This document shows, piece after piece, positions 1-32,000 of a stretch of DNA of 32,000 bases (position 1 is the first letter of the stretch; the number at the start of each line of letters is the position of its first letter). The notes beneath the pieces were generated by a model, which saw only the letters and a list, made by a program, of their open reading frames with translations, did not search any database and was not told the DNA's origin. Source of the stretch: Cereibacter sphaeroides 2.4.1 (GTDB taxonomy: Bacteria; Pseudomonadota; Alphaproteobacteria; Rhodobacterales; Rhodobacteraceae); assembly GCF_000012905.2 (NCBI RefSeq), contig NC_007494.2, positions 150,001-182,000 of the forward strand, in the 5' to 3' direction. The position numbers and the translations under genes are program-made.

Positions 1-1292
1 GGCCGCGCGGACCAGACCAGCTGCGGCATGGCCTCGGTGAGCGAGCGGAACATCGCCTCGCTCTCGCGCAGCGCTTCCTCGCTGCGGCGGCGGTCGGTCA
101 CATCCTTGAACACGAGCGCGAACCGCCCGGGGGCTGCGAGCGGCGCGGCAAAGACGTTGAACCAGCGGCCCATCGCATCCGACGGCAGCTCGAACCGCAG
201 CGTCTCGCCCCCCAGCCCCACGCGGGCATAGATCTCGATCCAGTGCCGCTCGAGGTTCGGCACCAGCTCGAGCGCGGTGCGCCCGACGGCATTGACGAGA
301 CCGGTCATGCTTTCGAACAGCGGGTTCGCCTCGAGGAAGCGATAGTCGACCGGGGCGCCCGTCTCGTCCACGATCATCTCGCAGGTGCAGAAGCCCTCGT
401 CGATGGCGGCGAACACGGCGCGGTAATGCGCTTCGCTTTCCCGGAGCTTCTCCTCGGCCTCCTTGCGCGCGGAGATGTCGTAGGCCACGCCCACGAGGCG
501 CTGCGGACGGCCCATGGCATCGGGCCGCGGCTCGCCCATCAGCCGCAGCCAGCGCCGCCCGCCGCTCTCCAGCACGAGCCGCAGCTCCACCTGCATGGGC
601 TCGCCGCGCAGAGCCGCAGCCTCGGCCGCGCGCAGGAGCGGCAGATCCTCGGGATCGACGTAATTCTCGAAAACGGCGACCGGCAGTTCCGGCGGCACAT
701 GGCTCAGGCCGATCAGGCGCGCCACGTCGCCGTCGACCTGCACCAGCCGCTTCTGCAGGTCGAGCTGCCAGACGGTCATCCGGCCGGCCTCCAGCGCCAC
801 CCGCAGCAGCGCATCCTGCTCCTCCCCGGGGCGGAGCGCCGCAATGTGCGGGCTCTTGTCCGGGCAGGGCGCGCGCTGCGGCCGTTCGAGCGCCGGGTCG
901 GCCTGCGTATCGGTGAGGTCGAGATCCACCCCCTCGAGACTGATCGGCTTGCCGTCCAGCCCCATCACGAGCCGCCCGTGGCTGAGGATCTGGCGCATCG
1001 TCCCGTCGGGGCGCAGGATGCGGAAGCCGATGCTGTGGCGGAGGCGGCGTTGCGCCAGCGTCTCGCTGACCGCGGCCACCACGCGGGCGCGGTCGTCCGG
1101 GTGGATCATGGCGCTGAAGGCGGCAAAACCCGGAACCGGCGCGCCCGGCGCAAGGCCGAAGATCGCCCGCTCCTCCTCGGACCAGACCAGCTCCTGAGAC
1201 CGGAGGTCCCAGCGCCAGCGTCCGATCCCCAGCGCAGCTTCGTCCAGAGCTCCGTGACGAGCTTCAACGGTGCCTTGGGCCATCGTCTCCAT
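1..1292 (-). CDS. multi-PAS-domain sensor protein, N-terminal part (C-terminus lies beyond the left window edge)
   Basis: Absent from the ORF track because the frame stays open to the window edge. My minus-strand translation from ATG 1292 (alternative ATG 1283, with GGAGA 5 nt upstream) gives METMAQGTVEARHGALDEAALGIGRWRWDLRSQELVWSEEERAIFGL...MIHPDDRARV...FRILRPDGTMRQI...GVDLDLTD, a PAS fold. A second PAS follows (WQLDLQKRLVQVDGD...YVDPEDLPLL...GVAYDISARKEAEEKLRESEAHYR). A third follows that (AVFAAIDEGFCTCEMIVDETGAPVDYRFLEANPLFESMTG...FKDVTDRRRSEEALRESEAMFRSL). Third-position G/C bias is strong. Confidence 0.8.
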   Translation of the reverse strand, partial: METMAQGTVEARHGALDEAALGIGRWRWDLRSQELVWSEEERAIFGLAPGAPVPGFAAFSAMIHPDDRARVVAAVSETLAQRRLRHSIGFRILRPDGTMRQILSHGRLVMGLDGKPISLEGVDLDLTDTQADPALERPQRAPCPDKSPHIAALRPGEEQDALLRVALEAGRMTVWQLDLQKRLVQVDGDVARLIGLSHVPPELPVAVFENYVDPEDLPLLRAAEAAALRGEPMQVELRLVLESGGRRWLRLMGEPRPDAMGRPQRLVGVAYDISARKEAEEKLRESEAHYRAVFAAIDEGFCTCEMIVDETGAPVDYRFLEANPLFESMTGLVNAVGRTALELVPNLERHWIEIYARVGLGGETLRFELPSDAMGRWFNVFAAPLAAPGRFALVFKDVTDRRRSEEALRESEAMFRSLTEAMPQLVWSAR

Positions 1293-1435
1293 TCTCGTCA
1301 GACCGCGCGGAGGCTCGACTGCCCCGGCGCTCGAACTACCAATATGATCCCCGGCTCCGATTTCGCAACTCCAACTTTGCTGTCGGGCCCCTGTCGGGGA
1401 AGGCCGGCCCGCCAGGCCTGCGCCCATCGGCGCCA

Positions 1436-2387
1436 TCAGGCGGGCCGCACCTCGAGCGTCAGGTGCGAGATCTCGTGCAGATGGCTGAGCTTGCCGCGAT
1501 AATGGTCGGGAGGCCGGGGATCCCCGGACCGCAGCGCCACGATGGCGCCATGATGGCCGGGCCCGAGCTGCCAGACGTGGAGATCGGTGATCCGGTCGCA
1601 GCCGGTCTCGAGCGCCGCGCGGATCTCGGCGGGCAGCTCCTCCTCCTCGGGGATGAAGTCGACCAGCACGCCGCCCGCGCTGCGCAGCAGGCCCAGCGAC
1701 CACCGTGCGATCACCAGAGCGCCGAGAAGGCCGATCAGCGGGTCGAGCCAGACCCAGCCGCCGATACGCCCCCCGATGAGCGCCGCGATGGCGAGGACCG
1801 AGGTCAGCGCGTCTGCCAGCACATGCAGATAGGCCGCGCGCAGGTTGTTGTCCTGCGCATGGTGTCCGTGTCCGTGTCCATGCCCATGATCGAGCCCGTG
1901 CCCATGATCGTGCCCCTCGTGCAGCAGAGCCGCCGAGCCGAGGTTCACCAGAAGCCCGATCACCGCGACCACCGTGGCCTGCCCGAAGTCGATCGGCACA
2001 GGATCGAGGAGGCGCATCGCGCTCTCCCAGCCGATGAGGAGCGCCACGACTGCCAGCACCACCGCGCTGGCAAACCCTGCGAGGTCGCCGAACTTGCCGG
2101 TCCCGAAGGTGAAGCGCCGGTCGCGCGCATGGCGGCGGGCCAGCAGATAGGCCAGCGCCGTAATGAGCAGGGCGGCGGCATGGGTGGACATGTGCCATCC
2201 GTCGGCCACGAGCGCCATCGAGCCGTAGAGCGTGCCCGCCGCGATCTCGATCACCATCATGGCCGAGGTGAAGGGCGATCACGGCCCAGGTGCGGCGCTC
2301 GTTGCGCGCATGGCGGGCGCCGAGGAAGACATGGTCATGGTCGTGACCATGAACCTGGTCGTGCGAACGGGGGGCATGATCGGACAT
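1436..2387 (-). pseudogene. dmeF: cation diffusion facilitator (CDF) metal efflux transporter, DmeF-like, with an apparent 1-nt frameshift near 2270-2273; the uninterrupted ORF is 1436..2260
   Basis: ORF 1436..2260 carries the CDF core: MALVADGWHMSTHAAAL, a His-rich loop HEGHDHGHGLDHGHGHGHGHH, YLHVLADALTSV and a C-terminal cytoplasmic domain. A typical His-rich CDF N-terminus (MSDHAPRSHDQVHGHDHDHVFLGARHARNERRTWAVIAL) starts at ATG 2387, 7 nt after the upstream regulator stop, but in another frame. The two frames join only if one nt is removed in ...GTG ATC GCC CTT c ACC TCG GCC ATG ATG.... Confidence 0.6.
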
Positions 2388-2394
2388 GGTGGCC

Positions 2395-2667
2395 TCACTT
2401 CATGTAGGTGCGGAAGGCGGCGATCATCTCCTCGGCGCCGCGCCTGCGGGCCGCGGCATCCTCGACGCCCGCCACATGATGCTCGAGATGCTCCTCCAGC
2501 AGGTCCGCCGTGAGCCCGCCGGCCGCGCCGCGCACGGCCGCCACGAGCTGCAGAAGGGCGGCACAATCCGCCTCGGCCTCGATGGCCCGCTCCACCGCCT
2601 CGATCTGGCCCTTCAGTCGCCGCACCCGCGCGAGGGTCTTCGATTTGTCTTTCGTCAGATGCGCCAC
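2395..2667 (-). CDS. dmeR: RcnR/FrmR/CsoR-family metal-sensing transcriptional repressor (DmeR-like)
   Basis: 90 aa with a GTG start: MAHLTKDKSKTLARVRRLKGQIEAVERAIEAEADCAALLQLVAAVRGAAGGLTADLLEEHLEHHV. This is the RLKRIEGQ-type helix with the Cys (ADC) and His (HLEHH) ligand positions typical of the DUF156 family. It lies immediately upstream of a CDF transporter gene. Confidence 0.85.
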   Translation of the reverse strand: MAHLTKDKSKTLARVRRLKGQIEAVERAIEAEADCAALLQLVAAVRGAAGGLTADLLEEHLEHHVAGVEDAAARRRGAEEMIAAFRTYMK

Positions 2668-2671
2668 TCAA

Positions 2672-2702
2672 GCCCCCTTATACCTATAGGGGGTATGGGT
2701 AT
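2672..2702. promoter_or_regulatory. putative DmeR/RcnR-type operator (C5 and G5 tracts flanking an AT-rich inverted repeat)
   Basis: gCCCCCTTATACCTATAGGGGGTATGGGTAT lies 5-35 nt upstream of the dmeR GTG. It contains C5-N11-G5 and ATACC-N7-GGTAT dyads. It is an AT-rich island in GC-rich DNA. CsoR/RcnR-family operators are G/C tracts flanked by AT-rich inverted repeats. Confidence 0.45.
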
Positions 2703-2729
2703 CCCGCGCTGCGCGAAGCGTCAATGCCC

Positions 2730-2745
2730 GTTGACAGCTGTCAAC
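2730..2745. repeat. perfect 16-bp palindrome GTTGACAGCTGTCAAC (TTGACA hexamer on both strands)
   Basis: Read directly from the sequence; it equals its own reverse complement. It sits about 65 nt upstream of the dmeR start. Confidence 0.5.
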
Positions 2746-3119
2746 CGGTCGCGGCCGGAGGATCGGCCTGCACCCGAGCCCTCCCGACCCAGAGCCTGCG
2801 GGCCCGGGCGAGGCGGCATCCCGCCCTCCGCTCCGCCGGGCTTGCGCAGCCGGTCATGAGGCCTCGCGGCGCTACGCGGTTGCCGTCGGCCGCACCCACG
2901 GTTCGTCCGGTCGGCCTGAGCGGCAGCGAGAGAGCGGTGTCCGTCGTCTGCCGAACCTCCGCGGAGAGGATGATCGGGAAGGTGCTGGGGGCGATGACGG
3001 AGGTGCCGAGCCCGCAGAAGGAGGCGGGCGCCCGGGGCGAGACGTGGCTAAGGTTCCGGTCACAGCCCGGGCCGGGGAGAGGGCGCTGCGGCATGGGGGG
3101 ATGCGCAGCCTCCGCTGGG

Positions 3120-4808
3120 TCAGGCTGCATCATGACGCCGGAACTCCCTGTCGACCGGATCACCGCCCGCGCTCTCGCCCATGTCGAAGTCGAAGCCGCC
3201 TGCCGTCACCGTCCGCGCGCGCCCCGTCGAACCGATGGATGCCCGAACGGGTTTGCGGGCCGGCGCCTCTGCTTCTTCCGGCAGGGACGGCGCAGCCTCG
3301 GCCACGGAGCCGTTGCCGGAGCCCAGACGGAACTGGCCCATCGTCCGGCGGAGGTCGTTCGCCTGCGTCGAGAGCGCCTCTGCCCCCGCGGCGAGACCCG
3401 TCGCGGCAGAACTCGTCTGCTGGGTCACGCTGTCGAGCTGCTGGATCGCCGCCGCCACCTGCTGCGCTCCGAGCGCCAGTTCTCGGGAGGCGACCGAGAT
3501 GCCGCTGACCAGCGTCGAGGTGCGCTCGATGTCCGGCAGGAGCTGGCCCAGCATCTCGCCGGCGGCACTCGCCGTACGCAGGGTGCGGGCCGAGAGGGCG
3601 GAGATCTCCTCGGCAGCGCCGCGGCTGCGTTCGGCGAGCTTGCGCACTTCGGCCGCGACGACCGCGAAGCCGCGCCCGTGCTCGCCCGCCCGGGCGGCCT
3701 CGACCGCTGCGTTCAGCGCCAGAAGATCGGTCTGGCGCGCGATTTCCTGCACGACCAGGATACGCTCGGCAATGGCCTGCATGGCGTCGACCGCCTCGTT
3801 CACCGCCGACCCCGAGGCCTGAGCCCGGTCCGCCGAGGTGCGGGCCACGGTTTCGGTATTGCCTGCATTGTCGGCGGTCTGGCGGATGTTCGCGGCCATC
3901 TGCTCCACCGAGGCGGAGGCCTCGGCGGTGGCCGAGGCCTGCTCCTGAGCGCCCTGCGACAGTTCTTCGGAGGTGGAGGCCATGGAGGAGCTGCCGCTGC
4001 TCACCCGGTTCACCGCGCCGGTGATCGTGCCCACCATTTCGCGCAACTTCATCACCATGCGGTTGTTCGCGTCGAGAAGCCGTCCGATCTCGTCGCGCGC
4101 ATGGGTTCGGGTCGTGAGGGTGAGATCCCCTTCGGCCACCCGTTCGGCAAGCACCAGCGCCTGATCGAGCCCGCGGGAAATGGAGCGCACGATCAGGGTG
4201 ACGGCAACGCCTCCCAGCACGACGGCAATCGCCAGCGACAGGATGAGATCGCGCTGCGCCTTCGAGAAGCTCGCATCGGCCTTGGCGGCCGCCTCGGCAA
4301 TGTTCCGGGCGCGCCGGTCCTGCAGGTCGGAGAGCAGCTTCGTCCGCTCCGCACGGCTGGTCTTCGAGGAGGGATCCGCAAGGATCCGGGCGGCGCCGCT
4401 CGTGTCGCCGGCCTTCGAGCTGGCGAGCGCACGGTCGATACGCTCGGTCCCGGTCGCCATCACTTCGCCCAGCCGCTTGAGCAGGGCCGCGTCGTCCGCG
4501 TCCGTCAACAGCGGCTTGAGACGCTCGTATATCTCGTTGCGCTGCTGCCGGGCGGCGAGAAGCGTCTCCTCGGCACTGCGACGTTGTTCATCCTCGGTGG
4601 CGATGATGTGGTCGCGGAGCGCGAGGGATTCGCGCTGTTGTTGGTTAACGAGCTGCACACCCAGCTGGGCGGCCGGCTGCTCGACCCGGACCATGCGCTC
4701 GACCTCGCGATCCATCGTGCCCAGCCGCATCAGCGTCAGAGCGGTGGCTGCAGTGAAGAGGAGAAAGACGAAGAGGAAGGCGGCGGCAAGCTTCAACTTG
4801 ATGGACAT
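3120..4808 (-). CDS. methyl-accepting chemotaxis protein (transmembrane chemoreceptor)
   Basis: Domain order is TM1 ([18 protein letters not shown]), a periplasmic helical domain, TM2 ([20 protein letters not shown]), HAMP, then the invariant signalling hairpin [37 protein letters not shown]. An AAGGA-type RBS lies about 12 nt upstream of ATG 4808. The ORF-track start at 5357 adds 183 Arg/Pro/Gly-rich codons that overlap the MarR gene, so I rejected it. Confidence 0.9.
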
Positions 4809-4960
4809 GGCAATCGCAGTTCCTTCAACAGACATCGAGTGGCCCACGCAGATGGCGAGCCCGATTTCACGGGGGCAGCCGCAAGCGGCGGCCGAGGCGA
4901 TCTCCGATCGCCCCCGGAAGACGGGTATGAGGCAGAGTCGTGAAGAAAGGCTGAGCAGCC

Positions 4961-5425
4961 TCAGACCGCGGCGCGGCGCAGGGCCTCGAGGCCTGCCGCA
5001 AGATCGGAGGGATCGCGGCCGATCCCGCGCTCCAGCGCGGCCATGGTCTCTTCCCAGACCGGGATCGCCCGGCCGAGGAGCCCGCGTCCCGCCTCGGTCA
5101 GGGCAAGTCGCCGCAGGCGCCGGTCGCCGGCATCGGGGCGAACCTGCAGGAGGCCCCGCCGCTCCAGTGGCTTCAGCGCCGCCGTCAGCGTCGTCCGGTC
5201 GACCGCCAGAACCTCCGCCACCTCCGCCATCGCAGGCGGTTCGGGGCGGTTCAACGCTACGAGAAGCGAGAACTGCCCGCTCCTCAGCCCGAAGGGACGG
5301 AAGGCCTCGTCGAAGTGCCGCGCGAGGGTGCGGGCCGCGCGCTGCGCGCCGAGGCACAGACAGCGGTCGCGGATGAGCGGCGTCATGCTGAAGGGGGCGG
5401 CGGGTTCCTTTGACATGAGGTGCAT
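4961..5425 (-). CDS. MarR-family transcriptional regulator
   Basis: [36 protein letters not shown]...[49 protein letters not shown] is a winged helix-turn-helix with the DxR wing motif. An alternative start is ATG 5416. Confidence 0.85.
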
Positions 5426-5444
5426 TATGTTGGTATCAACATAA
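5425..5444. promoter_or_regulatory. inverted repeat TTATGTTG-GTAT-CAACATAA, candidate MarR operator in the divergent marR/GST promoter region
   Basis: Perfect 8-bp arms with a 4-nt spacer. It is AT-rich and abuts the marR start, within the 86-bp gap to the divergent GST gene. Confidence 0.4.
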
Positions 5445-5511
5445 CAAGCAAGCGACTCTGGCGTGACCCGTGAGCCCGTTCGGCAGGATGCCCCATGGAA
5501 AGGTCGCCGAC

Positions 5512-6168
5512 ATGCTCGAACTCTTCGCCCATCCCTTCTCGTCCTACTGCCAGAAGGTCTGGATCGCGCTGCACGAATATGGCCTCGAGGCCCGGCACCG
5601 GATGCTCTCGCCCGAGGAGCCAGAGAACATCGAGCTGCTGGCGGGCTTCTGGCCCTTCCGCAAGATGCCGCTCCTGCTCGACGACGGGCGCCCGGTCAGC
5701 GAGGCCTCGATCATCGTCGAGCATCTGACGCTTCATCATGCGCGCGGGCCGCGGCTGATCCCGGAGGATCCGGTGGCGGCGCTCGAGGTGCGCTTCTGGG
5801 ACCGGTTTTTCGACAATTACGTCGCCACCCCGCAGCAGAAGATCGTGTTCGATGCGATGCGCCCCGAGGAGGCGCGCGATCCTGCGGGCGTGGCCGAGGC
5901 GCGGGCGATGCTCGAGACCGCCTACGGCCTGCTCGAACGGCATCTGCCGGGGCGGACCTGGGTCGTGGGCGAGAGCTTCAGCCTCGCCGATTGTTCGGCG
6001 GCGCCGCAGCTCTTCTATGCCGACTGGACCCATCCGATCGGCGAGGGCTTTCCGCTGGTCGCGGCCTACCGGGCGCGGCTGAACGCCCGGCCCTCGATGG
6101 CCCGCTGCATCGAGGCGGCGCGGCCCTGGCGGCCCTACTTTCCGCTGGGCGCGCCCGACCGCGATTGA
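5512..6168 (+). CDS. glutathione S-transferase family protein
   Basis: MLELFAHPFSSYCQKVWIALHEYGLE...KMPLLLDDGRPVSEASIIVEHL is a thioredoxin-like N-domain. The C-domain includes GESFSLADCSAAPQLFY. GGAAAGG lies 8 nt upstream of ATG 5512. The ORF-track GTG 5470 is probably an over-extension. Confidence 0.85.
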   Translation: MLELFAHPFSSYCQKVWIALHEYGLEARHRMLSPEEPENIELLAGFWPFRKMPLLLDDGRPVSEASIIVEHLTLHHARGPRLIPEDPVAALEVRFWDRFFDNYVATPQQKIVFDAMRPEEARDPAGVAEARAMLETAYGLLERHLPGRTWVVGESFSLADCSAAPQLFYADWTHPIGEGFPLVAAYRARLNARPSMARCIEAARPWRPYFPLGAPDRD

Positions 6169-6199
6169 CGACCTTCGCATGGCTTCAGGGAGGAGACCC

Positions 6200-6898
6200 A
6201 TGGACCGACCCGGACTGACCGTGACCGCCTTCGACTGGGTGCCCGGCTTCGCGCAGGGGCAGGTGCGCGACCTGCGCCCGCGGTGGGCGCTCGAGGAGGC
6301 CGAACTGCCCTACGAGGTGGAGCTTCTGCCGCAGGGGGCTCAGGAAACGCCCGAGCATCTGGCGCGCCAGCCTTTCGGGCAGGTGCCGGTGCTGACCCTC
6401 GACGGGCGCAGCATGTTCGAGAGCGGCGCCTGCGTCTGGCGGATCGCCGAGCGGAGCGAGAGGCTCCTGCCGCGCGACCCGGGCCTGCGCGACGCCTGCC
6501 TGAGCTGGGTGATCGCCGCGCTCAACACGCTCGAGCCGCCGATCATGATGATGGGGATGCTGTGGTTCTTCGAGCGCTGGCCCGACACGTTCGGGCTCGA
6601 GGACCGCGAGGCGCCGGGCAAGGTTCGCGGACCCGCGCGGGGCATGCTGGACAAGCGGCTTGCGCAGTTCGGCCGGGCGCTGGCGGGCCGCGAGACGATC
6701 GTGGGCGACGGTTTCACCGTGGCGGACCTGATGCTGACGTGCGTGCTGCTTCCGGCGGCGCAGATGGATCTGCTCGAGGCCCATCCCGAGGTGAAGGCCT
6801 ATTACGACCGCCACTCGGCCCGGCCGGCCTTCCGGAAGGCGCAGGCCGACCAGATAGCGGCCTTTGCCGAGAATGCCGGAAAATATCGAGCGGCCTGA
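6200..6898 (+). CDS. glutathione S-transferase family protein (second, divergent paralogue)
   Basis: RPRWALEEAELPYEVELL...QPFGQVPVLTLDGRSMFESGACVWRIAE is the GST N-domain, with the QVP and ES motifs. GDGFTVADLMLTCVL belongs to the C-domain. A GGGAGGAG RBS precedes ATG 6200. Confidence 0.8.
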   Translation: MDRPGLTVTAFDWVPGFAQGQVRDLRPRWALEEAELPYEVELLPQGAQETPEHLARQPFGQVPVLTLDGRSMFESGACVWRIAERSERLLPRDPGLRDACLSWVIAALNTLEPPIMMMGMLWFFERWPDTFGLEDREAPGKVRGPARGMLDKRLAQFGRALAGRETIVGDGFTVADLMLTCVLLPAAQMDLLEAHPEVKAYYDRHSARPAFRKAQADQIAAFAENAGKYRAA

Positions 6899-6908
6899 GG
6901 AGGGTGCC

Positions 6909-7385
6909 ATGGATACCGACACGCTGACCACCTGCCTCTGGTTCGACGGGCAGGCCGAAGAGGCCGCGCGCTTCTACTGCGGTCTCCTTCCGCGCTCGGA
7001 GATCACCGAGGTGCTGCACGCGCCCACCGACTATCCGGCCGGGCGCACGGGCGACGTGCTCGACGTCTCCTTCACGCTGATGGGGCGGCCCTTTCTTGCG
7101 CTGAACGGCGGGGCCTACACGCAGTTCACCGAGGCCGTCTCGCTCATGATCCCGTGCCGGACGCAGGAGGAGGTGGACCGTTACTGGCAGGCGCTGTCGG
7201 CCCGGCCGGAAGCCGAGGCCTGCGGCTGGGTGAAGGACCGCTGGGGCCTGTCGTGGCAGATCGTGCCGCTGGTGCTGCCGCGGCTGCTCTCGGACCCCGA
7301 CCGGGCGAAGGCCGGACGGGTGATGCGCGCGATGATGGAGATGAAGAAGATCGACATCGCCGCGCTCGAGGCGGCAGCGGCCTGA
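6909..7385 (+). CDS. VOC-superfamily protein (PhnB / 3-demethylubiquinone-9 3-methyltransferase-like domain)
   Basis: TTCLWFDGQAEEAARFY...FTLMGRPFLALNGG...CGWVKDRWGLSWQIVP...MMEMKKIDIAALEAA is the hallmark motif pattern of this family. A GAGGAGG RBS precedes ATG 6909. Confidence 0.8.
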   Translation: MDTDTLTTCLWFDGQAEEAARFYCGLLPRSEITEVLHAPTDYPAGRTGDVLDVSFTLMGRPFLALNGGAYTQFTEAVSLMIPCRTQEEVDRYWQALSARPEAEACGWVKDRWGLSWQIVPLVLPRLLSDPDRAKAGRVMRAMMEMKKIDIAALEAAAA

Positions 7386-7399
7386 CCTTGGGTGCAGGT

Positions 7400-7428
7400 G
7401 GATGCGGGGGGCCGCCGATCCCGCATCC
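7400..7428. terminator. GC-rich hairpin between convergent genes (VOC gene and dadA)
   Basis: GGATGCGGG-N11-CCCGCATCC, a 9-bp perfect stem. No clear U-tract. Confidence 0.35.
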
Positions 7429-7513
7429 GCCCGACCCGGAGAAGCGGGCGCGCGCTCCGAAGCCCGGGCGTGAAGCCCGAGCCGTGGGAGGGGCCCCGCG
7501 CGCCCGTCCGCCT

Positions 7514-8824
7514 TCAGCCCGCCTGCCGGGCCGGGTTGAGCCTGACCGCGGGCCGCGCGCGGCGGCCTGGGGCGGCATAGCGCTCGATGCCGAGATCGGC
7601 ACTCTCGATCTCGGGCGCGCGCCCGTCGATGAGATCCGACAGCACCCGCGCCGAGCCTGCGGCCATCGTCCAGCCGAGCGTCCCGTGCCCCGTGTTGAGC
7701 CAGAGGCCCGCCACCGGCGTGCGGCCCACCACGGGCGTGCCGTCCGGCGTCATCGGCCGGAGGCCGGTCCAGAAGCTCGCGCGCGACAGATCGCCCGCGC
7801 CGCCGAAGAGGTCGTTCACCGACATGGCAAGCGTCTCGCGCCGTGCCGGGGGCAGGGTGGCGCTGAAGCCCGCCACCTCGGCCATGCCGCCCACACGGAT
7901 CCGGGTGCCGAGCCGCGTGATCGCGATCTTGTAGGTCTCGTCCATCACGGTCGAGACCGGCGCCCGATCGGCATCGACGATGGGCACCGTGATCGAATAG
8001 CCCTTCACCGGATAGACGGGCAGCCGCAGCCCGAGCGGCGCGACCAGCGCGGGCGAATGGGAGCCGAGCGCCACGACGACGGCATCGGCGAGGAACGTGC
8101 CCTTGGTGGTCTCGACGCCCGTGACGCGGCCGCCCTCGACCCTCAGACGCTCGACGCCGGTTCCGTAGCGGAAGCGCACGCCGCCTTCCTCGGCCAGACC
8201 CGCGAGCCCTTGCGTGAACTTGAAACAGTCGCCCGTCTCGTCGCCCGTCAGGCGCAGCCCGCCCGCGATCCTGTCGCGCGCGGCCCGCAGACCCGGCTCG
8301 GCGGCGAGACAGCCGTCGGCATCCAGAAGCTCGAACGGCACCCCGCCTGCGCGCAGCACCTCGATGTCGCGCGCGGCGGCGTCGAGCTGCTTCTGCGAAC
8401 GGAAGAGCTGAAGCGTGCCCTGCTGGCGCTCGTCGAAGGCGAGGCCGGTCGTGGCGCGAAGATCGGTGAGGCAGTCGCGCGAATATTCCGCAAGCCGCAC
8501 CATGCGGCCCTTGTTCTGCGCATAGGCCGCAGGCGTGCAGTTGCGCAGGATCGCCAGAAGGAAGCGGACCTGCGCCGCGTCGAGCCGCGGCCGGATGACC
8601 AGCGGCGCGTGCTTCATGAACATCCAGCGCAGCGCCTTGGCGGGGATGCCGGGCGCGGCCCAGGGCGAGGCATAGCCCGGGCTGATCTCGCCCGCATTGG
8701 CGAAGGAGGTCTCGAGCGCCGCCGCGGGCTGGCGATCCACCACCGTCACCTCGTGCCCCGCCCGCGCCAGCTCGTAAGCCGACGTGACACCGACGACGCC
8801 CGCGCCCAGAACCACGATCCTCAT
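7514..8824 (-). CDS. dadA: D-amino acid dehydrogenase small subunit
   Basis: [69 protein letters not shown] closely parallels the E. coli DadA N-terminus (FAD GxGxxG fold). The C-terminal [16 protein letters not shown] is also present. AGGAGG lies 7 nt upstream of ATG 8824. The ORF-track start at 9064 is rejected. Confidence 0.9.
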
Positions 8825-9302
8825 GCCCGCCCTCCTGCTGGAACCTTGCGAGAACCTAGGCGATCCCGATGAGAATGTTCTGGTGAATATGCCCGGTAGA
8901 TCGGGGCGGGGAGCACGATGCTCCCGGATATGCGCCATCTTGCCGCAGGACATTCTGTCAGATCGGTCACCGCCGGAAGGATCCACCATGGCGGCAGGGC
9001 CGTTTCGCTTTCGCCCTGCGAGGGCGAGGCAGGTGCAGGCAACGGCAGCACCCGAGGCCGGCATACCGACCGCCTGTCGGCTCTGGAAATCCCTCAGCTC
9101 TATTGCGCACCCAGATCCACGCCCCGTCCGCCAGCAGGGAGCGGCTGGACCTCCACCTTCCGCAGCCTGCCGTCCGGCTTCTCCGGTGTCCGGTCAACCG
9201 TGACTGTTCATTGTCCGACAAGACGAGCGGCAGCCTGCTCTCGTGGACCTGCGAGCGGTGGTCAGGCAGACCTCGTGCCGGTCCTCCCGCTCCGTCGCGG
9301 CC

Positions 9303-10382
9303 TTACCGTGGCAAGGCGTTGCCGGATGGCGCCACCGCAGCGTCGCCGGAGTTTGCCTCGACGATCAGGCTGCGGATGGCCTCCTGCTTGGCGACCACCG
9401 GCGGGGCCAGAACGAACGGGTAGAAGGTCTCATGGCCCATGGCCTCGTTCACGGCATTCAGGGCGATCGTCAGCTCGACCCAGGCCTGTGCGAGGTGCGG
9501 CATCGGTTCGCGCACAAGGCGCTCCAGCCCCTCCGGCATAGCCTGCGGTGCCTTCAGCCCGAAGGCCTGCGCCGTCTCCAGCCCGTCGAGCAGATGGAAG
9601 ACATGCGCCCAGGTCTCGGCGAAATCTTCCCAGGGATGGGCCGTCGCATAGGCCGAGATGTAGCTCTCGGCCCAGTCGGGCGGGGCGCCTTCGGCATAAT
9701 GCGCCTGAAGGGCCGCACCGTAATCCTGCCGGTCGTCGCCGAAGATCGCACGCAGGGTCTCGAGCCGGTCCTGCCGTGCTTCGGTCAGGACATCCCAGTA
9801 GTGGTGGGCCACCTCGTGTCGCAGATGCCCCGTCAGGGTGCGGTAGGGCTCGTTCATCTCCGCCCGGATGCGCTCGCGCTCGGCATCGTCCGCCTCGGCG
9901 ATATTGAGGGTGATCGTGCCCTCTGCATGGCCGGTGAGCACCCGCGGTGCCGTGGCGTCTCCGGTTTCGCCCTTCAGTTCGAACCGGGGGACGGGCATGC
10001 CCGCCTCATCGAAGAGCGGCAGGCCCAGCCGGTGCAGCATCAGGATCAGGGGCCGCTTCACGGTCTCGATCCTCTCCCACCGGTCGATGTTGGCGGGAAC
10101 CGACAGGTCCGGCACCACCGTCGTATGCTGGCAGGACAGGCACAGGGCACCCGGCTCGTCGGCCGACCAGTTGCAGTTGATCTGACCGCGGTTGGCGCAG
10201 GGATGGCCGGTTTCCGCCATGTCCGAGAAGCCCCTGTCCGGGTCGAAGAGCAGCTGGATGCCGCAGGCCAGGCAGGCCGTGTTGCGGAAGAAGATTTCCT
10301 GATGACAGGAGGGGCAGCGATAGCGTTGCACGGGACCGACCGGAGTTGGGAAAGGACCGCGCCCAACGGCGGGCGGCAGCAT
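9303..10382 (-). CDS. zinc-ribbon-domain protein with HExxH putative zinc metallopeptidase domain
   Basis: The N-terminus has CxxC pairs (YRCPSCHQEIFFRNTACLACG and CANRGQINCNW...LCLSCQHT). An HEVAHH (HExxH) motif sits in GHLRHEVAHHYWD, followed by the conserved PWEDFAETWAH. The start is uncertain: ATG 10382 or GTG 10331. The ORF-track start at 11243 is a spurious extension across two other genes. Confidence 0.75.
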   Translation of the reverse strand: MLPPAVGRGPFPTPVGPVQRYRCPSCHQEIFFRNTACLACGIQLLFDPDRGFSDMAETGHPCANRGQINCNWSADEPGALCLSCQHTTVVPDLSVPANIDRWERIETVKRPLILMLHRLGLPLFDEAGMPVPRFELKGETGDATAPRVLTGHAEGTITLNIAEADDAERERIRAEMNEPYRTLTGHLRHEVAHHYWDVLTEARQDRLETLRAIFGDDRQDYGAALQAHYAEGAPPDWAESYISAYATAHPWEDFAETWAHVFHLLDGLETAQAFGLKAPQAMPEGLERLVREPMPHLAQAWVELTIALNAVNEAMGHETFYPFVLAPPVVAKQEAIRSLIVEANSGDAAVAPSGNALPR

Positions 10383-10412
10383 CCGGTTCCCGCCGCAGTC
10401 GGAACCGGATGC

Positions 10413-10460
10413 GCAGAGGCGGCGGCGCGGGAAGAGGCCGGCCCGCGCCGCCGCCTCTGC
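10413..10460 (-). terminator. 19-bp perfect GC-rich stem-loop downstream of the YeaQ/GlsB gene
   Basis: GCAGAGGCGGCGGCGCGGG-N10-CCCGCGCCGCCGCCTCTGC. A second 9-bp hairpin (TCCGGTTCC-N10-GGAACCGGA, 10382-10409) follows and abuts the next start codon. No U-tract. Confidence 0.4.
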
Positions 10461-10510
10461 GTCGGCGGCCGGCCCTCGATTGGGACGCCGGCCGCCGGAC
10501 AGAGTCTGGA

Positions 10511-10765
10511 TCAGCCGCGCTTTCTGGTCACGGCGCCCCAGATCACCAGAAGGACGATGGCGCCGACGATGGCTCCGATGAAGCCCGCGCCTTCGCCGGG
10601 GCCGTACCAGCCCACGGCCTGCCCCAGCCAGGTGGCGACGAGGGCACCCACGATCCCGAGGATCGTGGTCAGGATGAAGCCCGAGGGCTCGTTGTCTCCC
10701 GGGTGGAGAAACTTCGCAATCACGCCGGCGATGAAGCCGATGATGATGGTCCAGATGATGGTCAA
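10511..10765 (-). CDS. GlsB/YeaQ/YmgE-family (transglycosylase-associated) stress membrane protein
   Basis: 84 aa: MTIIWTIIIGFIAGVIAKFL...ILGIVGALVATWLG...GFIGAIVGAIVLLVIW, the characteristic Gly-zipper TM pattern. It uses a TTG start, with GGAGGA 6 nt upstream. Confidence 0.8.
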   Translation of the reverse strand: MTIIWTIIIGFIAGVIAKFLHPGDNEPSGFILTTILGIVGALVATWLGQAVGWYGPGEGAGFIGAIVGAIVLLVIWGAVTRKRG

Positions 10766-10822
10766 GGAGGATCCTCCGCTGAAGGTCTGGCGAGGGAACG
10801 ACGATCCGCGCGCCCGGTTCCC

Positions 10823-11989
10823 TTACTCCGGCGTATCCTGCTCGAGATCGGGCAACGGCGCGCGAGCGCCCAGAAAATTGCCGACCGCATGCAGGGATTC
10901 GACATTGTCGCAGACCACCTTGATGCAGACGAGGAAGGGCACCGCCACGAGCGCTCCCGGAATGCCCCAGAGCCATCCCCAGAAGATCACCGTGACGAAG
11001 ACCGAGACCGTGTTCAGCTCGAGCCTGCGGCCGAGGACGATGGGGGTGACGAGCTGCCCCTCGATGGCGGTGGCCGTGAGGTAGAGCGCGGGCACCAGCA
11101 GCGCCTGCGTCAGGTGATCGTAATGCACGATGGCCACGGCCGCGGACAGCGCAACGCCGGCAATGGCGCCGATGTAGGGCAGGAAGTTCAGAAGGAAGGC
11201 CGCCATGGCCCAGACGAGCGGGCTCGGCATTCCCGTGCCCCACATCAGAAGGCCGATCACCACCCCCAGCCCCGCATTGATGATGGTCACCGACAGGAGG
11301 TAGCGCGAGACGCGCCGCTCGATCCCGTAGACGATGCGCAGGGCGCGCTTCTTGTCGCCGAAGCGGGGGAAGCCCTCGATCAGCTTGATGTAGAACAGGT
11401 CACCCGAGGCGAGCAGAAAAAGCGCCAGCACCAGCGTCACGATGATCGTGGTGAGGATCGAGGCCACGCTGCCGACCGCGGACGACAGGATCCCCGGCGT
11501 CTGCACGGCCACGCGCTGCACCGTCGGATCCTCGCTGTCGGTGATTTCCGAGACCTGCTCCGATGCGTTCCGCACCGCCTCGAACGAGTCGAGGATGGTC
11601 TGGGCCCGCTCGCGCAGCTGATCGCCCAGCCGCGGCGCCTGATTGATCCAGTCCGAGACAGGGCCGCTCAGAAGGAAGGCGCTGACCGCGATGACGGCGG
11701 CGAGGGCGGTGATGAGGGCGGTCGCGGTGATGGGCGGTGCGATGCCGATCCGCTGCAGGGCCCGCACGACCGGGCTGAAGGTCAGCGCCAGCAGAAGGCC
11801 GATCATCAGCGGCAGGACCACGTCGCGGGCGAAATAGAAGCCCATGACCACGAGGACCAGAAGGATGATCCCCAGCAGCCTGCGGATCGCGATCAGGTGG
11901 TTGAGACGGCTGATCTCGTTCTCGGAGGGCACGTCGGGCGCTTCCGGCTCCAGAAGGGTTCCGGCCTCGCCGATCCGCTCGTTCTGCAT
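10823..11989 (-). CDS. AI-2E family transporter (PerM/YhhT-like permease)
   Basis: Multi-TM protein containing FLLNFLPYIGAIAG...GQLVTPIVLGRRLELNTVSVFVTVIFWGWLWGIPGALVAVP, typical of the UPF0118/AI-2E family. I chose the ATG 11989 start (MQNERIG) because the ORF-track extension to 12193 runs into the tRNA gene. Confidence 0.85.
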   Translation of the reverse strand: MQNERIGEAGTLLEPEAPDVPSENEISRLNHLIAIRRLLGIILLVLVVMGFYFARDVVLPLMIGLLLALTFSPVVRALQRIGIAPPITATALITALAAVIAVSAFLLSGPVSDWINQAPRLGDQLRERAQTILDSFEAVRNASEQVSEITDSEDPTVQRVAVQTPGILSSAVGSVASILTTIIVTLVLALFLLASGDLFYIKLIEGFPRFGDKKRALRIVYGIERRVSRYLLSVTIINAGLGVVIGLLMWGTGMPSPLVWAMAAFLLNFLPYIGAIAGVALSAAVAIVHYDHLTQALLVPALYLTATAIEGQLVTPIVLGRRLELNTVSVFVTVIFWGWLWGIPGALVAVPFLVCIKVVCDNVESLHAVGNFLGARAPLPDLEQDTPE

Positions 11990-12169
11990 TATCCCCCCAT
12001 CGCCGTGCACCGGCAGCGCGGCCGCTGGGCCGATCGGGTGCACAACGTGATGCCGCCCCTCATGTTCCGCGCCGGCGACTTGCCGAAAAGGTTGAGGGGC
12101 CATGCCGCGCGGGGAAGGGGTGCAACGTCCCTTGAGGCGCAGGACGCTCCATGCTAACAGGGCTCTCGC

Positions 12170-12243
12170 GCGGGTATGGTGAAATGGTATCACACGAGCC
12201 TTCCAAGCTCTTGGCGCGGGTTCGATTCCCGCTACCCGCTCCA
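12170..12243 (+). tRNA. tRNA-Gly (anticodon UCC)
   Basis: The sequence folds by hand into a cloverleaf. The acceptor stem is GCGGGTA/TACCCGC. The D arm is GTGA-AATGGTA-TCAC. The anticodon loop is CTTCCAA (anticodon TCC). The T arm is GCGGG-TTCGATT-CCCGC. The discriminator is U and CCA is encoded. Total length is 74 nt. Confidence 0.9.
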
Positions 12244-12705
12244 GAAAATCCCTGAAAGTTTCGGTATATCGGTCGCGTGCGGGCAGATGTCCCCATGCGG
12301 GAAACCGTGGGACGCCTTCGCCCTGGAAGGCCCTCGCGGAGGGGCACGGCTGGGATTCCGAGAGGGCCGGTGCGCAGCATTCTGCGGCTCGAAAGATCGA
12401 GTCGAGGGATGAAGGTCCGGAGGGTTCGTGCGGCGTGTCGGGCTGCTGGAGATCGCATTCGGATGCCGGACCAGATCGAGCGCTTCGTCATGAACCAGCG
12501 AACGTGAGGAGCTGGCGGGCCCGACCAACGGCGGAACCTGCCTTGCCGCTCTTGCGGCGCCGGTCGTTGCCCCCTCGCCGCGCGCCGACCTGCGCCTCGT
12601 CTCTGAGGGCGTAGCCTCTGCGGCCGGCCCTTCAGCCGTGAGGATCGCCGCCGCCGGGCAGGTTTGCCGGTTGCCAAGGGGCTCGCGAGATCCTAAAGCG
12701 GAGCA

Positions 12706-12723
12706 GATATGTAATAACATATC
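12706..12723. promoter_or_regulatory. Zur-box-like AT-rich palindrome upstream of zinT
   Basis: GATATGT-AATA-ACATATC has 7-bp perfect arms and lies 30 nt upstream of the ZinT ATG. It is the most AT-rich spot in the region. Fur-family (Zur) boxes are AT-rich dyads of this size. Confidence 0.55.
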
Positions 12724-12752
12724 ATATACGCATCATCCGAACACCCCGGAAC

Positions 12753-13451
12753 ATGGAGACCTCCCGCATGCAGACCGTCCTTTCACGCCCCCTGAGCATC
12801 CTCGCCGCCAGTGTGGCGCTCGCAGTGGCCGCCCCCGCGCTTGCCGAGAAGCCGCACGACCACGGGCACGATCATGCGCACGGCCATGGCCATGACGAGG
12901 CCCACAGCCACGCTTCGGACGAGATCGCCAAGGGCGTCTTCAAGGATGAGCAGGTCGCCGACCGCCCGCTCTCGGACTGGCAGGGCGACTGGCAGTCGGT
13001 CTATCCGCTGCTGGAGGACGGCACGCTGGCGCCGGTGATGGCGCACAAGGCCGAGCATGGCGACAAGACGGCCGAGGAATATCTCGCCTACTACCGGACG
13101 GGCTACGAGACCGACGTGAACCGCATCGAGATCGACGGCGACCGGGTGACCTTCCACGGCGCGGGCGGGCCGGTCTCGGGGCAGTATGAGGAGGACGGTC
13201 ACGAAGTGCTGACCTACAAGGCCGGCAATCGGGGCGTCCGCTTCATCTTCGAGAAGGTGAGCGGAGACGAGGCCGCGCCGAAGTTCATCCAGTTCAGCGA
13301 CCACCGGATCGCGCCGTCGACGTCGGACCATTACCACCTCTACTGGGGCAACGACCGCGCGGCGCTCCTTCAGGAGGTGACGCACTGGCCGACCTATTAC
13401 CCCGCCGAGCTGAGCGCCGAGGAGATCGTTCAGGAGATGCTCGCGCACTGA
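12753..13451 (+). CDS. zinT: ZinT/YodA-family periplasmic metal (zinc)-binding protein
   Basis: A signal peptide (SILAASVALAVAAPALA) is followed by a His-rich tract HDHGHDHAHGHGHDEAHSH. The conserved ZinT core follows: LSDWQGDWQSVYP...EYLAYY...IQFSDHRIAP...HYHLYWG. An alternative start is ATG 12768, with GGAGA upstream. Confidence 0.85.
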   Translation: METSRMQTVLSRPLSILAASVALAVAAPALAEKPHDHGHDHAHGHGHDEAHSHASDEIAKGVFKDEQVADRPLSDWQGDWQSVYPLLEDGTLAPVMAHKAEHGDKTAEEYLAYYRTGYETDVNRIEIDGDRVTFHGAGGPVSGQYEEDGHEVLTYKAGNRGVRFIFEKVSGDEAAPKFIQFSDHRIAPSTSDHYHLYWGNDRAALLQEVTHWPTYYPAELSAEEIVQEMLAH

Positions 13452-13452
13452 T

Positions 13453-13485
13453 CCCGAGGGGCAGGTCCGGCGCCTGCCCCTCGGG
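13453..13485. terminator. hairpin 1 of a tandem pair between convergent genes
   Basis: CCCGAGGGGCAGG-TCCGGCG-CCTGCCCCTCGGG, a 13-bp perfect stem starting 2 nt after the zinT stop. Confidence 0.5.
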
Positions 13486-13486
13486 G

Positions 13487-13519
13487 TCCTGCCTCGGGGG
13501 CAACCGTCCCGAGGCAGGA
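13487..13519. terminator. hairpin 2 of the tandem pair
   Basis: TCCTGCCTCGGG-N9-CCCGAGGCAGGA, a 12-bp perfect stem ending 5 nt before the stop of the minus-strand FAD protein gene. It shares the CCTCGGG/CCCGAGG core with hairpin 1. Confidence 0.5.
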
Positions 13520-13523
13520 TCCC

Positions 13524-14933
13524 TCAGGGCCGCGCTTGCCGGCCGAGCTCCTGCTCCGGCGCGGCCGCATGTGCGGCGACGAGATCCTCGGCCAGCCGGG
13601 CCGTCTGGTCGCGGATGTCGGGGATCGCGGTGATCTCCCAGAAGGCGGCGCGCGAGACCGGGCCGATGGCGAAGATGTGCCGCGAGCCCTGTCCGCGCGC
13701 GTCGATCAGCCGGCAGTCCTGCGCCACCTCGAAGCCGATGCGCAGCGGGTCGATCCGCGCGAGGCCCGAGGCGAGCAGGCTCGCCACCAGCGGCGAGGCG
13801 CTGTTCTTCGGATCCCGGCGGATGCCGCGGCAGTCGAACACAACGTCGGCCTCGAGCCGGACATGCGTTTTGGTGCCGCGCGGGCGGATCCGCAAAGCAA
13901 TCCGGCCGTCCGGCAGGCGCTCCGCGCCCTCGTAGCCCGCCCGCAGCAGCCGCATCCGCCCATCGGCCAACGCCGCCGCGATCCGCGCGTCCGAGGCGGG
14001 CGGGGCCCGGTGCCGGTGCACGTCCCACCAGCCCGCGCCGTGGCGCAGGAAGCGCGCCCGCTCCCGCTCCGGCAGGCCGCGCCAGATGCGGCGGACGAAA
14101 GGCCGGATGCCGTCCACCGCATCGCGCCATGTCCCGCCGCGCGCCTCCGCCTCGCGGGCGAGACGCCGCACCCAGGCCGTGAGCGCGCTCATCGGCGCCC
14201 CGAGCGGCACGTCGGGCAGGCCGAGGGGCAGGGGGCGCGTCGGCGCATGGCTGCGCGGCAGAAGCCCCCGCCGCGACAAGGCCACGATCTCGCCCCGATG
14301 GCCATTGGCGAGAAGCGTCAGCACCTTGTCGATCATGGTGAGGCCCGAGCCGAGGAGAACCACCCGCGCGTCCGGCGGCACGTCGGCCGCCCGCCACGGA
14401 TCCTGAAGCAGCCGGTCCTCTGCCGGATCCGGGCGCGGGTGGCCGGTGGCGAGGATCGCCACATCCGCGAGCCGGACCGAGCCGTCGCTGAAATGGGCGA
14501 TCACGCCGCGGCCGACCTCCTCGATCCGAAGGCATTCGCCGCCCACGCAGGTGAGCTGTGCGCCCGCGCGCCAGGGCGCGAGGATCTCTTCGAGGTAGCG
14601 CCGATAAAGACCGCGAGGGACGAAACTGTCTCCGGTGGAAAAGCGGCCTTCGGGCTCTGCCGCGAGCCACTGCCGGAAGTGGTCCGGCCGATCCGGAAAG
14701 GCGCTCATGTTGTGGACGCGCGTGTTGAGCAGATGCTCCGCCTCGCGCGTGGCATAGGCGATGCCGGCGCCGACCGGCCCGTCGCGCTCCACCAGCGTGA
14801 TGCGGAAGAGACCGTGGCCGCGGGTGAGCAGATGCGCCGCCATCAGCGCCCCGCTCGCGCCGCCGCCGACGATCAGGACATGCAGGCGGCGCGGGACGTG
14901 CCGCCGGATCGGGTCGGGAAGGTGAGGCCTCAT
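13524..14933 (-). CDS. FAD/NAD(P)-binding oxidoreductase (YdhS-like FAD-NAD(P)-binding family)
   Basis: The N-terminal dinucleotide fold is HVLIVGGGASGALMAAHLL. A second Rossmann-like motif is VVLLGSGLTMIDKVL. IFAIGP lies near the C-terminus. Confidence 0.8.
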   Translation of the reverse strand: MRPHLPDPIRRHVPRRLHVLIVGGGASGALMAAHLLTRGHGLFRITLVERDGPVGAGIAYATREAEHLLNTRVHNMSAFPDRPDHFRQWLAAEPEGRFSTGDSFVPRGLYRRYLEEILAPWRAGAQLTCVGGECLRIEEVGRGVIAHFSDGSVRLADVAILATGHPRPDPAEDRLLQDPWRAADVPPDARVVLLGSGLTMIDKVLTLLANGHRGEIVALSRRGLLPRSHAPTRPLPLGLPDVPLGAPMSALTAWVRRLAREAEARGGTWRDAVDGIRPFVRRIWRGLPERERARFLRHGAGWWDVHRHRAPPASDARIAAALADGRMRLLRAGYEGAERLPDGRIALRIRPRGTKTHVRLEADVVFDCRGIRRDPKNSASPLVASLLASGLARIDPLRIGFEVAQDCRLIDARGQGSRHIFAIGPVSRAAFWEITAIPDIRDQTARLAEDLVAAHAAAPEQELGRQARP

Positions 14934-14960
14934 CGCAGTCTCCTTTCGTGCCGTTGTCGG

Positions 14961-15536
14961 TCAGGCGCGGTAGAATGCGCGCTCCAGAGCCTGTTCCGGG
15001 GGCATGAGCGGGACCGGCCGGCGGGCGAGCTCGTCGCGCAGGACGACGCCGCCGGGCCAGGGCCCGAAGCCGCTGTCGACATTGATGTGACCGGCGAAGC
15101 CGAGGTCGACCACGTCCGCGCGCCAGGCGCGGGCGAGCCGTTCCGCCTGGGTGAAGCTCATCCAGGGATCGTTCCGGCTGGAAACCACATAGGCGGGCAC
15201 GCCGAGGCTTTCCTCGAAGATCGGGCCGAAGCTCTCGGTTCGGTCGCTGTGCCGCGGCTCTGCTGGGGCCACGAGAATCGCGCCGCCAACCTTCAGATGC
15301 GGCCATTTGGCCAGAAGCCGCGCGATCAGGATCGCGCCGAGGCTGTGCCCCACGAGGATCGCTCCGGGGTGCTGCAGGATCGCTCCGGCCACCTCGATCT
15401 CCCAGACGGCGGGCACCGGGCGGGAGACATCGGACAGGTCGAGCAGGAGCGCATCCGGATCGCGGAGCGCCCACCACTGCTGCCAGTGGGCCGCGGGCGA
15501 GCCGTCGAGGCCGGGAATCAGGAGCGTCTTGGGCAT
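14961..15536 (-). CDS. alpha/beta hydrolase, RBBP9/YdeN-type serine hydrolase
   Basis: MPKTLLIPGLDGSPAAHWQQWW is the family N-terminus. The nucleophile elbow is GHSLG (ILVGHSLGAILIA). D and H candidates are SRNDPW and GHIN. GGAG lies 7 nt upstream of ATG 15536. Confidence 0.8.
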   Translation of the reverse strand: MPKTLLIPGLDGSPAAHWQQWWALRDPDALLLDLSDVSRPVPAVWEIEVAGAILQHPGAILVGHSLGAILIARLLAKWPHLKVGGAILVAPAEPRHSDRTESFGPIFEESLGVPAYVVSSRNDPWMSFTQAERLARAWRADVVDLGFAGHINVDSGFGPWPGGVVLRDELARRPVPLMPPEQALERAFYRA

Positions 15537-15952
15537 GGTCGTCTCCATCTTCGTTCAATCTCGAAATACACTACAGTGTTTGTCGTGATTGTCTTTCCAA
15601 AGATGGGGGGAAGTTTGGGAAGTCCTTCTCCGCAGGCGCCGTCAGATCCCGTTCCCAACGTAAAGCAGTCTTGCGCCCGCAGCCGGTTGCCCCGCGGGTC
15701 GTGGCGCTGCGAGGGCTGCGGGAATGCGGTGTGGCCTGTCCTGTCTCTGGTGAACTGGCGCCGGACAGGCCGCTGAACACGGTTCGTGCCGGAGGCGGCG
15801 GGTCCCGGCCCCCGGCCGGATGGTCGTGCCGTCGCGGCGGATCTCGTGCAGGCAGACTGCCCGAGGGTCGCGGCTTCCCGGGTTTGCAGCCTGACGCGAT
15901 ACCGGTGCGGGGGCGCGAGGCAGGCGGGGGCACGCGCCGGGAGCAGAAGGGT

Positions 15953-15980
15953 GGAGGCGGGCGCCGCAGGGCCCGCCTCC
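15953..15980 (-). terminator. hairpin downstream of the DoxX gene
   Basis: GGAGGCGGGC-N8-GCCCGCCTCC, a 10-bp perfect stem 23 nt past the DoxX stop. Confidence 0.4.
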
Positions 15981-16002
15981 TCGAGCCTGTCGCGGAGGTG
16001 GA

Positions 16003-16452
16003 TCAGAGCTCCTTCTTCAGCATGTGGTCGACCGAGTAGCGCCCGCCGCCCTTGGCGACGAAGGACAGCGTGACGGCGGCCCAGAGCCAGGCGAGTTCCG
16101 CACCGCTGTAGCCCTGGCCCAGGACGACCCAGTGGAAGTAGGTCGCCACCAGCAGGATGATCGTGGTGCCCGTAGCGGCGAGCCGGGTGAGCAGGCCGAG
16201 CACCAGCAGCAGGCCGCCGGTGAATTCGGTCACCGACAGCAGGATCGACCAGAACCAGCCGGGCGCGAAGCCCAAGCCCGACACCATGTCGGCGGCGCCG
16301 GTCGGGTTCTGGATCTTCGGCCAGCCGTGGATCATCAGCGCCGCGCCGCAGACCACGCGCAGCCAGGCGTCGGTGAGGGGAGCCGCTGCGGCATAGACCG
16401 GGGCGAGGGCCGGCAGCAGCAGCGCCGGGCGTTCGTTCGAGGTGGTGCTCAT
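16003..16452 (-). CDS. DoxX-family membrane protein
   Basis: LRVVCGAALMIHGWPKI...GFAPGWFWSILLSVTEFTGGLLLVLGLLTRLAA...ELAWLWAAVTLSFVAKGGGRYSVD is the characteristic 4-TM DoxX pattern. GGAGA lies 9 nt upstream of ATG 16452. Confidence 0.85.
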   Translation of the reverse strand: MSTTSNERPALLLPALAPVYAAAAPLTDAWLRVVCGAALMIHGWPKIQNPTGAADMVSGLGFAPGWFWSILLSVTEFTGGLLLVLGLLTRLAATGTTIILLVATYFHWVVLGQGYSGAELAWLWAAVTLSFVAKGGGRYSVDHMLKKEL

Positions 16453-16534
16453 TTTACATGTCTCCATGGGTGCGATCGCGCGCGCGTCGCAGGGTATCGA
16501 GGGCACGGTGGGTGCCGATTGCGGTGAAAGGCGA

Positions 16535-16840
16535 TCAGGCGCGCGGTGGTCGTCGGTCCGGGGGGACCACCCTGCCTGCGGCGCTCGCCTCGCCCGCCGC
16601 AAGCCGCAGCGGCAGCTCGGGGCGGGTCGGCAGGGCAAGCGTCAAGCCTGTCGGCAGGACGCAGGTCATGCAGGGCTTTTCGGCGGGCGCCCGCGTCGGG
16701 ATCGCGGGTCCGGGCGCGGTGCAGACATCGTCCACGGCCTGCGTGCTGGGGCAACCCGAGGGCTTGCCGACCTGCACCGACGGCTGCATCGAAAAGAGCA
16801 GCATCGCGACGGTGAGGCAGATCGAGAGATACTTCAGCAT
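16535..16840 (-). CDS. hypothetical small exported protein with four mature-region Cys residues including CxxC
   Basis: 101 aa with a plausible Sec signal peptide (MLKYLSICLTVAMLLFSMQ). The mature part contains GCPS, DDVCT and a CMTC motif. Third-position G/C bias is strong on this strand. It sits directly upstream of DoxX in the same orientation. I recognise no family. Confidence 0.5.
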   Translation of the reverse strand: MLKYLSICLTVAMLLFSMQPSVQVGKPSGCPSTQAVDDVCTAPGPAIPTRAPAEKPCMTCVLPTGLTLALPTRPELPLRLAAGEASAAGRVVPPDRRPPRA

Positions 16841-16958
16841 GCGGACCCGGAAATCTCTTTGCTTGTGCTTCGTTAGTCGTCTCAGGGCCGGAACCTCAAG
16901 CGCCCCGCGCCGGGACTGACGCAGATGTGAGGCCCCCAGCCGCCGCGGCCGAACGCGT

Positions 16959-17933
16959 TCAGATCCCGGCCGCGGTCTCGCGGAGCGCCGCTTCGATATG
17001 CGCCGGCCCGACGGGCCGGATGCGGGAGGGGTTGAGCGCCTTGATCGAATAATATCCGCGGGTGATGTGGTCCATGTTCACGGTCTCGCGCACGCCGGGC
17101 CGGGCGAGGATGCGCCGCATGTAGGCCCAGAGGCGCGGGTAATCGGCGATCTGGCGGCGGTTGGTCTTGAAGAGCCCGTGATAGGCCGCGTCGAACCGGA
17201 TCAGGGTGACGAAGATGCGGATGTCGGTCTCGGTCAGCGCGCCGCCGAAGATGTAGTCGCCGGTCAGCCGGTACTCGAGGTGGTCGAGCATCTCGAACAC
17301 GCCCGCCACGGCCTCGTCATAGGCCTCCTGAGTGCTCGCGAAGCCGGCCTTGTAGACGCCGTTGTTGAGGCGGTCGTAAACTTGGGCGTTCAGCGCGTCG
17401 ATCTCGCCCGCCAGCGCCGCGGGGTAAAGCCGCAGGTCGGAGGGGGCCAGCCCCTCGAAGGCGGTGTCGAACATGCGCAGGATGTCGGCGCTTTCGTTGT
17501 TCACCATCGCATCCCGCTTCATGTCCCACAGGACCGGGACCGTGGCCCGGCCGGTGAACTGCGGCTCGGCCCTTGTGTAGATCTCGTGCAGGTGCCGGGC
17601 GCCGAACAGCGGATCCTCCTCCGCATCGTCATGGCCGCCGAACTCCCATCCTTGAGTGCCCATCACCGGGTTCACCACCGTCACCGGGATCAGCCCGTCG
17701 AGGCCCTTCAGCCTGCGCGCCATCAGGGTGCGCGAGGCCCAGGGGCAGATCAGCGCGACATAGAGCCGGTAGCGCCCGGCCTCGGCCGCGAAGCCGCCGG
17801 TGCCGGTCGGCCCGGCGCTGCCGTCGGGGGTGATCCAGTTGCGGAAGCTCGACACCTGGCGCACGAAGCGTCCATGGTCATCGGCCTTCTGCACCGGCTG
17901 CCAGTCGGCGGTCCATTTCCCGTTCACGAGCAT
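16959..17933 (-). CDS. yqjG: glutathionyl-hydroquinone reductase (Xi-class GST, YqjG/ECM4 family)
   Basis: GRYRLYVALICPWASRTLMARRLKGL carries the CPWA catalytic motif. VPVLWD, NNESADILRMF, GVYKAGFA and RFDAAYHGLFK also match the family throughout. Confidence 0.9.
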   Translation of the reverse strand: MLVNGKWTADWQPVQKADDHGRFVRQVSSFRNWITPDGSAGPTGTGGFAAEAGRYRLYVALICPWASRTLMARRLKGLDGLIPVTVVNPVMGTQGWEFGGHDDAEEDPLFGARHLHEIYTRAEPQFTGRATVPVLWDMKRDAMVNNESADILRMFDTAFEGLAPSDLRLYPAALAGEIDALNAQVYDRLNNGVYKAGFASTQEAYDEAVAGVFEMLDHLEYRLTGDYIFGGALTETDIRIFVTLIRFDAAYHGLFKTNRRQIADYPRLWAYMRRILARPGVRETVNMDHITRGYYSIKALNPSRIRPVGPAHIEAALRETAAGI

Positions 17934-17943
17934 GGGGCTTCTC

Positions 17944-18765
17944 CTATCGGGCGTGGAAGACGAAGGAGCGCATCGAGACCGAGGCGAGCTCGATGGCGTC
18001 CGTCATGAAGGTCAGTTCGTCGCGCTCGTCCGAGGCGCCGGCGATGGTGAGCGCCGGCATGTAGTGATCGACCGACGGATGCGCCATCGTCAGCAGCGAT
18101 CCCAGCCCCTTGCGGTCGGCGAGCGTGCGGAAGTCGCGCTCGGTCAGCCGGTCGGCGAAGAGGGCGTCGAATTCCAGCGCGAACCCATGTGGCTTGCTGC
18201 CCGCGCTCCAGTTCACCGCGCGCAGGTTGTGCACCACATTGCCGGACCCGAGGATCAGCACGCCGCGGTCGCGCAGCTCGGACAGTGTCCGCCCGATCTC
18301 GAGCTGGTGGTCGAGGTCGCGGGTCATGTCGATCGAGACCTGGAAGACCGGCACGTCGGCCTCGGGATAGAGGAACTTCAGCACCGTCCAGGCGCCGTGG
18401 TCGAGGCCCCAGCTGTCATCCTCGGCGGCGTGGTGGCTGGCCAGCAGCGAGGTCACTTCGCGCGCCAGCTGCGGCGCGCCCCGCGCGGGATAGCGTTGCG
18501 CATGAAGCGCCTCGGGGAAGTTGTAGAAATCGTGGATCGTCCGCGGCATGGCCGAGACATCGACCAGCGTCGTGCCCCGGGTCATCCAGTGCGCCGATAC
18601 GACGAGGATGGCGCGAGGCCGCGGCAGGCTCTCGCCGAGCCTTGTCCAGGCGCGGCTGTAGGCCGTGTCCTCGATGGCGTTCATCGGGCTACCGTGGCCA
18701 AGGAAGACCACAGGCATCCGGTCGGAGGGCGCGAGGCGCTCCTTCAGAGTGTCGAGCTTGTGCAT
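17944..18765 (-). CDS. ygiD: class III extradiol ring-cleavage dioxygenase (4,5-DOPA dioxygenase, YgiD family)
   Basis: MPVVFLGHGSPMNAIEDTAYSRAW, ILVVSAHW, YPARGAP, LDHGAWTVL, ILGSGNVVHNL and HPSVDHYMP are present. The stop is 10 nt before the yqjG start, so an operon is likely. An alternative GTG start is 18774. Confidence 0.85.
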   Translation of the reverse strand: MHKLDTLKERLAPSDRMPVVFLGHGSPMNAIEDTAYSRAWTRLGESLPRPRAILVVSAHWMTRGTTLVDVSAMPRTIHDFYNFPEALHAQRYPARGAPQLAREVTSLLASHHAAEDDSWGLDHGAWTVLKFLYPEADVPVFQVSIDMTRDLDHQLEIGRTLSELRDRGVLILGSGNVVHNLRAVNWSAGSKPHGFALEFDALFADRLTERDFRTLADRKGLGSLLTMAHPSVDHYMPALTIAGASDERDELTFMTDAIELASVSMRSFVFHAR

Positions 18766-18987
18766 GACAGACACGGGACTGTCCTTTCGGGGAGAGCCGG
18801 CGCAAGGCGGTGCCGGAGCGGAGGGGCGCCGGACAGGCGCGCGGGTTCGGGTCAGGCGATCTGCCATTTCGGCGCGAGGCCGGTGCCGAAGCCGTTTCCG
18901 ACGATCGCGAGCTTCATGGTCTGGCCCCTCGTTGCCGCACCTGCGGCGCTTCGGTTCGTTGCAGCCAAGATAGGCCTTGCTGCAGTT

Positions 18988-19009
18988 CAACAATATGGAG
19001 ATGTTGTTG
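18988..19009. promoter_or_regulatory. inverted repeat CAACAA-N10-TTGTTG in the divergent ygiD/LysR intergenic region (candidate LysR site)
   Basis: Read directly from the sequence. It is AT-rich and lies 33 nt upstream of the LysR-family gene start. Confidence 0.25.
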
Positions 19010-19041
19010 TATGACTATCCACTAAGCGTTCTGAATAATCC

Positions 19042-19938
19042 ATGGATCTGACCGATGAACTCCGGGCCTTCGTGGCCACGGCCAAGACCGGCTCCTTCAC
19101 GGCGGCGGCGGACCAACTCGGGGTGTCGAACCGGCTGACCTCAAAATATGTGGCCGAGCTGGAGAAGCGGCTCGGCGTCAGGCTGCTCCAGCGCACCACC
19201 CGCAAGGTCGGGCTCACTCCCTCAGGCGAGACCCTGCTGGCCCGGGCTCCGGCGCTGCTGGACGAACTCGACGACCTGCTGGTCGAGGTCTCGCACGGCT
19301 CGCGCGGCTTCACCGGCACGATCCGCGTCTCGGCCCCCGTGACGTTCGGCGAGGACTATGTCGGAGGGATGCTCGGCCGCTTCGCCGCGCTGCACCCGGG
19401 GCTGGTGGTCGACCTGAGGCTGAACGACAGCTTCGCCGACCTCGCGAGCGAGGGGATCGATGTGGCCTTCCGGGTCGGGCGATCCGAGACGCTGTCGCTG
19501 AAGACCCGGAAGCTGGGCGAGGTGCGCACCGTTCCGGCCGCCAGCCCCGGCTATATCGCGACCCGTGGCGCCCCCGACCGGCCCGAGGACCTCGTCCGGC
19601 ATGACTGCATCCTCGACACCAACCGCCGGGTGCCGCGCCGCTGGACGTTCCTCGAGGACGGGACCGAGCGCAGCGTCGAGATCCGGGGGCGGTTTCAGGT
19701 CAATTCCGCCCGTGCCGCGGCCGATCTCGCAATGGCGGGGCTGGGCATCTGCTATGCCCCGCGGTTCGCTCTGGCCGAGGCGCTTCGGTCCGGCCGGCTC
19801 GTCCCGGTGCTCGAGGCGTTCGGCGGCGCGGTCGTGCCGGTCAGCGCGGTCTATCTCGAAGGCCGCAGCCTGCCGCAGAAGGTCCGAGCGCTGATCGACT
19901 TCGCGCTCGAGGACATCCGGCAGTCCGGCGTGCTGTGA
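19042..19938 (+). CDS. LysR-family transcriptional regulator
   Basis: LRAFVATAKTGSFTAAADQLGVSNRLTSKYVAELEKRLGVRLLQRTTRKVGLTPSG is a canonical LysR helix-turn-helix. A LysR substrate-binding domain follows. Confidence 0.9.
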   Translation: MDLTDELRAFVATAKTGSFTAAADQLGVSNRLTSKYVAELEKRLGVRLLQRTTRKVGLTPSGETLLARAPALLDELDDLLVEVSHGSRGFTGTIRVSAPVTFGEDYVGGMLGRFAALHPGLVVDLRLNDSFADLASEGIDVAFRVGRSETLSLKTRKLGEVRTVPAASPGYIATRGAPDRPEDLVRHDCILDTNRRVPRRWTFLEDGTERSVEIRGRFQVNSARAAADLAMAGLGICYAPRFALAEALRSGRLVPVLEAFGGAVVPVSAVYLEGRSLPQKVRALIDFALEDIRQSGVL

Positions 19939-19991
19939 GGACTGGCGAGCTTCGGCTTGCACAGGCGCAACAGTTCGACTATGCATGAATA

Positions 19992-20324
19992 ATGGAAAAG
20001 ACTCACGCTCTGGGTGTCCTGTCTGCCCTTGCCCACGACATCCGGCTGGACGTGTTCCGCCTCCTCGTGCGCGCCGGTCCTGCGGGCATGGCGGCCGGAG
20101 AGATTGCGGCGGGCCTCGACATCCGAGCCAACACGCTGTCGAACAACCTCACCATCCTGACGGGAGCGGGCCTTGTGCGCTCCGAGCGCGAAGGCCGCTC
20201 GATCCGCTATTTCGCGCGGATGGAGACGATGCGGGGGCTGCTGGCCTTTCTCATGGAGGATTGCTGCGGCGGCCGTCCCGAGCTCTGTCAGCCGGTTCTC
20301 GACCGGATCGCCTGCGACTGCTGA
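19992..20324 (+). CDS. arsR: ArsR/SmtB-family arsenic-responsive repressor
   Basis: LSALAHDIRLDVFRLLVRAGPAGMAAGEIAAGLDIRANTLSNNLTILTGAGLVRSEREGRSIRY is a winged helix-turn-helix. The C-terminal Cys cluster is DCCGGRPELC...ACDC. It lies directly upstream of acr3-arsC. Confidence 0.85.
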   Translation: MEKTHALGVLSALAHDIRLDVFRLLVRAGPAGMAAGEIAAGLDIRANTLSNNLTILTGAGLVRSEREGRSIRYFARMETMRGLLAFLMEDCCGGRPELCQPVLDRIACDC

Positions 20325-20359
20325 GTGCACGCATAACCCTGCCCAGAGGCTGAACCAAG

Positions 20360-21412
20360 ATGACCGACCTGCCGCAGACCCAGATCAATCCCCTGGGCCC
20401 GTTCGAGCGCTGGCTGACCCTCTGGGTCGGGCTGGCCATGGTGGCGGGCCTCTCCCTGGGCGTGCTGGCTCCGGGTCTGGTGCAGGTCATCGCCACGGCC
20501 GAGATCGCCTCGATCAACCTCGTCGTCGCCGTGCTGATCTGGGCGATGGTCTATCCGATGATGGTCAACGTGGATTTCGCCGCCGTCGGGGGGGCTGTGC
20601 GGCAGCCGACAGGACTGCTCATCACGCTAGTCGTCAACTGGCTGGTCAAGCCCTTCACCATGGCTCTGCTGGCGGTCCTGTTCTTCGACCTTGTCTTCGC
20701 TCCCTGGATCGCCCCCGAGGATGCGCAGCAGTATATCGCCGGTCTGATCCTGCTGGGCGCCGCGCCCTGCACCGCGATGGTCTTCGTCTGGTCCCAACTG
20801 GTGCGCGGTGATGCGACCTACACGCTGGTGCAGGTGTCGGTAAACGACATGGTGATGGTCGTGGCCTTCGCCCCCATCGTGGCCCTGCTTCTCGGCGTGA
20901 CCGAGATCGTCGTGCCCTGGCAGACGCTGGTCCTGGCGACGATCCTCTATGTCGTCCTGCCGCTGGCGGCAGGGATGCTGACGCGCCGCAGTCTTGGCAC
21001 CCCCGCCCGGATCGAGGCGTTCTCGGCCCGCGTGAAGCCCTGGTCGATGATCGGCCTGATCGCGACGGTCGCGATCCTCTTCGGGCTGCAGGGGCAGACG
21101 ATCCTCGACCGGCCCGCGATCATTGCGCTGATCGCCGTGCCGATCCTGATCCAGAGCTATCTGATCTTTGCCGTGGGTTACGGCGCGGCCTGGCTGATGA
21201 GGGTGCCGCACCGGATCGCGGCGCCGTGCGCCATGATCGGCACCTCGAACTTCTTCGAACTGGCCGTCGCCGTCGCCATCAGTCTCTTCGGCCTCAATTC
21301 GGGCGCGGCGCTGGCAACGGTCGTGGGCGTTCTGGTCGAGGTGCCGGTGATGCTGTCCCTCGTGGCCTTCGCCAACCGCACCCGCGCCCGTTTCCCGGAG
21401 ATCCGCGCATGA
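20360..21412 (+). CDS. acr3: ACR3-family arsenite efflux permease
   Basis: FERWLTLWV..., [28 protein letters not shown] (the conserved ACR3 Cys motif) and [19 protein letters not shown] are all present. Confidence 0.9.
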
Positions 21413-21840
21413 TCGTCATCCACCACAACCCTGCCTGCGGCACGTCGCGCAACGTGCTGGAGATCATCCGCGCGTCCGGCGCCGAGCCGGTCATCATCGA
21501 CTATCTGGCCGAAGGCTGGACACGTCCGCAGCTGCTGGCTCTGCTGGCCGCGGCCGATCTGACGCCGCGTCAGGCGCTGCGGACGTCGAAGTCGCCCGCC
21601 GCCGAACTGGGCCTGTTGGAGGCTGGCGTCACCGACGGGCAGATCCTCGATGCAATGCTCGCCCATCCGGTGCTGGTCAACCGGCCCATCGTGGCCTCGC
21701 CCAGGGGCGTGCGGCTCTGTCGCCCGTCCGAGACCGTGCTGTCGCTTCTGGACCGCCTGCCGGTTGGGCCGCTCTACAAGGAGGACGGGCAGATGATCCT
21801 GAACGAGAGGGGCGAGATCGTCAGCGACCTGCCCACCTGA
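21409..21840 (+). CDS. arsC: glutaredoxin-dependent arsenate reductase (R773 ArsC type)
   Basis: [21 protein letters not shown]...[23 protein letters not shown] matches the E. coli/R773 ArsC catalytic Cys motif (NPACGTSRN) and the C-terminal motif. The ATGA start/stop overlap with acr3 indicates coupling. Confidence 0.9.
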
Positions 21841-22142
21841 ACCCCGACCGACCTGCGAGCATCGATCGGAGCGCCTCGCCCTCATGGTGATGCGCACCGG
21901 CACGTCGGCGAGGCAGGCCTGCAGGTCGAGGCCGCTCGGGTTTGCGCGCTCGGTCAGCGTCATGGCGCGGGCGAGAGTTTCGCCCCGGCGTCACTGCCGG
22001 AAAGGAGCGAGGTCTTCCACCCGATGCCGACGGGCCGCATGGCGCGCCCAGCGGGCGCTCGCCCTTGTCCTCGGACCCATGGCGGACATGTCACGCTGTC
22101 GATGGCCATGCCCAAGGGCGGAAGGATGATGGGCCCGGGCCT

Positions 22143-23090
22143 TCAGGGGCCGCGCAGGGAGAGGGGCGTGAGGATGCGCTCGAACTCGGCGAGCAGGGAC
22201 GCGCCGGCCGAAGCGGGCTCGGGATCCGGGACGTCGGAGGGCACGACACGGGTATGATCGTCGGTATTGCCCCTCTCTGCATCACTCAGGCGGGGATCGT
22301 CGGCGCCTGCGGTCTCGGGGAACAGGGGCGGCCGCACGCTCGCGACGGCTGGCGGCACGGGGTAGAGAAGCGGCTCTCCCCGGCCGGCCGAGATGCTGTT
22401 GGCCACCGTCCTCAGCACGTTGATCCGGTCGGCCGGTGCGGCGACCAGCACGCTCGACCACGCTCCGTCGCGGAGATCCGAGCGCAGGTAGAACACGCCC
22501 AGCCGAAAATCTCCGTCCCCGAAGATGGCGTGGAAGGGCGCGTAGGCCGACCAGACCCGCAGGCGGGACTTCGGCGCGGGGAAGTAGCTGTTCCTGTTCG
22601 GCAGGGCGTTGCGCCGGATGGTGTCTCCGACCGCCTCGGCCGCTACCACCGGCCCGCGCGCGGCATAGATCGCCACCTCGGGGGAGGCGTGGGTCTGCGT
22701 GAAGTTTGGCCCGATCGCTTCGCCGGTGGCGGAATCTCCAGGCACGAGCAGCGAGCCGTCCAGCGCCGGAAGATAGGCGACTTGCCAGCCCGAGGCCGCG
22801 AGCCGTTGGCCTGCGTCGGACAGGAAGCTCTCGACGTCGGAGGCGGTGAGGCGGCAGGGCGGGGCACAGCCGAGCGCCTGTTCGAGCGCGCGTCGGCTCA
22901 TCCCGCCCCACTCTCCGTCGAGCATGCCGTCATAGACGTCCGCAAACGACAGCGCGGCTTGGAGAAAGCGGATCTCGGCGTGCGAGAGGCGGGCGGGGTC
23001 GAAGGGCCGATCCTCCGCCTGCGCCTCCGGGGTCACAAGGAGAAGCGTCAACAGACAAGCGGCCAGCGATCTCATGCCAGGGCGTCTCAT
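22143..23090 (-). CDS. secreted hypothetical protein with an N-terminal peptidoglycan-binding-like (PG_binding_1) repeat
   Basis: The signal peptide is MRSLAACLLTLLLVTPEAQA. AEIRFLQAALSFADVYDGMLDGEWGGMSRRALEQ fits the PG_binding_1 pattern (LQ..L...G.Y.G..DG..G..T..A...FQ). I do not recognise the remaining ~230 aa. An alternative start is ATG 23075. Confidence 0.7.
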   Translation of the reverse strand: MRRPGMRSLAACLLTLLLVTPEAQAEDRPFDPARLSHAEIRFLQAALSFADVYDGMLDGEWGGMSRRALEQALGCAPPCRLTASDVESFLSDAGQRLAASGWQVAYLPALDGSLLVPGDSATGEAIGPNFTQTHASPEVAIYAARGPVVAAEAVGDTIRRNALPNRNSYFPAPKSRLRVWSAYAPFHAIFGDGDFRLGVFYLRSDLRDGAWSSVLVAAPADRINVLRTVANSISAGRGEPLLYPVPPAVASVRPPLFPETAGADDPRLSDAERGNTDDHTRVVPSDVPDPEPASAGASLLAEFERILTPLSLRGP

Positions 23091-23340
23091 TTCCCGATCA
23101 CCAGATCGAGCATGGCCGTCCGCGCGTCGGCGCTCCAGCGGCAGTCGATCCGCGCCTGTCCCGCCGATCGCGAAAGGCCGCCCTTGCGTGCGCAGGTCAG
23201 CACGAGGTGCGGCGCGACGCCGGCCGCCGCGGCTGCGTTGGCGCAGCTTCGGATGCCCGCCTCGAGGCTGGCGGAGTTCAGCGTAAGCCGGCCGCCATGC
23301 GGGGCAGGGCGCGAACGCTACGCTGACGCCGCCGCGCAGG

Positions 23341-23679
23341 ATGGCGGTGGCCGCAGGGGCGGGGGCCGTGCTCGCGCTGGCGGGACTGGCGGTCTATGCC
23401 GGGATGGGCGGCTTCTCCGACCCGCCGGCCCCGCAGACGTCCGAGCCGCCGCCCGGTGCCGCCGAGATGCGTGCCATTCCGGCCCCTGCCGAGGAGGCGC
23501 CCGCCGCGAAGCCGGAGGGTGCCGATCCTCAACCCTCCGAGGGAGGCCACGCAGAGCCGGAGGCGCAGCCCCGGAAGGCTGCTGCACCGGAGGCCAGCCC
23601 GGCACCTGCACGACGACCCGCAGCCCGCGAGGGGCATCCGTCCAGGGACAACGCTCCGGCCAGAGCGGACGAGATCTGA
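23341..23679 (+). CDS. small single-pass membrane protein with a Pro/Ala/Glu-rich tail (first ORF of the kinase operon)
   Basis: 112 aa. The N-terminal hydrophobic helix AVAAGAGAVLALAGLAVYAG is followed by a low-complexity P/A/E-rich region. The stop overlaps the kinase start (TGATG at 23677-23681). An in-frame stop at 23284 limits upstream extension. The RBS is weak and the composition low-complexity, hence moderate confidence. Confidence 0.45.
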   Translation: MAVAAGAGAVLALAGLAVYAGMGGFSDPPAPQTSEPPPGAAEMRAIPAPAEEAPAAKPEGADPQPSEGGHAEPEAQPRKAAAPEASPAPARRPAAREGHPSRDNAPARADEI

Positions 23680-24800
23680 TGACCGAGCCGCGCCTTCCCA
23701 ACGGCACGCGCATCGCCGGCCATGTCATCACGGACCAGATCGGCCGGGGCGGGTTCGGGATCACCTACCGGGCGAACGTGCTCGAGACCGGCGCCACCGT
23801 CGCGCTGAAGGAATACTTCCCCTGCGACATGGCCCATCGCGATGCGCAGGGCTTCGTCCGCCCGCTGCCCAGGGCCGAGCGGATGTACGAGGAGGGTCTG
23901 CGGGCCTTCATCACCGAGGCGAACATCCTGAAGGCGCTGCCGCAGCAGGCCGGTCTGGTGCGGGTGCGCGGCGCCTTCGAGAAGTTCGGCACCGCCTATT
24001 GCGCGATGGATTTCATCGAGGGCGAGCCGCTCAGCCGTCTCGCGCAGGCCACGCTCCAGCGCACCGGCTTCATCGCCGAGGATCTGCTGCGCAGCTTCCT
24101 CGCCCCGATCTGCCTCGCGCTCGAGACGGTTCATTCGACGAACCTCGTCCACCGCGATGTGAAGCCCGCCAACATCATGATCTCGCGCCGCGACCAGCAG
24201 CCGATCCTGATCGACTTCGGCGCCGCGCGCCCCTCGGGGCAGCGCGGGTCGCTCGCGATGTTCACCCGCAGCTACGCCCCGGTCGAGCTGTTCCCCCGCG
24301 CGCAGGTGCGTTCGGCGCAGCCCTTGGAGGAGGGGCCGTGGAGCGACATCTATTCGCTGTCCGTCATGCTCTACGAGATGGCGACGCGGCAGCTGCCCCC
24401 CAGCGCGCCCGACCGGGCGGCGGCGGTCGCCGCGGGGGCGCCCGACCCTTACGTCCCGCTGACGGCGCTTCTTGCGCAGCGGCGGCTGCGCGGCAGCTAC
24501 TCGCCCGCCTTCGCCTCGGCGGTCGATGCCGGCTGCGCGCTCTGGCCCGAGGCGCGGCCGCGGACGGTACGCCAGTTCGCCTACATGGCCGGCGTCGAGA
24601 TGGGGTCCGCTCCGCCGCCGACGCCGCGCCGAACCGTCACCGGGGCCGCTCCCTCGCCCTCCTCGTCGGTTCCGCGCAGCCAGCGACGCCCCGTGAACCG
24701 CCAGTCCATCGCCATGGTGCTCCTGATGCTGCTGATCGCGGGGGCGGCGGTGTCCTATGGCGTCGTCTCGCGCCAGCCCGACTGGGTGGCCTACCGATGA
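23679..24800 (+). CDS. Hanks-type Ser/Thr protein kinase 1, C-terminally membrane-anchored
   Basis: Kinase motifs present: G-loop IGRGGFGITY, VALKEY Lys, catalytic loop HRDVKPANIM (24150-24173), DFG (LIDFGAAR), SYAPVE, and WSDIYSLSVMLYEM. The C-terminal TM is SIAMVLLMLLIAGAAVSYGVV, with only about 10 residues beyond it. The ORF-track start 21942 is a spurious 579-codon extension. Confidence 0.9.
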   Translation: MTEPRLPNGTRIAGHVITDQIGRGGFGITYRANVLETGATVALKEYFPCDMAHRDAQGFVRPLPRAERMYEEGLRAFITEANILKALPQQAGLVRVRGAFEKFGTAYCAMDFIEGEPLSRLAQATLQRTGFIAEDLLRSFLAPICLALETVHSTNLVHRDVKPANIMISRRDQQPILIDFGAARPSGQRGSLAMFTRSYAPVELFPRAQVRSAQPLEEGPWSDIYSLSVMLYEMATRQLPPSAPDRAAAVAAGAPDPYVPLTALLAQRRLRGSYSPAFASAVDAGCALWPEARPRTVRQFAYMAGVEMGSAPPPTPRRTVTGAAPSPSSSVPRSQRRPVNRQSIAMVLLMLLIAGAAVSYGVVSRQPDWVAYR

Positions 24801-26011
24801 TGAGACTTCTCTGCGCGCTTGTCGGATTGCTCTGGGCCGCGGCCGCCGCGGCACAGGATTTCAGCGCCGTCGCCCGGCTGACCGACGCCTCGGTGGGCCG
24901 GATCTTCGTGGACCTTCCTCGCGGAATGAGGACCGGCGCCGGCATGGTCTTCGGCCAGGGCGCCGGGGGCAGGCTGCTGTACCTGACCAATTTCCATGTT
25001 GTTCAGAACGGCGGCGACATTGCCGTCTTCTTCAAGAACGGCGATGCGATCTCGATCTACAGCGGCACGGTCCTTGCCGTCTCGCAGGAGAAGGACCTGG
25101 CGGCGCTGAGCCTCGACCCCGAGGAGATCGGCACGCCCTCGCCCCCGCCTCTCGCCATCGACACGCGACGGCTCGCGAAAGGCGAGGCCGTGGTGGCCAT
25201 CGGCTATCCCGCCGCGGCCGACGCCACCATGGGGCGCGACATGAACATCGCCGCCTTCGAGACCACGCTGACCGGCGGCAGCGTCAGCCGCGTGCTGAAC
25301 GGCTCCTGGCGCGGGGCCTCGGCCGAGCTTGAGATCGTCCAGCACACCGCGCCGCTCAGCCCCGGCAATTCCGGCGGACCGCTGCTCGACCGGTGCGGGC
25401 GGGTGATCGGGGTGAACACGATGATTGCGACGGACGCGGCCGGGATCTACCTCGCCGCCTCGGCCGGCACCATCGCGGACTTTCTGGCCGAGGCCGGGCT
25501 TCCGATGCAGACGGCCGGCGGCAGTTGCGGCGGAGAGCCGGCCTCTCCGGCTGCGGCGCCACCGGCTGCCACGGTGACGGACGGCCGGGTGCCGATCTGG
25601 ATGATCCTCGGCGGAACCGGCGCCGCGCTGGCTTTGGTCATGGCCGCGATGGCGGTTGCGGCCGGCGGCCGGGGTGGCGAGCCCGCGGCGCCCCGGGTCG
25701 CGCTGACGCTGACCATCGCCACGGGCGGATCGCGCCAGCGGTGCGGCATCGGACGGGCGAGCCTGCAACGCGGCGTCATCCTCGGACGCGGCGGCGCGGC
25801 CGAGGTGGCGATCGACAGCCCGCGCGTCAGCCGCGAGCATCTGCGGCTGACGCTCGAGGGGCGGCGGCTGATGGCGACGGACCTCGGTTCGACCAACGGG
25901 ACGATGGTCGACGGCAGGCCGCTGCCGCCGAACCAGCCGCGGCAGGTGGGCGAGGCCACGGTTCTGGTGCTGGGCGGCGAGGTCGAGATCCGGCTGAGGG
26001 CGGGGTCATGA
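24797..26011 (+). CDS. trypsin-like (S1/HtrA-type fold) serine protease domain - TM helix - FHA domain fusion protein
   Basis: The signal peptide is MMRLLCALVGLLWAAAAAAQD. Catalytic triad candidates are His67 (TNFHVV), Asp100 (EKDLAAL) and Ser192 (GNSGGPLLD). The TM helix is residues 266-290 (VPIWMILGGTGAALALVMAAMAVAAG). The FHA hallmarks are ILGRG...VSREH...DLGSTNGTMVDG. The ATGA overlap with the kinase 1 stop indicates coupling. Confidence 0.85.
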   Translation: MMRLLCALVGLLWAAAAAAQDFSAVARLTDASVGRIFVDLPRGMRTGAGMVFGQGAGGRLLYLTNFHVVQNGGDIAVFFKNGDAISIYSGTVLAVSQEKDLAALSLDPEEIGTPSPPPLAIDTRRLAKGEAVVAIGYPAAADATMGRDMNIAAFETTLTGGSVSRVLNGSWRGASAELEIVQHTAPLSPGNSGGPLLDRCGRVIGVNTMIATDAAGIYLAASAGTIADFLAEAGLPMQTAGGSCGGEPASPAAAPPAATVTDGRVPIWMILGGTGAALALVMAAMAVAAGGRGGEPAAPRVALTLTIATGGSRQRCGIGRASLQRGVILGRGGAAEVAIDSPRVSREHLRLTLEGRRLMATDLGSTNGTMVDGRPLPPNQPRQVGEATVLVLGGEVEIRLRAGS

Positions 26012-26727
26012 AGGATCTGGCGCCCCCCGATCTGGCGGCATCGGACGCGGTCGCCGACATCCGCGATCTTTCGGTCCGGCTGGGAGAGCGGTTCGAGGTG
26101 ACGATCGAGCGGCTCTCGGTCGCCCCCGGCGAGGTTCTGGTGCTGGATGCGCCCAGCGGCAGCGGCAAGAGCACGGTGCTCGGGCTGGTCGCGGGGGCGG
26201 TTGCGCCTCAGGCGCGGCCGGTGCGGCATCGGGTGGCGGGGCACGATCTGGCCGTGGCGTCGCGCCCGCCGGGGCCGGCGGCGGTGGGCTTCGTGCTCCA
26301 GACACATGCGCTGGTGCCCTATCTGACCATGGGCGACAACATCGGTCTGCCGTCGCGCATCGCGCGGCTGCGGGTGGCGCCGGACTGGGCACGAGAGGTG
26401 GTGGTCTCGCTCGGCCTTGTCGATCTGATGGACCGCTTTCCGGCGCAGCTATCGGTGGGCCAGCGCCAGCGCGCGGCCGTGGCGCGCGCGATGCTCGCGC
26501 GGCCGCGGCTGCTGCTGCTGGACGAGCCGGTCTCGGCCCTCGACCCCGCCAATGTCCGCGCAGTGGAGGAGCTGATCCTGCGCCTTGCCGGGGAGGCGGG
26601 CTCGGCCGTGCTGCTCGCGGGCCACCAGATCGCGGGAAGCGCCTTTGCCGCCTGCCGCCGCGTGCGACATCGGGTGGAGGTTGCGGGCGCAGTGACGCGC
26701 TCGGTCTTCCGGTCGGAGGCGGTCTGA
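26008..26727 (+). CDS. ABC transporter ATP-binding protein (LolD/MacB/TagT-like)
   Basis: Motifs present: Walker A APSGSGKST, Q-loop FVLQTHALVPYLT, signature LSVGQRQR (a G-to-V variant of LSGGQ), Walker B LLLLDEP, D-loop SALD and H-loop AGHQ. It overlaps the previous stop by ATGA. GAGGG lies about 9 nt upstream. Confidence 0.85.
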   Translation: MKDLAPPDLAASDAVADIRDLSVRLGERFEVTIERLSVAPGEVLVLDAPSGSGKSTVLGLVAGAVAPQARPVRHRVAGHDLAVASRPPGPAAVGFVLQTHALVPYLTMGDNIGLPSRIARLRVAPDWAREVVVSLGLVDLMDRFPAQLSVGQRQRAAVARAMLARPRLLLLDEPVSALDPANVRAVEELILRLAGEAGSAVLLAGHQIAGSAFAACRRVRHRVEVAGAVTRSVFRSEAV

Positions 26728-27917
26728 TGCCGCTGCCCCTCGTTCTGGCGCTGCGCGAGCTGCGGCACGACTGGATCTCGGCGCTCTGCTTCGTGGCGGC
26801 GCTGGTGGGCGTGCTGGCGCCCATGCTGATCCTGCTCGCGCTGAAGACGGGTGCGCTCGACACGATGGTCGAGCGGCTGGTCGACGATCCGGCGAACCGC
26901 GAACTGCTGGCGGTGGGGGCCGGCGCGTATGACGAGGGCTTCTTCCGCTGGCTGGAGGCGCGGCCCGAGGCGGGGTTCGTCGTCCCCGCCACGCGCAGCA
27001 TCAACGCCCTTGCGGATGCGGTCGTGGCCTCCGCTCCCCGCCGCGAGATGGTGCGGGAGGTGCCGCTGGTGGTTTCGGCCGCGGGCGATCCGCTGCTGGC
27101 GGGGGAGGTAGGGCCGGGCCGGGTCTGGCTGAGCGCGCAGCTTGCGAAGTCGCTGGGGGTGGCGCCCGACGCGGTGCTGACGATGGTGATCGGACGGCGC
27201 ATCGACGGCCTCGAGCAGACGGCGCGGCGACCGCTGAAGGTGGCGGGGATCGTTCCGGCCGAGCGCTACGGTCGCTCGGCGCTGTTCCTCTCGCTGCCGG
27301 ACATGCTGGCGATCGAGCGGTTCCGCGACGATCCCGCCGTCACGCCCGAAAGCTGGCTGGAGATTGCCGCGCCGCCTGCGGCCTTTGCCAGCTTCCGCCT
27401 CTATGCGCGGACTCTCGCGGATCTCGGGCCGCTCTCGGCGGCGCTGGAGGGGCGCGGTGTTGCGGTGCGCCCCCGCGCCGAGAATGCGGCGCTGTTGCTG
27501 CAGCTGCGGCGGGGCGCGGATCGTCTGTATCTTGCGGTCGCCGCATTGGCCGCCGCCGGATTCTGGGCCGCGATGAGCGCCAATCTCCGCGGCATGGTGG
27601 AGCGGCGGAGGCTGGCCTTCAGCCTGCTGCGGATGCTGGGCCTGACGCCCGTCCAGCGCGCGACGGTTCCGCTGATCCAGAGCCTCGTGCTGATCGGGAC
27701 CGGGCTCGGGCTCTCGCTTGCCCTCGTTCTGCCGGCGCTGGCGCTGATCAACGCGAGCTTTCCCTCCGTGACCGAAGGGGCGGCGCTCGCGCGCCTCAGG
27801 CCGGACCAGTTGGGGGGGGCGGCTGCGCTTGCCTGCGTGACGGCGCTGACCGCGGCGCTCTGGGCGATGGCGGCGGTGCTGCGGATCCCGAGCGAGGAGG
27901 TGTTGCGTCATGGCTAG
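26727..27917 (+). CDS. FtsX-like ABC transporter permease (MacB/LolCE/TagS-type: TM1, large periplasmic domain, three C-terminal TMs)
   Basis: The N-terminal LALRELRHDW plus TM1 is typical of the FtsX family. A roughly 215-aa extracytoplasmic region follows. The C-terminal three-TM FtsX module includes ...RRRLAFSLLRMLGLTPVQ.... A GGAGG RBS is present. TGATG overlaps the ATPase stop. Confidence 0.8.
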   Translation: MPLPLVLALRELRHDWISALCFVAALVGVLAPMLILLALKTGALDTMVERLVDDPANRELLAVGAGAYDEGFFRWLEARPEAGFVVPATRSINALADAVVASAPRREMVREVPLVVSAAGDPLLAGEVGPGRVWLSAQLAKSLGVAPDAVLTMVIGRRIDGLEQTARRPLKVAGIVPAERYGRSALFLSLPDMLAIERFRDDPAVTPESWLEIAAPPAAFASFRLYARTLADLGPLSAALEGRGVAVRPRAENAALLLQLRRGADRLYLAVAALAAAGFWAAMSANLRGMVERRRLAFSLLRMLGLTPVQRATVPLIQSLVLIGTGLGLSLALVLPALALINASFPSVTEGAALARLRPDQLGGAAALACVTALTAALWAMAAVLRIPSEEVLRHG

Positions 27918-29526
27918 GGCATGGGGTCTTGCGCTGGCGATCCTCTTGGCCGCGCCGCCCGCCGCGGCGGGCGGGATCACGGTGGACGAGACATACTGGA
28001 ACCCGCAGCCGGCCGAGGGCGACCTCGTGCTGCCGATGCCCTGCGGCGGCGCGATGGCATTCCGCCCGGTGGCGACACCCAATGCCGACGGTGCGGTGGG
28101 CGACGTTCCGGTCATCCTCGGTCGCGAGGACGAGGACCAGCCCTATCTGGACGGCACGCGGCGCTCCTATGTCTCGGGAGGGTTTCCGGGGACGGGCGAG
28201 GCGGAAGCCAAAGCCATGTTTTACATGGCGAAATACGAGATCGCCGAGGCGCAGTACCGTGCGGTGACGGAAGGCTGCCCGCAGAAGGAGCCGCGCCGGC
28301 GCGACTTCCTGCCGGTAACGGGCGTGACGAAGACCGAGCTTGACGCCTTCGCGCAGGCCTTGACGGTCTGGCTGATGCGGAACGCGCCGGAAAGCGTCGC
28401 CCTCGCCGGTGCGGCGCCGGCCCATCTGCGGCTTCCGACCGAGGAGGAGTGGGAGTTCGCCGCCCGGGGCGGTCTTGCCGTCGATCCGGCGCTGTTCCGC
28501 GGCGCGCTGCCGCCGATCCCGCCCGGTCACGCGGCATCGGAATACATCGCGCATGGCGGCAACGACAGCGCGGGCGGCAAGGTGCAGGCGATCGGAACGC
28601 TGGCGCCGAACCCGCTCGGGCTGCACGACATGCTGGGCAACGTCTCGGAATATGTGCTCACCCCCTTCGCGATGGTGCGCCACGGGCGGCTGCACGGTCA
28701 GGCCGGCGGCTACGTCAAGCGCGGCGGCGATGCGCGCACGCCGCTCGAGCAGATCACCAGCGCAACCCGGTTCGAGGTGCCTCCCTTCGACGCGCATTCG
28801 AAGGATGTGACGCGCGAGGCTTTCACCGGGGGGCGGCTCGTGCTGTCCGCGCTTTCGATCACCTCGGCCGAGCAGGCGAAGGCGGTCGCGGCGGCGCTCG
28901 AGACCCTGTCGCGGGCCGACCCTGCGCTCGACTCGGCGGCCTCGGAGGCCGAGGTTCTGGCGCTGCTCGACCGGCTTCAGCGCGAGGCCGGCGATGCCGC
29001 CGACCGCAGCCGCTTTGCCACCATCGCCCGGACGATCCGCGAGGCCCGCGCCGAGACGAATGCGCAGCGCGACCGGACCATCCGGATGATCCTCGGCTCG
29101 TCGGTGCTGACCTGCGACCAGATCGTGCAGCGCTACCTGAACGCGCTTGCCATCGCGGCGCTGGTGCCGAGCTACGACGGGCTGGCCGCCGAGGCCGAGG
29201 CGAGCGGCGACACCGCACTGGCGCAGGAGGTGGCCGAGGCCCGGGCCGAGGCCGAGACGAAGCTGCGCGAGATGGAGGAAGCGGTCGGCCGCGAAAGCGT
29301 CGACTATGCCAACCTGATCGAGGGCCTTTCGGCCGAATTCTCGCAGGAGCTGCTGGCGGCGCAGATCGCGGCCGTGCGGGACGAGCACGAGAGCCGCGGC
29401 CCTCGGCGCGGCGCCTGCCTCGGCGCGGTGCAGGCCCATCTCGACCGGCGGGCCCGGAGCGGGATGAACGACCTCGCCGCCATCCGGTCCGACATGCAAC
29501 AGATCGCGGCCGCGCAGGCCCGCTAA
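27910..29526 (+). CDS. secreted FGE-sulfatase (SUMF1/TagR-like) domain protein with a long Ala/Glu-rich helical C-terminal region
   Basis: The signal peptide is MARAWGLALAILLAAPPAAAGG. FGE-family motifs are RLPTEEEWEFAARGG (28429-28473), NPLGLHDMLGNVSEYV and VKRGG. The roughly 220-aa C-terminal part is coiled-coil-like. It overlaps the permease gene by 8 nt. A GAGGAGG RBS is present. Confidence 0.85.
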   Translation: MARAWGLALAILLAAPPAAAGGITVDETYWNPQPAEGDLVLPMPCGGAMAFRPVATPNADGAVGDVPVILGREDEDQPYLDGTRRSYVSGGFPGTGEAEAKAMFYMAKYEIAEAQYRAVTEGCPQKEPRRRDFLPVTGVTKTELDAFAQALTVWLMRNAPESVALAGAAPAHLRLPTEEEWEFAARGGLAVDPALFRGALPPIPPGHAASEYIAHGGNDSAGGKVQAIGTLAPNPLGLHDMLGNVSEYVLTPFAMVRHGRLHGQAGGYVKRGGDARTPLEQITSATRFEVPPFDAHSKDVTREAFTGGRLVLSALSITSAEQAKAVAAALETLSRADPALDSAASEAEVLALLDRLQREAGDAADRSRFATIARTIREARAETNAQRDRTIRMILGSSVLTCDQIVQRYLNALAIAALVPSYDGLAAEAEASGDTALAQEVAEARAEAETKLREMEEAVGRESVDYANLIEGLSAEFSQELLAAQIAAVRDEHESRGPRRGACLGAVQAHLDRRARSGMNDLAAIRSDMQQIAAAQAR

Positions 29527-29544
29527 CCTGAAGGAGCACCCCCC

Positions 29545-29808
29545 ATGCGGGATTTTCTGAACAAGTCGCTCGCCGTCCTGATCTGGATCGCCACCGGCTT
29601 CAACGTCGCCCTGTCCTGCTACACCGGCGCGATGATCATCCGCTATTCGCCGATGCAGCTGATGGGTGACAGCACGGTGATCCTCTACGGCTTCCTGTTC
29701 ATCCTTTTCGGGGTGACGCTGTCTCTGGTCTTCGCAGGCATCTGCTTCCAGATCATGGACATCCGCACCTTCACCAAGCATGTCGCGCTGAACCAGCGCC
29801 GAGTGTGA
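29545..29808 (+). CDS. small two-TM membrane protein, no recognised family
   Basis: 87 aa with two hydrophobic helices: SLAVLIWIATGFNVALSCYTGAMII and VILYGFLFILFGVTLSLVFAGICF. A strong GAAGGAG RBS lies 8 nt upstream. It sits between the FGE and kinase 2 genes with 18-nt and 7-nt gaps. Confidence 0.6.
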   Translation: MRDFLNKSLAVLIWIATGFNVALSCYTGAMIIRYSPMQLMGDSTVILYGFLFILFGVTLSLVFAGICFQIMDIRTFTKHVALNQRRV

Positions 29809-29815
29809 CGGCGGG

Positions 29816-31099
29816 GTGACGGCGATGGCGAGCGAACTCCAGCCCGGCGACGTGATCCAGGACACCTACCGCGTCGAGGCGCGGCTGGGGCAGGGCGGCA
29901 TGGGCACGACCTGGCGCGGCGTGAACCTCACGACGCAGGACGTGGTGGCGATCAAGGTGATGACGCCCGAGATCGCGCTGGTGCCCAAGGCGGTCGAGCT
30001 GTTCCGCCGCGAGGCGCAGCTCTTGCGCAAGGTCCAGAGCGACGCGGTGATCCGCTACGAGACCACGCTTCAGGACCGCGAGGGACGGCTGTACCTGATC
30101 ATGGAGTTCGTCGACGGCCAGCCGCTGTCGCATTACCTCGAGCGCGGGGCGCGGCTCGCGCCCGGCGACGTGCTGCGGCTGGGGCGGCGGATGGCGGGGG
30201 CGCTGGCGGCGATCCACGCGCTCGGCATCGTGCACCGCGACGTGGCGCCCGACAACATCATGCTGCCCGACGGCGACATCGGCCATTGCAAGCTGATCGA
30301 CTTCGGGCTCGCCTCGAACACCTCGGGGACCGAGGCCTCGATCATCGGGGCGAGCTATGCCGGGAAGTACTCCTATTCCTCGCCCGAGCAGTTCGGGCTG
30401 CACGGGGCGCGGGTGGGGCCGGCCTCCGACATCTACTCGCTGGGCCTTGTGCTGATGAAGGTCTGCGGGCTGAAGGTGCCGGGCGAGGGGATGGGCATGG
30501 CCGCGGTCGAGGTGCGGCGGGAGAACGTGACGATCCCGCGGGATGCGGGCCTGCCTCCGGCGCTGGCGCGGCTGCTCGAAGCGATGCTGCGCACCCGGCC
30601 CGACGAACGCCCCGCCGATCTGCAGAAGCTGTTCGCCGAGGCGGCGCCGGGGCTGGAACGGGCGGCGCCGGCCCGCACGCCCCGCCGATCGGGTCTGGCG
30701 CTTGCGGCCGGTGCGGGCGTTCTGGCCGCCGCGGGGGCGGGCCTGTGGTTCGCCCTGCCGTATCTCGACACGCCCCCGGGCAGCCGCGTGGTCACCGATG
30801 CCCGCGCGGTTGTGGCCGCCCATGATCCGCTTGCTGAAATCGAAAGCCGCTTCGCCGCGGGCGATGTCGAGACGGCCTTCGCAAGCCTGATGGCGCTGGC
30901 GAACGATCAGGCCGGCCCGCCCGAGACCCGGAGGCAAGCCTATTTTGCGCTGGGGCGGATGTACGATCCGGCCAGTTTCAACGCCAGCCGCAGCCCGTTC
31001 AAGGCGCCCAATGCCTCGGCCGCGCGGCGGAACTATCAGGCGGCTGCGGACCTCGGCTCGGCCGAGGCGCGGCAAGCCCTTGTCCTGCTGAGAGAATGA
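29816..31099 (+). CDS. Hanks-type Ser/Thr protein kinase 2 - TM - periplasmic Sel1/TPR-like repeat domain
   Basis: Kinase motifs present: G-loop LGQGGMGTTW, VAIKVM Lys, catalytic loop HRDVAPDNIM (30233-30256), DFG (LIDFGLA), YSSPEQ and ASDIYSLGLVLM. The TM is GLALAAGAGVLAAAGAGLWFAL. The C-terminal AYFALGRMYDP...ARRNYQAAADLGSAEARQAL is Sel1-like. The start is GTG 29816 or ATG 29825. Confidence 0.9.
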   Translation: MTAMASELQPGDVIQDTYRVEARLGQGGMGTTWRGVNLTTQDVVAIKVMTPEIALVPKAVELFRREAQLLRKVQSDAVIRYETTLQDREGRLYLIMEFVDGQPLSHYLERGARLAPGDVLRLGRRMAGALAAIHALGIVHRDVAPDNIMLPDGDIGHCKLIDFGLASNTSGTEASIIGASYAGKYSYSSPEQFGLHGARVGPASDIYSLGLVLMKVCGLKVPGEGMGMAAVEVRRENVTIPRDAGLPPALARLLEAMLRTRPDERPADLQKLFAEAAPGLERAAPARTPRRSGLALAAGAGVLAAAGAGLWFALPYLDTPPGSRVVTDARAVVAAHDPLAEIESRFAAGDVETAFASLMALANDQAGPPETRRQAYFALGRMYDPASFNASRSPFKAPNASAARRNYQAAADLGSAEARQALVLLRE

Positions 31100-32000
31100 C
31101 GATGCTGCGCCTGCTGGTCCTGGTTCTGAGCCTCGCCGCCACCGCCCTTTGGGCCGGGGATGTCCGTCCGCTGGTCATGGAGGGCAAGTCCGCCCTGCCG
31201 CAGCGCGTTCTGGTGCGCGAGGCGGGCGAGCGTCTGGAGACGCCCGGCGGCCGGTCTCTGGGGCCGGTCGTGCCGCTGCAGCAGTTCTACGTCTATGCGC
31301 GTCAGGACGGCTGGGTGAAGGTCGGGCCGGGGCAGGATGGGAGCGATCTGGGCTGGCTGCCGGCCCAAGAGGTGGCCGACTGGAACCAGAACATCGTGGC
31401 CACGCTGGAGGTGACGGCGGGGCTGGAACGCACGCTGTTCTTTTCCGACTTTGATGCCGCCTATGAGGTGGTCGAGGCCGAGGACCCGGGCCGCGACGCG
31501 GCCGCGCTGCGCGCCGAGGCCGAGGCGGCCGAGCAGAGCGGGGCGCCCTCCGACCGCATCGTTGCGCTGGGGCCGCGCGAGGCGATCGACCAGCGGCAGC
31601 GGCTGCACGTCCTGCCGATCCTCTCGGCCGAGGAGGCGCTGTTCGAAAGCGGCGCCTTCGTGAACCTGCTGAAGGTGGCGGTGGCGCGCGCGCAGGCGCC
31701 GTCGGAGGCCGCGCAACCCATCGGCCAGCCGATGCGCGCGGGCATCGTCTTCGTCGTCGACACCACGCATTCCATGGCGCCGTACATCAGCGCCACCCGC
31801 GATGCGCTGCGCGAGGTCTATGGCGAGGTGGCGGCCGCGGGTCTGAGCGACCGGGTGTCCTTCGGTCTGGTGGGCTATCGCGACAGCCTGAAGGGCCAGC
31901 CGGCACTGGACTATGCTGCGCGCACCTTCGTCACCCTCGAGGAGGGGCGGACGGCCGAGGGCTTCCTCGCCGGGATCGCGCAGATGTCCGAGGCGACAGC
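31096..32000 (+). CDS. secreted von Willebrand factor A (vWA) domain protein, N-terminal part (runs off the right window edge)
   Basis: Absent from the ORF track because it is open to the window edge; I translated it by hand. The signal peptide is MTMLRLLVLVLSLAATALWAG. A possible SH3b-like segment is FYVYARQDGWVKVGPGQDGSDLGWLPAQEV. The vWA beta1/MIDAS region is AGIVFVVDTTHSMAPYI (31759-31773), followed by RVSFGLVGYRD. ATGA overlaps the kinase 2 stop. Confidence 0.8.
   Translation, partial: MTMLRLLVLVLSLAATALWAGDVRPLVMEGKSALPQRVLVREAGERLETPGGRSLGPVVPLQQFYVYARQDGWVKVGPGQDGSDLGWLPAQEVADWNQNIVATLEVTAGLERTLFFSDFDAAYEVVEAEDPGRDAAALRAEAEAAEQSGAPSDRIVALGPREAIDQRQRLHVLPILSAEEALFESGAFVNLLKVAVARAQAPSEAAQPIGQPMRAGIVFVVDTTHSMAPYISATRDALREVYGEVAAAGLSDRVSFGLVGYRDSLKGQPALDYAARTFVTLEEGRTAEGFLAGIAQMSEAT

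Follow-up and report, generated by a model that had tools for sequence, protein, structure and literature searches.

What does a relative of the TagR/S/T-PpkA threonine-phosphorylation (TPP) pathway, an envelope-damage sensor that normally turns on type VI secretion, do in a locus with no type VI secretion (T6SS) gene in view? We analyzed a stretch of 32,000 nucleotides from Cereibacter sphaeroides 2.4.1 (the window), whose last part carries such a locus. Homology, domain content, topology, synteny, a deletion and the absence of T6SS linkage were computed here; related loci from other genomes carry L numbers. The features are:

22143..23090, - strand: divergent conserved neighbour, 310-315 aa (tblastn and blastn; without a Pfam family)
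23087..23296, - strand: relic of a DUF4431-family gene, 3' end of ~70 codons, cut by the deletion (blastn against L093)
23292..23296, no strand: deletion junction (two abutting blastn segments against L093 and L094)
23341..23679, + strand: ORF1, in-frame PP2C gene remnant from codon 264 on (BLASTP and frame check)
23679..24800, + strand: ORF2, kinase 1, Hanks-type Ser/Thr kinase (Pkinase 1e-29)
24797..26011, + strand: ORF3, signal peptide, HtrA-like S1C protease, TM helix and FHA (Trypsin_2 1e-24, FHA 5e-14)
26008..26727, + strand: ORF4, ABC ATPase, TagT-like (ABC_tran 2e-22)
26727..27917, + strand: ORF5, 4-TM permease, TagS-like, of FtsX/LolC/MacB topology (TM topology and homology)
27910..29526, + strand: ORF6, secreted FGE-sulfatase-domain protein, TagR-like (PF03781 1e-24)
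29545..29808, + strand: ORF7, 87-aa protein with two TM helices
29816..31099, + strand: ORF8, kinase 2, Hanks kinase, TM helix and periplasmic tail (Pkinase 1e-39)
31096..32000 (to ~32991), + strand: ORF9, secreted vWA protein, 631 aa in full, 5' half in the window (completed from L001)
23677-81 and 26725-29: TGATG junctions
24797-800, 26008-11 and 31096-99: ATGA junctions
27910-17: ATGGCTAG junction
Intergenic gaps: 18 nt and 7 nt (16 nt if kinase 2 starts at ATG 29825)

An earlier sequence-only reading had proposed a translationally coupled operon of nine same-strand ORFs, and every ORF and junction was reproduced exactly. It had left the end of the operon to be sought beyond 32,000; ORF9, whose full length was taken from L001 (identical to the window across the overlap), is the last gene, followed by a convergent gene and no tenth member. 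The sequence past 32,000 is, like the window, free of adjacent T6SS genes.

Pfam searches bore out the proposed domains of both kinases, the protease-TM-FHA protein, the ATPase and the FGE protein. Kinase 1 retains intact catalytic motifs (GRGGFG, VALK, HRDVKPAN and DFG) and is anchored by a C-terminal TM helix (344-362) with a tail of ~11 aa. ORF3 has a periplasmic protease without a PDZ domain and, past a single TM helix (269-287), an FHA domain in the cytoplasm; the nearest solved structures are HhoA/HtrA1 for the protease and the Rv0020c FHA domain. Among 13 orthologues there is no variation at protease residues H67 and S192 or at FHA residues R331, S345, H348 and N367, while D100 is conserved to at least 90%. 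The protease-FHA gene adjoins a kinase 1-like kinase in Hyphomicrobium (L010) and an unclassified Hanks kinase in Thiorhodovibrio (L098).

The downstream genes form the sensor-like part of the locus. ORF4 contains LSVGQ, LLLLDEP and the Walker A lysine. ORF5 has TM helices at 19-37, 267-285, 320-338 and 367-385 and a periplasmic loop of ~230 aa; its Pfam FtsX match is below threshold (E 0.003) and PDB sequences gave no match, and its assignment as FtsX/MacB-type is backed by this topology and by a Tistrella protein annotated as an FtsX-like permease, to which it is 33% identical. The position of ORF7 is held by an 87-94-aa gene in all nine related loci (55-92% identity in the seven compared), and searches of Pfam, NCBIfam and PADLOC with it gave no match. 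Kinase 2, for which gene callers prefer the start at ATG 29825, has one TM helix (291-309) and a periplasmic helical-repeat tail of ~107-110 aa. Sel1 repeats had been read into this tail, a call that did not hold: the sole match is a sub-threshold HEAT_2 (9e-6), so the tail is a helical repeat of unassigned type. The VWA Pfam match of full-length ORF9 is likewise below threshold (E 0.006), and the fold was confirmed by structure prediction: the core of the AlphaFold model (pLDDT 86) resembles integrin I-domains, at TM-scores of 0.74-0.78 when normalised to the target.

Five of these proteins are 33-41% identical, near full length, to a cassette in the T6SS cluster of Tistrella mobilis pTM1: ORF4 (41%, and 34% to a Klebsiella srf-linked ATPase), ORF5 (33%, the permease above), ORF6 (37% over 1-497), kinase 2 (36% over 11-420, to a 475-aa kinase adjoining PP2C and TagF) and ORF9 (35% over its full length). 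The resemblance to TagR/S/T-PpkA is therefore real homology to a T6SS-embedded TPP module, and goes beyond the shared domain types on which it was first proposed. ORF9 also aligns to the C-terminal ~620 aa of Pkinase-fused proteins of 995-1028 aa, and JGI annotates its orthologues as 'PpkA'. Kinase 2 and ORF9 look like a split PpkA, a kinase half and a periplasmic half; the separate vWA protein, seen before as a peculiarity of this locus, recurs in the Tistrella T6SS cluster, and fused versions exist as well.

Comparison with undeleted relatives, which have 13 genes, accounts for the 5' end of the locus. Relative to C. johrii, ~5.1 kb (L093 3410-8507) is absent from the window, a loss that could be placed to the base, the flanks overlapping by 4-5 bp. 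Upstream, window 22116-23296, including the divergent neighbour, aligns to L093 2229-3409 at 93% nucleotide identity (blastn). The alignment to the 98%-identical strain L097 begins exactly at the junction too, at 23292. The divergent neighbour, which gave no match in Pfam, has homologues in C. johrii, C. azotoformans and L007 that likewise lie upstream of the system and are transcribed away from it (29% identity by tblastn to a 256-aa gene in L007). These alignments indicate that the deletion took five and a half genes together with the stretch that separates the two divergent gene sets: two lipoproteins, a vWA-TM-FHA protein, an FHA protein, the PP2C phosphatase and part of the DUF4431 gene (L093 3200-4108, - strand). 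ORF1, once taken for a small TM protein of its own, is rejected as a designed miniprotein. It corresponds to the 3' end of the PP2C gene, still in frame (48% identity to residues 271-330 of the L007 PP2C, E 1e-9, BLASTP; frame checked against the L093 gene 7768-8886), keeping only a TM helix and a Pro/Ala-rich tail. A search of the window for a PP2C catalytic domain gave no match, and its absence, noted earlier, is due to the deletion and is not a design feature. The deletion is recent, since L097 keeps the full set. Judged by this synteny, the window copy is 5'-truncated and not the native design.

The 13-gene form occurs in C. johrii, C. azotoformans, the 98%-identical strain, other Rhodobacteraceae and metagenome contigs, with a common gene order in L005, L006, L007/8, L009 (Tabrizicola), L093 (C. 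johrii), L094 (C. azotoformans), L095 (Litoreibacter) and L097. Conservation of the gene neighbourhood had been named as a check, and the set is co-conserved with its order kept in nine related loci at 36-98% identity. The vWA marker is widespread in Rhodobacteraceae, with ORF9 orthologues in Ruegeria, Roseovarius, Leisingera and others. The two lipoproteins of the full form are coiled-coil proteins, one with a glycine zipper, the type that TagQ is reported to resemble. The two parts of the system also occur separately: the kinase 1 part (module A) without the TagR/S/T part (module B) in Thiorhodovibrio, and module B with srfABC on one Klebsiella, one C. azotoformans and one Hyphomicrobiales plasmid.

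Our combined findings suggest, with a probability of roughly 60%, that a 13-gene system for trans-envelope Ser/Thr phospho-signalling, made of two joined modules, is present here as a copy truncated at its 5' end. Module A comprises the vWA-TM-FHA protein, the soluble FHA protein, the TM-anchored PP2C, kinase 1 and the TM-tethered protease-FHA protein; module B would be a T6SS-type TPP sensor made of the TagT-like ATPase, TagS-like permease, TagR-like FGE protein, 87-aa protein and split PpkA. Perturbation of the periplasm may be sensed, as in the Pseudomonas TPP pathway, by the FGE protein, the vWA protein and the type-VII ABC pair. Kinase 2, and perhaps kinase 1, would then autophosphorylate on threonine, the FHA domain of ORF3 would dock on the kinase phosphothreonines, and docking could gather or activate the protease on the periplasmic face at the damage site, with PP2C resetting the system. 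We infer the protease to be the output.

A more doubtful explanation is that the window copy is a non-functional remnant, its eight genes too young to have decayed since the deletion. The loss of the whole intergenic region and five and a half genes, the recency of the event and a promoter scan that found no promoter-like site, and was uninformative, agree with this. The native promoters presumably lie in the deleted region between the divergent gene sets, the removal of which leaves transcription of the remaining genes unproven. With PP2C, the lipoproteins, two FHA proteins and this region deleted, the window copy is either mis-regulated, for lack of a phosphatase and a TagQ-like input, or becoming a relic. 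Nonetheless, the eight remaining ORFs are intact with their coupled junctions kept, and dN/dS of 0.12-0.31 against C. johrii indicates purifying selection. Synonymous and non-synonymous changes number 49 and 15 on the window branch and 57 and 17 on its intact sister, a ratio that is the same on both (Fisher p = 1), and the deleted allele is found in 24 of 24 contigs read, including three complete genomes. The intact ORFs may be a sign only of a recent deletion, which the substitution test cannot date.

It is unlikely that the locus is a second, unlinked TPP module, a displaced accessory pathway controlling in trans the T6SS elsewhere in the genome. The homology of five proteins to a T6SS-embedded cassette fits such a role. 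R. sphaeroides 2.4.1 has a T6SS at RSP_3474-3478, with tssB, tssC and clpV as RSP_3477, RSP_3478 and RSP_3474 (PMC4239648), so cross-talk is possible; strain WS8N carries a T6SS-type Fha (PMC3953482), TagR/S/T are listed for 'Rhodobacter' in a 2026 review (PMC13584744), and the Tistrella vWA query gave no T6SS-linked paralogue in Cereibacter. However, the nine related loci are all free of T6SS genes within 10 kb, no T6SS or SrfABC homologue was found in the window and 11 related loci, the system has its own FHA proteins, PP2C and second kinase, and the cassette serves non-T6SS partners (srfABC) on plasmids.

Very improbable is a Ser/Thr kinase-based system for defence against phages: the PADLOC models mad6 and PD-T4-6 match both kinases and mad3 the ATPase, but these matches cover generic kinase and ABC domains only, system-specific partners are without a match, most components are periplasmic or membrane-anchored, and the surrounding genes serve arsenic resistance and metabolism and do not form a defence island. 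We give equally little weight to a Lol/MacB-like export or modification pathway in which the FGE enzyme modifies a periplasmic client of the ABC transporter, as proposed for SrfA-C, with a LolF-like permease, in a homologous srfABC-linked cassette (preprint 10.64898/2026.09.18.752743). The locus encodes neither a sulfatase nor an obvious client, and the nearest NCBIfam and PDB matches of ORF6, which has a helical C-terminal extension of ~240 aa, are PorK/GldK and SUMF2. In FGE, a Cys pair comes after the RGG motif; ORF6 lacks this pair because Cys is absent between residues 124 and 401, and its Pfam alignment reaches no further than profile position 236 of 255. The protein is probably non-catalytic.

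Of the known systems, the Tistrella pTM1 cluster (tssF..tssM-tagF-PP2C-STK-vWA-ABC-FtsX-FGE-VgrG) has the same split kinase/vWA pair and ABC-permease-FGE trio. Its cassette lies inside a complete T6SS cluster that includes TagH and TagF, runs STK-vWA-T-S-R instead of T-S-R-p87-STK-vWA, and lacks the protease-FHA protein and kinase 1. The likeness to TagQRST-PpkA-PppA-Fha1 of the P. aeruginosa H1-T6SS, which is drawn through the Tistrella cluster, annotations by PGAP and JGI, and published work, covers the periplasmic FGE protein, the ABC ATPase with its 4-TM permease and a Hanks kinase that has a vWA region in the periplasm. Also common to both are PP2C, FHA reader and glycine-zipper lipoprotein, three classes that are complete only in undeleted relatives. 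Unlike that pathway, the system here has no linked T6SS gene, a PpkA split in two, a second kinase and an FHA domain that a TM helix links to an HtrA-like protease in the periplasm (and, in the full form, to a periplasmic vWA domain as well), and the window copy has lost PP2C and the lipoproteins.

The sequence-only reading could match the locus to no described system, yet T6SS-unlinked TagQRST/PpkA-like genes beside srfABC are already published (PMC3608642; bioRxiv 10.64898/2026.09.18.752743), with the cassette reported from Haemophilus, Xenorhabdus and host-associated Desulfovibrionaceae. This vWA-ABC-permease-SUMF1 cassette of four genes, at 30-35% identity, is hosted by Klebsiella plasmids and a C. 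azotoformans plasmid; by tblastn, a vWA-ABC-FGE cassette lies on 114 Klebsiella plasmids, the one inspected being srfABC-linked. It has two coiled-coil lipoproteins at its 5' side, as in the full Rhodobacteraceae form, and a trypsin-like protease nearby in two alphaproteobacterial examples, whereas SrfA/B/C partners take the place of Hanks kinases, FHA and PP2C. In the 339-aa protein upstream of its vWA gene a TM helix is present and the helical C-terminal tail looks similar by eye, but a kinase domain was not recognised.

Module A resembles, at the level of organisation, the Deinococcus DRA0331-0334 vWA-STPK-FHA-PP2C operon and the actinobacterial FhaA-FhaB-PstP...PknA-PknB cluster, sharing the logic of two FHA proteins, a TM-anchored PP2C, a kinase and a vWA protein; these lack the FGE/ABC sensor cassette and the protease-FHA fusion. 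The 'TerY-P triad' of Anantharaman et al. 2012 is reportedly grouped with such vWA-STPK-FHA-PP2C operons. Type VII ABC mechanotransmitters (FtsEX, LolCDE and MacB) share the 4-TM permease, large periplasmic loop and cytoplasmic ATPase, whereas the permease here has no sequence match to solved structures and a sub-threshold FtsX match. Set against these systems, the locus is a true relative of an envelope-damage sensor, in which a second kinase and a membrane-anchored periplasmic protease take the place of a secretion machine.

Nine same-strand ORFs had been proposed to form one translationally coupled operon, and both the ORFs and their junctions (TGATG, ATGA, ATGA, TGATG, an 8-nt overlap, gaps of 18 and 7 nt, and ATGA) were reproduced, with gene callers starting kinase 2 at the ATG at 29825, which gives a second gap of 16 nt. 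The window, with a G+C content of ~70%, is identical in sequence to C. sphaeroides chromosome II (~943 kb), for example CP015211.1 at 164.7-185.9 kb. The identical locus L001 gave the full length of ORF9 (631 aa), and beyond position 32,000 ORF9 proved to be the last gene of the operon, followed by a convergent gene. Upstream of the operon, the window holds a chemoreceptor, a GST, oxidoreductases, LigB, LysR and an arsR-acr3-arsC set.

23341-32000 (+): the operon, in the order ORF1 (PP2C tail), ORF2 (kinase 1), ORF3 (protease-TM-FHA protein), ORF4 (ABC ATPase), ORF5 (permease), ORF6 (FGE-domain protein), ORF7 (87-aa 2-TM protein), ORF8 (kinase 2) and ORF9 (vWA protein)
18627-20990 of L001 (-): convergent gene for a 787-aa Sde182_NH/CBM60 protein, with a Sde182 nucleoside-hydrolase-like domain, HpiC1-like/DUF642 modules and a CBM60 carbohydrate-binding module
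3120-5354 (-): 744-aa methyl-accepting chemotaxis protein (MCPsignal 1e-31, 4HB_MCP_1)
2724-4940: long ORF opposite the chemotaxis gene, of no family and probably spurious
19992-21840 (+): arsenic-resistance set (arsR-like HTH_20, Acr3/SBF permease, ArsC) just upstream of the divergent 310-aa gene
22143-23090 (-): 310-aa gene of no family, the divergent neighbour of the system, also present beside it in C. johrii and C. azotoformans and, as a more distant homologue, in L007, a second type of locus from C. sphaeroides-labelled assemblies

Overall, the observations of the sequence-only reading largely stood, and its interpretation was supported in part. By Pfam, the proposed domains were recovered for Pkinase in ORF2 and ORF8, Trypsin_2 and FHA in ORF3, ABC_tran in ORF4 (2e-22) and FGE-sulfatase in ORF6. 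The Sel1 repeats assigned to ORF8 were not, its 107-aa periplasmic tail yielding only a sub-threshold HEAT_2 match. The FtsX match of ORF5 (E 0.003) was below the Pfam threshold and a PDB sequence search with this permease found no match; the call is upheld by four predicted TM helices with a 230-aa periplasmic loop and by 33% identity to the annotated FtsX-like permease of Tistrella. For ORF9 the Pfam VWA match was weak (E 0.006), but the structure upholds the call. In its AlphaFold model (pLDDT 86, pTM 0.85) the central vWA domain resembled integrin I-domains (target-normalised TM-scores of 0.74-0.78) and was the only part matched in the fold search, the beta-rich N-terminal and helical C-terminal regions having no solved counterpart. 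Catalytic motifs are intact in both kinases, the ATPase and the protease. Topology prediction places the protease, the FGE protein and the vWA protein in the periplasm and both kinase domains and the FHA domain in the cytoplasm, with kinase 1 tail-anchored and kinase 2 carrying a periplasmic helical tail.

The protease of ORF3 has a His-Asp-Ser triad in a trypsin fold (TNFHV, H67; DLA, D100; GNSGGP, S192), and its best PDB matches were HhoA and HtrA1. Across 13 orthologues H67, S192 and the FHA residues R331, S345, H348 and N367 were invariant and D100 was at least 90% conserved. No match to the C-terminal PDZ domain(s) of HtrA/DegP S1C proteases was found in ORF3, the C-terminus of which is a TM helix and the FHA domain; the protease is HtrA-like but lacks PDZ. 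The FHA domain, here fused to a protease, shares 34% identity with Tistrella TagH over just ~63 residues, and no NCBIfam TagH match was found for it. A protease-FHA alignment scan of the genome collection had full-length relatives from Tabrizicola and Hyphomicrobium among the matches listed; the back-translated scan motif, GNSGGPL, is generic to HtrA proteases, and these matches stand for at least two relatives rather than a true distribution. ORF6 matched PF03781 (1e-24) as far as profile position 236 of 255 and has a predicted signal peptide. The active-site cysteine pair of FGE sits after an RGG motif. Because no cysteine lies between residues 124 and 401 of ORF6, where the catalytic pair would be, this protein is probably a binding domain and not an enzyme.

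The absence of a PP2C from the operon had been noted from the sequence alone; comparison with related loci traced it to a deletion. Nine such loci carry five extra 5' genes, none of which (0/5) is present in the window, and PP2C is intact in all nine.

Five extra genes: glycine-zipper lipoprotein, second coiled-coil lipoprotein, vWA-TM-FHA protein, small FHA protein, TM-anchored PP2C
Nine loci: L005 and L006 (metagenomes); L007 and L008 (the second type, C. sphaeroides-labelled assemblies); L009 (Tabrizicola); L093 (C. johrii); L094 (C. azotoformans); L095 (Litoreibacter); L097 (a 98%-identical relative)

By blastn at ~93% identity, window positions 22116-23296 and 23292-32000 corresponded to 2229-3409 and 8508-17195 of the C. 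johrii locus L093, the flanks overlapping by 4-5 bp at the deletion junction. As the two segments abut in the window, 5.1 kb is therefore missing from it, comprising two thirds of a divergent DUF4431 gene, the region between the divergent gene sets, four upstream genes and PP2C codons 1 to ~247. The same deletion took from the 310-aa gene its upstream DUF4431 partner and their shared upstream region. ORF1 starts in frame at PP2C codon 264 and aligns (48% identity, E 1e-9) with the part of the L007 PP2C that forms its TM helix and Pro/Ala-rich tail; the catalytic part of PP2C (PppA) is absent from the window, where the non-catalytic C-terminal tail alone is left. The window operon also has no lipoprotein gene for the role of TagQ. 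Both lipoproteins occur only in the undeleted relatives, and the glycine-zipper one, with sub-threshold Rick_17kDa_Anti/Gly-zipper matches, belongs to a class that TagQ reportedly resembles. L097 is 98.0% identical to the window over 8.7 kb, without gaps, and keeps the full gene set, which makes the deletion recent and specific to the lineage. The deleted arrangement was found in 24/24 contigs encoding the exact ORF3 protein of the window.

The remaining genes had dN/dS values of 0.12-0.31 against C. johrii, every gene included, and the distance to the L007 outgroup was about equal for the window and C. johrii. Of the 165 codons that differ between the window and L097, 27 were unassignable to a branch when C. 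johrii served as the outgroup. The others gave 49 synonymous and 15 non-synonymous changes on the window branch and 57 and 17 on the intact L097 branch (Fisher p = 1). The two branches thus give no hint of relaxed selection on the window copy, the timing of the deletion along the branch not being resolved by these counts. Several operon genes are split or absent from the gene calls of two complete genomes, CP047032.1 (L003) and CP047038.1 (L004). We rejected decay as an explanation for these broken calls; they look like assembly indels rather than pseudogenisation, because the unrelated flanking LysR, SBF and GST genes are broken too. In the C. azotoformans locus L094 (CP031751.1), the permease ORF at 11943-13133 stops at codon 370 and not 396, and no intact vWA ORF of >500 aa was found at ~16310-18200, reflecting either real damage or sequencing error. 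A scan of the locus for promoters and terminators gave nothing above shuffle background. Without PP2C and the TagQ-like lipoproteins, the window copy should be mis-regulated or signal-blind, and it may not be expressed at all since its native upstream region is gone.

We then considered the proposed homology to TagR/S/T and PpkA of the T6SS threonine phosphorylation pathway (TPP), which proved sound. A tblastn search of plasmids with ORF9 returned 126 records. On Tistrella mobilis pTM1, the ORF9 homologue sits inside a complete T6SS cluster.

pTM1 cluster, first part: tssF-G-H, tagH, tssJ-K, dotU, tssM, tagF, PP2C, 475-aa kinase
pTM1 cluster, second part: 658-aa vWA protein, ABC ATPase, FtsX-like permease, FGE/SUMF1 protein, 170-aa protein, vgrG

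Identities to this cassette ranged from 33 to 41%: 41% for the ATPase, 33% for the permease, 37% for ORF6 over 1-497, 36% between kinase 2 and the 475-aa kinase (residues 11-420) and 35% over the full length of ORF9. Among 1.84 billion representative proteins, phmmer identified 1,099 relatives of ORF9, mostly stand-alone and ~650 aa long. In two of them (995 and 1,028 aa) a Pkinase domain forms the N-terminus and the last ~620 residues align with ORF9, and many ORF9 orthologues bear the JGI label 'PpkA'. On the strength of the pTM1 identities, the fused proteins and these labels, kinase 2 and ORF9 would together represent a split PpkA.

The absence of T6SS genes, also noted from the sequence alone, extended to the 4 kb downstream and 11 related loci, which like the window have no homologues of TssG/H/J/K/L/M, TagF, TagH or VgrG. 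A T6SS is nonetheless encoded by R. sphaeroides 2.4.1 (RSP_3474, RSP_3477, RSP_3478; PMC4239648), and TagR/S/T are listed for 'Rhodobacter', their place not stated, in a 2026 review (PMC13584744). The position and content of this T6SS cluster are known here from the literature only, and the Tistrella vWA protein, used as a query for a T6SS-linked Cereibacter paralogue, had no Cereibacter match. Going by the RSP_3xxx numbering, the cluster is presumably on the same replicon as the window, probably hundreds of kb away. The system may control the 2.4.1 T6SS in trans. As for an anti-phage defence system, PADLOC recovered only kinase domains (mad6, PD-T4-6), a trypsin domain and ABC motifs, and we rejected this reading because such PADLOC-DB matches are to generic domains, with no system-specific component. 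The vWA-MoxR and ternary conflict systems were rejected because the nine ORFs include no NTPase partner, neither a MoxR AAA+ nor a STAND NTPase with VMAP, and the FGS and vWA contexts of Kaur et al. 2020 (PMC7159879) differ from that of the window.

The TagT/S/R-like cassette (ABC ATPase, permease and FGE protein, with vWA) was also found in other contexts. ORF9 homologues were detected by tblastn on 114 Klebsiella plasmids, mostly non-mobilizable, one of which we inspected.

5116-21971 of K. pneumoniae plasmid NZ_CP029739.1 (L089; IncFIB/IncU): 12-gene cluster of two lipoproteins, a TerD-like TM protein, SrfA, SrfB, SrfC and a 339-aa TM protein, then the cassette as vWA, ABC ATPase, permease and FGE protein, and last a 167-aa protein
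5610-23408 of C. azotoformans plasmid p1 (L091): srfB/srfC-linked cassette after a peptidoglycan-binding protein and a 628-aa serine protease
1-16910 of an Albimonas-like TARA contig (L096): STK-vWA-ABC-permease-FGE facing a divergent PP2C, FHA, vWA-FHA-like set
1-12579 of Thiorhodovibrio frisius CP121471.1 (L098): vWA-FHA, PP2C, kinase, protease-FHA and FHA proteins, without the ABC/FGE cassette

The four cassette proteins of the window (vWA, ABC ATPase, permease, FGE) are 30-35% identical to those of the Klebsiella plasmid, and Klebsiella SrfA/B/C as tblastn queries found nothing in the window or the 11 related loci. By eye, the C-terminal tail of the 339-aa protein resembles the periplasmic tail of kinase 2. 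The C. azotoformans plasmid and one from Hyphomicrobiales also link the cassette to srfB and srfC, and both have a trypsin-like protease in the vicinity. Campbell et al. 2013 reported tagQ/R/S/T and ppkA beside srfABC in host-associated Deltaproteobacteria without a T6SS (PMC3608642), and in a 2026 preprint a Lol-like ABC/vWA/SUMF1 cassette flanks srfABC (bioRxiv 10.64898/2026.09.18.752743); the cassette is portable and in part already known. The divergent set of the Albimonas-like contig includes a 1,345-aa AAA_22/TPR (STAND-like) protein, and this contig has no protease-FHA and no T6SS. In Thiorhodovibrio, genes for an SMC-like ATPase, an AlbA_2/HATPase_c_4 protein and a TacA-like antitoxin seem to break up the module, after which comes a MotA/ExbB gene, and in Hyphomicrobium the protease-FHA adjoins a kinase 1-like kinase. 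Because the modules also occur apart or recombined (srfABC plasmids, Albimonas, Thiorhodovibrio, Hyphomicrobium), the Rhodobacteraceae system looks like a TPP-type sensor module joined to a kinase/FHA/PP2C/protease module. We found no description of this fused architecture in the literature on Rhodobacter/Cereibacter, and Boyer et al. 2009 do not mention it.

Our tentative proposal, to which we give a probability of roughly 0.3, is that the 13-gene system, as in Cereibacter relatives, Tabrizicola and Litoreibacter, is a self-contained envelope-damage response in which a TagRST/PpkA-type sensor exerts 'inside-out' control over a periplasmic HtrA-like protease. With the Pseudomonas pathway as a model (PMC13584744), envelope perturbation would be signalled to kinase 2 by the ABC pair together with the FGE and vWA proteins of the periplasm, and FHA domains would then read phosphothreonines on the kinases. 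Since a periplasmic protease carries the one FHA reader that the window still encodes, the output in its simplest form would be phospho-dependent positioning or activation of periplasmic proteolysis: cytoplasmic phosphothreonine marks would recruit the FHA anchor of the protease, thereby placing or switching on proteolysis on the other side of the membrane. An FHA-anchored periplasmic protease would be unusual, with cytoplasmic phosphorylation controlling a periplasmic enzyme. If true, the TPP sensor would have a T6SS-independent output, and the common lineage of C. sphaeroides, a genetically tractable model organism, would amount to a natural mutant of the pathway that lacks the phosphatase and TagQ.

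What TagQRST sense and how the ABC transporter signals to PpkA are, according to the 2026 review (PMC13584744), unresolved questions studied solely in the Pseudomonas H1-T6SS. T6SS-free contexts are now available for studying this sensor, and the natural 5.1-kb deletion against 98%-identical full-system strains sets up a natural comparison within a model phototroph. For srfABC, an operon whose function has long been unknown, the link to this cassette may prove informative as well.

The sensor cassette is wired to the T6SS in Tistrella, to SrfABC on one Klebsiella and two alphaproteobacterial plasmids, and to kinase/FHA/PP2C/protease genes in Rhodobacteraceae, and these varied partners speak for an envelope sensor of general use, not an accessory of the T6SS. 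The srfABC-linked cassette has the same four genes as the window but in a different order. With the TPP the window shares the FGE protein (TagR), the ABC ATPase and permease pair (TagT/TagS) and PpkA in split form, whereas an intact PP2C (PppA), the outer-membrane lipoprotein (TagQ) and linkage to T6SS core genes have no counterpart in it. In the window the system is a recently truncated relative of the T6SS-type sensor, its cassette already known beside srfABC.

Follow-up and report, generated by a model that had tools for sequence, protein, structure and literature searches.

A membrane-spanning protease–FHA protein in a Hanks-kinase operon of Cereibacter sphaeroides: possible coupling of phosphorylation to periplasmic proteolysis

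The window considered here (the whole 32-kb stretch of DNA that was analysed) contains eight genes in the order kinase 1, protease-FHA protein, ABC ATPase, FtsX/MacB-type permease, FGE-sulfatase protein, small membrane protein, kinase 2, and vWA protein. Every junction is overlapping or shorter than 20 nt, and the eight genes constitute a translationally coupled operon. The protease-FHA gene starts at an ATG (24797-24799) that forms an ATGA with the kinase 1 stop codon TGA (24798-24800), and its stop codon TGA (26009-26011) is in turn overlapped by the ABC ATPase start codon ATG at 26008. The genes flanking the operon are ordinary metabolic and resistance genes. The features discussed below are:

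23341..23679, + strand: orf112, putative PP2C tail remnant; aligns with residues 271-330 of the PP2C (377 aa) at locus L087, 48% identity across 61 aa
23679..24800, + strand: kinase 1, Hanks-type Ser/Thr, 373 aa; Pkinase E=1.1e-29
24797-26011, + strand: protease-TM-FHA ORF, 404 aa, single and continuous
24797..24853, + strand: signal peptide-like N-terminus, MMRLLCALVGLLWAAAAAA, followed by QD; hydrophobic window 1-19, modelled helix 2-18
24893..25492, + strand: predicted periplasmic chymotrypsin-fold protease domain, PDZ-less (Trypsin_2)
24995-24997, 25094-25096 and 25370-25372, + strand: catalytic codons H67, D100 and S192 (GNSGGP), from the sequence
25394-25396 and 25526-25528, + strand: codons of the cysteine pair C200 and C244, from the sequence
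25595..25663, + strand: single TM helix, aa 267-289, coinciding with model helix 267-289; Kyte-Doolittle 2.05
25697..26002, + strand: predicted cytoplasmic FHA domain, aa 301-402 (Pfam FHA, conserved residues, model)
26008..26727, + strand: ABC ATPase (TagT-like slot); ABC_tran E=2.1e-22
26727..27917, + strand: FtsX/MacB-type permease (TagS-like slot); FtsX weak, E=0.0029
27910..29526, + strand: putative secreted FGE-sulfatase-domain protein (TagR-like slot); FGE-sulfatase E=9.6e-25, signal-like segment
29545..29808, + strand: 87-aa membrane protein with two TM helices; 51-87% identity in orthologous operons
29825..31099, + strand: kinase 2, Hanks-type; Pkinase E=1.2e-39; 29825 is the annotated start in public records
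31096..32000, + strand: putative secreted vWA-like protein (PpkA periplasmic-region slot), N-terminal 301 of 631 aa; the gene runs past the window end

The 404-aa product is ordered as signal peptide, protease, one TM helix, and FHA domain. Its AlphaFold2 model (mean pLDDT 86.2) has a helix (2-18) ahead of a beta-rich protease (33-232); a disordered segment (247-266) then leads into a helix spanning 267-289, beyond which lies a beta-sandwich (301-402). Only ~10 residues separate the TM helix from the FHA domain. The signal-peptide cleavage site was placed by the Ala-rich c-region. The original prediction had described a single ORF joining a protease (24884-25492), a TM helix (25592-25666), and an FHA domain (25703-25996), ATGA-coupled to kinase 1. 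The ORF is indeed found at 24797-26011, the coordinates agree with the AlphaFold2 segments, the coupling at 24797-24800 is real, and the H67/D100/S192 triad and FHA signature residues all occupy the positions given for them.

The protease portion matches Pfam Trypsin_2 over aa 47-206 (E=1.1e-24, 88 bits versus a cut-off of 27.6). Among 31 homologs (24-87% identity), H67 and S192 are invariant and D100 is at least 90% conserved. The best structures found by Foldseek were Rv3671c/MarP (3k6y uppermost) and the DegS protease domain (E ~1e-14; target-normalised TM-score 0.73-0.82), with matches to DegS, DegQ, and HtrA1 at E ~1e-13; the closest PDB sequences are those of HhoA and HtrA1/2. Taken together with the intact triad, these matches predict a catalytically competent, HtrA/DegS/MarP-like domain. 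The chymotrypsin fold, triad, and GNSGG motif of the HtrA/DegP/DegS group (MEROPS S1C) are all present. The C-terminal PDZ domain of that group is not: neither Pfam nor NCBIfam yielded a PDZ match in the protein, and a disordered linker, the TM helix, and the FHA domain stand in its place. None of the curated NCBIfam equivalog cut-offs for DegS, DegP, DegQ, HhoA, or HtrA was reached, the HhoA/HhoB/HtrA model scoring best at 70.5 bits versus a cut-off of 450 and DegS scoring 37.5 versus 408. Membership of the MarP family was likewise rejected, as the score against NF033740 falls below its cut-off (45.2 bits versus 250) and the topology differs, leaving only the fold alike. DegS and MarP (Rv3671c) share with our protein the chymotrypsin fold, His-Asp-Ser triad, and GNSGGP motif, and all three are anchored in the inner membrane, their protease domains facing the periplasm. 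However, a single TM anchors the protease-FHA protein C-terminally, whereas the anchor is N-terminal in DegS and consists of four N-terminal TM helices in MarP, and neither of the two carries a cytoplasmic FHA domain. A disulfide-type pairing of C200 and C244 would tie the protease to the segment leading into the TM helix.

The FHA domain was detected by Pfam at aa 327-393 (E=4.7e-14, 53 bits versus a cut-off of 20.7), within a region (301-402) modelled as beta-rich at pLDDT 90-98. Alongside this fold, the G-R, S-x-x-H, and N-G residues of PF00498 are in place, the canonical phosphothreonine-binding positions being G330, R331, S345, R346, H348, N367, and G368. Across the same 31 homologs, G330, S345, H348, D362, and S365 are invariant and R331 is at least 90% conserved; each of the phosphothreonine-binding positions falls into one of these two classes. 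Judged by these residues, the domain should be a canonical phosphothreonine reader. The best NCBIfam match to the FHA portion, FhaB_Rv0019c (E=7e-9, 35.9 bits versus a cut-off of 125), holds at the domain level only, and PDB matches at this level are to the Rv0020c FHA structures 3po8, 2lc1, and 3oun. The Mycobacterium tuberculosis proteins FhaB/FipA (Rv0019c) and FhaA (Rv0020c) are comparable in that a membrane-held FHA domain reads kinase phosphothreonine but, unlike the protease-FHA protein, they have no extracytoplasmic enzyme domain. The sole mention of a trypsin-family and FHA combination that we found in the literature is NP_811686.1 of Bacteroides thetaiotaomicron, an FHA-FHA-Trypsin protein recorded in a survey of serine proteases in prokaryotes that appeared in 2008 (PMC2605481). 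Its FHA domains are N-terminal, opposite to the order described here, and the survey merely lists it, without analysis, topology, or kinase linkage.

The original prediction placed the protease outside and the FHA domain inside, and this orientation is supported by the N-terminal signal-like segment, a charge bias, and a co-occurring cysteine pair. Lysines and arginines total 182 on the protease side of the TM helix versus 488 on the FHA side in 145 diverse representatives, and 40 versus 103 in 33 homologs. The cysteine pair lies on the protease side only, with both residues present in 137 of the 145 representatives, one in a single case, and neither in seven. The product is thus supported as a bitopic inner-membrane protein, its protease facing the periplasm and its FHA domain the cytoplasm.

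This architecture is not rare. A library-wide profile search returned 8171 representatives at E<=1e-30, of which the best 150 cluster representatives are all full-length and have the same continuous architecture; the signal-protease-TM-FHA order is continuous in 128 of the 145 diverse representatives. We are therefore dealing with a large family, whose members carry generic annotation in public databases. The architecture had not been recognised as a characterised one, and literature searches indeed yielded no characterised member. The PLSDB plasmids yielded no full-length homolog. Could the gene instead be an artefact, two genes joined through an error of sequencing or assembly near 25500-25700? 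The linker (aa 247-266) is of low complexity and low model confidence, and no points in favour of such an error were found. The objection fails given the recurrence of the architecture across the best 150 representatives and its continuity in the diverse set, and the identical protein occurs in 107 blocks of the sequence collection, several of them complete C. sphaeroides chromosome 2 assemblies. We consider the chance of an artefact negligible.

Both kinases of the operon are of the Hanks type. Kinase 1 is tail-anchored by one C-terminal TM helix (aa 344-362), with an intact G-loop, VALK, HRDVKPAN (24150-24173), and DFG. Kinase 2 crosses the membrane through a single TM helix (aa 291-309), and its ~115-aa periplasmic domain is Sel1-like by eye, with no Pfam Sel1 match; its catalytic loop, HRDVAPDN (30233-30256), is without the usual lysine, and HRD[IV]APDN is kept in five orthologs. 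A juxtamembrane TPRR common to both kinases is not conserved in orthologs, and no docking site was therefore identified. The functional link to Hanks kinases that had been proposed is supported by gene neighbourhoods: each of the ten examined has a Hanks kinase no more than three genes away from the Trypsin-TM-FHA gene, and seven of the ten have a PP2C phosphatase. Kinase 1 is of the type accompanying Trypsin-TM-FHA genes elsewhere, the partner kinases at two of their loci (L006 and L008) sharing 33-37% identity with kinase 1 and 27-29% with kinase 2.

The remaining genes encode a transporter-like pair and candidate periplasmic components. The ABC ATPase displays Walker A (GSGKST), signature (LSVGQ), and Walker B (LLLDEP) motifs, with best NCBIfam matches to DevA, FtsE, LolD, and YbbA types. 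The permease has four TM helices, the first two separated by a ~230-aa periplasmic loop, and its homologs carry PF02687 and PF12704 (MacB_PCD). The FGE-sulfatase protein is probably non-catalytic and ligand-binding, because it has no cysteine at residues 123 to 402. The vWA-like protein bears a DxTxS motif (31759-31773), is visible at its full 631 aa at locus L002, and is encoded separately from kinase 2, the two genes overlapping by ATGA. NCBI calls its orthologs 'vWA domain-containing protein' and JGI 'serine/threonine-protein kinase PpkA'; many of them carry PF00092, and weak VWA matches were seen in one. No other obvious output domain was found in the operon.

The eight-gene core is syntenic in Tabrizicola and metagenomic contigs at 36-57% identity, the protease-FHA protein being the least conserved product (36-38% versus 50-57% for the others). 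Orthologous clusters add upstream genes encoding a glycine-zipper protein (Rick_17kDa_Anti-like, sub-threshold), a vWA-FHA protein, and a PP2C. DNA similarity between the window and one such cluster, L087, starts only at 23666. Here orf112 is probably a remnant of the TM and Pro-rich C-terminal tail of the PP2C, and probably marks a deletion edge. The C. sphaeroides strain has lost the cluster's PP2C, vWA-FHA protein, and TagQ-like gene; with these absent, its operon may signal differently or be partly decayed.

The component types of the operon match those of the threonine-phosphorylation pathway of the Pseudomonas H1 T6SS, a likeness resting on shared Pfam/COG families, JGI naming, and the labels of a 2013 paper. 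In the published description of that pathway, TagR corresponds to COG1262, TagS to COG4591, and TagT to COG1136 (PMC13584744). By family, TagR (PA0071) may be likened to the FGE-sulfatase protein with its signal-like segment, the two being of the same family class per that source, and TagS and TagT (PA0072, PA0073) to the four-TM, large-loop permease and its LolD/FtsE/DevA-type ATPase. PpkA joins a kinase to a periplasmic vWA region, while its putative counterpart here is divided between two genes, those of kinase 2 and of the 631-aa protein. The slots of PppA (PP2C) and of TagQ (an outer-membrane lipoprotein) are filled in orthologous clusters, by a PP2C_2 match and by the sub-threshold glycine-zipper match respectively, but are empty in the C. 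sphaeroides window, where only the probable PP2C tail remnant is left. The operon also differs in having two kinases, and in its FHA reader, which is the soluble Fha1/TagH in Pseudomonas and a membrane-crossing fusion to a periplasmic protease here. No T6SS core genes (TssA-M, Hcp, VgrG) were found in the 32-kb window or within 10 kb in C. sphaeroides, nor in five other syntenic clusters. In sum, the parts list resembles that of TagQRST-PpkA-PppA-Fha1, unlinked to T6SS genes. Such a separation has precedent in TagQRST/PpkA homologs which lie beside srfABC, without a T6SS, in host-associated Deltaproteobacteria (PMC3608642). Those clusters share with our operon a vWA(PpkA-like)-ABC-permease-FGE cassette, and we noted distant homologs of the window's permease, FGE, and vWA genes (29-45% identity) directly after SrfB and SrfC on three alphaproteobacterial or metagenomic contigs. 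On the contigs inspected, and unlike the operon, the srfABC-type clusters lacked both a Trypsin-TM-FHA gene and a Hanks kinase domain.

FHA domains read phosphorylation, and information would therefore flow from kinase to FHA-bearing protein. On balance, we think it probable that the FHA domain, as the reader of a Hanks-kinase membrane module, binds phosphothreonine on a kinase and thereby links phosphorylation to proteolysis in the periplasm. In this scheme the kinases, activated by periplasmic sensors (the FGE-like protein, the vWA protein, and the ABC permease loop), would autophosphorylate on threonine. The FHA domain would bind that phosphothreonine, its conserved partner being the translationally coupled, tail-anchored kinase 1, and docking would recruit, cluster, or allosterically switch the protease. 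Cleavage of a periplasmic or envelope target, perhaps a periplasmic component of the system itself, may follow. The protease would thereby be the pathway's built-in output, in place of T6SS assembly downstream of Fha1.

The signal may also be imagined running outside-in, with the protease domain as a periplasmic sensor for kinase 1, which has merely ~11 periplasmic residues and so would need an external one. In HtrA-family proteases the substrate alters the oligomeric state. Substrate binding or cleavage would accordingly shift the oligomeric state of the protease and cluster FHA-bound kinases, leading to trans-autophosphorylation, so that kinase 1 and the protease-FHA protein would together form a two-chain receptor kinase. 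DegS, a protease that senses envelope stress, is among the nearest folds; the kinase and protease-FHA pair stands alone in Hyphomicrobium zavarzinii; and dimerisation activates Hanks kinases such as PpkA (PMC13584744). We nevertheless regard this route as rather unlikely. FHA binding presupposes phosphorylation, and the route could therefore amplify a signal but not start one. Moreover, the operon already holds sensor candidates (the FGE-like and vWA proteins, the kinase 2 domain, and the permease loop), the kinases paired with the protein in Hyphomicrobium and Thiorhodovibrio bring periplasmic domains of their own (DUF4189 and Lcl_C), and Pfam detected no PDZ or other peptide-sensing domain.

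Two further explanations would assign the operon to known kinds of system. It might provide an (additional) threonine-phosphorylation input to the T6SS which C. sphaeroides (also known as Rhodobacter sphaeroides) encodes elsewhere in its genome, with the protease-FHA protein as an accessory regulator. The parts list agrees with TagR/S/T/PpkA/Fha, a review gives the occurrence of TagR/S/T as 'Pseudomonas (H1), Rhodobacter' (PMC13584744), and that T6SS has its own Fha ortholog, making control in trans conceivable (PMC3953482). We find this improbable in light of the missing core genes noted above, the related cassettes in T6SS-less genomes (PMC3608642) and beside SrfB/SrfC, and the occurrence of Trypsin-TM-FHA genes in Acidobacteriota and other contexts without visible T6SS genes. 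More improbable still is a role in biological conflict (anti-phage or abortive), with the protease as a toxic effector set free by kinase signalling. FGE, vWA, trypsin, and FHA domains do recur in conflict systems (PMC7159879), the Hyphomicrobium two-gene module is inserted in the housekeeping bamB-der locus, and a CHAT protease neighbours the Trypsin-TM-FHA gene in Bryobacterales. The kinase and protease domains also match the PADLOC defence models mad6, PD-T4-6, and RT-Protease. However, these matches are generic and domain-level: no system of PADLOC-DB v2 had its specific models matched by several operon products, only kinase, protease, and ABC domains giving matches, and there was none for the FGE-sulfatase protein, the permease, the vWA protein, or the 87-aa protein. 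Nor is a MoxR, STAND, or other NTPase core present, and the predicted effector-side domains are all periplasmic, none cytoplasmic. The lack of full-length homologs on PLSDB plasmids and the ordinary character of the surrounding genes also count against a conflict system.

Returning to the coupling of phosphorylation to proteolysis, we tentatively extend it to a more specific proposal, aware that it may well prove wrong. Trypsin-TM-FHA proteins would be inside-out devices, phosphorylation-gated periplasmic proteases forming the output of a stand-alone, TagQRST/PpkA-type sensor of envelope damage in Rhodobacteraceae. Cytoplasmic threonine phosphorylation by a cognate Hanks kinase would be read by the FHA domain, the signal would pass through the single TM helix to the protease, and the cysteine pair, linking the helix's linker with the active-site strand, could carry it. 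If this is true, the Pseudomonas T6SS pathway would be one specialised offshoot of an envelope-surveillance module that is far more widespread and ordinarily acts through proteolysis in the periplasm.

The ORF at 24797-26011 (+) translates without interruption into 404 residues, as the original prediction had stated, in a window of about 70% GC. Its ATG overlaps the stop codon of the upstream Hanks kinase gene (kinase 1), which bears out the ATGA coupling proposed from the sequence, and its own stop codon likewise overlaps the start (ATG) of the next gene, which encodes an ABC ATPase. Pfam assigned a Trypsin_2 domain to residues 47-206 (E=1.1e-24) and an FHA domain to residues 327-393 (E=4.7e-14), both far over the curated cut-offs. 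The catalytic triad was found where predicted (H67, D100, and S192 within GNSGGP), as were the FHA motif residues (G330-R331, S345-R346-x-H348, and N367-G368). An AlphaFold2 model, computed with 31 homologs as input (mean pLDDT 86.2), placed an N-terminal helix at 2-18, the beta-rich protease at 33-232, disorder in the linker at 247-266, one long helix at 267-289, and a beta-sandwich at 301-402, with boundaries close to those drawn from the sequence.

A chance fusion of two genes through sequencing error had been raised as a concern. The identical protein occurs in 107 blocks of the public collection, several of which are complete C. sphaeroides chromosome 2 assemblies (~943 kb), and PF13365 and PF00498 occurred together in approximately 40 of the best 120 matches of a word-indexed homology search; in the 38 matches inspected, the order was a hydrophobic N-terminus, GNSGG, a TM segment, and FHA motifs. 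When 1.84 billion cluster representatives were searched with a 31-member profile, 8171 proteins were recovered at E<=1e-30; each of the best 150 matched over its full length, with a score of at least 319 bits. Across the 31-sequence alignment (24-87% identity), H67, S192, G190-L196, G330, S345, H348, D362, and S365 are invariant, while D100 and R331 are kept in at least 90% of members. The protease and FHA domains are each roughly 40-50% identical in distant orthologs, and the linker and TM helix drift. Full-length matches and conserved residues across the family thus exclude a sequencing artifact, and both domains look functional on the basis of conservation.

Roughly 21 of 145 representatives carry a second FHA domain after the TM helix, at lengths of 530-590 aa; in one profile-search match (P0075) the domain order is reversed, the protease being C-terminal. 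In public databases, members of this Trypsin-TM-FHA family carry generic names, either 'trypsin-like peptidase domain-containing protein' or 'FHA domain-containing protein'. Its taxonomic spread was taken from protein-cluster names because a contig scan with the family alignment, with its generic GNSGGPL motif, was swamped by ordinary HtrA proteases and yielded only two useful full-length loci, in Tabrizicola (L007) and Hyphomicrobium (L008). A tblastn search of PLSDB returned no plasmid match covering 80% or more of the protein.

The predicted topology, with an external protease and an internal FHA domain, is supported by four independent lines. Firstly, the N-terminus is hydrophobic, Ala-rich, and signal-like. 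Secondly, Lys and Arg within 15 residues of the TM helix are biased towards the FHA side, with 103 against 40 on the protease side in 33 homologs, and 488 against 182 in the 145 representatives. Thirdly, C200, eight residues past the catalytic Ser, and C244, which directly precedes the linker leading to the TM helix, are both present in 137 of the 145 representatives, with one alone in a single case and neither in seven. In the 16 closest homologs, no other cysteine follows the signal segment, a pattern typical of a periplasmic disulfide. Lastly, FHA domains depend on ATP-dependent phosphorylation, a cytoplasmic process. As the FHA domain begins only about 10 residues past the helix in the AlphaFold2 model, it would be held against the inner membrane face.

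By sequence, the nearest solved structures to the protease are HhoA, Deg1, and HtrA1/HtrA2, while the top fold matches are M. tuberculosis Rv3671c/MarP and the protease domain of E. coli DegS (E ~1e-14, target-normalised TM-score 0.73-0.82), both membrane-anchored periplasmic signalling proteases. The protein falls outside all curated equivalogs (NCBIfam 37-70 bits against cut-offs of 250-450). Periplasmic HtrA-type proteases are controlled by PDZ domains and periplasmic ligands; Pfam detected no PDZ domain here.

The gene lies in a tightly packed operon, with overlaps or gaps of less than 20 nt.

Genes of the operon
23679-24800 (+), kinase 1: active-looking Hanks kinase, tail-anchored, with ~11 periplasmic residues
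24797-26011 (+), protease-FHA protein
26008-26727, ABC ATPase
26727-27917, permease of the FtsX/MacB type: four TM segments and a ~230-aa periplasmic loop
27910-29526 (+), FGE-sulfatase-domain protein: secreted, no Cys at residues 123-402
29545-29808, conserved 87-aa protein with two TM segments
29825-31099 (+), kinase 2: one TM segment and a ~115-aa Sel1-like periplasmic domain
31096 onward, secreted protein (631 aa where the record is complete)

Kinase 2 starts at the ATG at 29825 in public records, as against a GTG at 29816. Its catalytic loop, HRDVAPDN (30233-30256, aa 137-144), has Ala in place of the Lys of the canonical HRDxKxxN, and HRD[IV]APDN is kept in all five aligned orthologs, whereas kinase 1 has the canonical HRDVKPAN; the substitution may reflect altered catalysis or a specialised role. 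A T-x-G-T motif is conserved in the kinase 2 activation loop. The 'TPRR' preceding the TM helix of both kinases was considered as a docking phosphothreonine and dropped, since the juxtamembrane regions are unconserved in five orthologs of each. The FGE-sulfatase-domain protein carries a long, probably helical C-terminal extension of ~250 aa and, lacking any candidate FGE active-site Cys pair within residues 123-402, is probably a binding protein rather than an enzyme.

The gene for the 631-aa protein is followed by a convergent gene, and the 22 kb upstream of the operon encode unrelated functions (CDF transporter, MCP, GSTs, ZinT, LysR, and an ars operon). This arsenic-resistance operon (19989-21843, +; ArsR-type HTH_20 regulator, ACR3/SBF-family permease, and ArsC) is the immediate upstream neighbour of the kinase cluster and appears unrelated to it. 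Further upstream, an ORF at 9303-11243 (-) combines a zinc-ribbon (Zn_ribbon_DZR_6) with a Peptidase_Mx putative metallopeptidase domain (E=9e-91), and composition is slightly atypical at 10-12 kb (AT skew 0.15).

Synteny over the eight-gene core extends to four other sources, namely Tabrizicola sp. M-4, a second Cereibacter lineage (L087), and two metagenomic contigs (L005 and L088), with identities of 36-63% for the protease-FHA protein and 44-87% for the other seven products; one further contig has the same gene order by gene calls. All of these orthologous clusters contain five extra upstream genes which are missing from the window, and most also feature a divergent FHA-RDD gene.

Extra upstream genes of the orthologous clusters
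Gene 1, ~245 aa, glycine-zipper (Rick_17kDa_Anti / Gly-zipper_YMGG, below threshold)
Gene 2, ~150-aa protein
Gene 3, vWA-FHA protein, ~520 aa
Gene 4, ~200-aa protein
Gene 5, membrane-anchored PP2C phosphatase

A small gene, orf112 (23341-23679, +), matches only the TM segment and Pro-rich C-terminal tail of the L087 PP2C (48% over 61 aa), the window resembles L087 at the DNA level only from 23666 onward, and a 315-aa gene at 22143-23090 (-) matches a gene flanking the L087 cluster. This remnant, the late onset of similarity, and the shared flank argue that the window operon is a 5'-deleted derivative without its phosphatase. The deletion, of ~4.8 kb, would span the glycine-zipper, 150-aa, vWA-FHA, and 200-aa genes, and most of the PP2C gene.

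More distant members occur in other settings. Hyphomicrobium zavarzinii ATCC 27496 (L008 7479-15039) has a module of just two genes, for Trypsin-TM-FHA and for a Hanks kinase that carries DUF4189 at its C-terminus; the module separates bamB from der/engA in an otherwise conserved yfgM-bamB-der neighbourhood. In Thiorhodovibrio frisius (L006 10001-14579) the gene lies among a kinase, a PP2C, vWA-FHA and FHA proteins, and MotA/ExbB, and in a Bryobacterales MAG (L091 3981-15473) its neighbours are a kinase, two PP2C, FHA proteins, MotA/ExbB, and a TPR-CHAT (caspase-like) protein. The latter two exemplify another recurring kind of cluster, distinct from the Rhodobacteraceae operon, in which the gene is accompanied by small FHA proteins, MotA/ExbB, and one or two PP2C. 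Two tandem paralogs adjoin a kinase, an FHA protein, and a PP2C in a Pseudomonadota MAG (L092 5547-8425). A Hanks kinase lies within three genes of the Trypsin-TM-FHA gene in all ten contexts examined and is thus its constant genomic partner, PP2C phosphatase being a usual one; the kinase type which travels with the gene is that of kinase 1, not kinase 2.

The operon recalls the threonine-phosphorylation pathway of the P. aeruginosa H1 type VI secretion system (T6SS). There the kinase PpkA is switched on by the outer-membrane lipoprotein TagQ, the periplasmic TagR (COG1262), and the ABC-like complex of TagS (COG4591) and TagT (COG1136); PpkA then phosphorylates Fha1/TagH, an FHA protein, from which PppA removes the phosphate (PMC13584744). 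The operon and this pathway share the same component classes, the COG1262 of TagR being the FGE-sulfatase class, and orthology with the Pseudomonas proteins is putative. TagQ has been described as resembling the Rickettsia 17-kDa antigen (PMC3608642), the glycine-zipper family weakly matched by the first gene of the extended clusters. The 631-aa protein of C. sphaeroides itself had no Pfam match at E<=0.001 and no sequence relative in the PDB; its vWA assignment is based on orthologs, which NCBI calls 'vWA domain-containing protein' and JGI 'serine/threonine-protein kinase PpkA'; many of them contain PF00092, and one shows weak VWA matches around the DxTxS motif. On these grounds kinase 2 and the 631-aa protein look like a split PpkA. 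TagR/S/T are listed under 'Rhodobacter' in a 2026 review (PMC13584744), an entry that proved untraceable; the main text of a 2009 in-silico survey of T6SS mentions neither Rhodobacter nor the tag COGs.

Distant homologs (29-45% identity) of the window vWA, ATPase, permease, and FGE genes also form a conserved four-gene cassette directly after SrfB (PF07520) and SrfC/Virul_Fac (PF10139) on three contigs (L089 7376-12836; L090 6307-12848; L093 7214-12773). The gene following SrfC is of 346 aa and matches the kinase 2 periplasmic domain in L089; in L093 a 471-aa gene occupies that position. The srfABC-linked genes of T6SS-less Deltaproteobacteria had already been labelled tagQ/R/S/T and ppkA in 2013 (PMC3608642). 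Occurrence after SrfB/SrfC and in these Deltaproteobacteria argues that the cassette is modular and not tied to T6SS.

The protease-FHA protein of C. sphaeroides, translationally coupled to kinase 1 and a TagT/S/R-like cassette, is a single bitopic chain joining an apparently active periplasmic protease to an apparently competent cytoplasmic phosphothreonine reader. Its mechanism as a whole is entirely inferential. The FHA domain would dock on phosphothreonine of kinase 1, kinase 2, or both, and docking would recruit, cluster, or allosterically switch the protease; no other obvious output domain was seen among the operon products. Through the Cys pair, the segment running into the TM helix would be tied to the strand after the catalytic Ser, offering a plausible, if speculative, route for conformational change. 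The main rival reverses this flow: the protease would act as sensor for the sensor-less kinase 1, and substrate-induced oligomerisation would cluster the kinases. We favour signalling from kinase to protease because FHA domains are readers, because an FHA protein is the output of the Pseudomonas pathway, and because the operon already encodes several dedicated candidates for periplasmic sensing.

R. sphaeroides also has a separate T6SS Fha ortholog (PMC3953482). A role of the operon in trans on a T6SS is less likely on genomic context, there being no T6SS core gene in the window or within 10 kb downstream. Phage defence is likewise less likely; a PADLOC scan of the operon returned only generic domain matches, for which reason we do not class it as a defence system, and the conflict-system paper of Kaur et al. 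(2020) describes neither this operon nor SrfB/C or MacB/FtsX components.

The view that this architecture is uncharacterised was upheld by literature searches, which found no study of it; the only mention of trypsin with FHA was a Bacteroides thetaiotaomicron protein catalogued as FHA-FHA-Trypsin (PMC2605481). The parts are all of known kinds and this is not a categorically new system; what is new is that they are combined across the membrane, and that this combination belongs to a TagQRST/PpkA-like module free of T6SS. The known targets of bacterial Hanks kinases and FHA domains are cytoplasmic. By coupling these to a periplasmic protease, the family would allow phosphorylation in the cytoplasm to govern proteolysis outside it, or the other way round. 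This is a possible new regulatory link in a family which, with thousands of cluster representatives, is large, widespread, unstudied, mechanistically suggestive, and experimentally tractable.

To our knowledge, the sensing of envelope perturbation by TagQRST and its activation of PpkA have been studied only inside the Pseudomonas T6SS locus. The Srf-linked cassette ties the poorly understood srfABC system to TagRST/PpkA-like sensing, and its junction with SrfB/SrfC suggests a modular periplasmic sensing unit common to several poorly understood systems. The C. sphaeroides operon offers a simpler model of TagQRST, having the same parts in a genetically tractable host, without a T6SS and with a built-in enzymatic read-out, and this strain provides a natural variant without the phosphatase.

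Follow-up and report, generated by a model that had tools for sequence, protein, structure and literature searches.

Background

The TagQRST-PpkA-PppA-Fha1 threonine phosphorylation pathway of the Pseudomonas aeruginosa H1-T6SS is regarded as an envelope-damage sensor (PMC7817224, PMC6082577). According to these reviews, TagQ is needed for signalling in P. aeruginosa, and the signal that TagQRST senses is not known even in Pseudomonas (PMC7817224). A second cassette, composed of a vWA protein, a Lol-like ABC pair and a SUMF1/EgtB/PvdO protein, is linked to srfABC on Klebsiella plasmids and in Haemophilus and Xenorhabdus, and has been taken to export and process a toxin (preprint 10.64898/2026.09.18.752743).

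Here we describe a related locus in Cereibacter sphaeroides 2.4.1, found in a 32,000-nucleotide stretch of contig NC_007494.2 (hereafter the window; all features below lie on its + strand, and coordinates are window positions). The initial annotation had recognised a TagT/TagS/TagR-like trio at 26008-29526, and alignment of its products with the Pseudomonas cremoricolorata proteins bore this out for all three, with 42% identity to TagT, 35% to TagS and 29% to TagR. The P. cremoricolorata proteins, which were chosen by TssM-TagF-PP2C-PpkA synteny and Pfam domains, stand in here for P. aeruginosa PA0070-PA0074. These alignments support the view that the ATPase, the permease and the FGE protein are genuine relatives of the Pseudomonas proteins. 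The full unit is larger than the trio noted at first, for it also takes in a kinase plus a vWA protein of the periplasm, which jointly correspond to PpkA. We estimate at roughly 70% the probability that the trio, with its ATPase, type VII ABC permease and periplasmic FGE-fold and helical protein, represents the TagT, TagS and TagR part, respectively, of a TagQRST-PpkA-type envelope sensor that has no T6SS genes in the ~42 kb around it. The TagTSR relatives here lie within a protein-kinase signalling operon, with no T6SS genes in that ~42 kb.

Results

The ABC pair

The TagT-like ABC ATPase (26008..26727, 239 aa; Pfam ABC_tran, E=2e-22) carries the Walker A motif APSGSGKST, the signature PAQLSVGQRQRA and the Walker B motif LLLLDEP, and matches P. 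cremoricolorata TagT at E=5e-36 and the T6SS-linked ATPase of Tistrella with 41% identity. Its variant signature LSVGQ, which had been noted earlier, is indeed present and is a trait of the family, since TagT itself has LSVGQRQRV. The gene is followed by that of the TagS-like permease (26727..27917, 396 aa), which has one N-terminal TM helix, a periplasmic domain of ~225 residues and three C-terminal helices, as judged from its hydrophobic segments. The Pfam FtsX match of the permease (E=0.003) is under the curated cutoff, and its relatives bear both FtsX and MacB_PCD. In its AF2 model (pLDDT 92), the top Foldseek matches are LolC/LolE (E=3.5e-15 to LolC), MacB, HrtB, BceB and FtsX, and YbbP is also matched; the model thus assigns the permease to the MacB/LolC/FtsX fold of type VII ABC systems, and the FtsX layout with a large periplasmic domain proposed at the outset holds. 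Its identity is 35% to P. cremoricolorata TagS (E=7e-36), 33% to the T6SS-linked permease of Tistrella and 11-18% to LolC/E.

LolCDE housekeeping orthology of the pair was considered and rejected: the ATPase reaches 94 bits with the LolD model (NCBIfam TIGR02211), whose cutoff is 308, and an NCBIfam search with the permease returned no model match, the Lol models included. Clustering with LolCDE, which the initial annotation had named as a finding that would count against it, is thus not borne out.

The FGE-fold protein

The third gene of the trio (27910-29526, 538 aa) encodes a signal peptide and an FGE-fold domain (residues 1-319, 27910..28866), followed by a C-terminal helical domain (residues 320-538, 28867..29526). 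Over 542 columns, an alignment that extends into the C-terminal domain, the protein matches P. cremoricolorata TagR at E=8e-40, and its identity to the T6SS-linked FGE protein of Tistrella is 37%. The Pfam FGE-sulfatase match (E=1e-24) covers residues 102-287 and ends at profile position 236 of 255. The fold motifs RLPTEEEWEFAARGG, GLHDMLGNVSEYV and KRGG are present, and, as first noticed, no Cys follows the RGG. Across 40 orthologues, cysteines outside the signal peptide occur only at columns 45, 123, 402 and 503, those at 45 and 123 being invariant; a search for a catalytic Cys after KRGG found none at residues 124-401 in 40/40 orthologues, nor in the corresponding stretch of 18 diverse members of the family, so that all 58 aligned members are without the catalytic pair. 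Because the catalytic cysteines are absent, the domain, judged by its sequence, cannot be a formylglycine-generating enzyme. Foldseek matches the FGE-fold domain to TvpA, PorK and CalU17, and PorK and TvpA are the closest PDB matches of the protein in both sequence and fold.

The C-terminal half had been described as an unplaceable Ala/Glu-rich stretch of ~220 residues. Its length and composition (23% Ala; 66% A/E/R/L/Q/D) are as described, but the domain can be placed: hhalign links it to the other cassette types (probability 99.5%, E=3e-23), and these in turn to the C-termini of Pseudomonas TagR proteins (probability 97.5%, E=5e-12); the direct comparison of the window type with the Pseudomonas TagR C-terminal domain is not significant (E=0.1), so that homology runs through the intermediates. 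On account of these profile-profile links through intermediate cassette types, we identify this half as the TagR C-terminal domain. Nor does the notion of a long coiled-coil extension hold, since AF2 predicts, at pLDDT >90, a conserved, folded, all-helical hairpin or bundle rather than a low-complexity coiled-coil tail, with helices at residues 363-432 and 435-476, the first of 70 residues. A Cys402/Cys503 pair is conserved in this domain within the subfamily of the window protein. A Foldseek search of PDB folds with the C-terminal domain gave no match.

Neighbouring genes

Upstream of the trio lie a 3' remnant of a PP2C gene (23293..23679; apparent 112-aa ORF at 23341-23679), whose translated sequence matches the final ~129 aa of PP2C from Cereibacter azotoformans locus L100 in an alignment, and the gene for STK1 (23679..24800, 373 aa; Pfam Pkinase), a Hanks-type Ser/Thr kinase with a canonical HRDVKPAN catalytic loop, a predicted C-terminal TM helix (hydrophobic segment 339-365) and a periplasmic tail of ~10 residues. 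The next gene (24797..26011, 404 aa) encodes a bitopic protein that comprises, in order, a signal peptide, a periplasmic trypsin-like protease domain (Pfam Trypsin_2, 1e-24), a TM helix and a cytoplasmic FHA domain (Pfam FHA, 5e-14), with hydrophobic segments at 1-22 and 264-291. Downstream of the trio, a small membrane protein predicted from its hydrophobic segments (29545..29808, 87 aa; 61% identical to Litoreibacter p89) is confined to the Rhodobacterales form of the cluster.

The trio is adjoined on its 3' side by a PpkA-type kinase and a periplasmic vWA module. The kinase STK2 (29825..31099, 424 aa; Pfam Pkinase, 1e-39) corresponds to the kinase half of PpkA and has the catalytic loop HRDVAPDN, a TM helix and, in the periplasm, a Sel1-like tail that bears a YDP..SPF motif; over residues 8-417 it is 37% identical to the T6SS-linked kinase of Tistrella. 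The vWA protein (31096..32000), which has a signal peptide, runs past the window end and is 631 aa in full (L001 13187-15082). Its Pfam VWA match is weak, and with P. cremoricolorata PpkA it shares 33% identity over 637 columns, in an alignment that spans PpkA residues 383-998. By this alignment it is the counterpart of the periplasmic part of PpkA, which here, as in Tistrella, is split into two genes. On sequence grounds, then, the cassette has five parts, namely STK2, the periplasmic vWA protein, the ATPase, the permease and the FGE-helical protein.

Related cassettes in other genomes

In the pTM1 cluster of Tistrella mobilis the gene order is tagH-tssJ-tssK-tssL-tssM-tagF-PP2C-STK-vWA-ABC-FtsX-FGE-hyp-VgrG, and the five cassette proteins encoded there share 33-41% identity with those of the window along most of the sequence. 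Pseudomonas spp., including P. cremoricolorata, and one Xanthomonas sp. have the order TssM-TagF-PP2C-PpkA-TagT-TagS-TagR-TagQ, in which the domains are backed by Pfam; identities between the window and the Pseudomonas set range from 29 to 42%. Going by these alignments and gene orders, the cassette is homologous to, and collinear with, ppkA-tagT-tagS-tagR in the T6SS clusters of Tistrella, P. cremoricolorata and Xanthomonas, and the order kinase-vWA-ATPase-permease-FGE is common to the T6SS-linked cassettes and a Rhodobacterales-type locus (L007). In the Rhodobacterales, the home of the cassette is a conserved 13-gene kinase/FHA/PP2C cluster. T6SS genes were found neither in the 32 kb window and the 10 kb that follow the FGE gene (~42 kb) nor in the orthologous Rhodobacterales clusters examined.

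The cassette also stands alone, or beside srfABC as on Klebsiella plasmids. Neither Pfam scans of the window nor the gene calls flanking the FGE gene revealed a Srf homologue. A paralogous copy of the cassette is carried on a C. azotoformans plasmid.

A 5.1 kb deletion at the locus

Relative to C. azotoformans, the window bears a 5.1 kb deletion with its junction at ~23292-23295: in blastn, L100 positions 5392-14087 correspond to window 23292-32000, and positions 3-287 to window 23011-23295. Lost with it were the genes for a TagQ-like lipoprotein and a second lipoprotein, two genes of FHA type and the greater part of the PP2C gene, including its catalytic domain. Complete cassettes encode two lipoproteins beside the FGE gene, and a profile search links their Gly-zipper lipoproteins to TagQ (E=7e-17); the TagQ-like partner is thus present in sister lineages and absent from the window through deletion. 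As C. azotoformans keeps all 13 genes at 92% nucleotide identity, the loss is recent. The remaining eight genes have intact ORFs and, by their dN/dS values (0.17-0.40 for 8/8), are under purifying selection; on the window branch as a whole, 33 nonsynonymous and 111 synonymous changes were counted, a small number of substitutions in a ratio no worse than that of the sister lineage with the intact cluster (Fisher p=0.23). Across the assembly collection, 112 blocks are indexed with an FGE protein identical to that of the window. Read from its gene content, the window system is a reduced derivative without the phosphatase. With TagQ and the phosphatase gone, and the former upstream region too, the remnant may be silent or rewired.

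Discussion

Alternative explanations

The locus might be read as a sulfatase-maturation enzyme with an associated importer, as the NCBI name 'formylglycine-generating enzyme family protein' and the Pfam FGE-sulfatase match would suggest. This is highly improbable, as the catalytic Cys pair is absent, the window has no sulfatase gene, and the permease is of the MacB rather than the importer type, with no substrate-binding protein; the initial annotation had likewise set this reading aside. Sulfatase genes were also sought beside the cassette in the related loci examined and are missing from most of them, which agrees with the expectation that the closest loci are not sulfatase-linked. One locus, L018, has a sulfatase ~4 kb downstream of the cassette. 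The FGE-family protein could instead modify, in the periplasm, a lipoprotein or membrane-anchored cargo that a Lol-like ABC pair extracts or exports, as the preprint proposes for the srf-linked cassette (10.64898/2026.09.18.752743). LolC/LolE are the best structural matches of the permease, and complete cassettes have two lipoprotein genes beside the FGE gene; yet catalytic cysteines occur in 0/58 aligned family members, the permease combines 11-18% identity to LolC/E with the lack of an NCBIfam Lol match, the cassette is found without SrfA and, in the window, without lipoproteins, and the homologous TagTS acts in signalling in Pseudomonas (PMC7817224, PMC6082577). We therefore consider such an exporter with a modifying enzyme rather unlikely.

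Only slightly less doubtful is the possibility that the eight remaining genes have ceased to be expressed or useful since the deletion and are intact only because it is recent. The deletion has a clear junction and has left a clear PP2C remnant, the 13-gene cluster persists in so close a relative as C. azotoformans, and the reviews describe TagQ and PppA as important for function in P. aeruginosa; against decay stand the intact state of 8/8 ORFs, the 112 blocks with an identical FGE protein, and the lack of a nonsynonymous excess over the intact sister branch.

Proposed mechanism

Under the preferred reading of an envelope sensor, we infer by analogy that periplasmic damage would lead to kinase activation at the C. 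sphaeroides locus. Published findings on P. aeruginosa and type VII ABC systems suggest that the FGE-fold protein and the vWA protein may form a periplasmic sensing complex, and that the ABC pair would use ATP to drive a conformational change in the periplasm and transport no substrate. The outcome would be the activation of one or more membrane kinases. The protein with the periplasmic trypsin-like protease would then recognise phosphothreonine through its cytoplasmic FHA domain, and the probable output is proteolysis in the periplasm, or some other response of the envelope, rather than T6SS firing. The coiled coil of EnvC binds FtsX, and the long helical hairpin of the TagR-like protein resembles it; the 70-residue hairpin may likewise dock on the periplasmic domains of the permease.

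We suggest tentatively, at somewhat under even odds, that the kinase/vWA/ABC/FGE-helical cassette is a widespread modular sensor of periplasmic breach or damage, repeatedly plugged into different outputs, with the TagR helical domain docking on TagS as EnvC does on FtsX. In Pseudomonas, Xanthomonas and Tistrella the output would then be T6SS firing; on Enterobacterales plasmids and in Pasteurellaceae it would be the SrfABC machinery, and in Rhodobacterales a periplasmic protease/FHA response. TagQRST would be one specialised case of a general envelope surveillance system.

Comparison with known systems

The window set shares with TagQRST-PpkA-PppA-Fha1 the LSVGQ ATPase, the FtsX/MacB-fold permease, the secreted FGE-helical protein, a Hanks kinase, a periplasmic vWA module and an FHA reader, and its sister lineages also match the PP2C phosphatase and the Gly-zipper lipoprotein. 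It differs in that the kinase and vWA genes come after the trio and not before it, PpkA is divided between two genes, a second kinase (STK1) and the 87-aa membrane protein are extra, TagQ and the phosphatase are deleted, T6SS genes are absent within ~42 kb, and the FHA domain forms part of a fusion with a trypsin-like protease of the periplasm, not of an Fha1/TagH-type protein. With the srfABC-linked cassette, the core of vWA protein, ATPase, permease and FGE-helical protein is homologous (30-37% identity); the partners of that cassette, however, are SrfA (a pseudokinase), SrfB and SrfC, whereas the window set is coupled to active-type Hanks kinases and FHA proteins, and a Sel1/TPR protein there takes the place of the kinase-Sel1 fusion.

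PorK/GldK, TvpA, PvdO and pFGE have in common with the TagR-like protein a C-type-lectin-like FGE fold that lacks the catalytic Cys pair, but none has its C-terminal helical domain or its linkage to an ABC pair, vWA protein and kinase. The mechanotransmission systems FtsEX-EnvC, MacAB and LolCDE resemble the window system in permease fold and in having a periplasmic partner with a long helical hairpin (predicted here), at a sequence identity of just 10-18%; the putative partner in the window bears an FGE-fold domain, whereas an EnvC-type partner bears a LytM domain.

Gene organization of the locus

Over the 14 kb compared, the window sequence is identical to that of other Cereibacter (Rhodobacter) sphaeroides assemblies, where the locus lies on a replicon of ~945 kb (e.g. 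CP047038.1) that was taken as chromosome 2. The ABC ATPase (26008-26727), the permease (26727-27917) and the FGE-fold protein (27910-29526) are encoded in a cluster whose genes are all on the forward strand and either overlap or are separated by short gaps. An apparent 112-aa ORF at 23341-23679, in fact the leftover C-terminal end of a PP2C phosphatase gene, is followed by the Hanks-type kinase gene STK1 (23679-24800) and by a gene (24797-26011) encoding a signal peptide, a trypsin-like protease domain, a transmembrane helix and an FHA domain. Downstream of the trio are the genes for an 87-aa membrane protein (29545-29808), a second kinase, STK2 (29825-31099), and a secreted vWA protein of 631 aa, which starts at 31096 and continues past the window end. 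The 21 kb upstream of the cluster contain unrelated metabolic, metal and arsenic genes, and on the downstream side of the FGE gene no secretion genes were found within 10 kb.

The arsenic genes, at 19989-21840 just ahead of the cluster, are an ordinary resistance set consisting of an ArsR-type HTH_20 regulator, an SBF/ACR3-type transporter and ArsC. A divergent gene at 22143-23090 on the reverse strand encodes a secreted 315-aa protein with no match in Pfam, NCBIfam or PADLOC; read by eye, its segment LSHAEIRFLQAALSF..YDGMLDGEWG resembles a peptidoglycan-binding repeat. The product of 24797-26011 has an unusual inside-out layout, in which the transmembrane helix connects the protease to an FHA domain on the cytoplasmic side.

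Homology to TagT, TagS, TagR and PpkA

The decisive case for what the trio belongs to is plasmid pTM1 of Tistrella mobilis, in which the cassette is located within a type VI secretion (T6SS) cluster in the order tagH-tssJ-tssK-tssL-tssM-tagF-PP2C-STK-vWA-ABC-FtsX-FGE-hyp-VgrG. Over most of their length, the window proteins are identical to their Tistrella counterparts at 37% (STK2), 35% (vWA protein), 41% (ATPase), 33% (permease) and 37% (FGE protein) of positions. A genome scan further recovered the order TssM-TagF-PP2C-PpkA-TagT-TagS-TagR-TagQ in three Pseudomonas species and one Xanthomonas, with the Pfam domains IcmF, TagF_N, PP2C, Pkinase+VWA, ABC_tran, FtsX, FGE-sulfatase and Gly-zipper; no Pseudomonas protein was among the best 120 matches listed when the TagR-like protein of Tistrella was the query. 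The Pseudomonas comparison set was that of P. cremoricolorata, standing in for P. aeruginosa PA0071-73. Against this set, the ATPase shows 42% identity to TagT, the permease 35% to TagS and the FGE protein 29% to TagR (542 columns), so that the likeness to TagT/TagS/TagR proposed in the initial annotation holds, in collinearity with the T6SS-embedded cassettes. Moreover, STK2 matches the kinase domain of PpkA (30%) and the vWA protein matches PpkA residues 383-998 (33%); judged from these matches, PpkA therefore corresponds to a fusion of STK2 and the vWA protein. In complete cassettes, the FGE gene is followed by genes for lipoproteins homologous to TagQ (profile E=7e-17).

Enzymatic and transport readings of the trio

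The genome annotation of the FGE gene, "formylglycine-generating enzyme family protein", points to sulfatase maturation, and the protein does match Pfam FGE-sulfatase (E=1e-24), reaching only position 236 of the 255-position profile. Beyond the signal peptide, however, Cys columns among 40 orthologues are confined to positions 45, 123, 402 and 503, and only Cys45 and Cys123 are invariant across 18 diverse relatives; the catalytic Cys pair is thus missing family-wide, as had been noticed for the window protein; sulfatase maturation was rejected on this basis, and the annotation is misleading. To align the region following GNVSEY with catalytic FGEs, it was compared with the PDB; only chance matches to Shank PDZ domains were returned. 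Full-length relatives of the protein occur across Rhodobacterales at 46-60% identity.

The permease model (AF2, high confidence, pLDDT 92) is matched by Foldseek to LolC/LolE, MacB, HrtB, YtrF, BceB, YbbP and FtsX (E to 3.5e-15, identity 10-18%), establishing a type VII ABC fold; a housekeeping LolCDE role for the ABC pair was rejected by comparison with NCBIfam. Scans of NCBIfam and PADLOC assigned neither the permease nor the FGE protein to a specific family, and the permease matches Pfam FtsX only below threshold. Its FtsX layout was nevertheless read correctly at the outset, with one N-terminal and three C-terminal TM helices enclosing a periplasmic domain of ~225 residues. The same is true of all other features named then, among them the variant signature LSVGQ in the ATPase, which retains intact Walker A and B motifs; most cassette ATPases examined, including TagT, have LS[VIF]G[QE]RQR instead of LSGGQ.

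The C-terminal helical domain of the FGE protein

The C-terminal half of the FGE protein had been described as a stretch of ~220 Ala/Glu-rich residues that could not be placed in a known family. The composition is as described (the last 219 residues are rich in Ala, Arg, Glu and Leu), but the domain can be placed. In the AF2 model (pLDDT >90) it is a hairpin or bundle built from two long helices (363-432 and 435-476) and, beyond these, three that are shorter. Foldseek found no solved counterpart of it, the full model matching the FGE domain alone and the helical part giving generic matches (E>0.03), and phmmer with the domain alone against 1.84 billion representatives returned 17 proteins, all of its own Rhodobacterales subfamily. 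Profile-profile comparison, which was needed to reach beyond this subfamily, linked the Rhodobacterales domain to that of other cassette types (99.5% probability, E=3e-23, 211 columns), and the latter to the C-terminus of Pseudomonas TagR (97.5%, E=5e-12); the direct comparison of the two ends was not significant (E=0.1). Through these links, the C-terminal half is, at the level of profiles, the fast-evolving C-terminal domain of TagR-family proteins, and Pseudomonas TagR is ~590 aa long because it carries the same domain.

A deletion in the C. sphaeroides copy

A 13-gene cluster is conserved in the Rhodobacterales neighbourhoods of FGE relatives, in the order Gly-zipper lipoprotein, ~150-aa lipoprotein, vWA-FHA or FHA protein, small FHA-like protein, PP2C phosphatase, STK1, trypsin-FHA protein, ATPase, permease, FGE protein, small membrane protein (absent in Nereida), STK2 and vWA protein. 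All 13 genes are kept in C. azotoformans (92% nucleotide identity) and in a second Cereibacter lineage. Positions 3-287 of the C. azotoformans locus (L100) correspond to window 23011-23295, and its homology from 5392 onward starts at window 23292; this pattern reveals that, compared with C. azotoformans, the window has undergone a 5.1-kb deletion, whose junction lies at ~23292-23295. The deletion removed both lipoproteins, the FHA protein, a 193-aa protein and the 5' two-thirds of the PP2C gene, and tblastn detected no remnants of the missing upstream genes except the PP2C tail. Of a divergent gene for a 302-aa protein, ~200 bp are still present at 23087-23295. The eight surviving genes have dN/dS values of 0.17-0.40 against the second Cereibacter lineage, and the window branch (33 nonsynonymous and 111 synonymous changes) shows no excess over the intact sister branch (p=0.23); on these small substitution counts, the genes look maintained.

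Other contexts of the cassette

We searched plasmids by tblastn and scanned GTDB genomes; a core cassette, (kinase or Sel1 protein)-vWA-ATPase-permease-FGE-(lipoproteins), recurs there in more distant form, in Alpha- and Gammaproteobacteria, Desulfobacterota and Bacteroidota, often without any T6SS. In many lineages the PpkA counterpart is a kinase plus a separate vWA protein. The core lies directly 3' of srfA/B/C on Klebsiella IncFIB plasmids (114 plasmid records, e.g. K. pneumoniae pPM48TC_140), and likewise in Leclercia, Pantoea, Haematospirillum, Aggregatibacter, Pseudomonas guariconensis and one C. azotoformans plasmid; stand-alone cassettes occur in Parvibaculum, Chromatium (with a kinase), Desulfosarcina and one Bacteroidota MAG. 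In a crude NJ tree of FGE proteins, computed without support values, the Rhodobacterales kinase/FHA form is one clade, and T6SS and srf contexts are intermixed.

Trypsin-like serine proteases recur beside kinase-type and srf-type cassettes (window 24797-26011; related loci L011, 6063-7931, L014, 17702-18595, L027 and L028). Genes for a phospholipase-like/lipase_3 protein or for a giant two-partner-secretion protein that includes a phospholipase-like region come after the cassette in Parvibaculum and Chromatium (loci L015, 14247-15560, and L016, 12539 onward). This deserves attention, as TagQRST of P. aeruginosa is reported to be triggered by lipase effectors (PMC7817224).

A 2026 preprint that noticed the srf-linked cassette interpreted it as a Lol-like exporter with a modifying enzyme and as a module for toxin export, and does not mention TagQRST. 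The homology of this vWA-ABC-FtsX-FGE cassette to TagRST-PpkA suggests a sensor role instead, and a different reading of the srfABC-adjacent cassette on Klebsiella plasmids.

Discussion

We consider the trio to be part of a TagQRST-PpkA-type envelope sensor, here with no T6SS genes in the window or in the 10 kb 3' of the FGE gene, with a probability of about 70% for this statement as a whole; our confidence is higher in the family placement and lower in the mechanism. Sequence comparison shows that the cassette is homologous to and collinear with TagT/S/R-PpkA; its FGE fold is non-catalytic, and predicted signal peptides place the FGE protein, the vWA protein and the protease domain in the periplasm. 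In P. aeruginosa, TagQRST senses envelope damage, and TagR probably activates PpkA via the periplasmic domain of the latter (PMC7817224, PMC6082577). By analogy, the same logic may operate at the window locus, where the ABC pair would work by mechanotransmission, the helical hairpin of the FGE protein could dock on the permease, and the trypsin-FHA protein might serve as reader and likely output.

The TagQRST complex has been described as restricted to Pseudomonas (PMC6082577), with Rhodobacter added in one review table (PMC13584744), and its signal as still unknown (PMC7817224). Within an incomplete coverage of the literature, no account of T6SS-free TagQRST-PpkA-like clusters, or of the link to the srf cassette, came to light. 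The diversity of cassettes offers many natural variants for learning what TagR, TagS and TagT sense and how, and the intact C. azotoformans and deleted C. sphaeroides copies constitute a natural experiment in genetically tractable relatives.

The catalytic loop of STK2 reads HRD[VIL]APxN, with Ala in place of Lys, in all split-PpkA forms checked (window, L100 and related loci L005, L006, L007 and L013), the T6SS-linked Tistrella kinase included, whereas the canonical HRDVKPxN is found in STK1 and in the fused PpkA of Pseudomonas. TagR of P. cremoricolorata (L035, 9857-11638) and of Pseudomonas sp. GD04091 (L032, 9872-11641) carries an N-terminal lipobox (LAAC and LGAC, respectively); most of the remaining family members, like the window protein, begin with an ordinary signal peptide.
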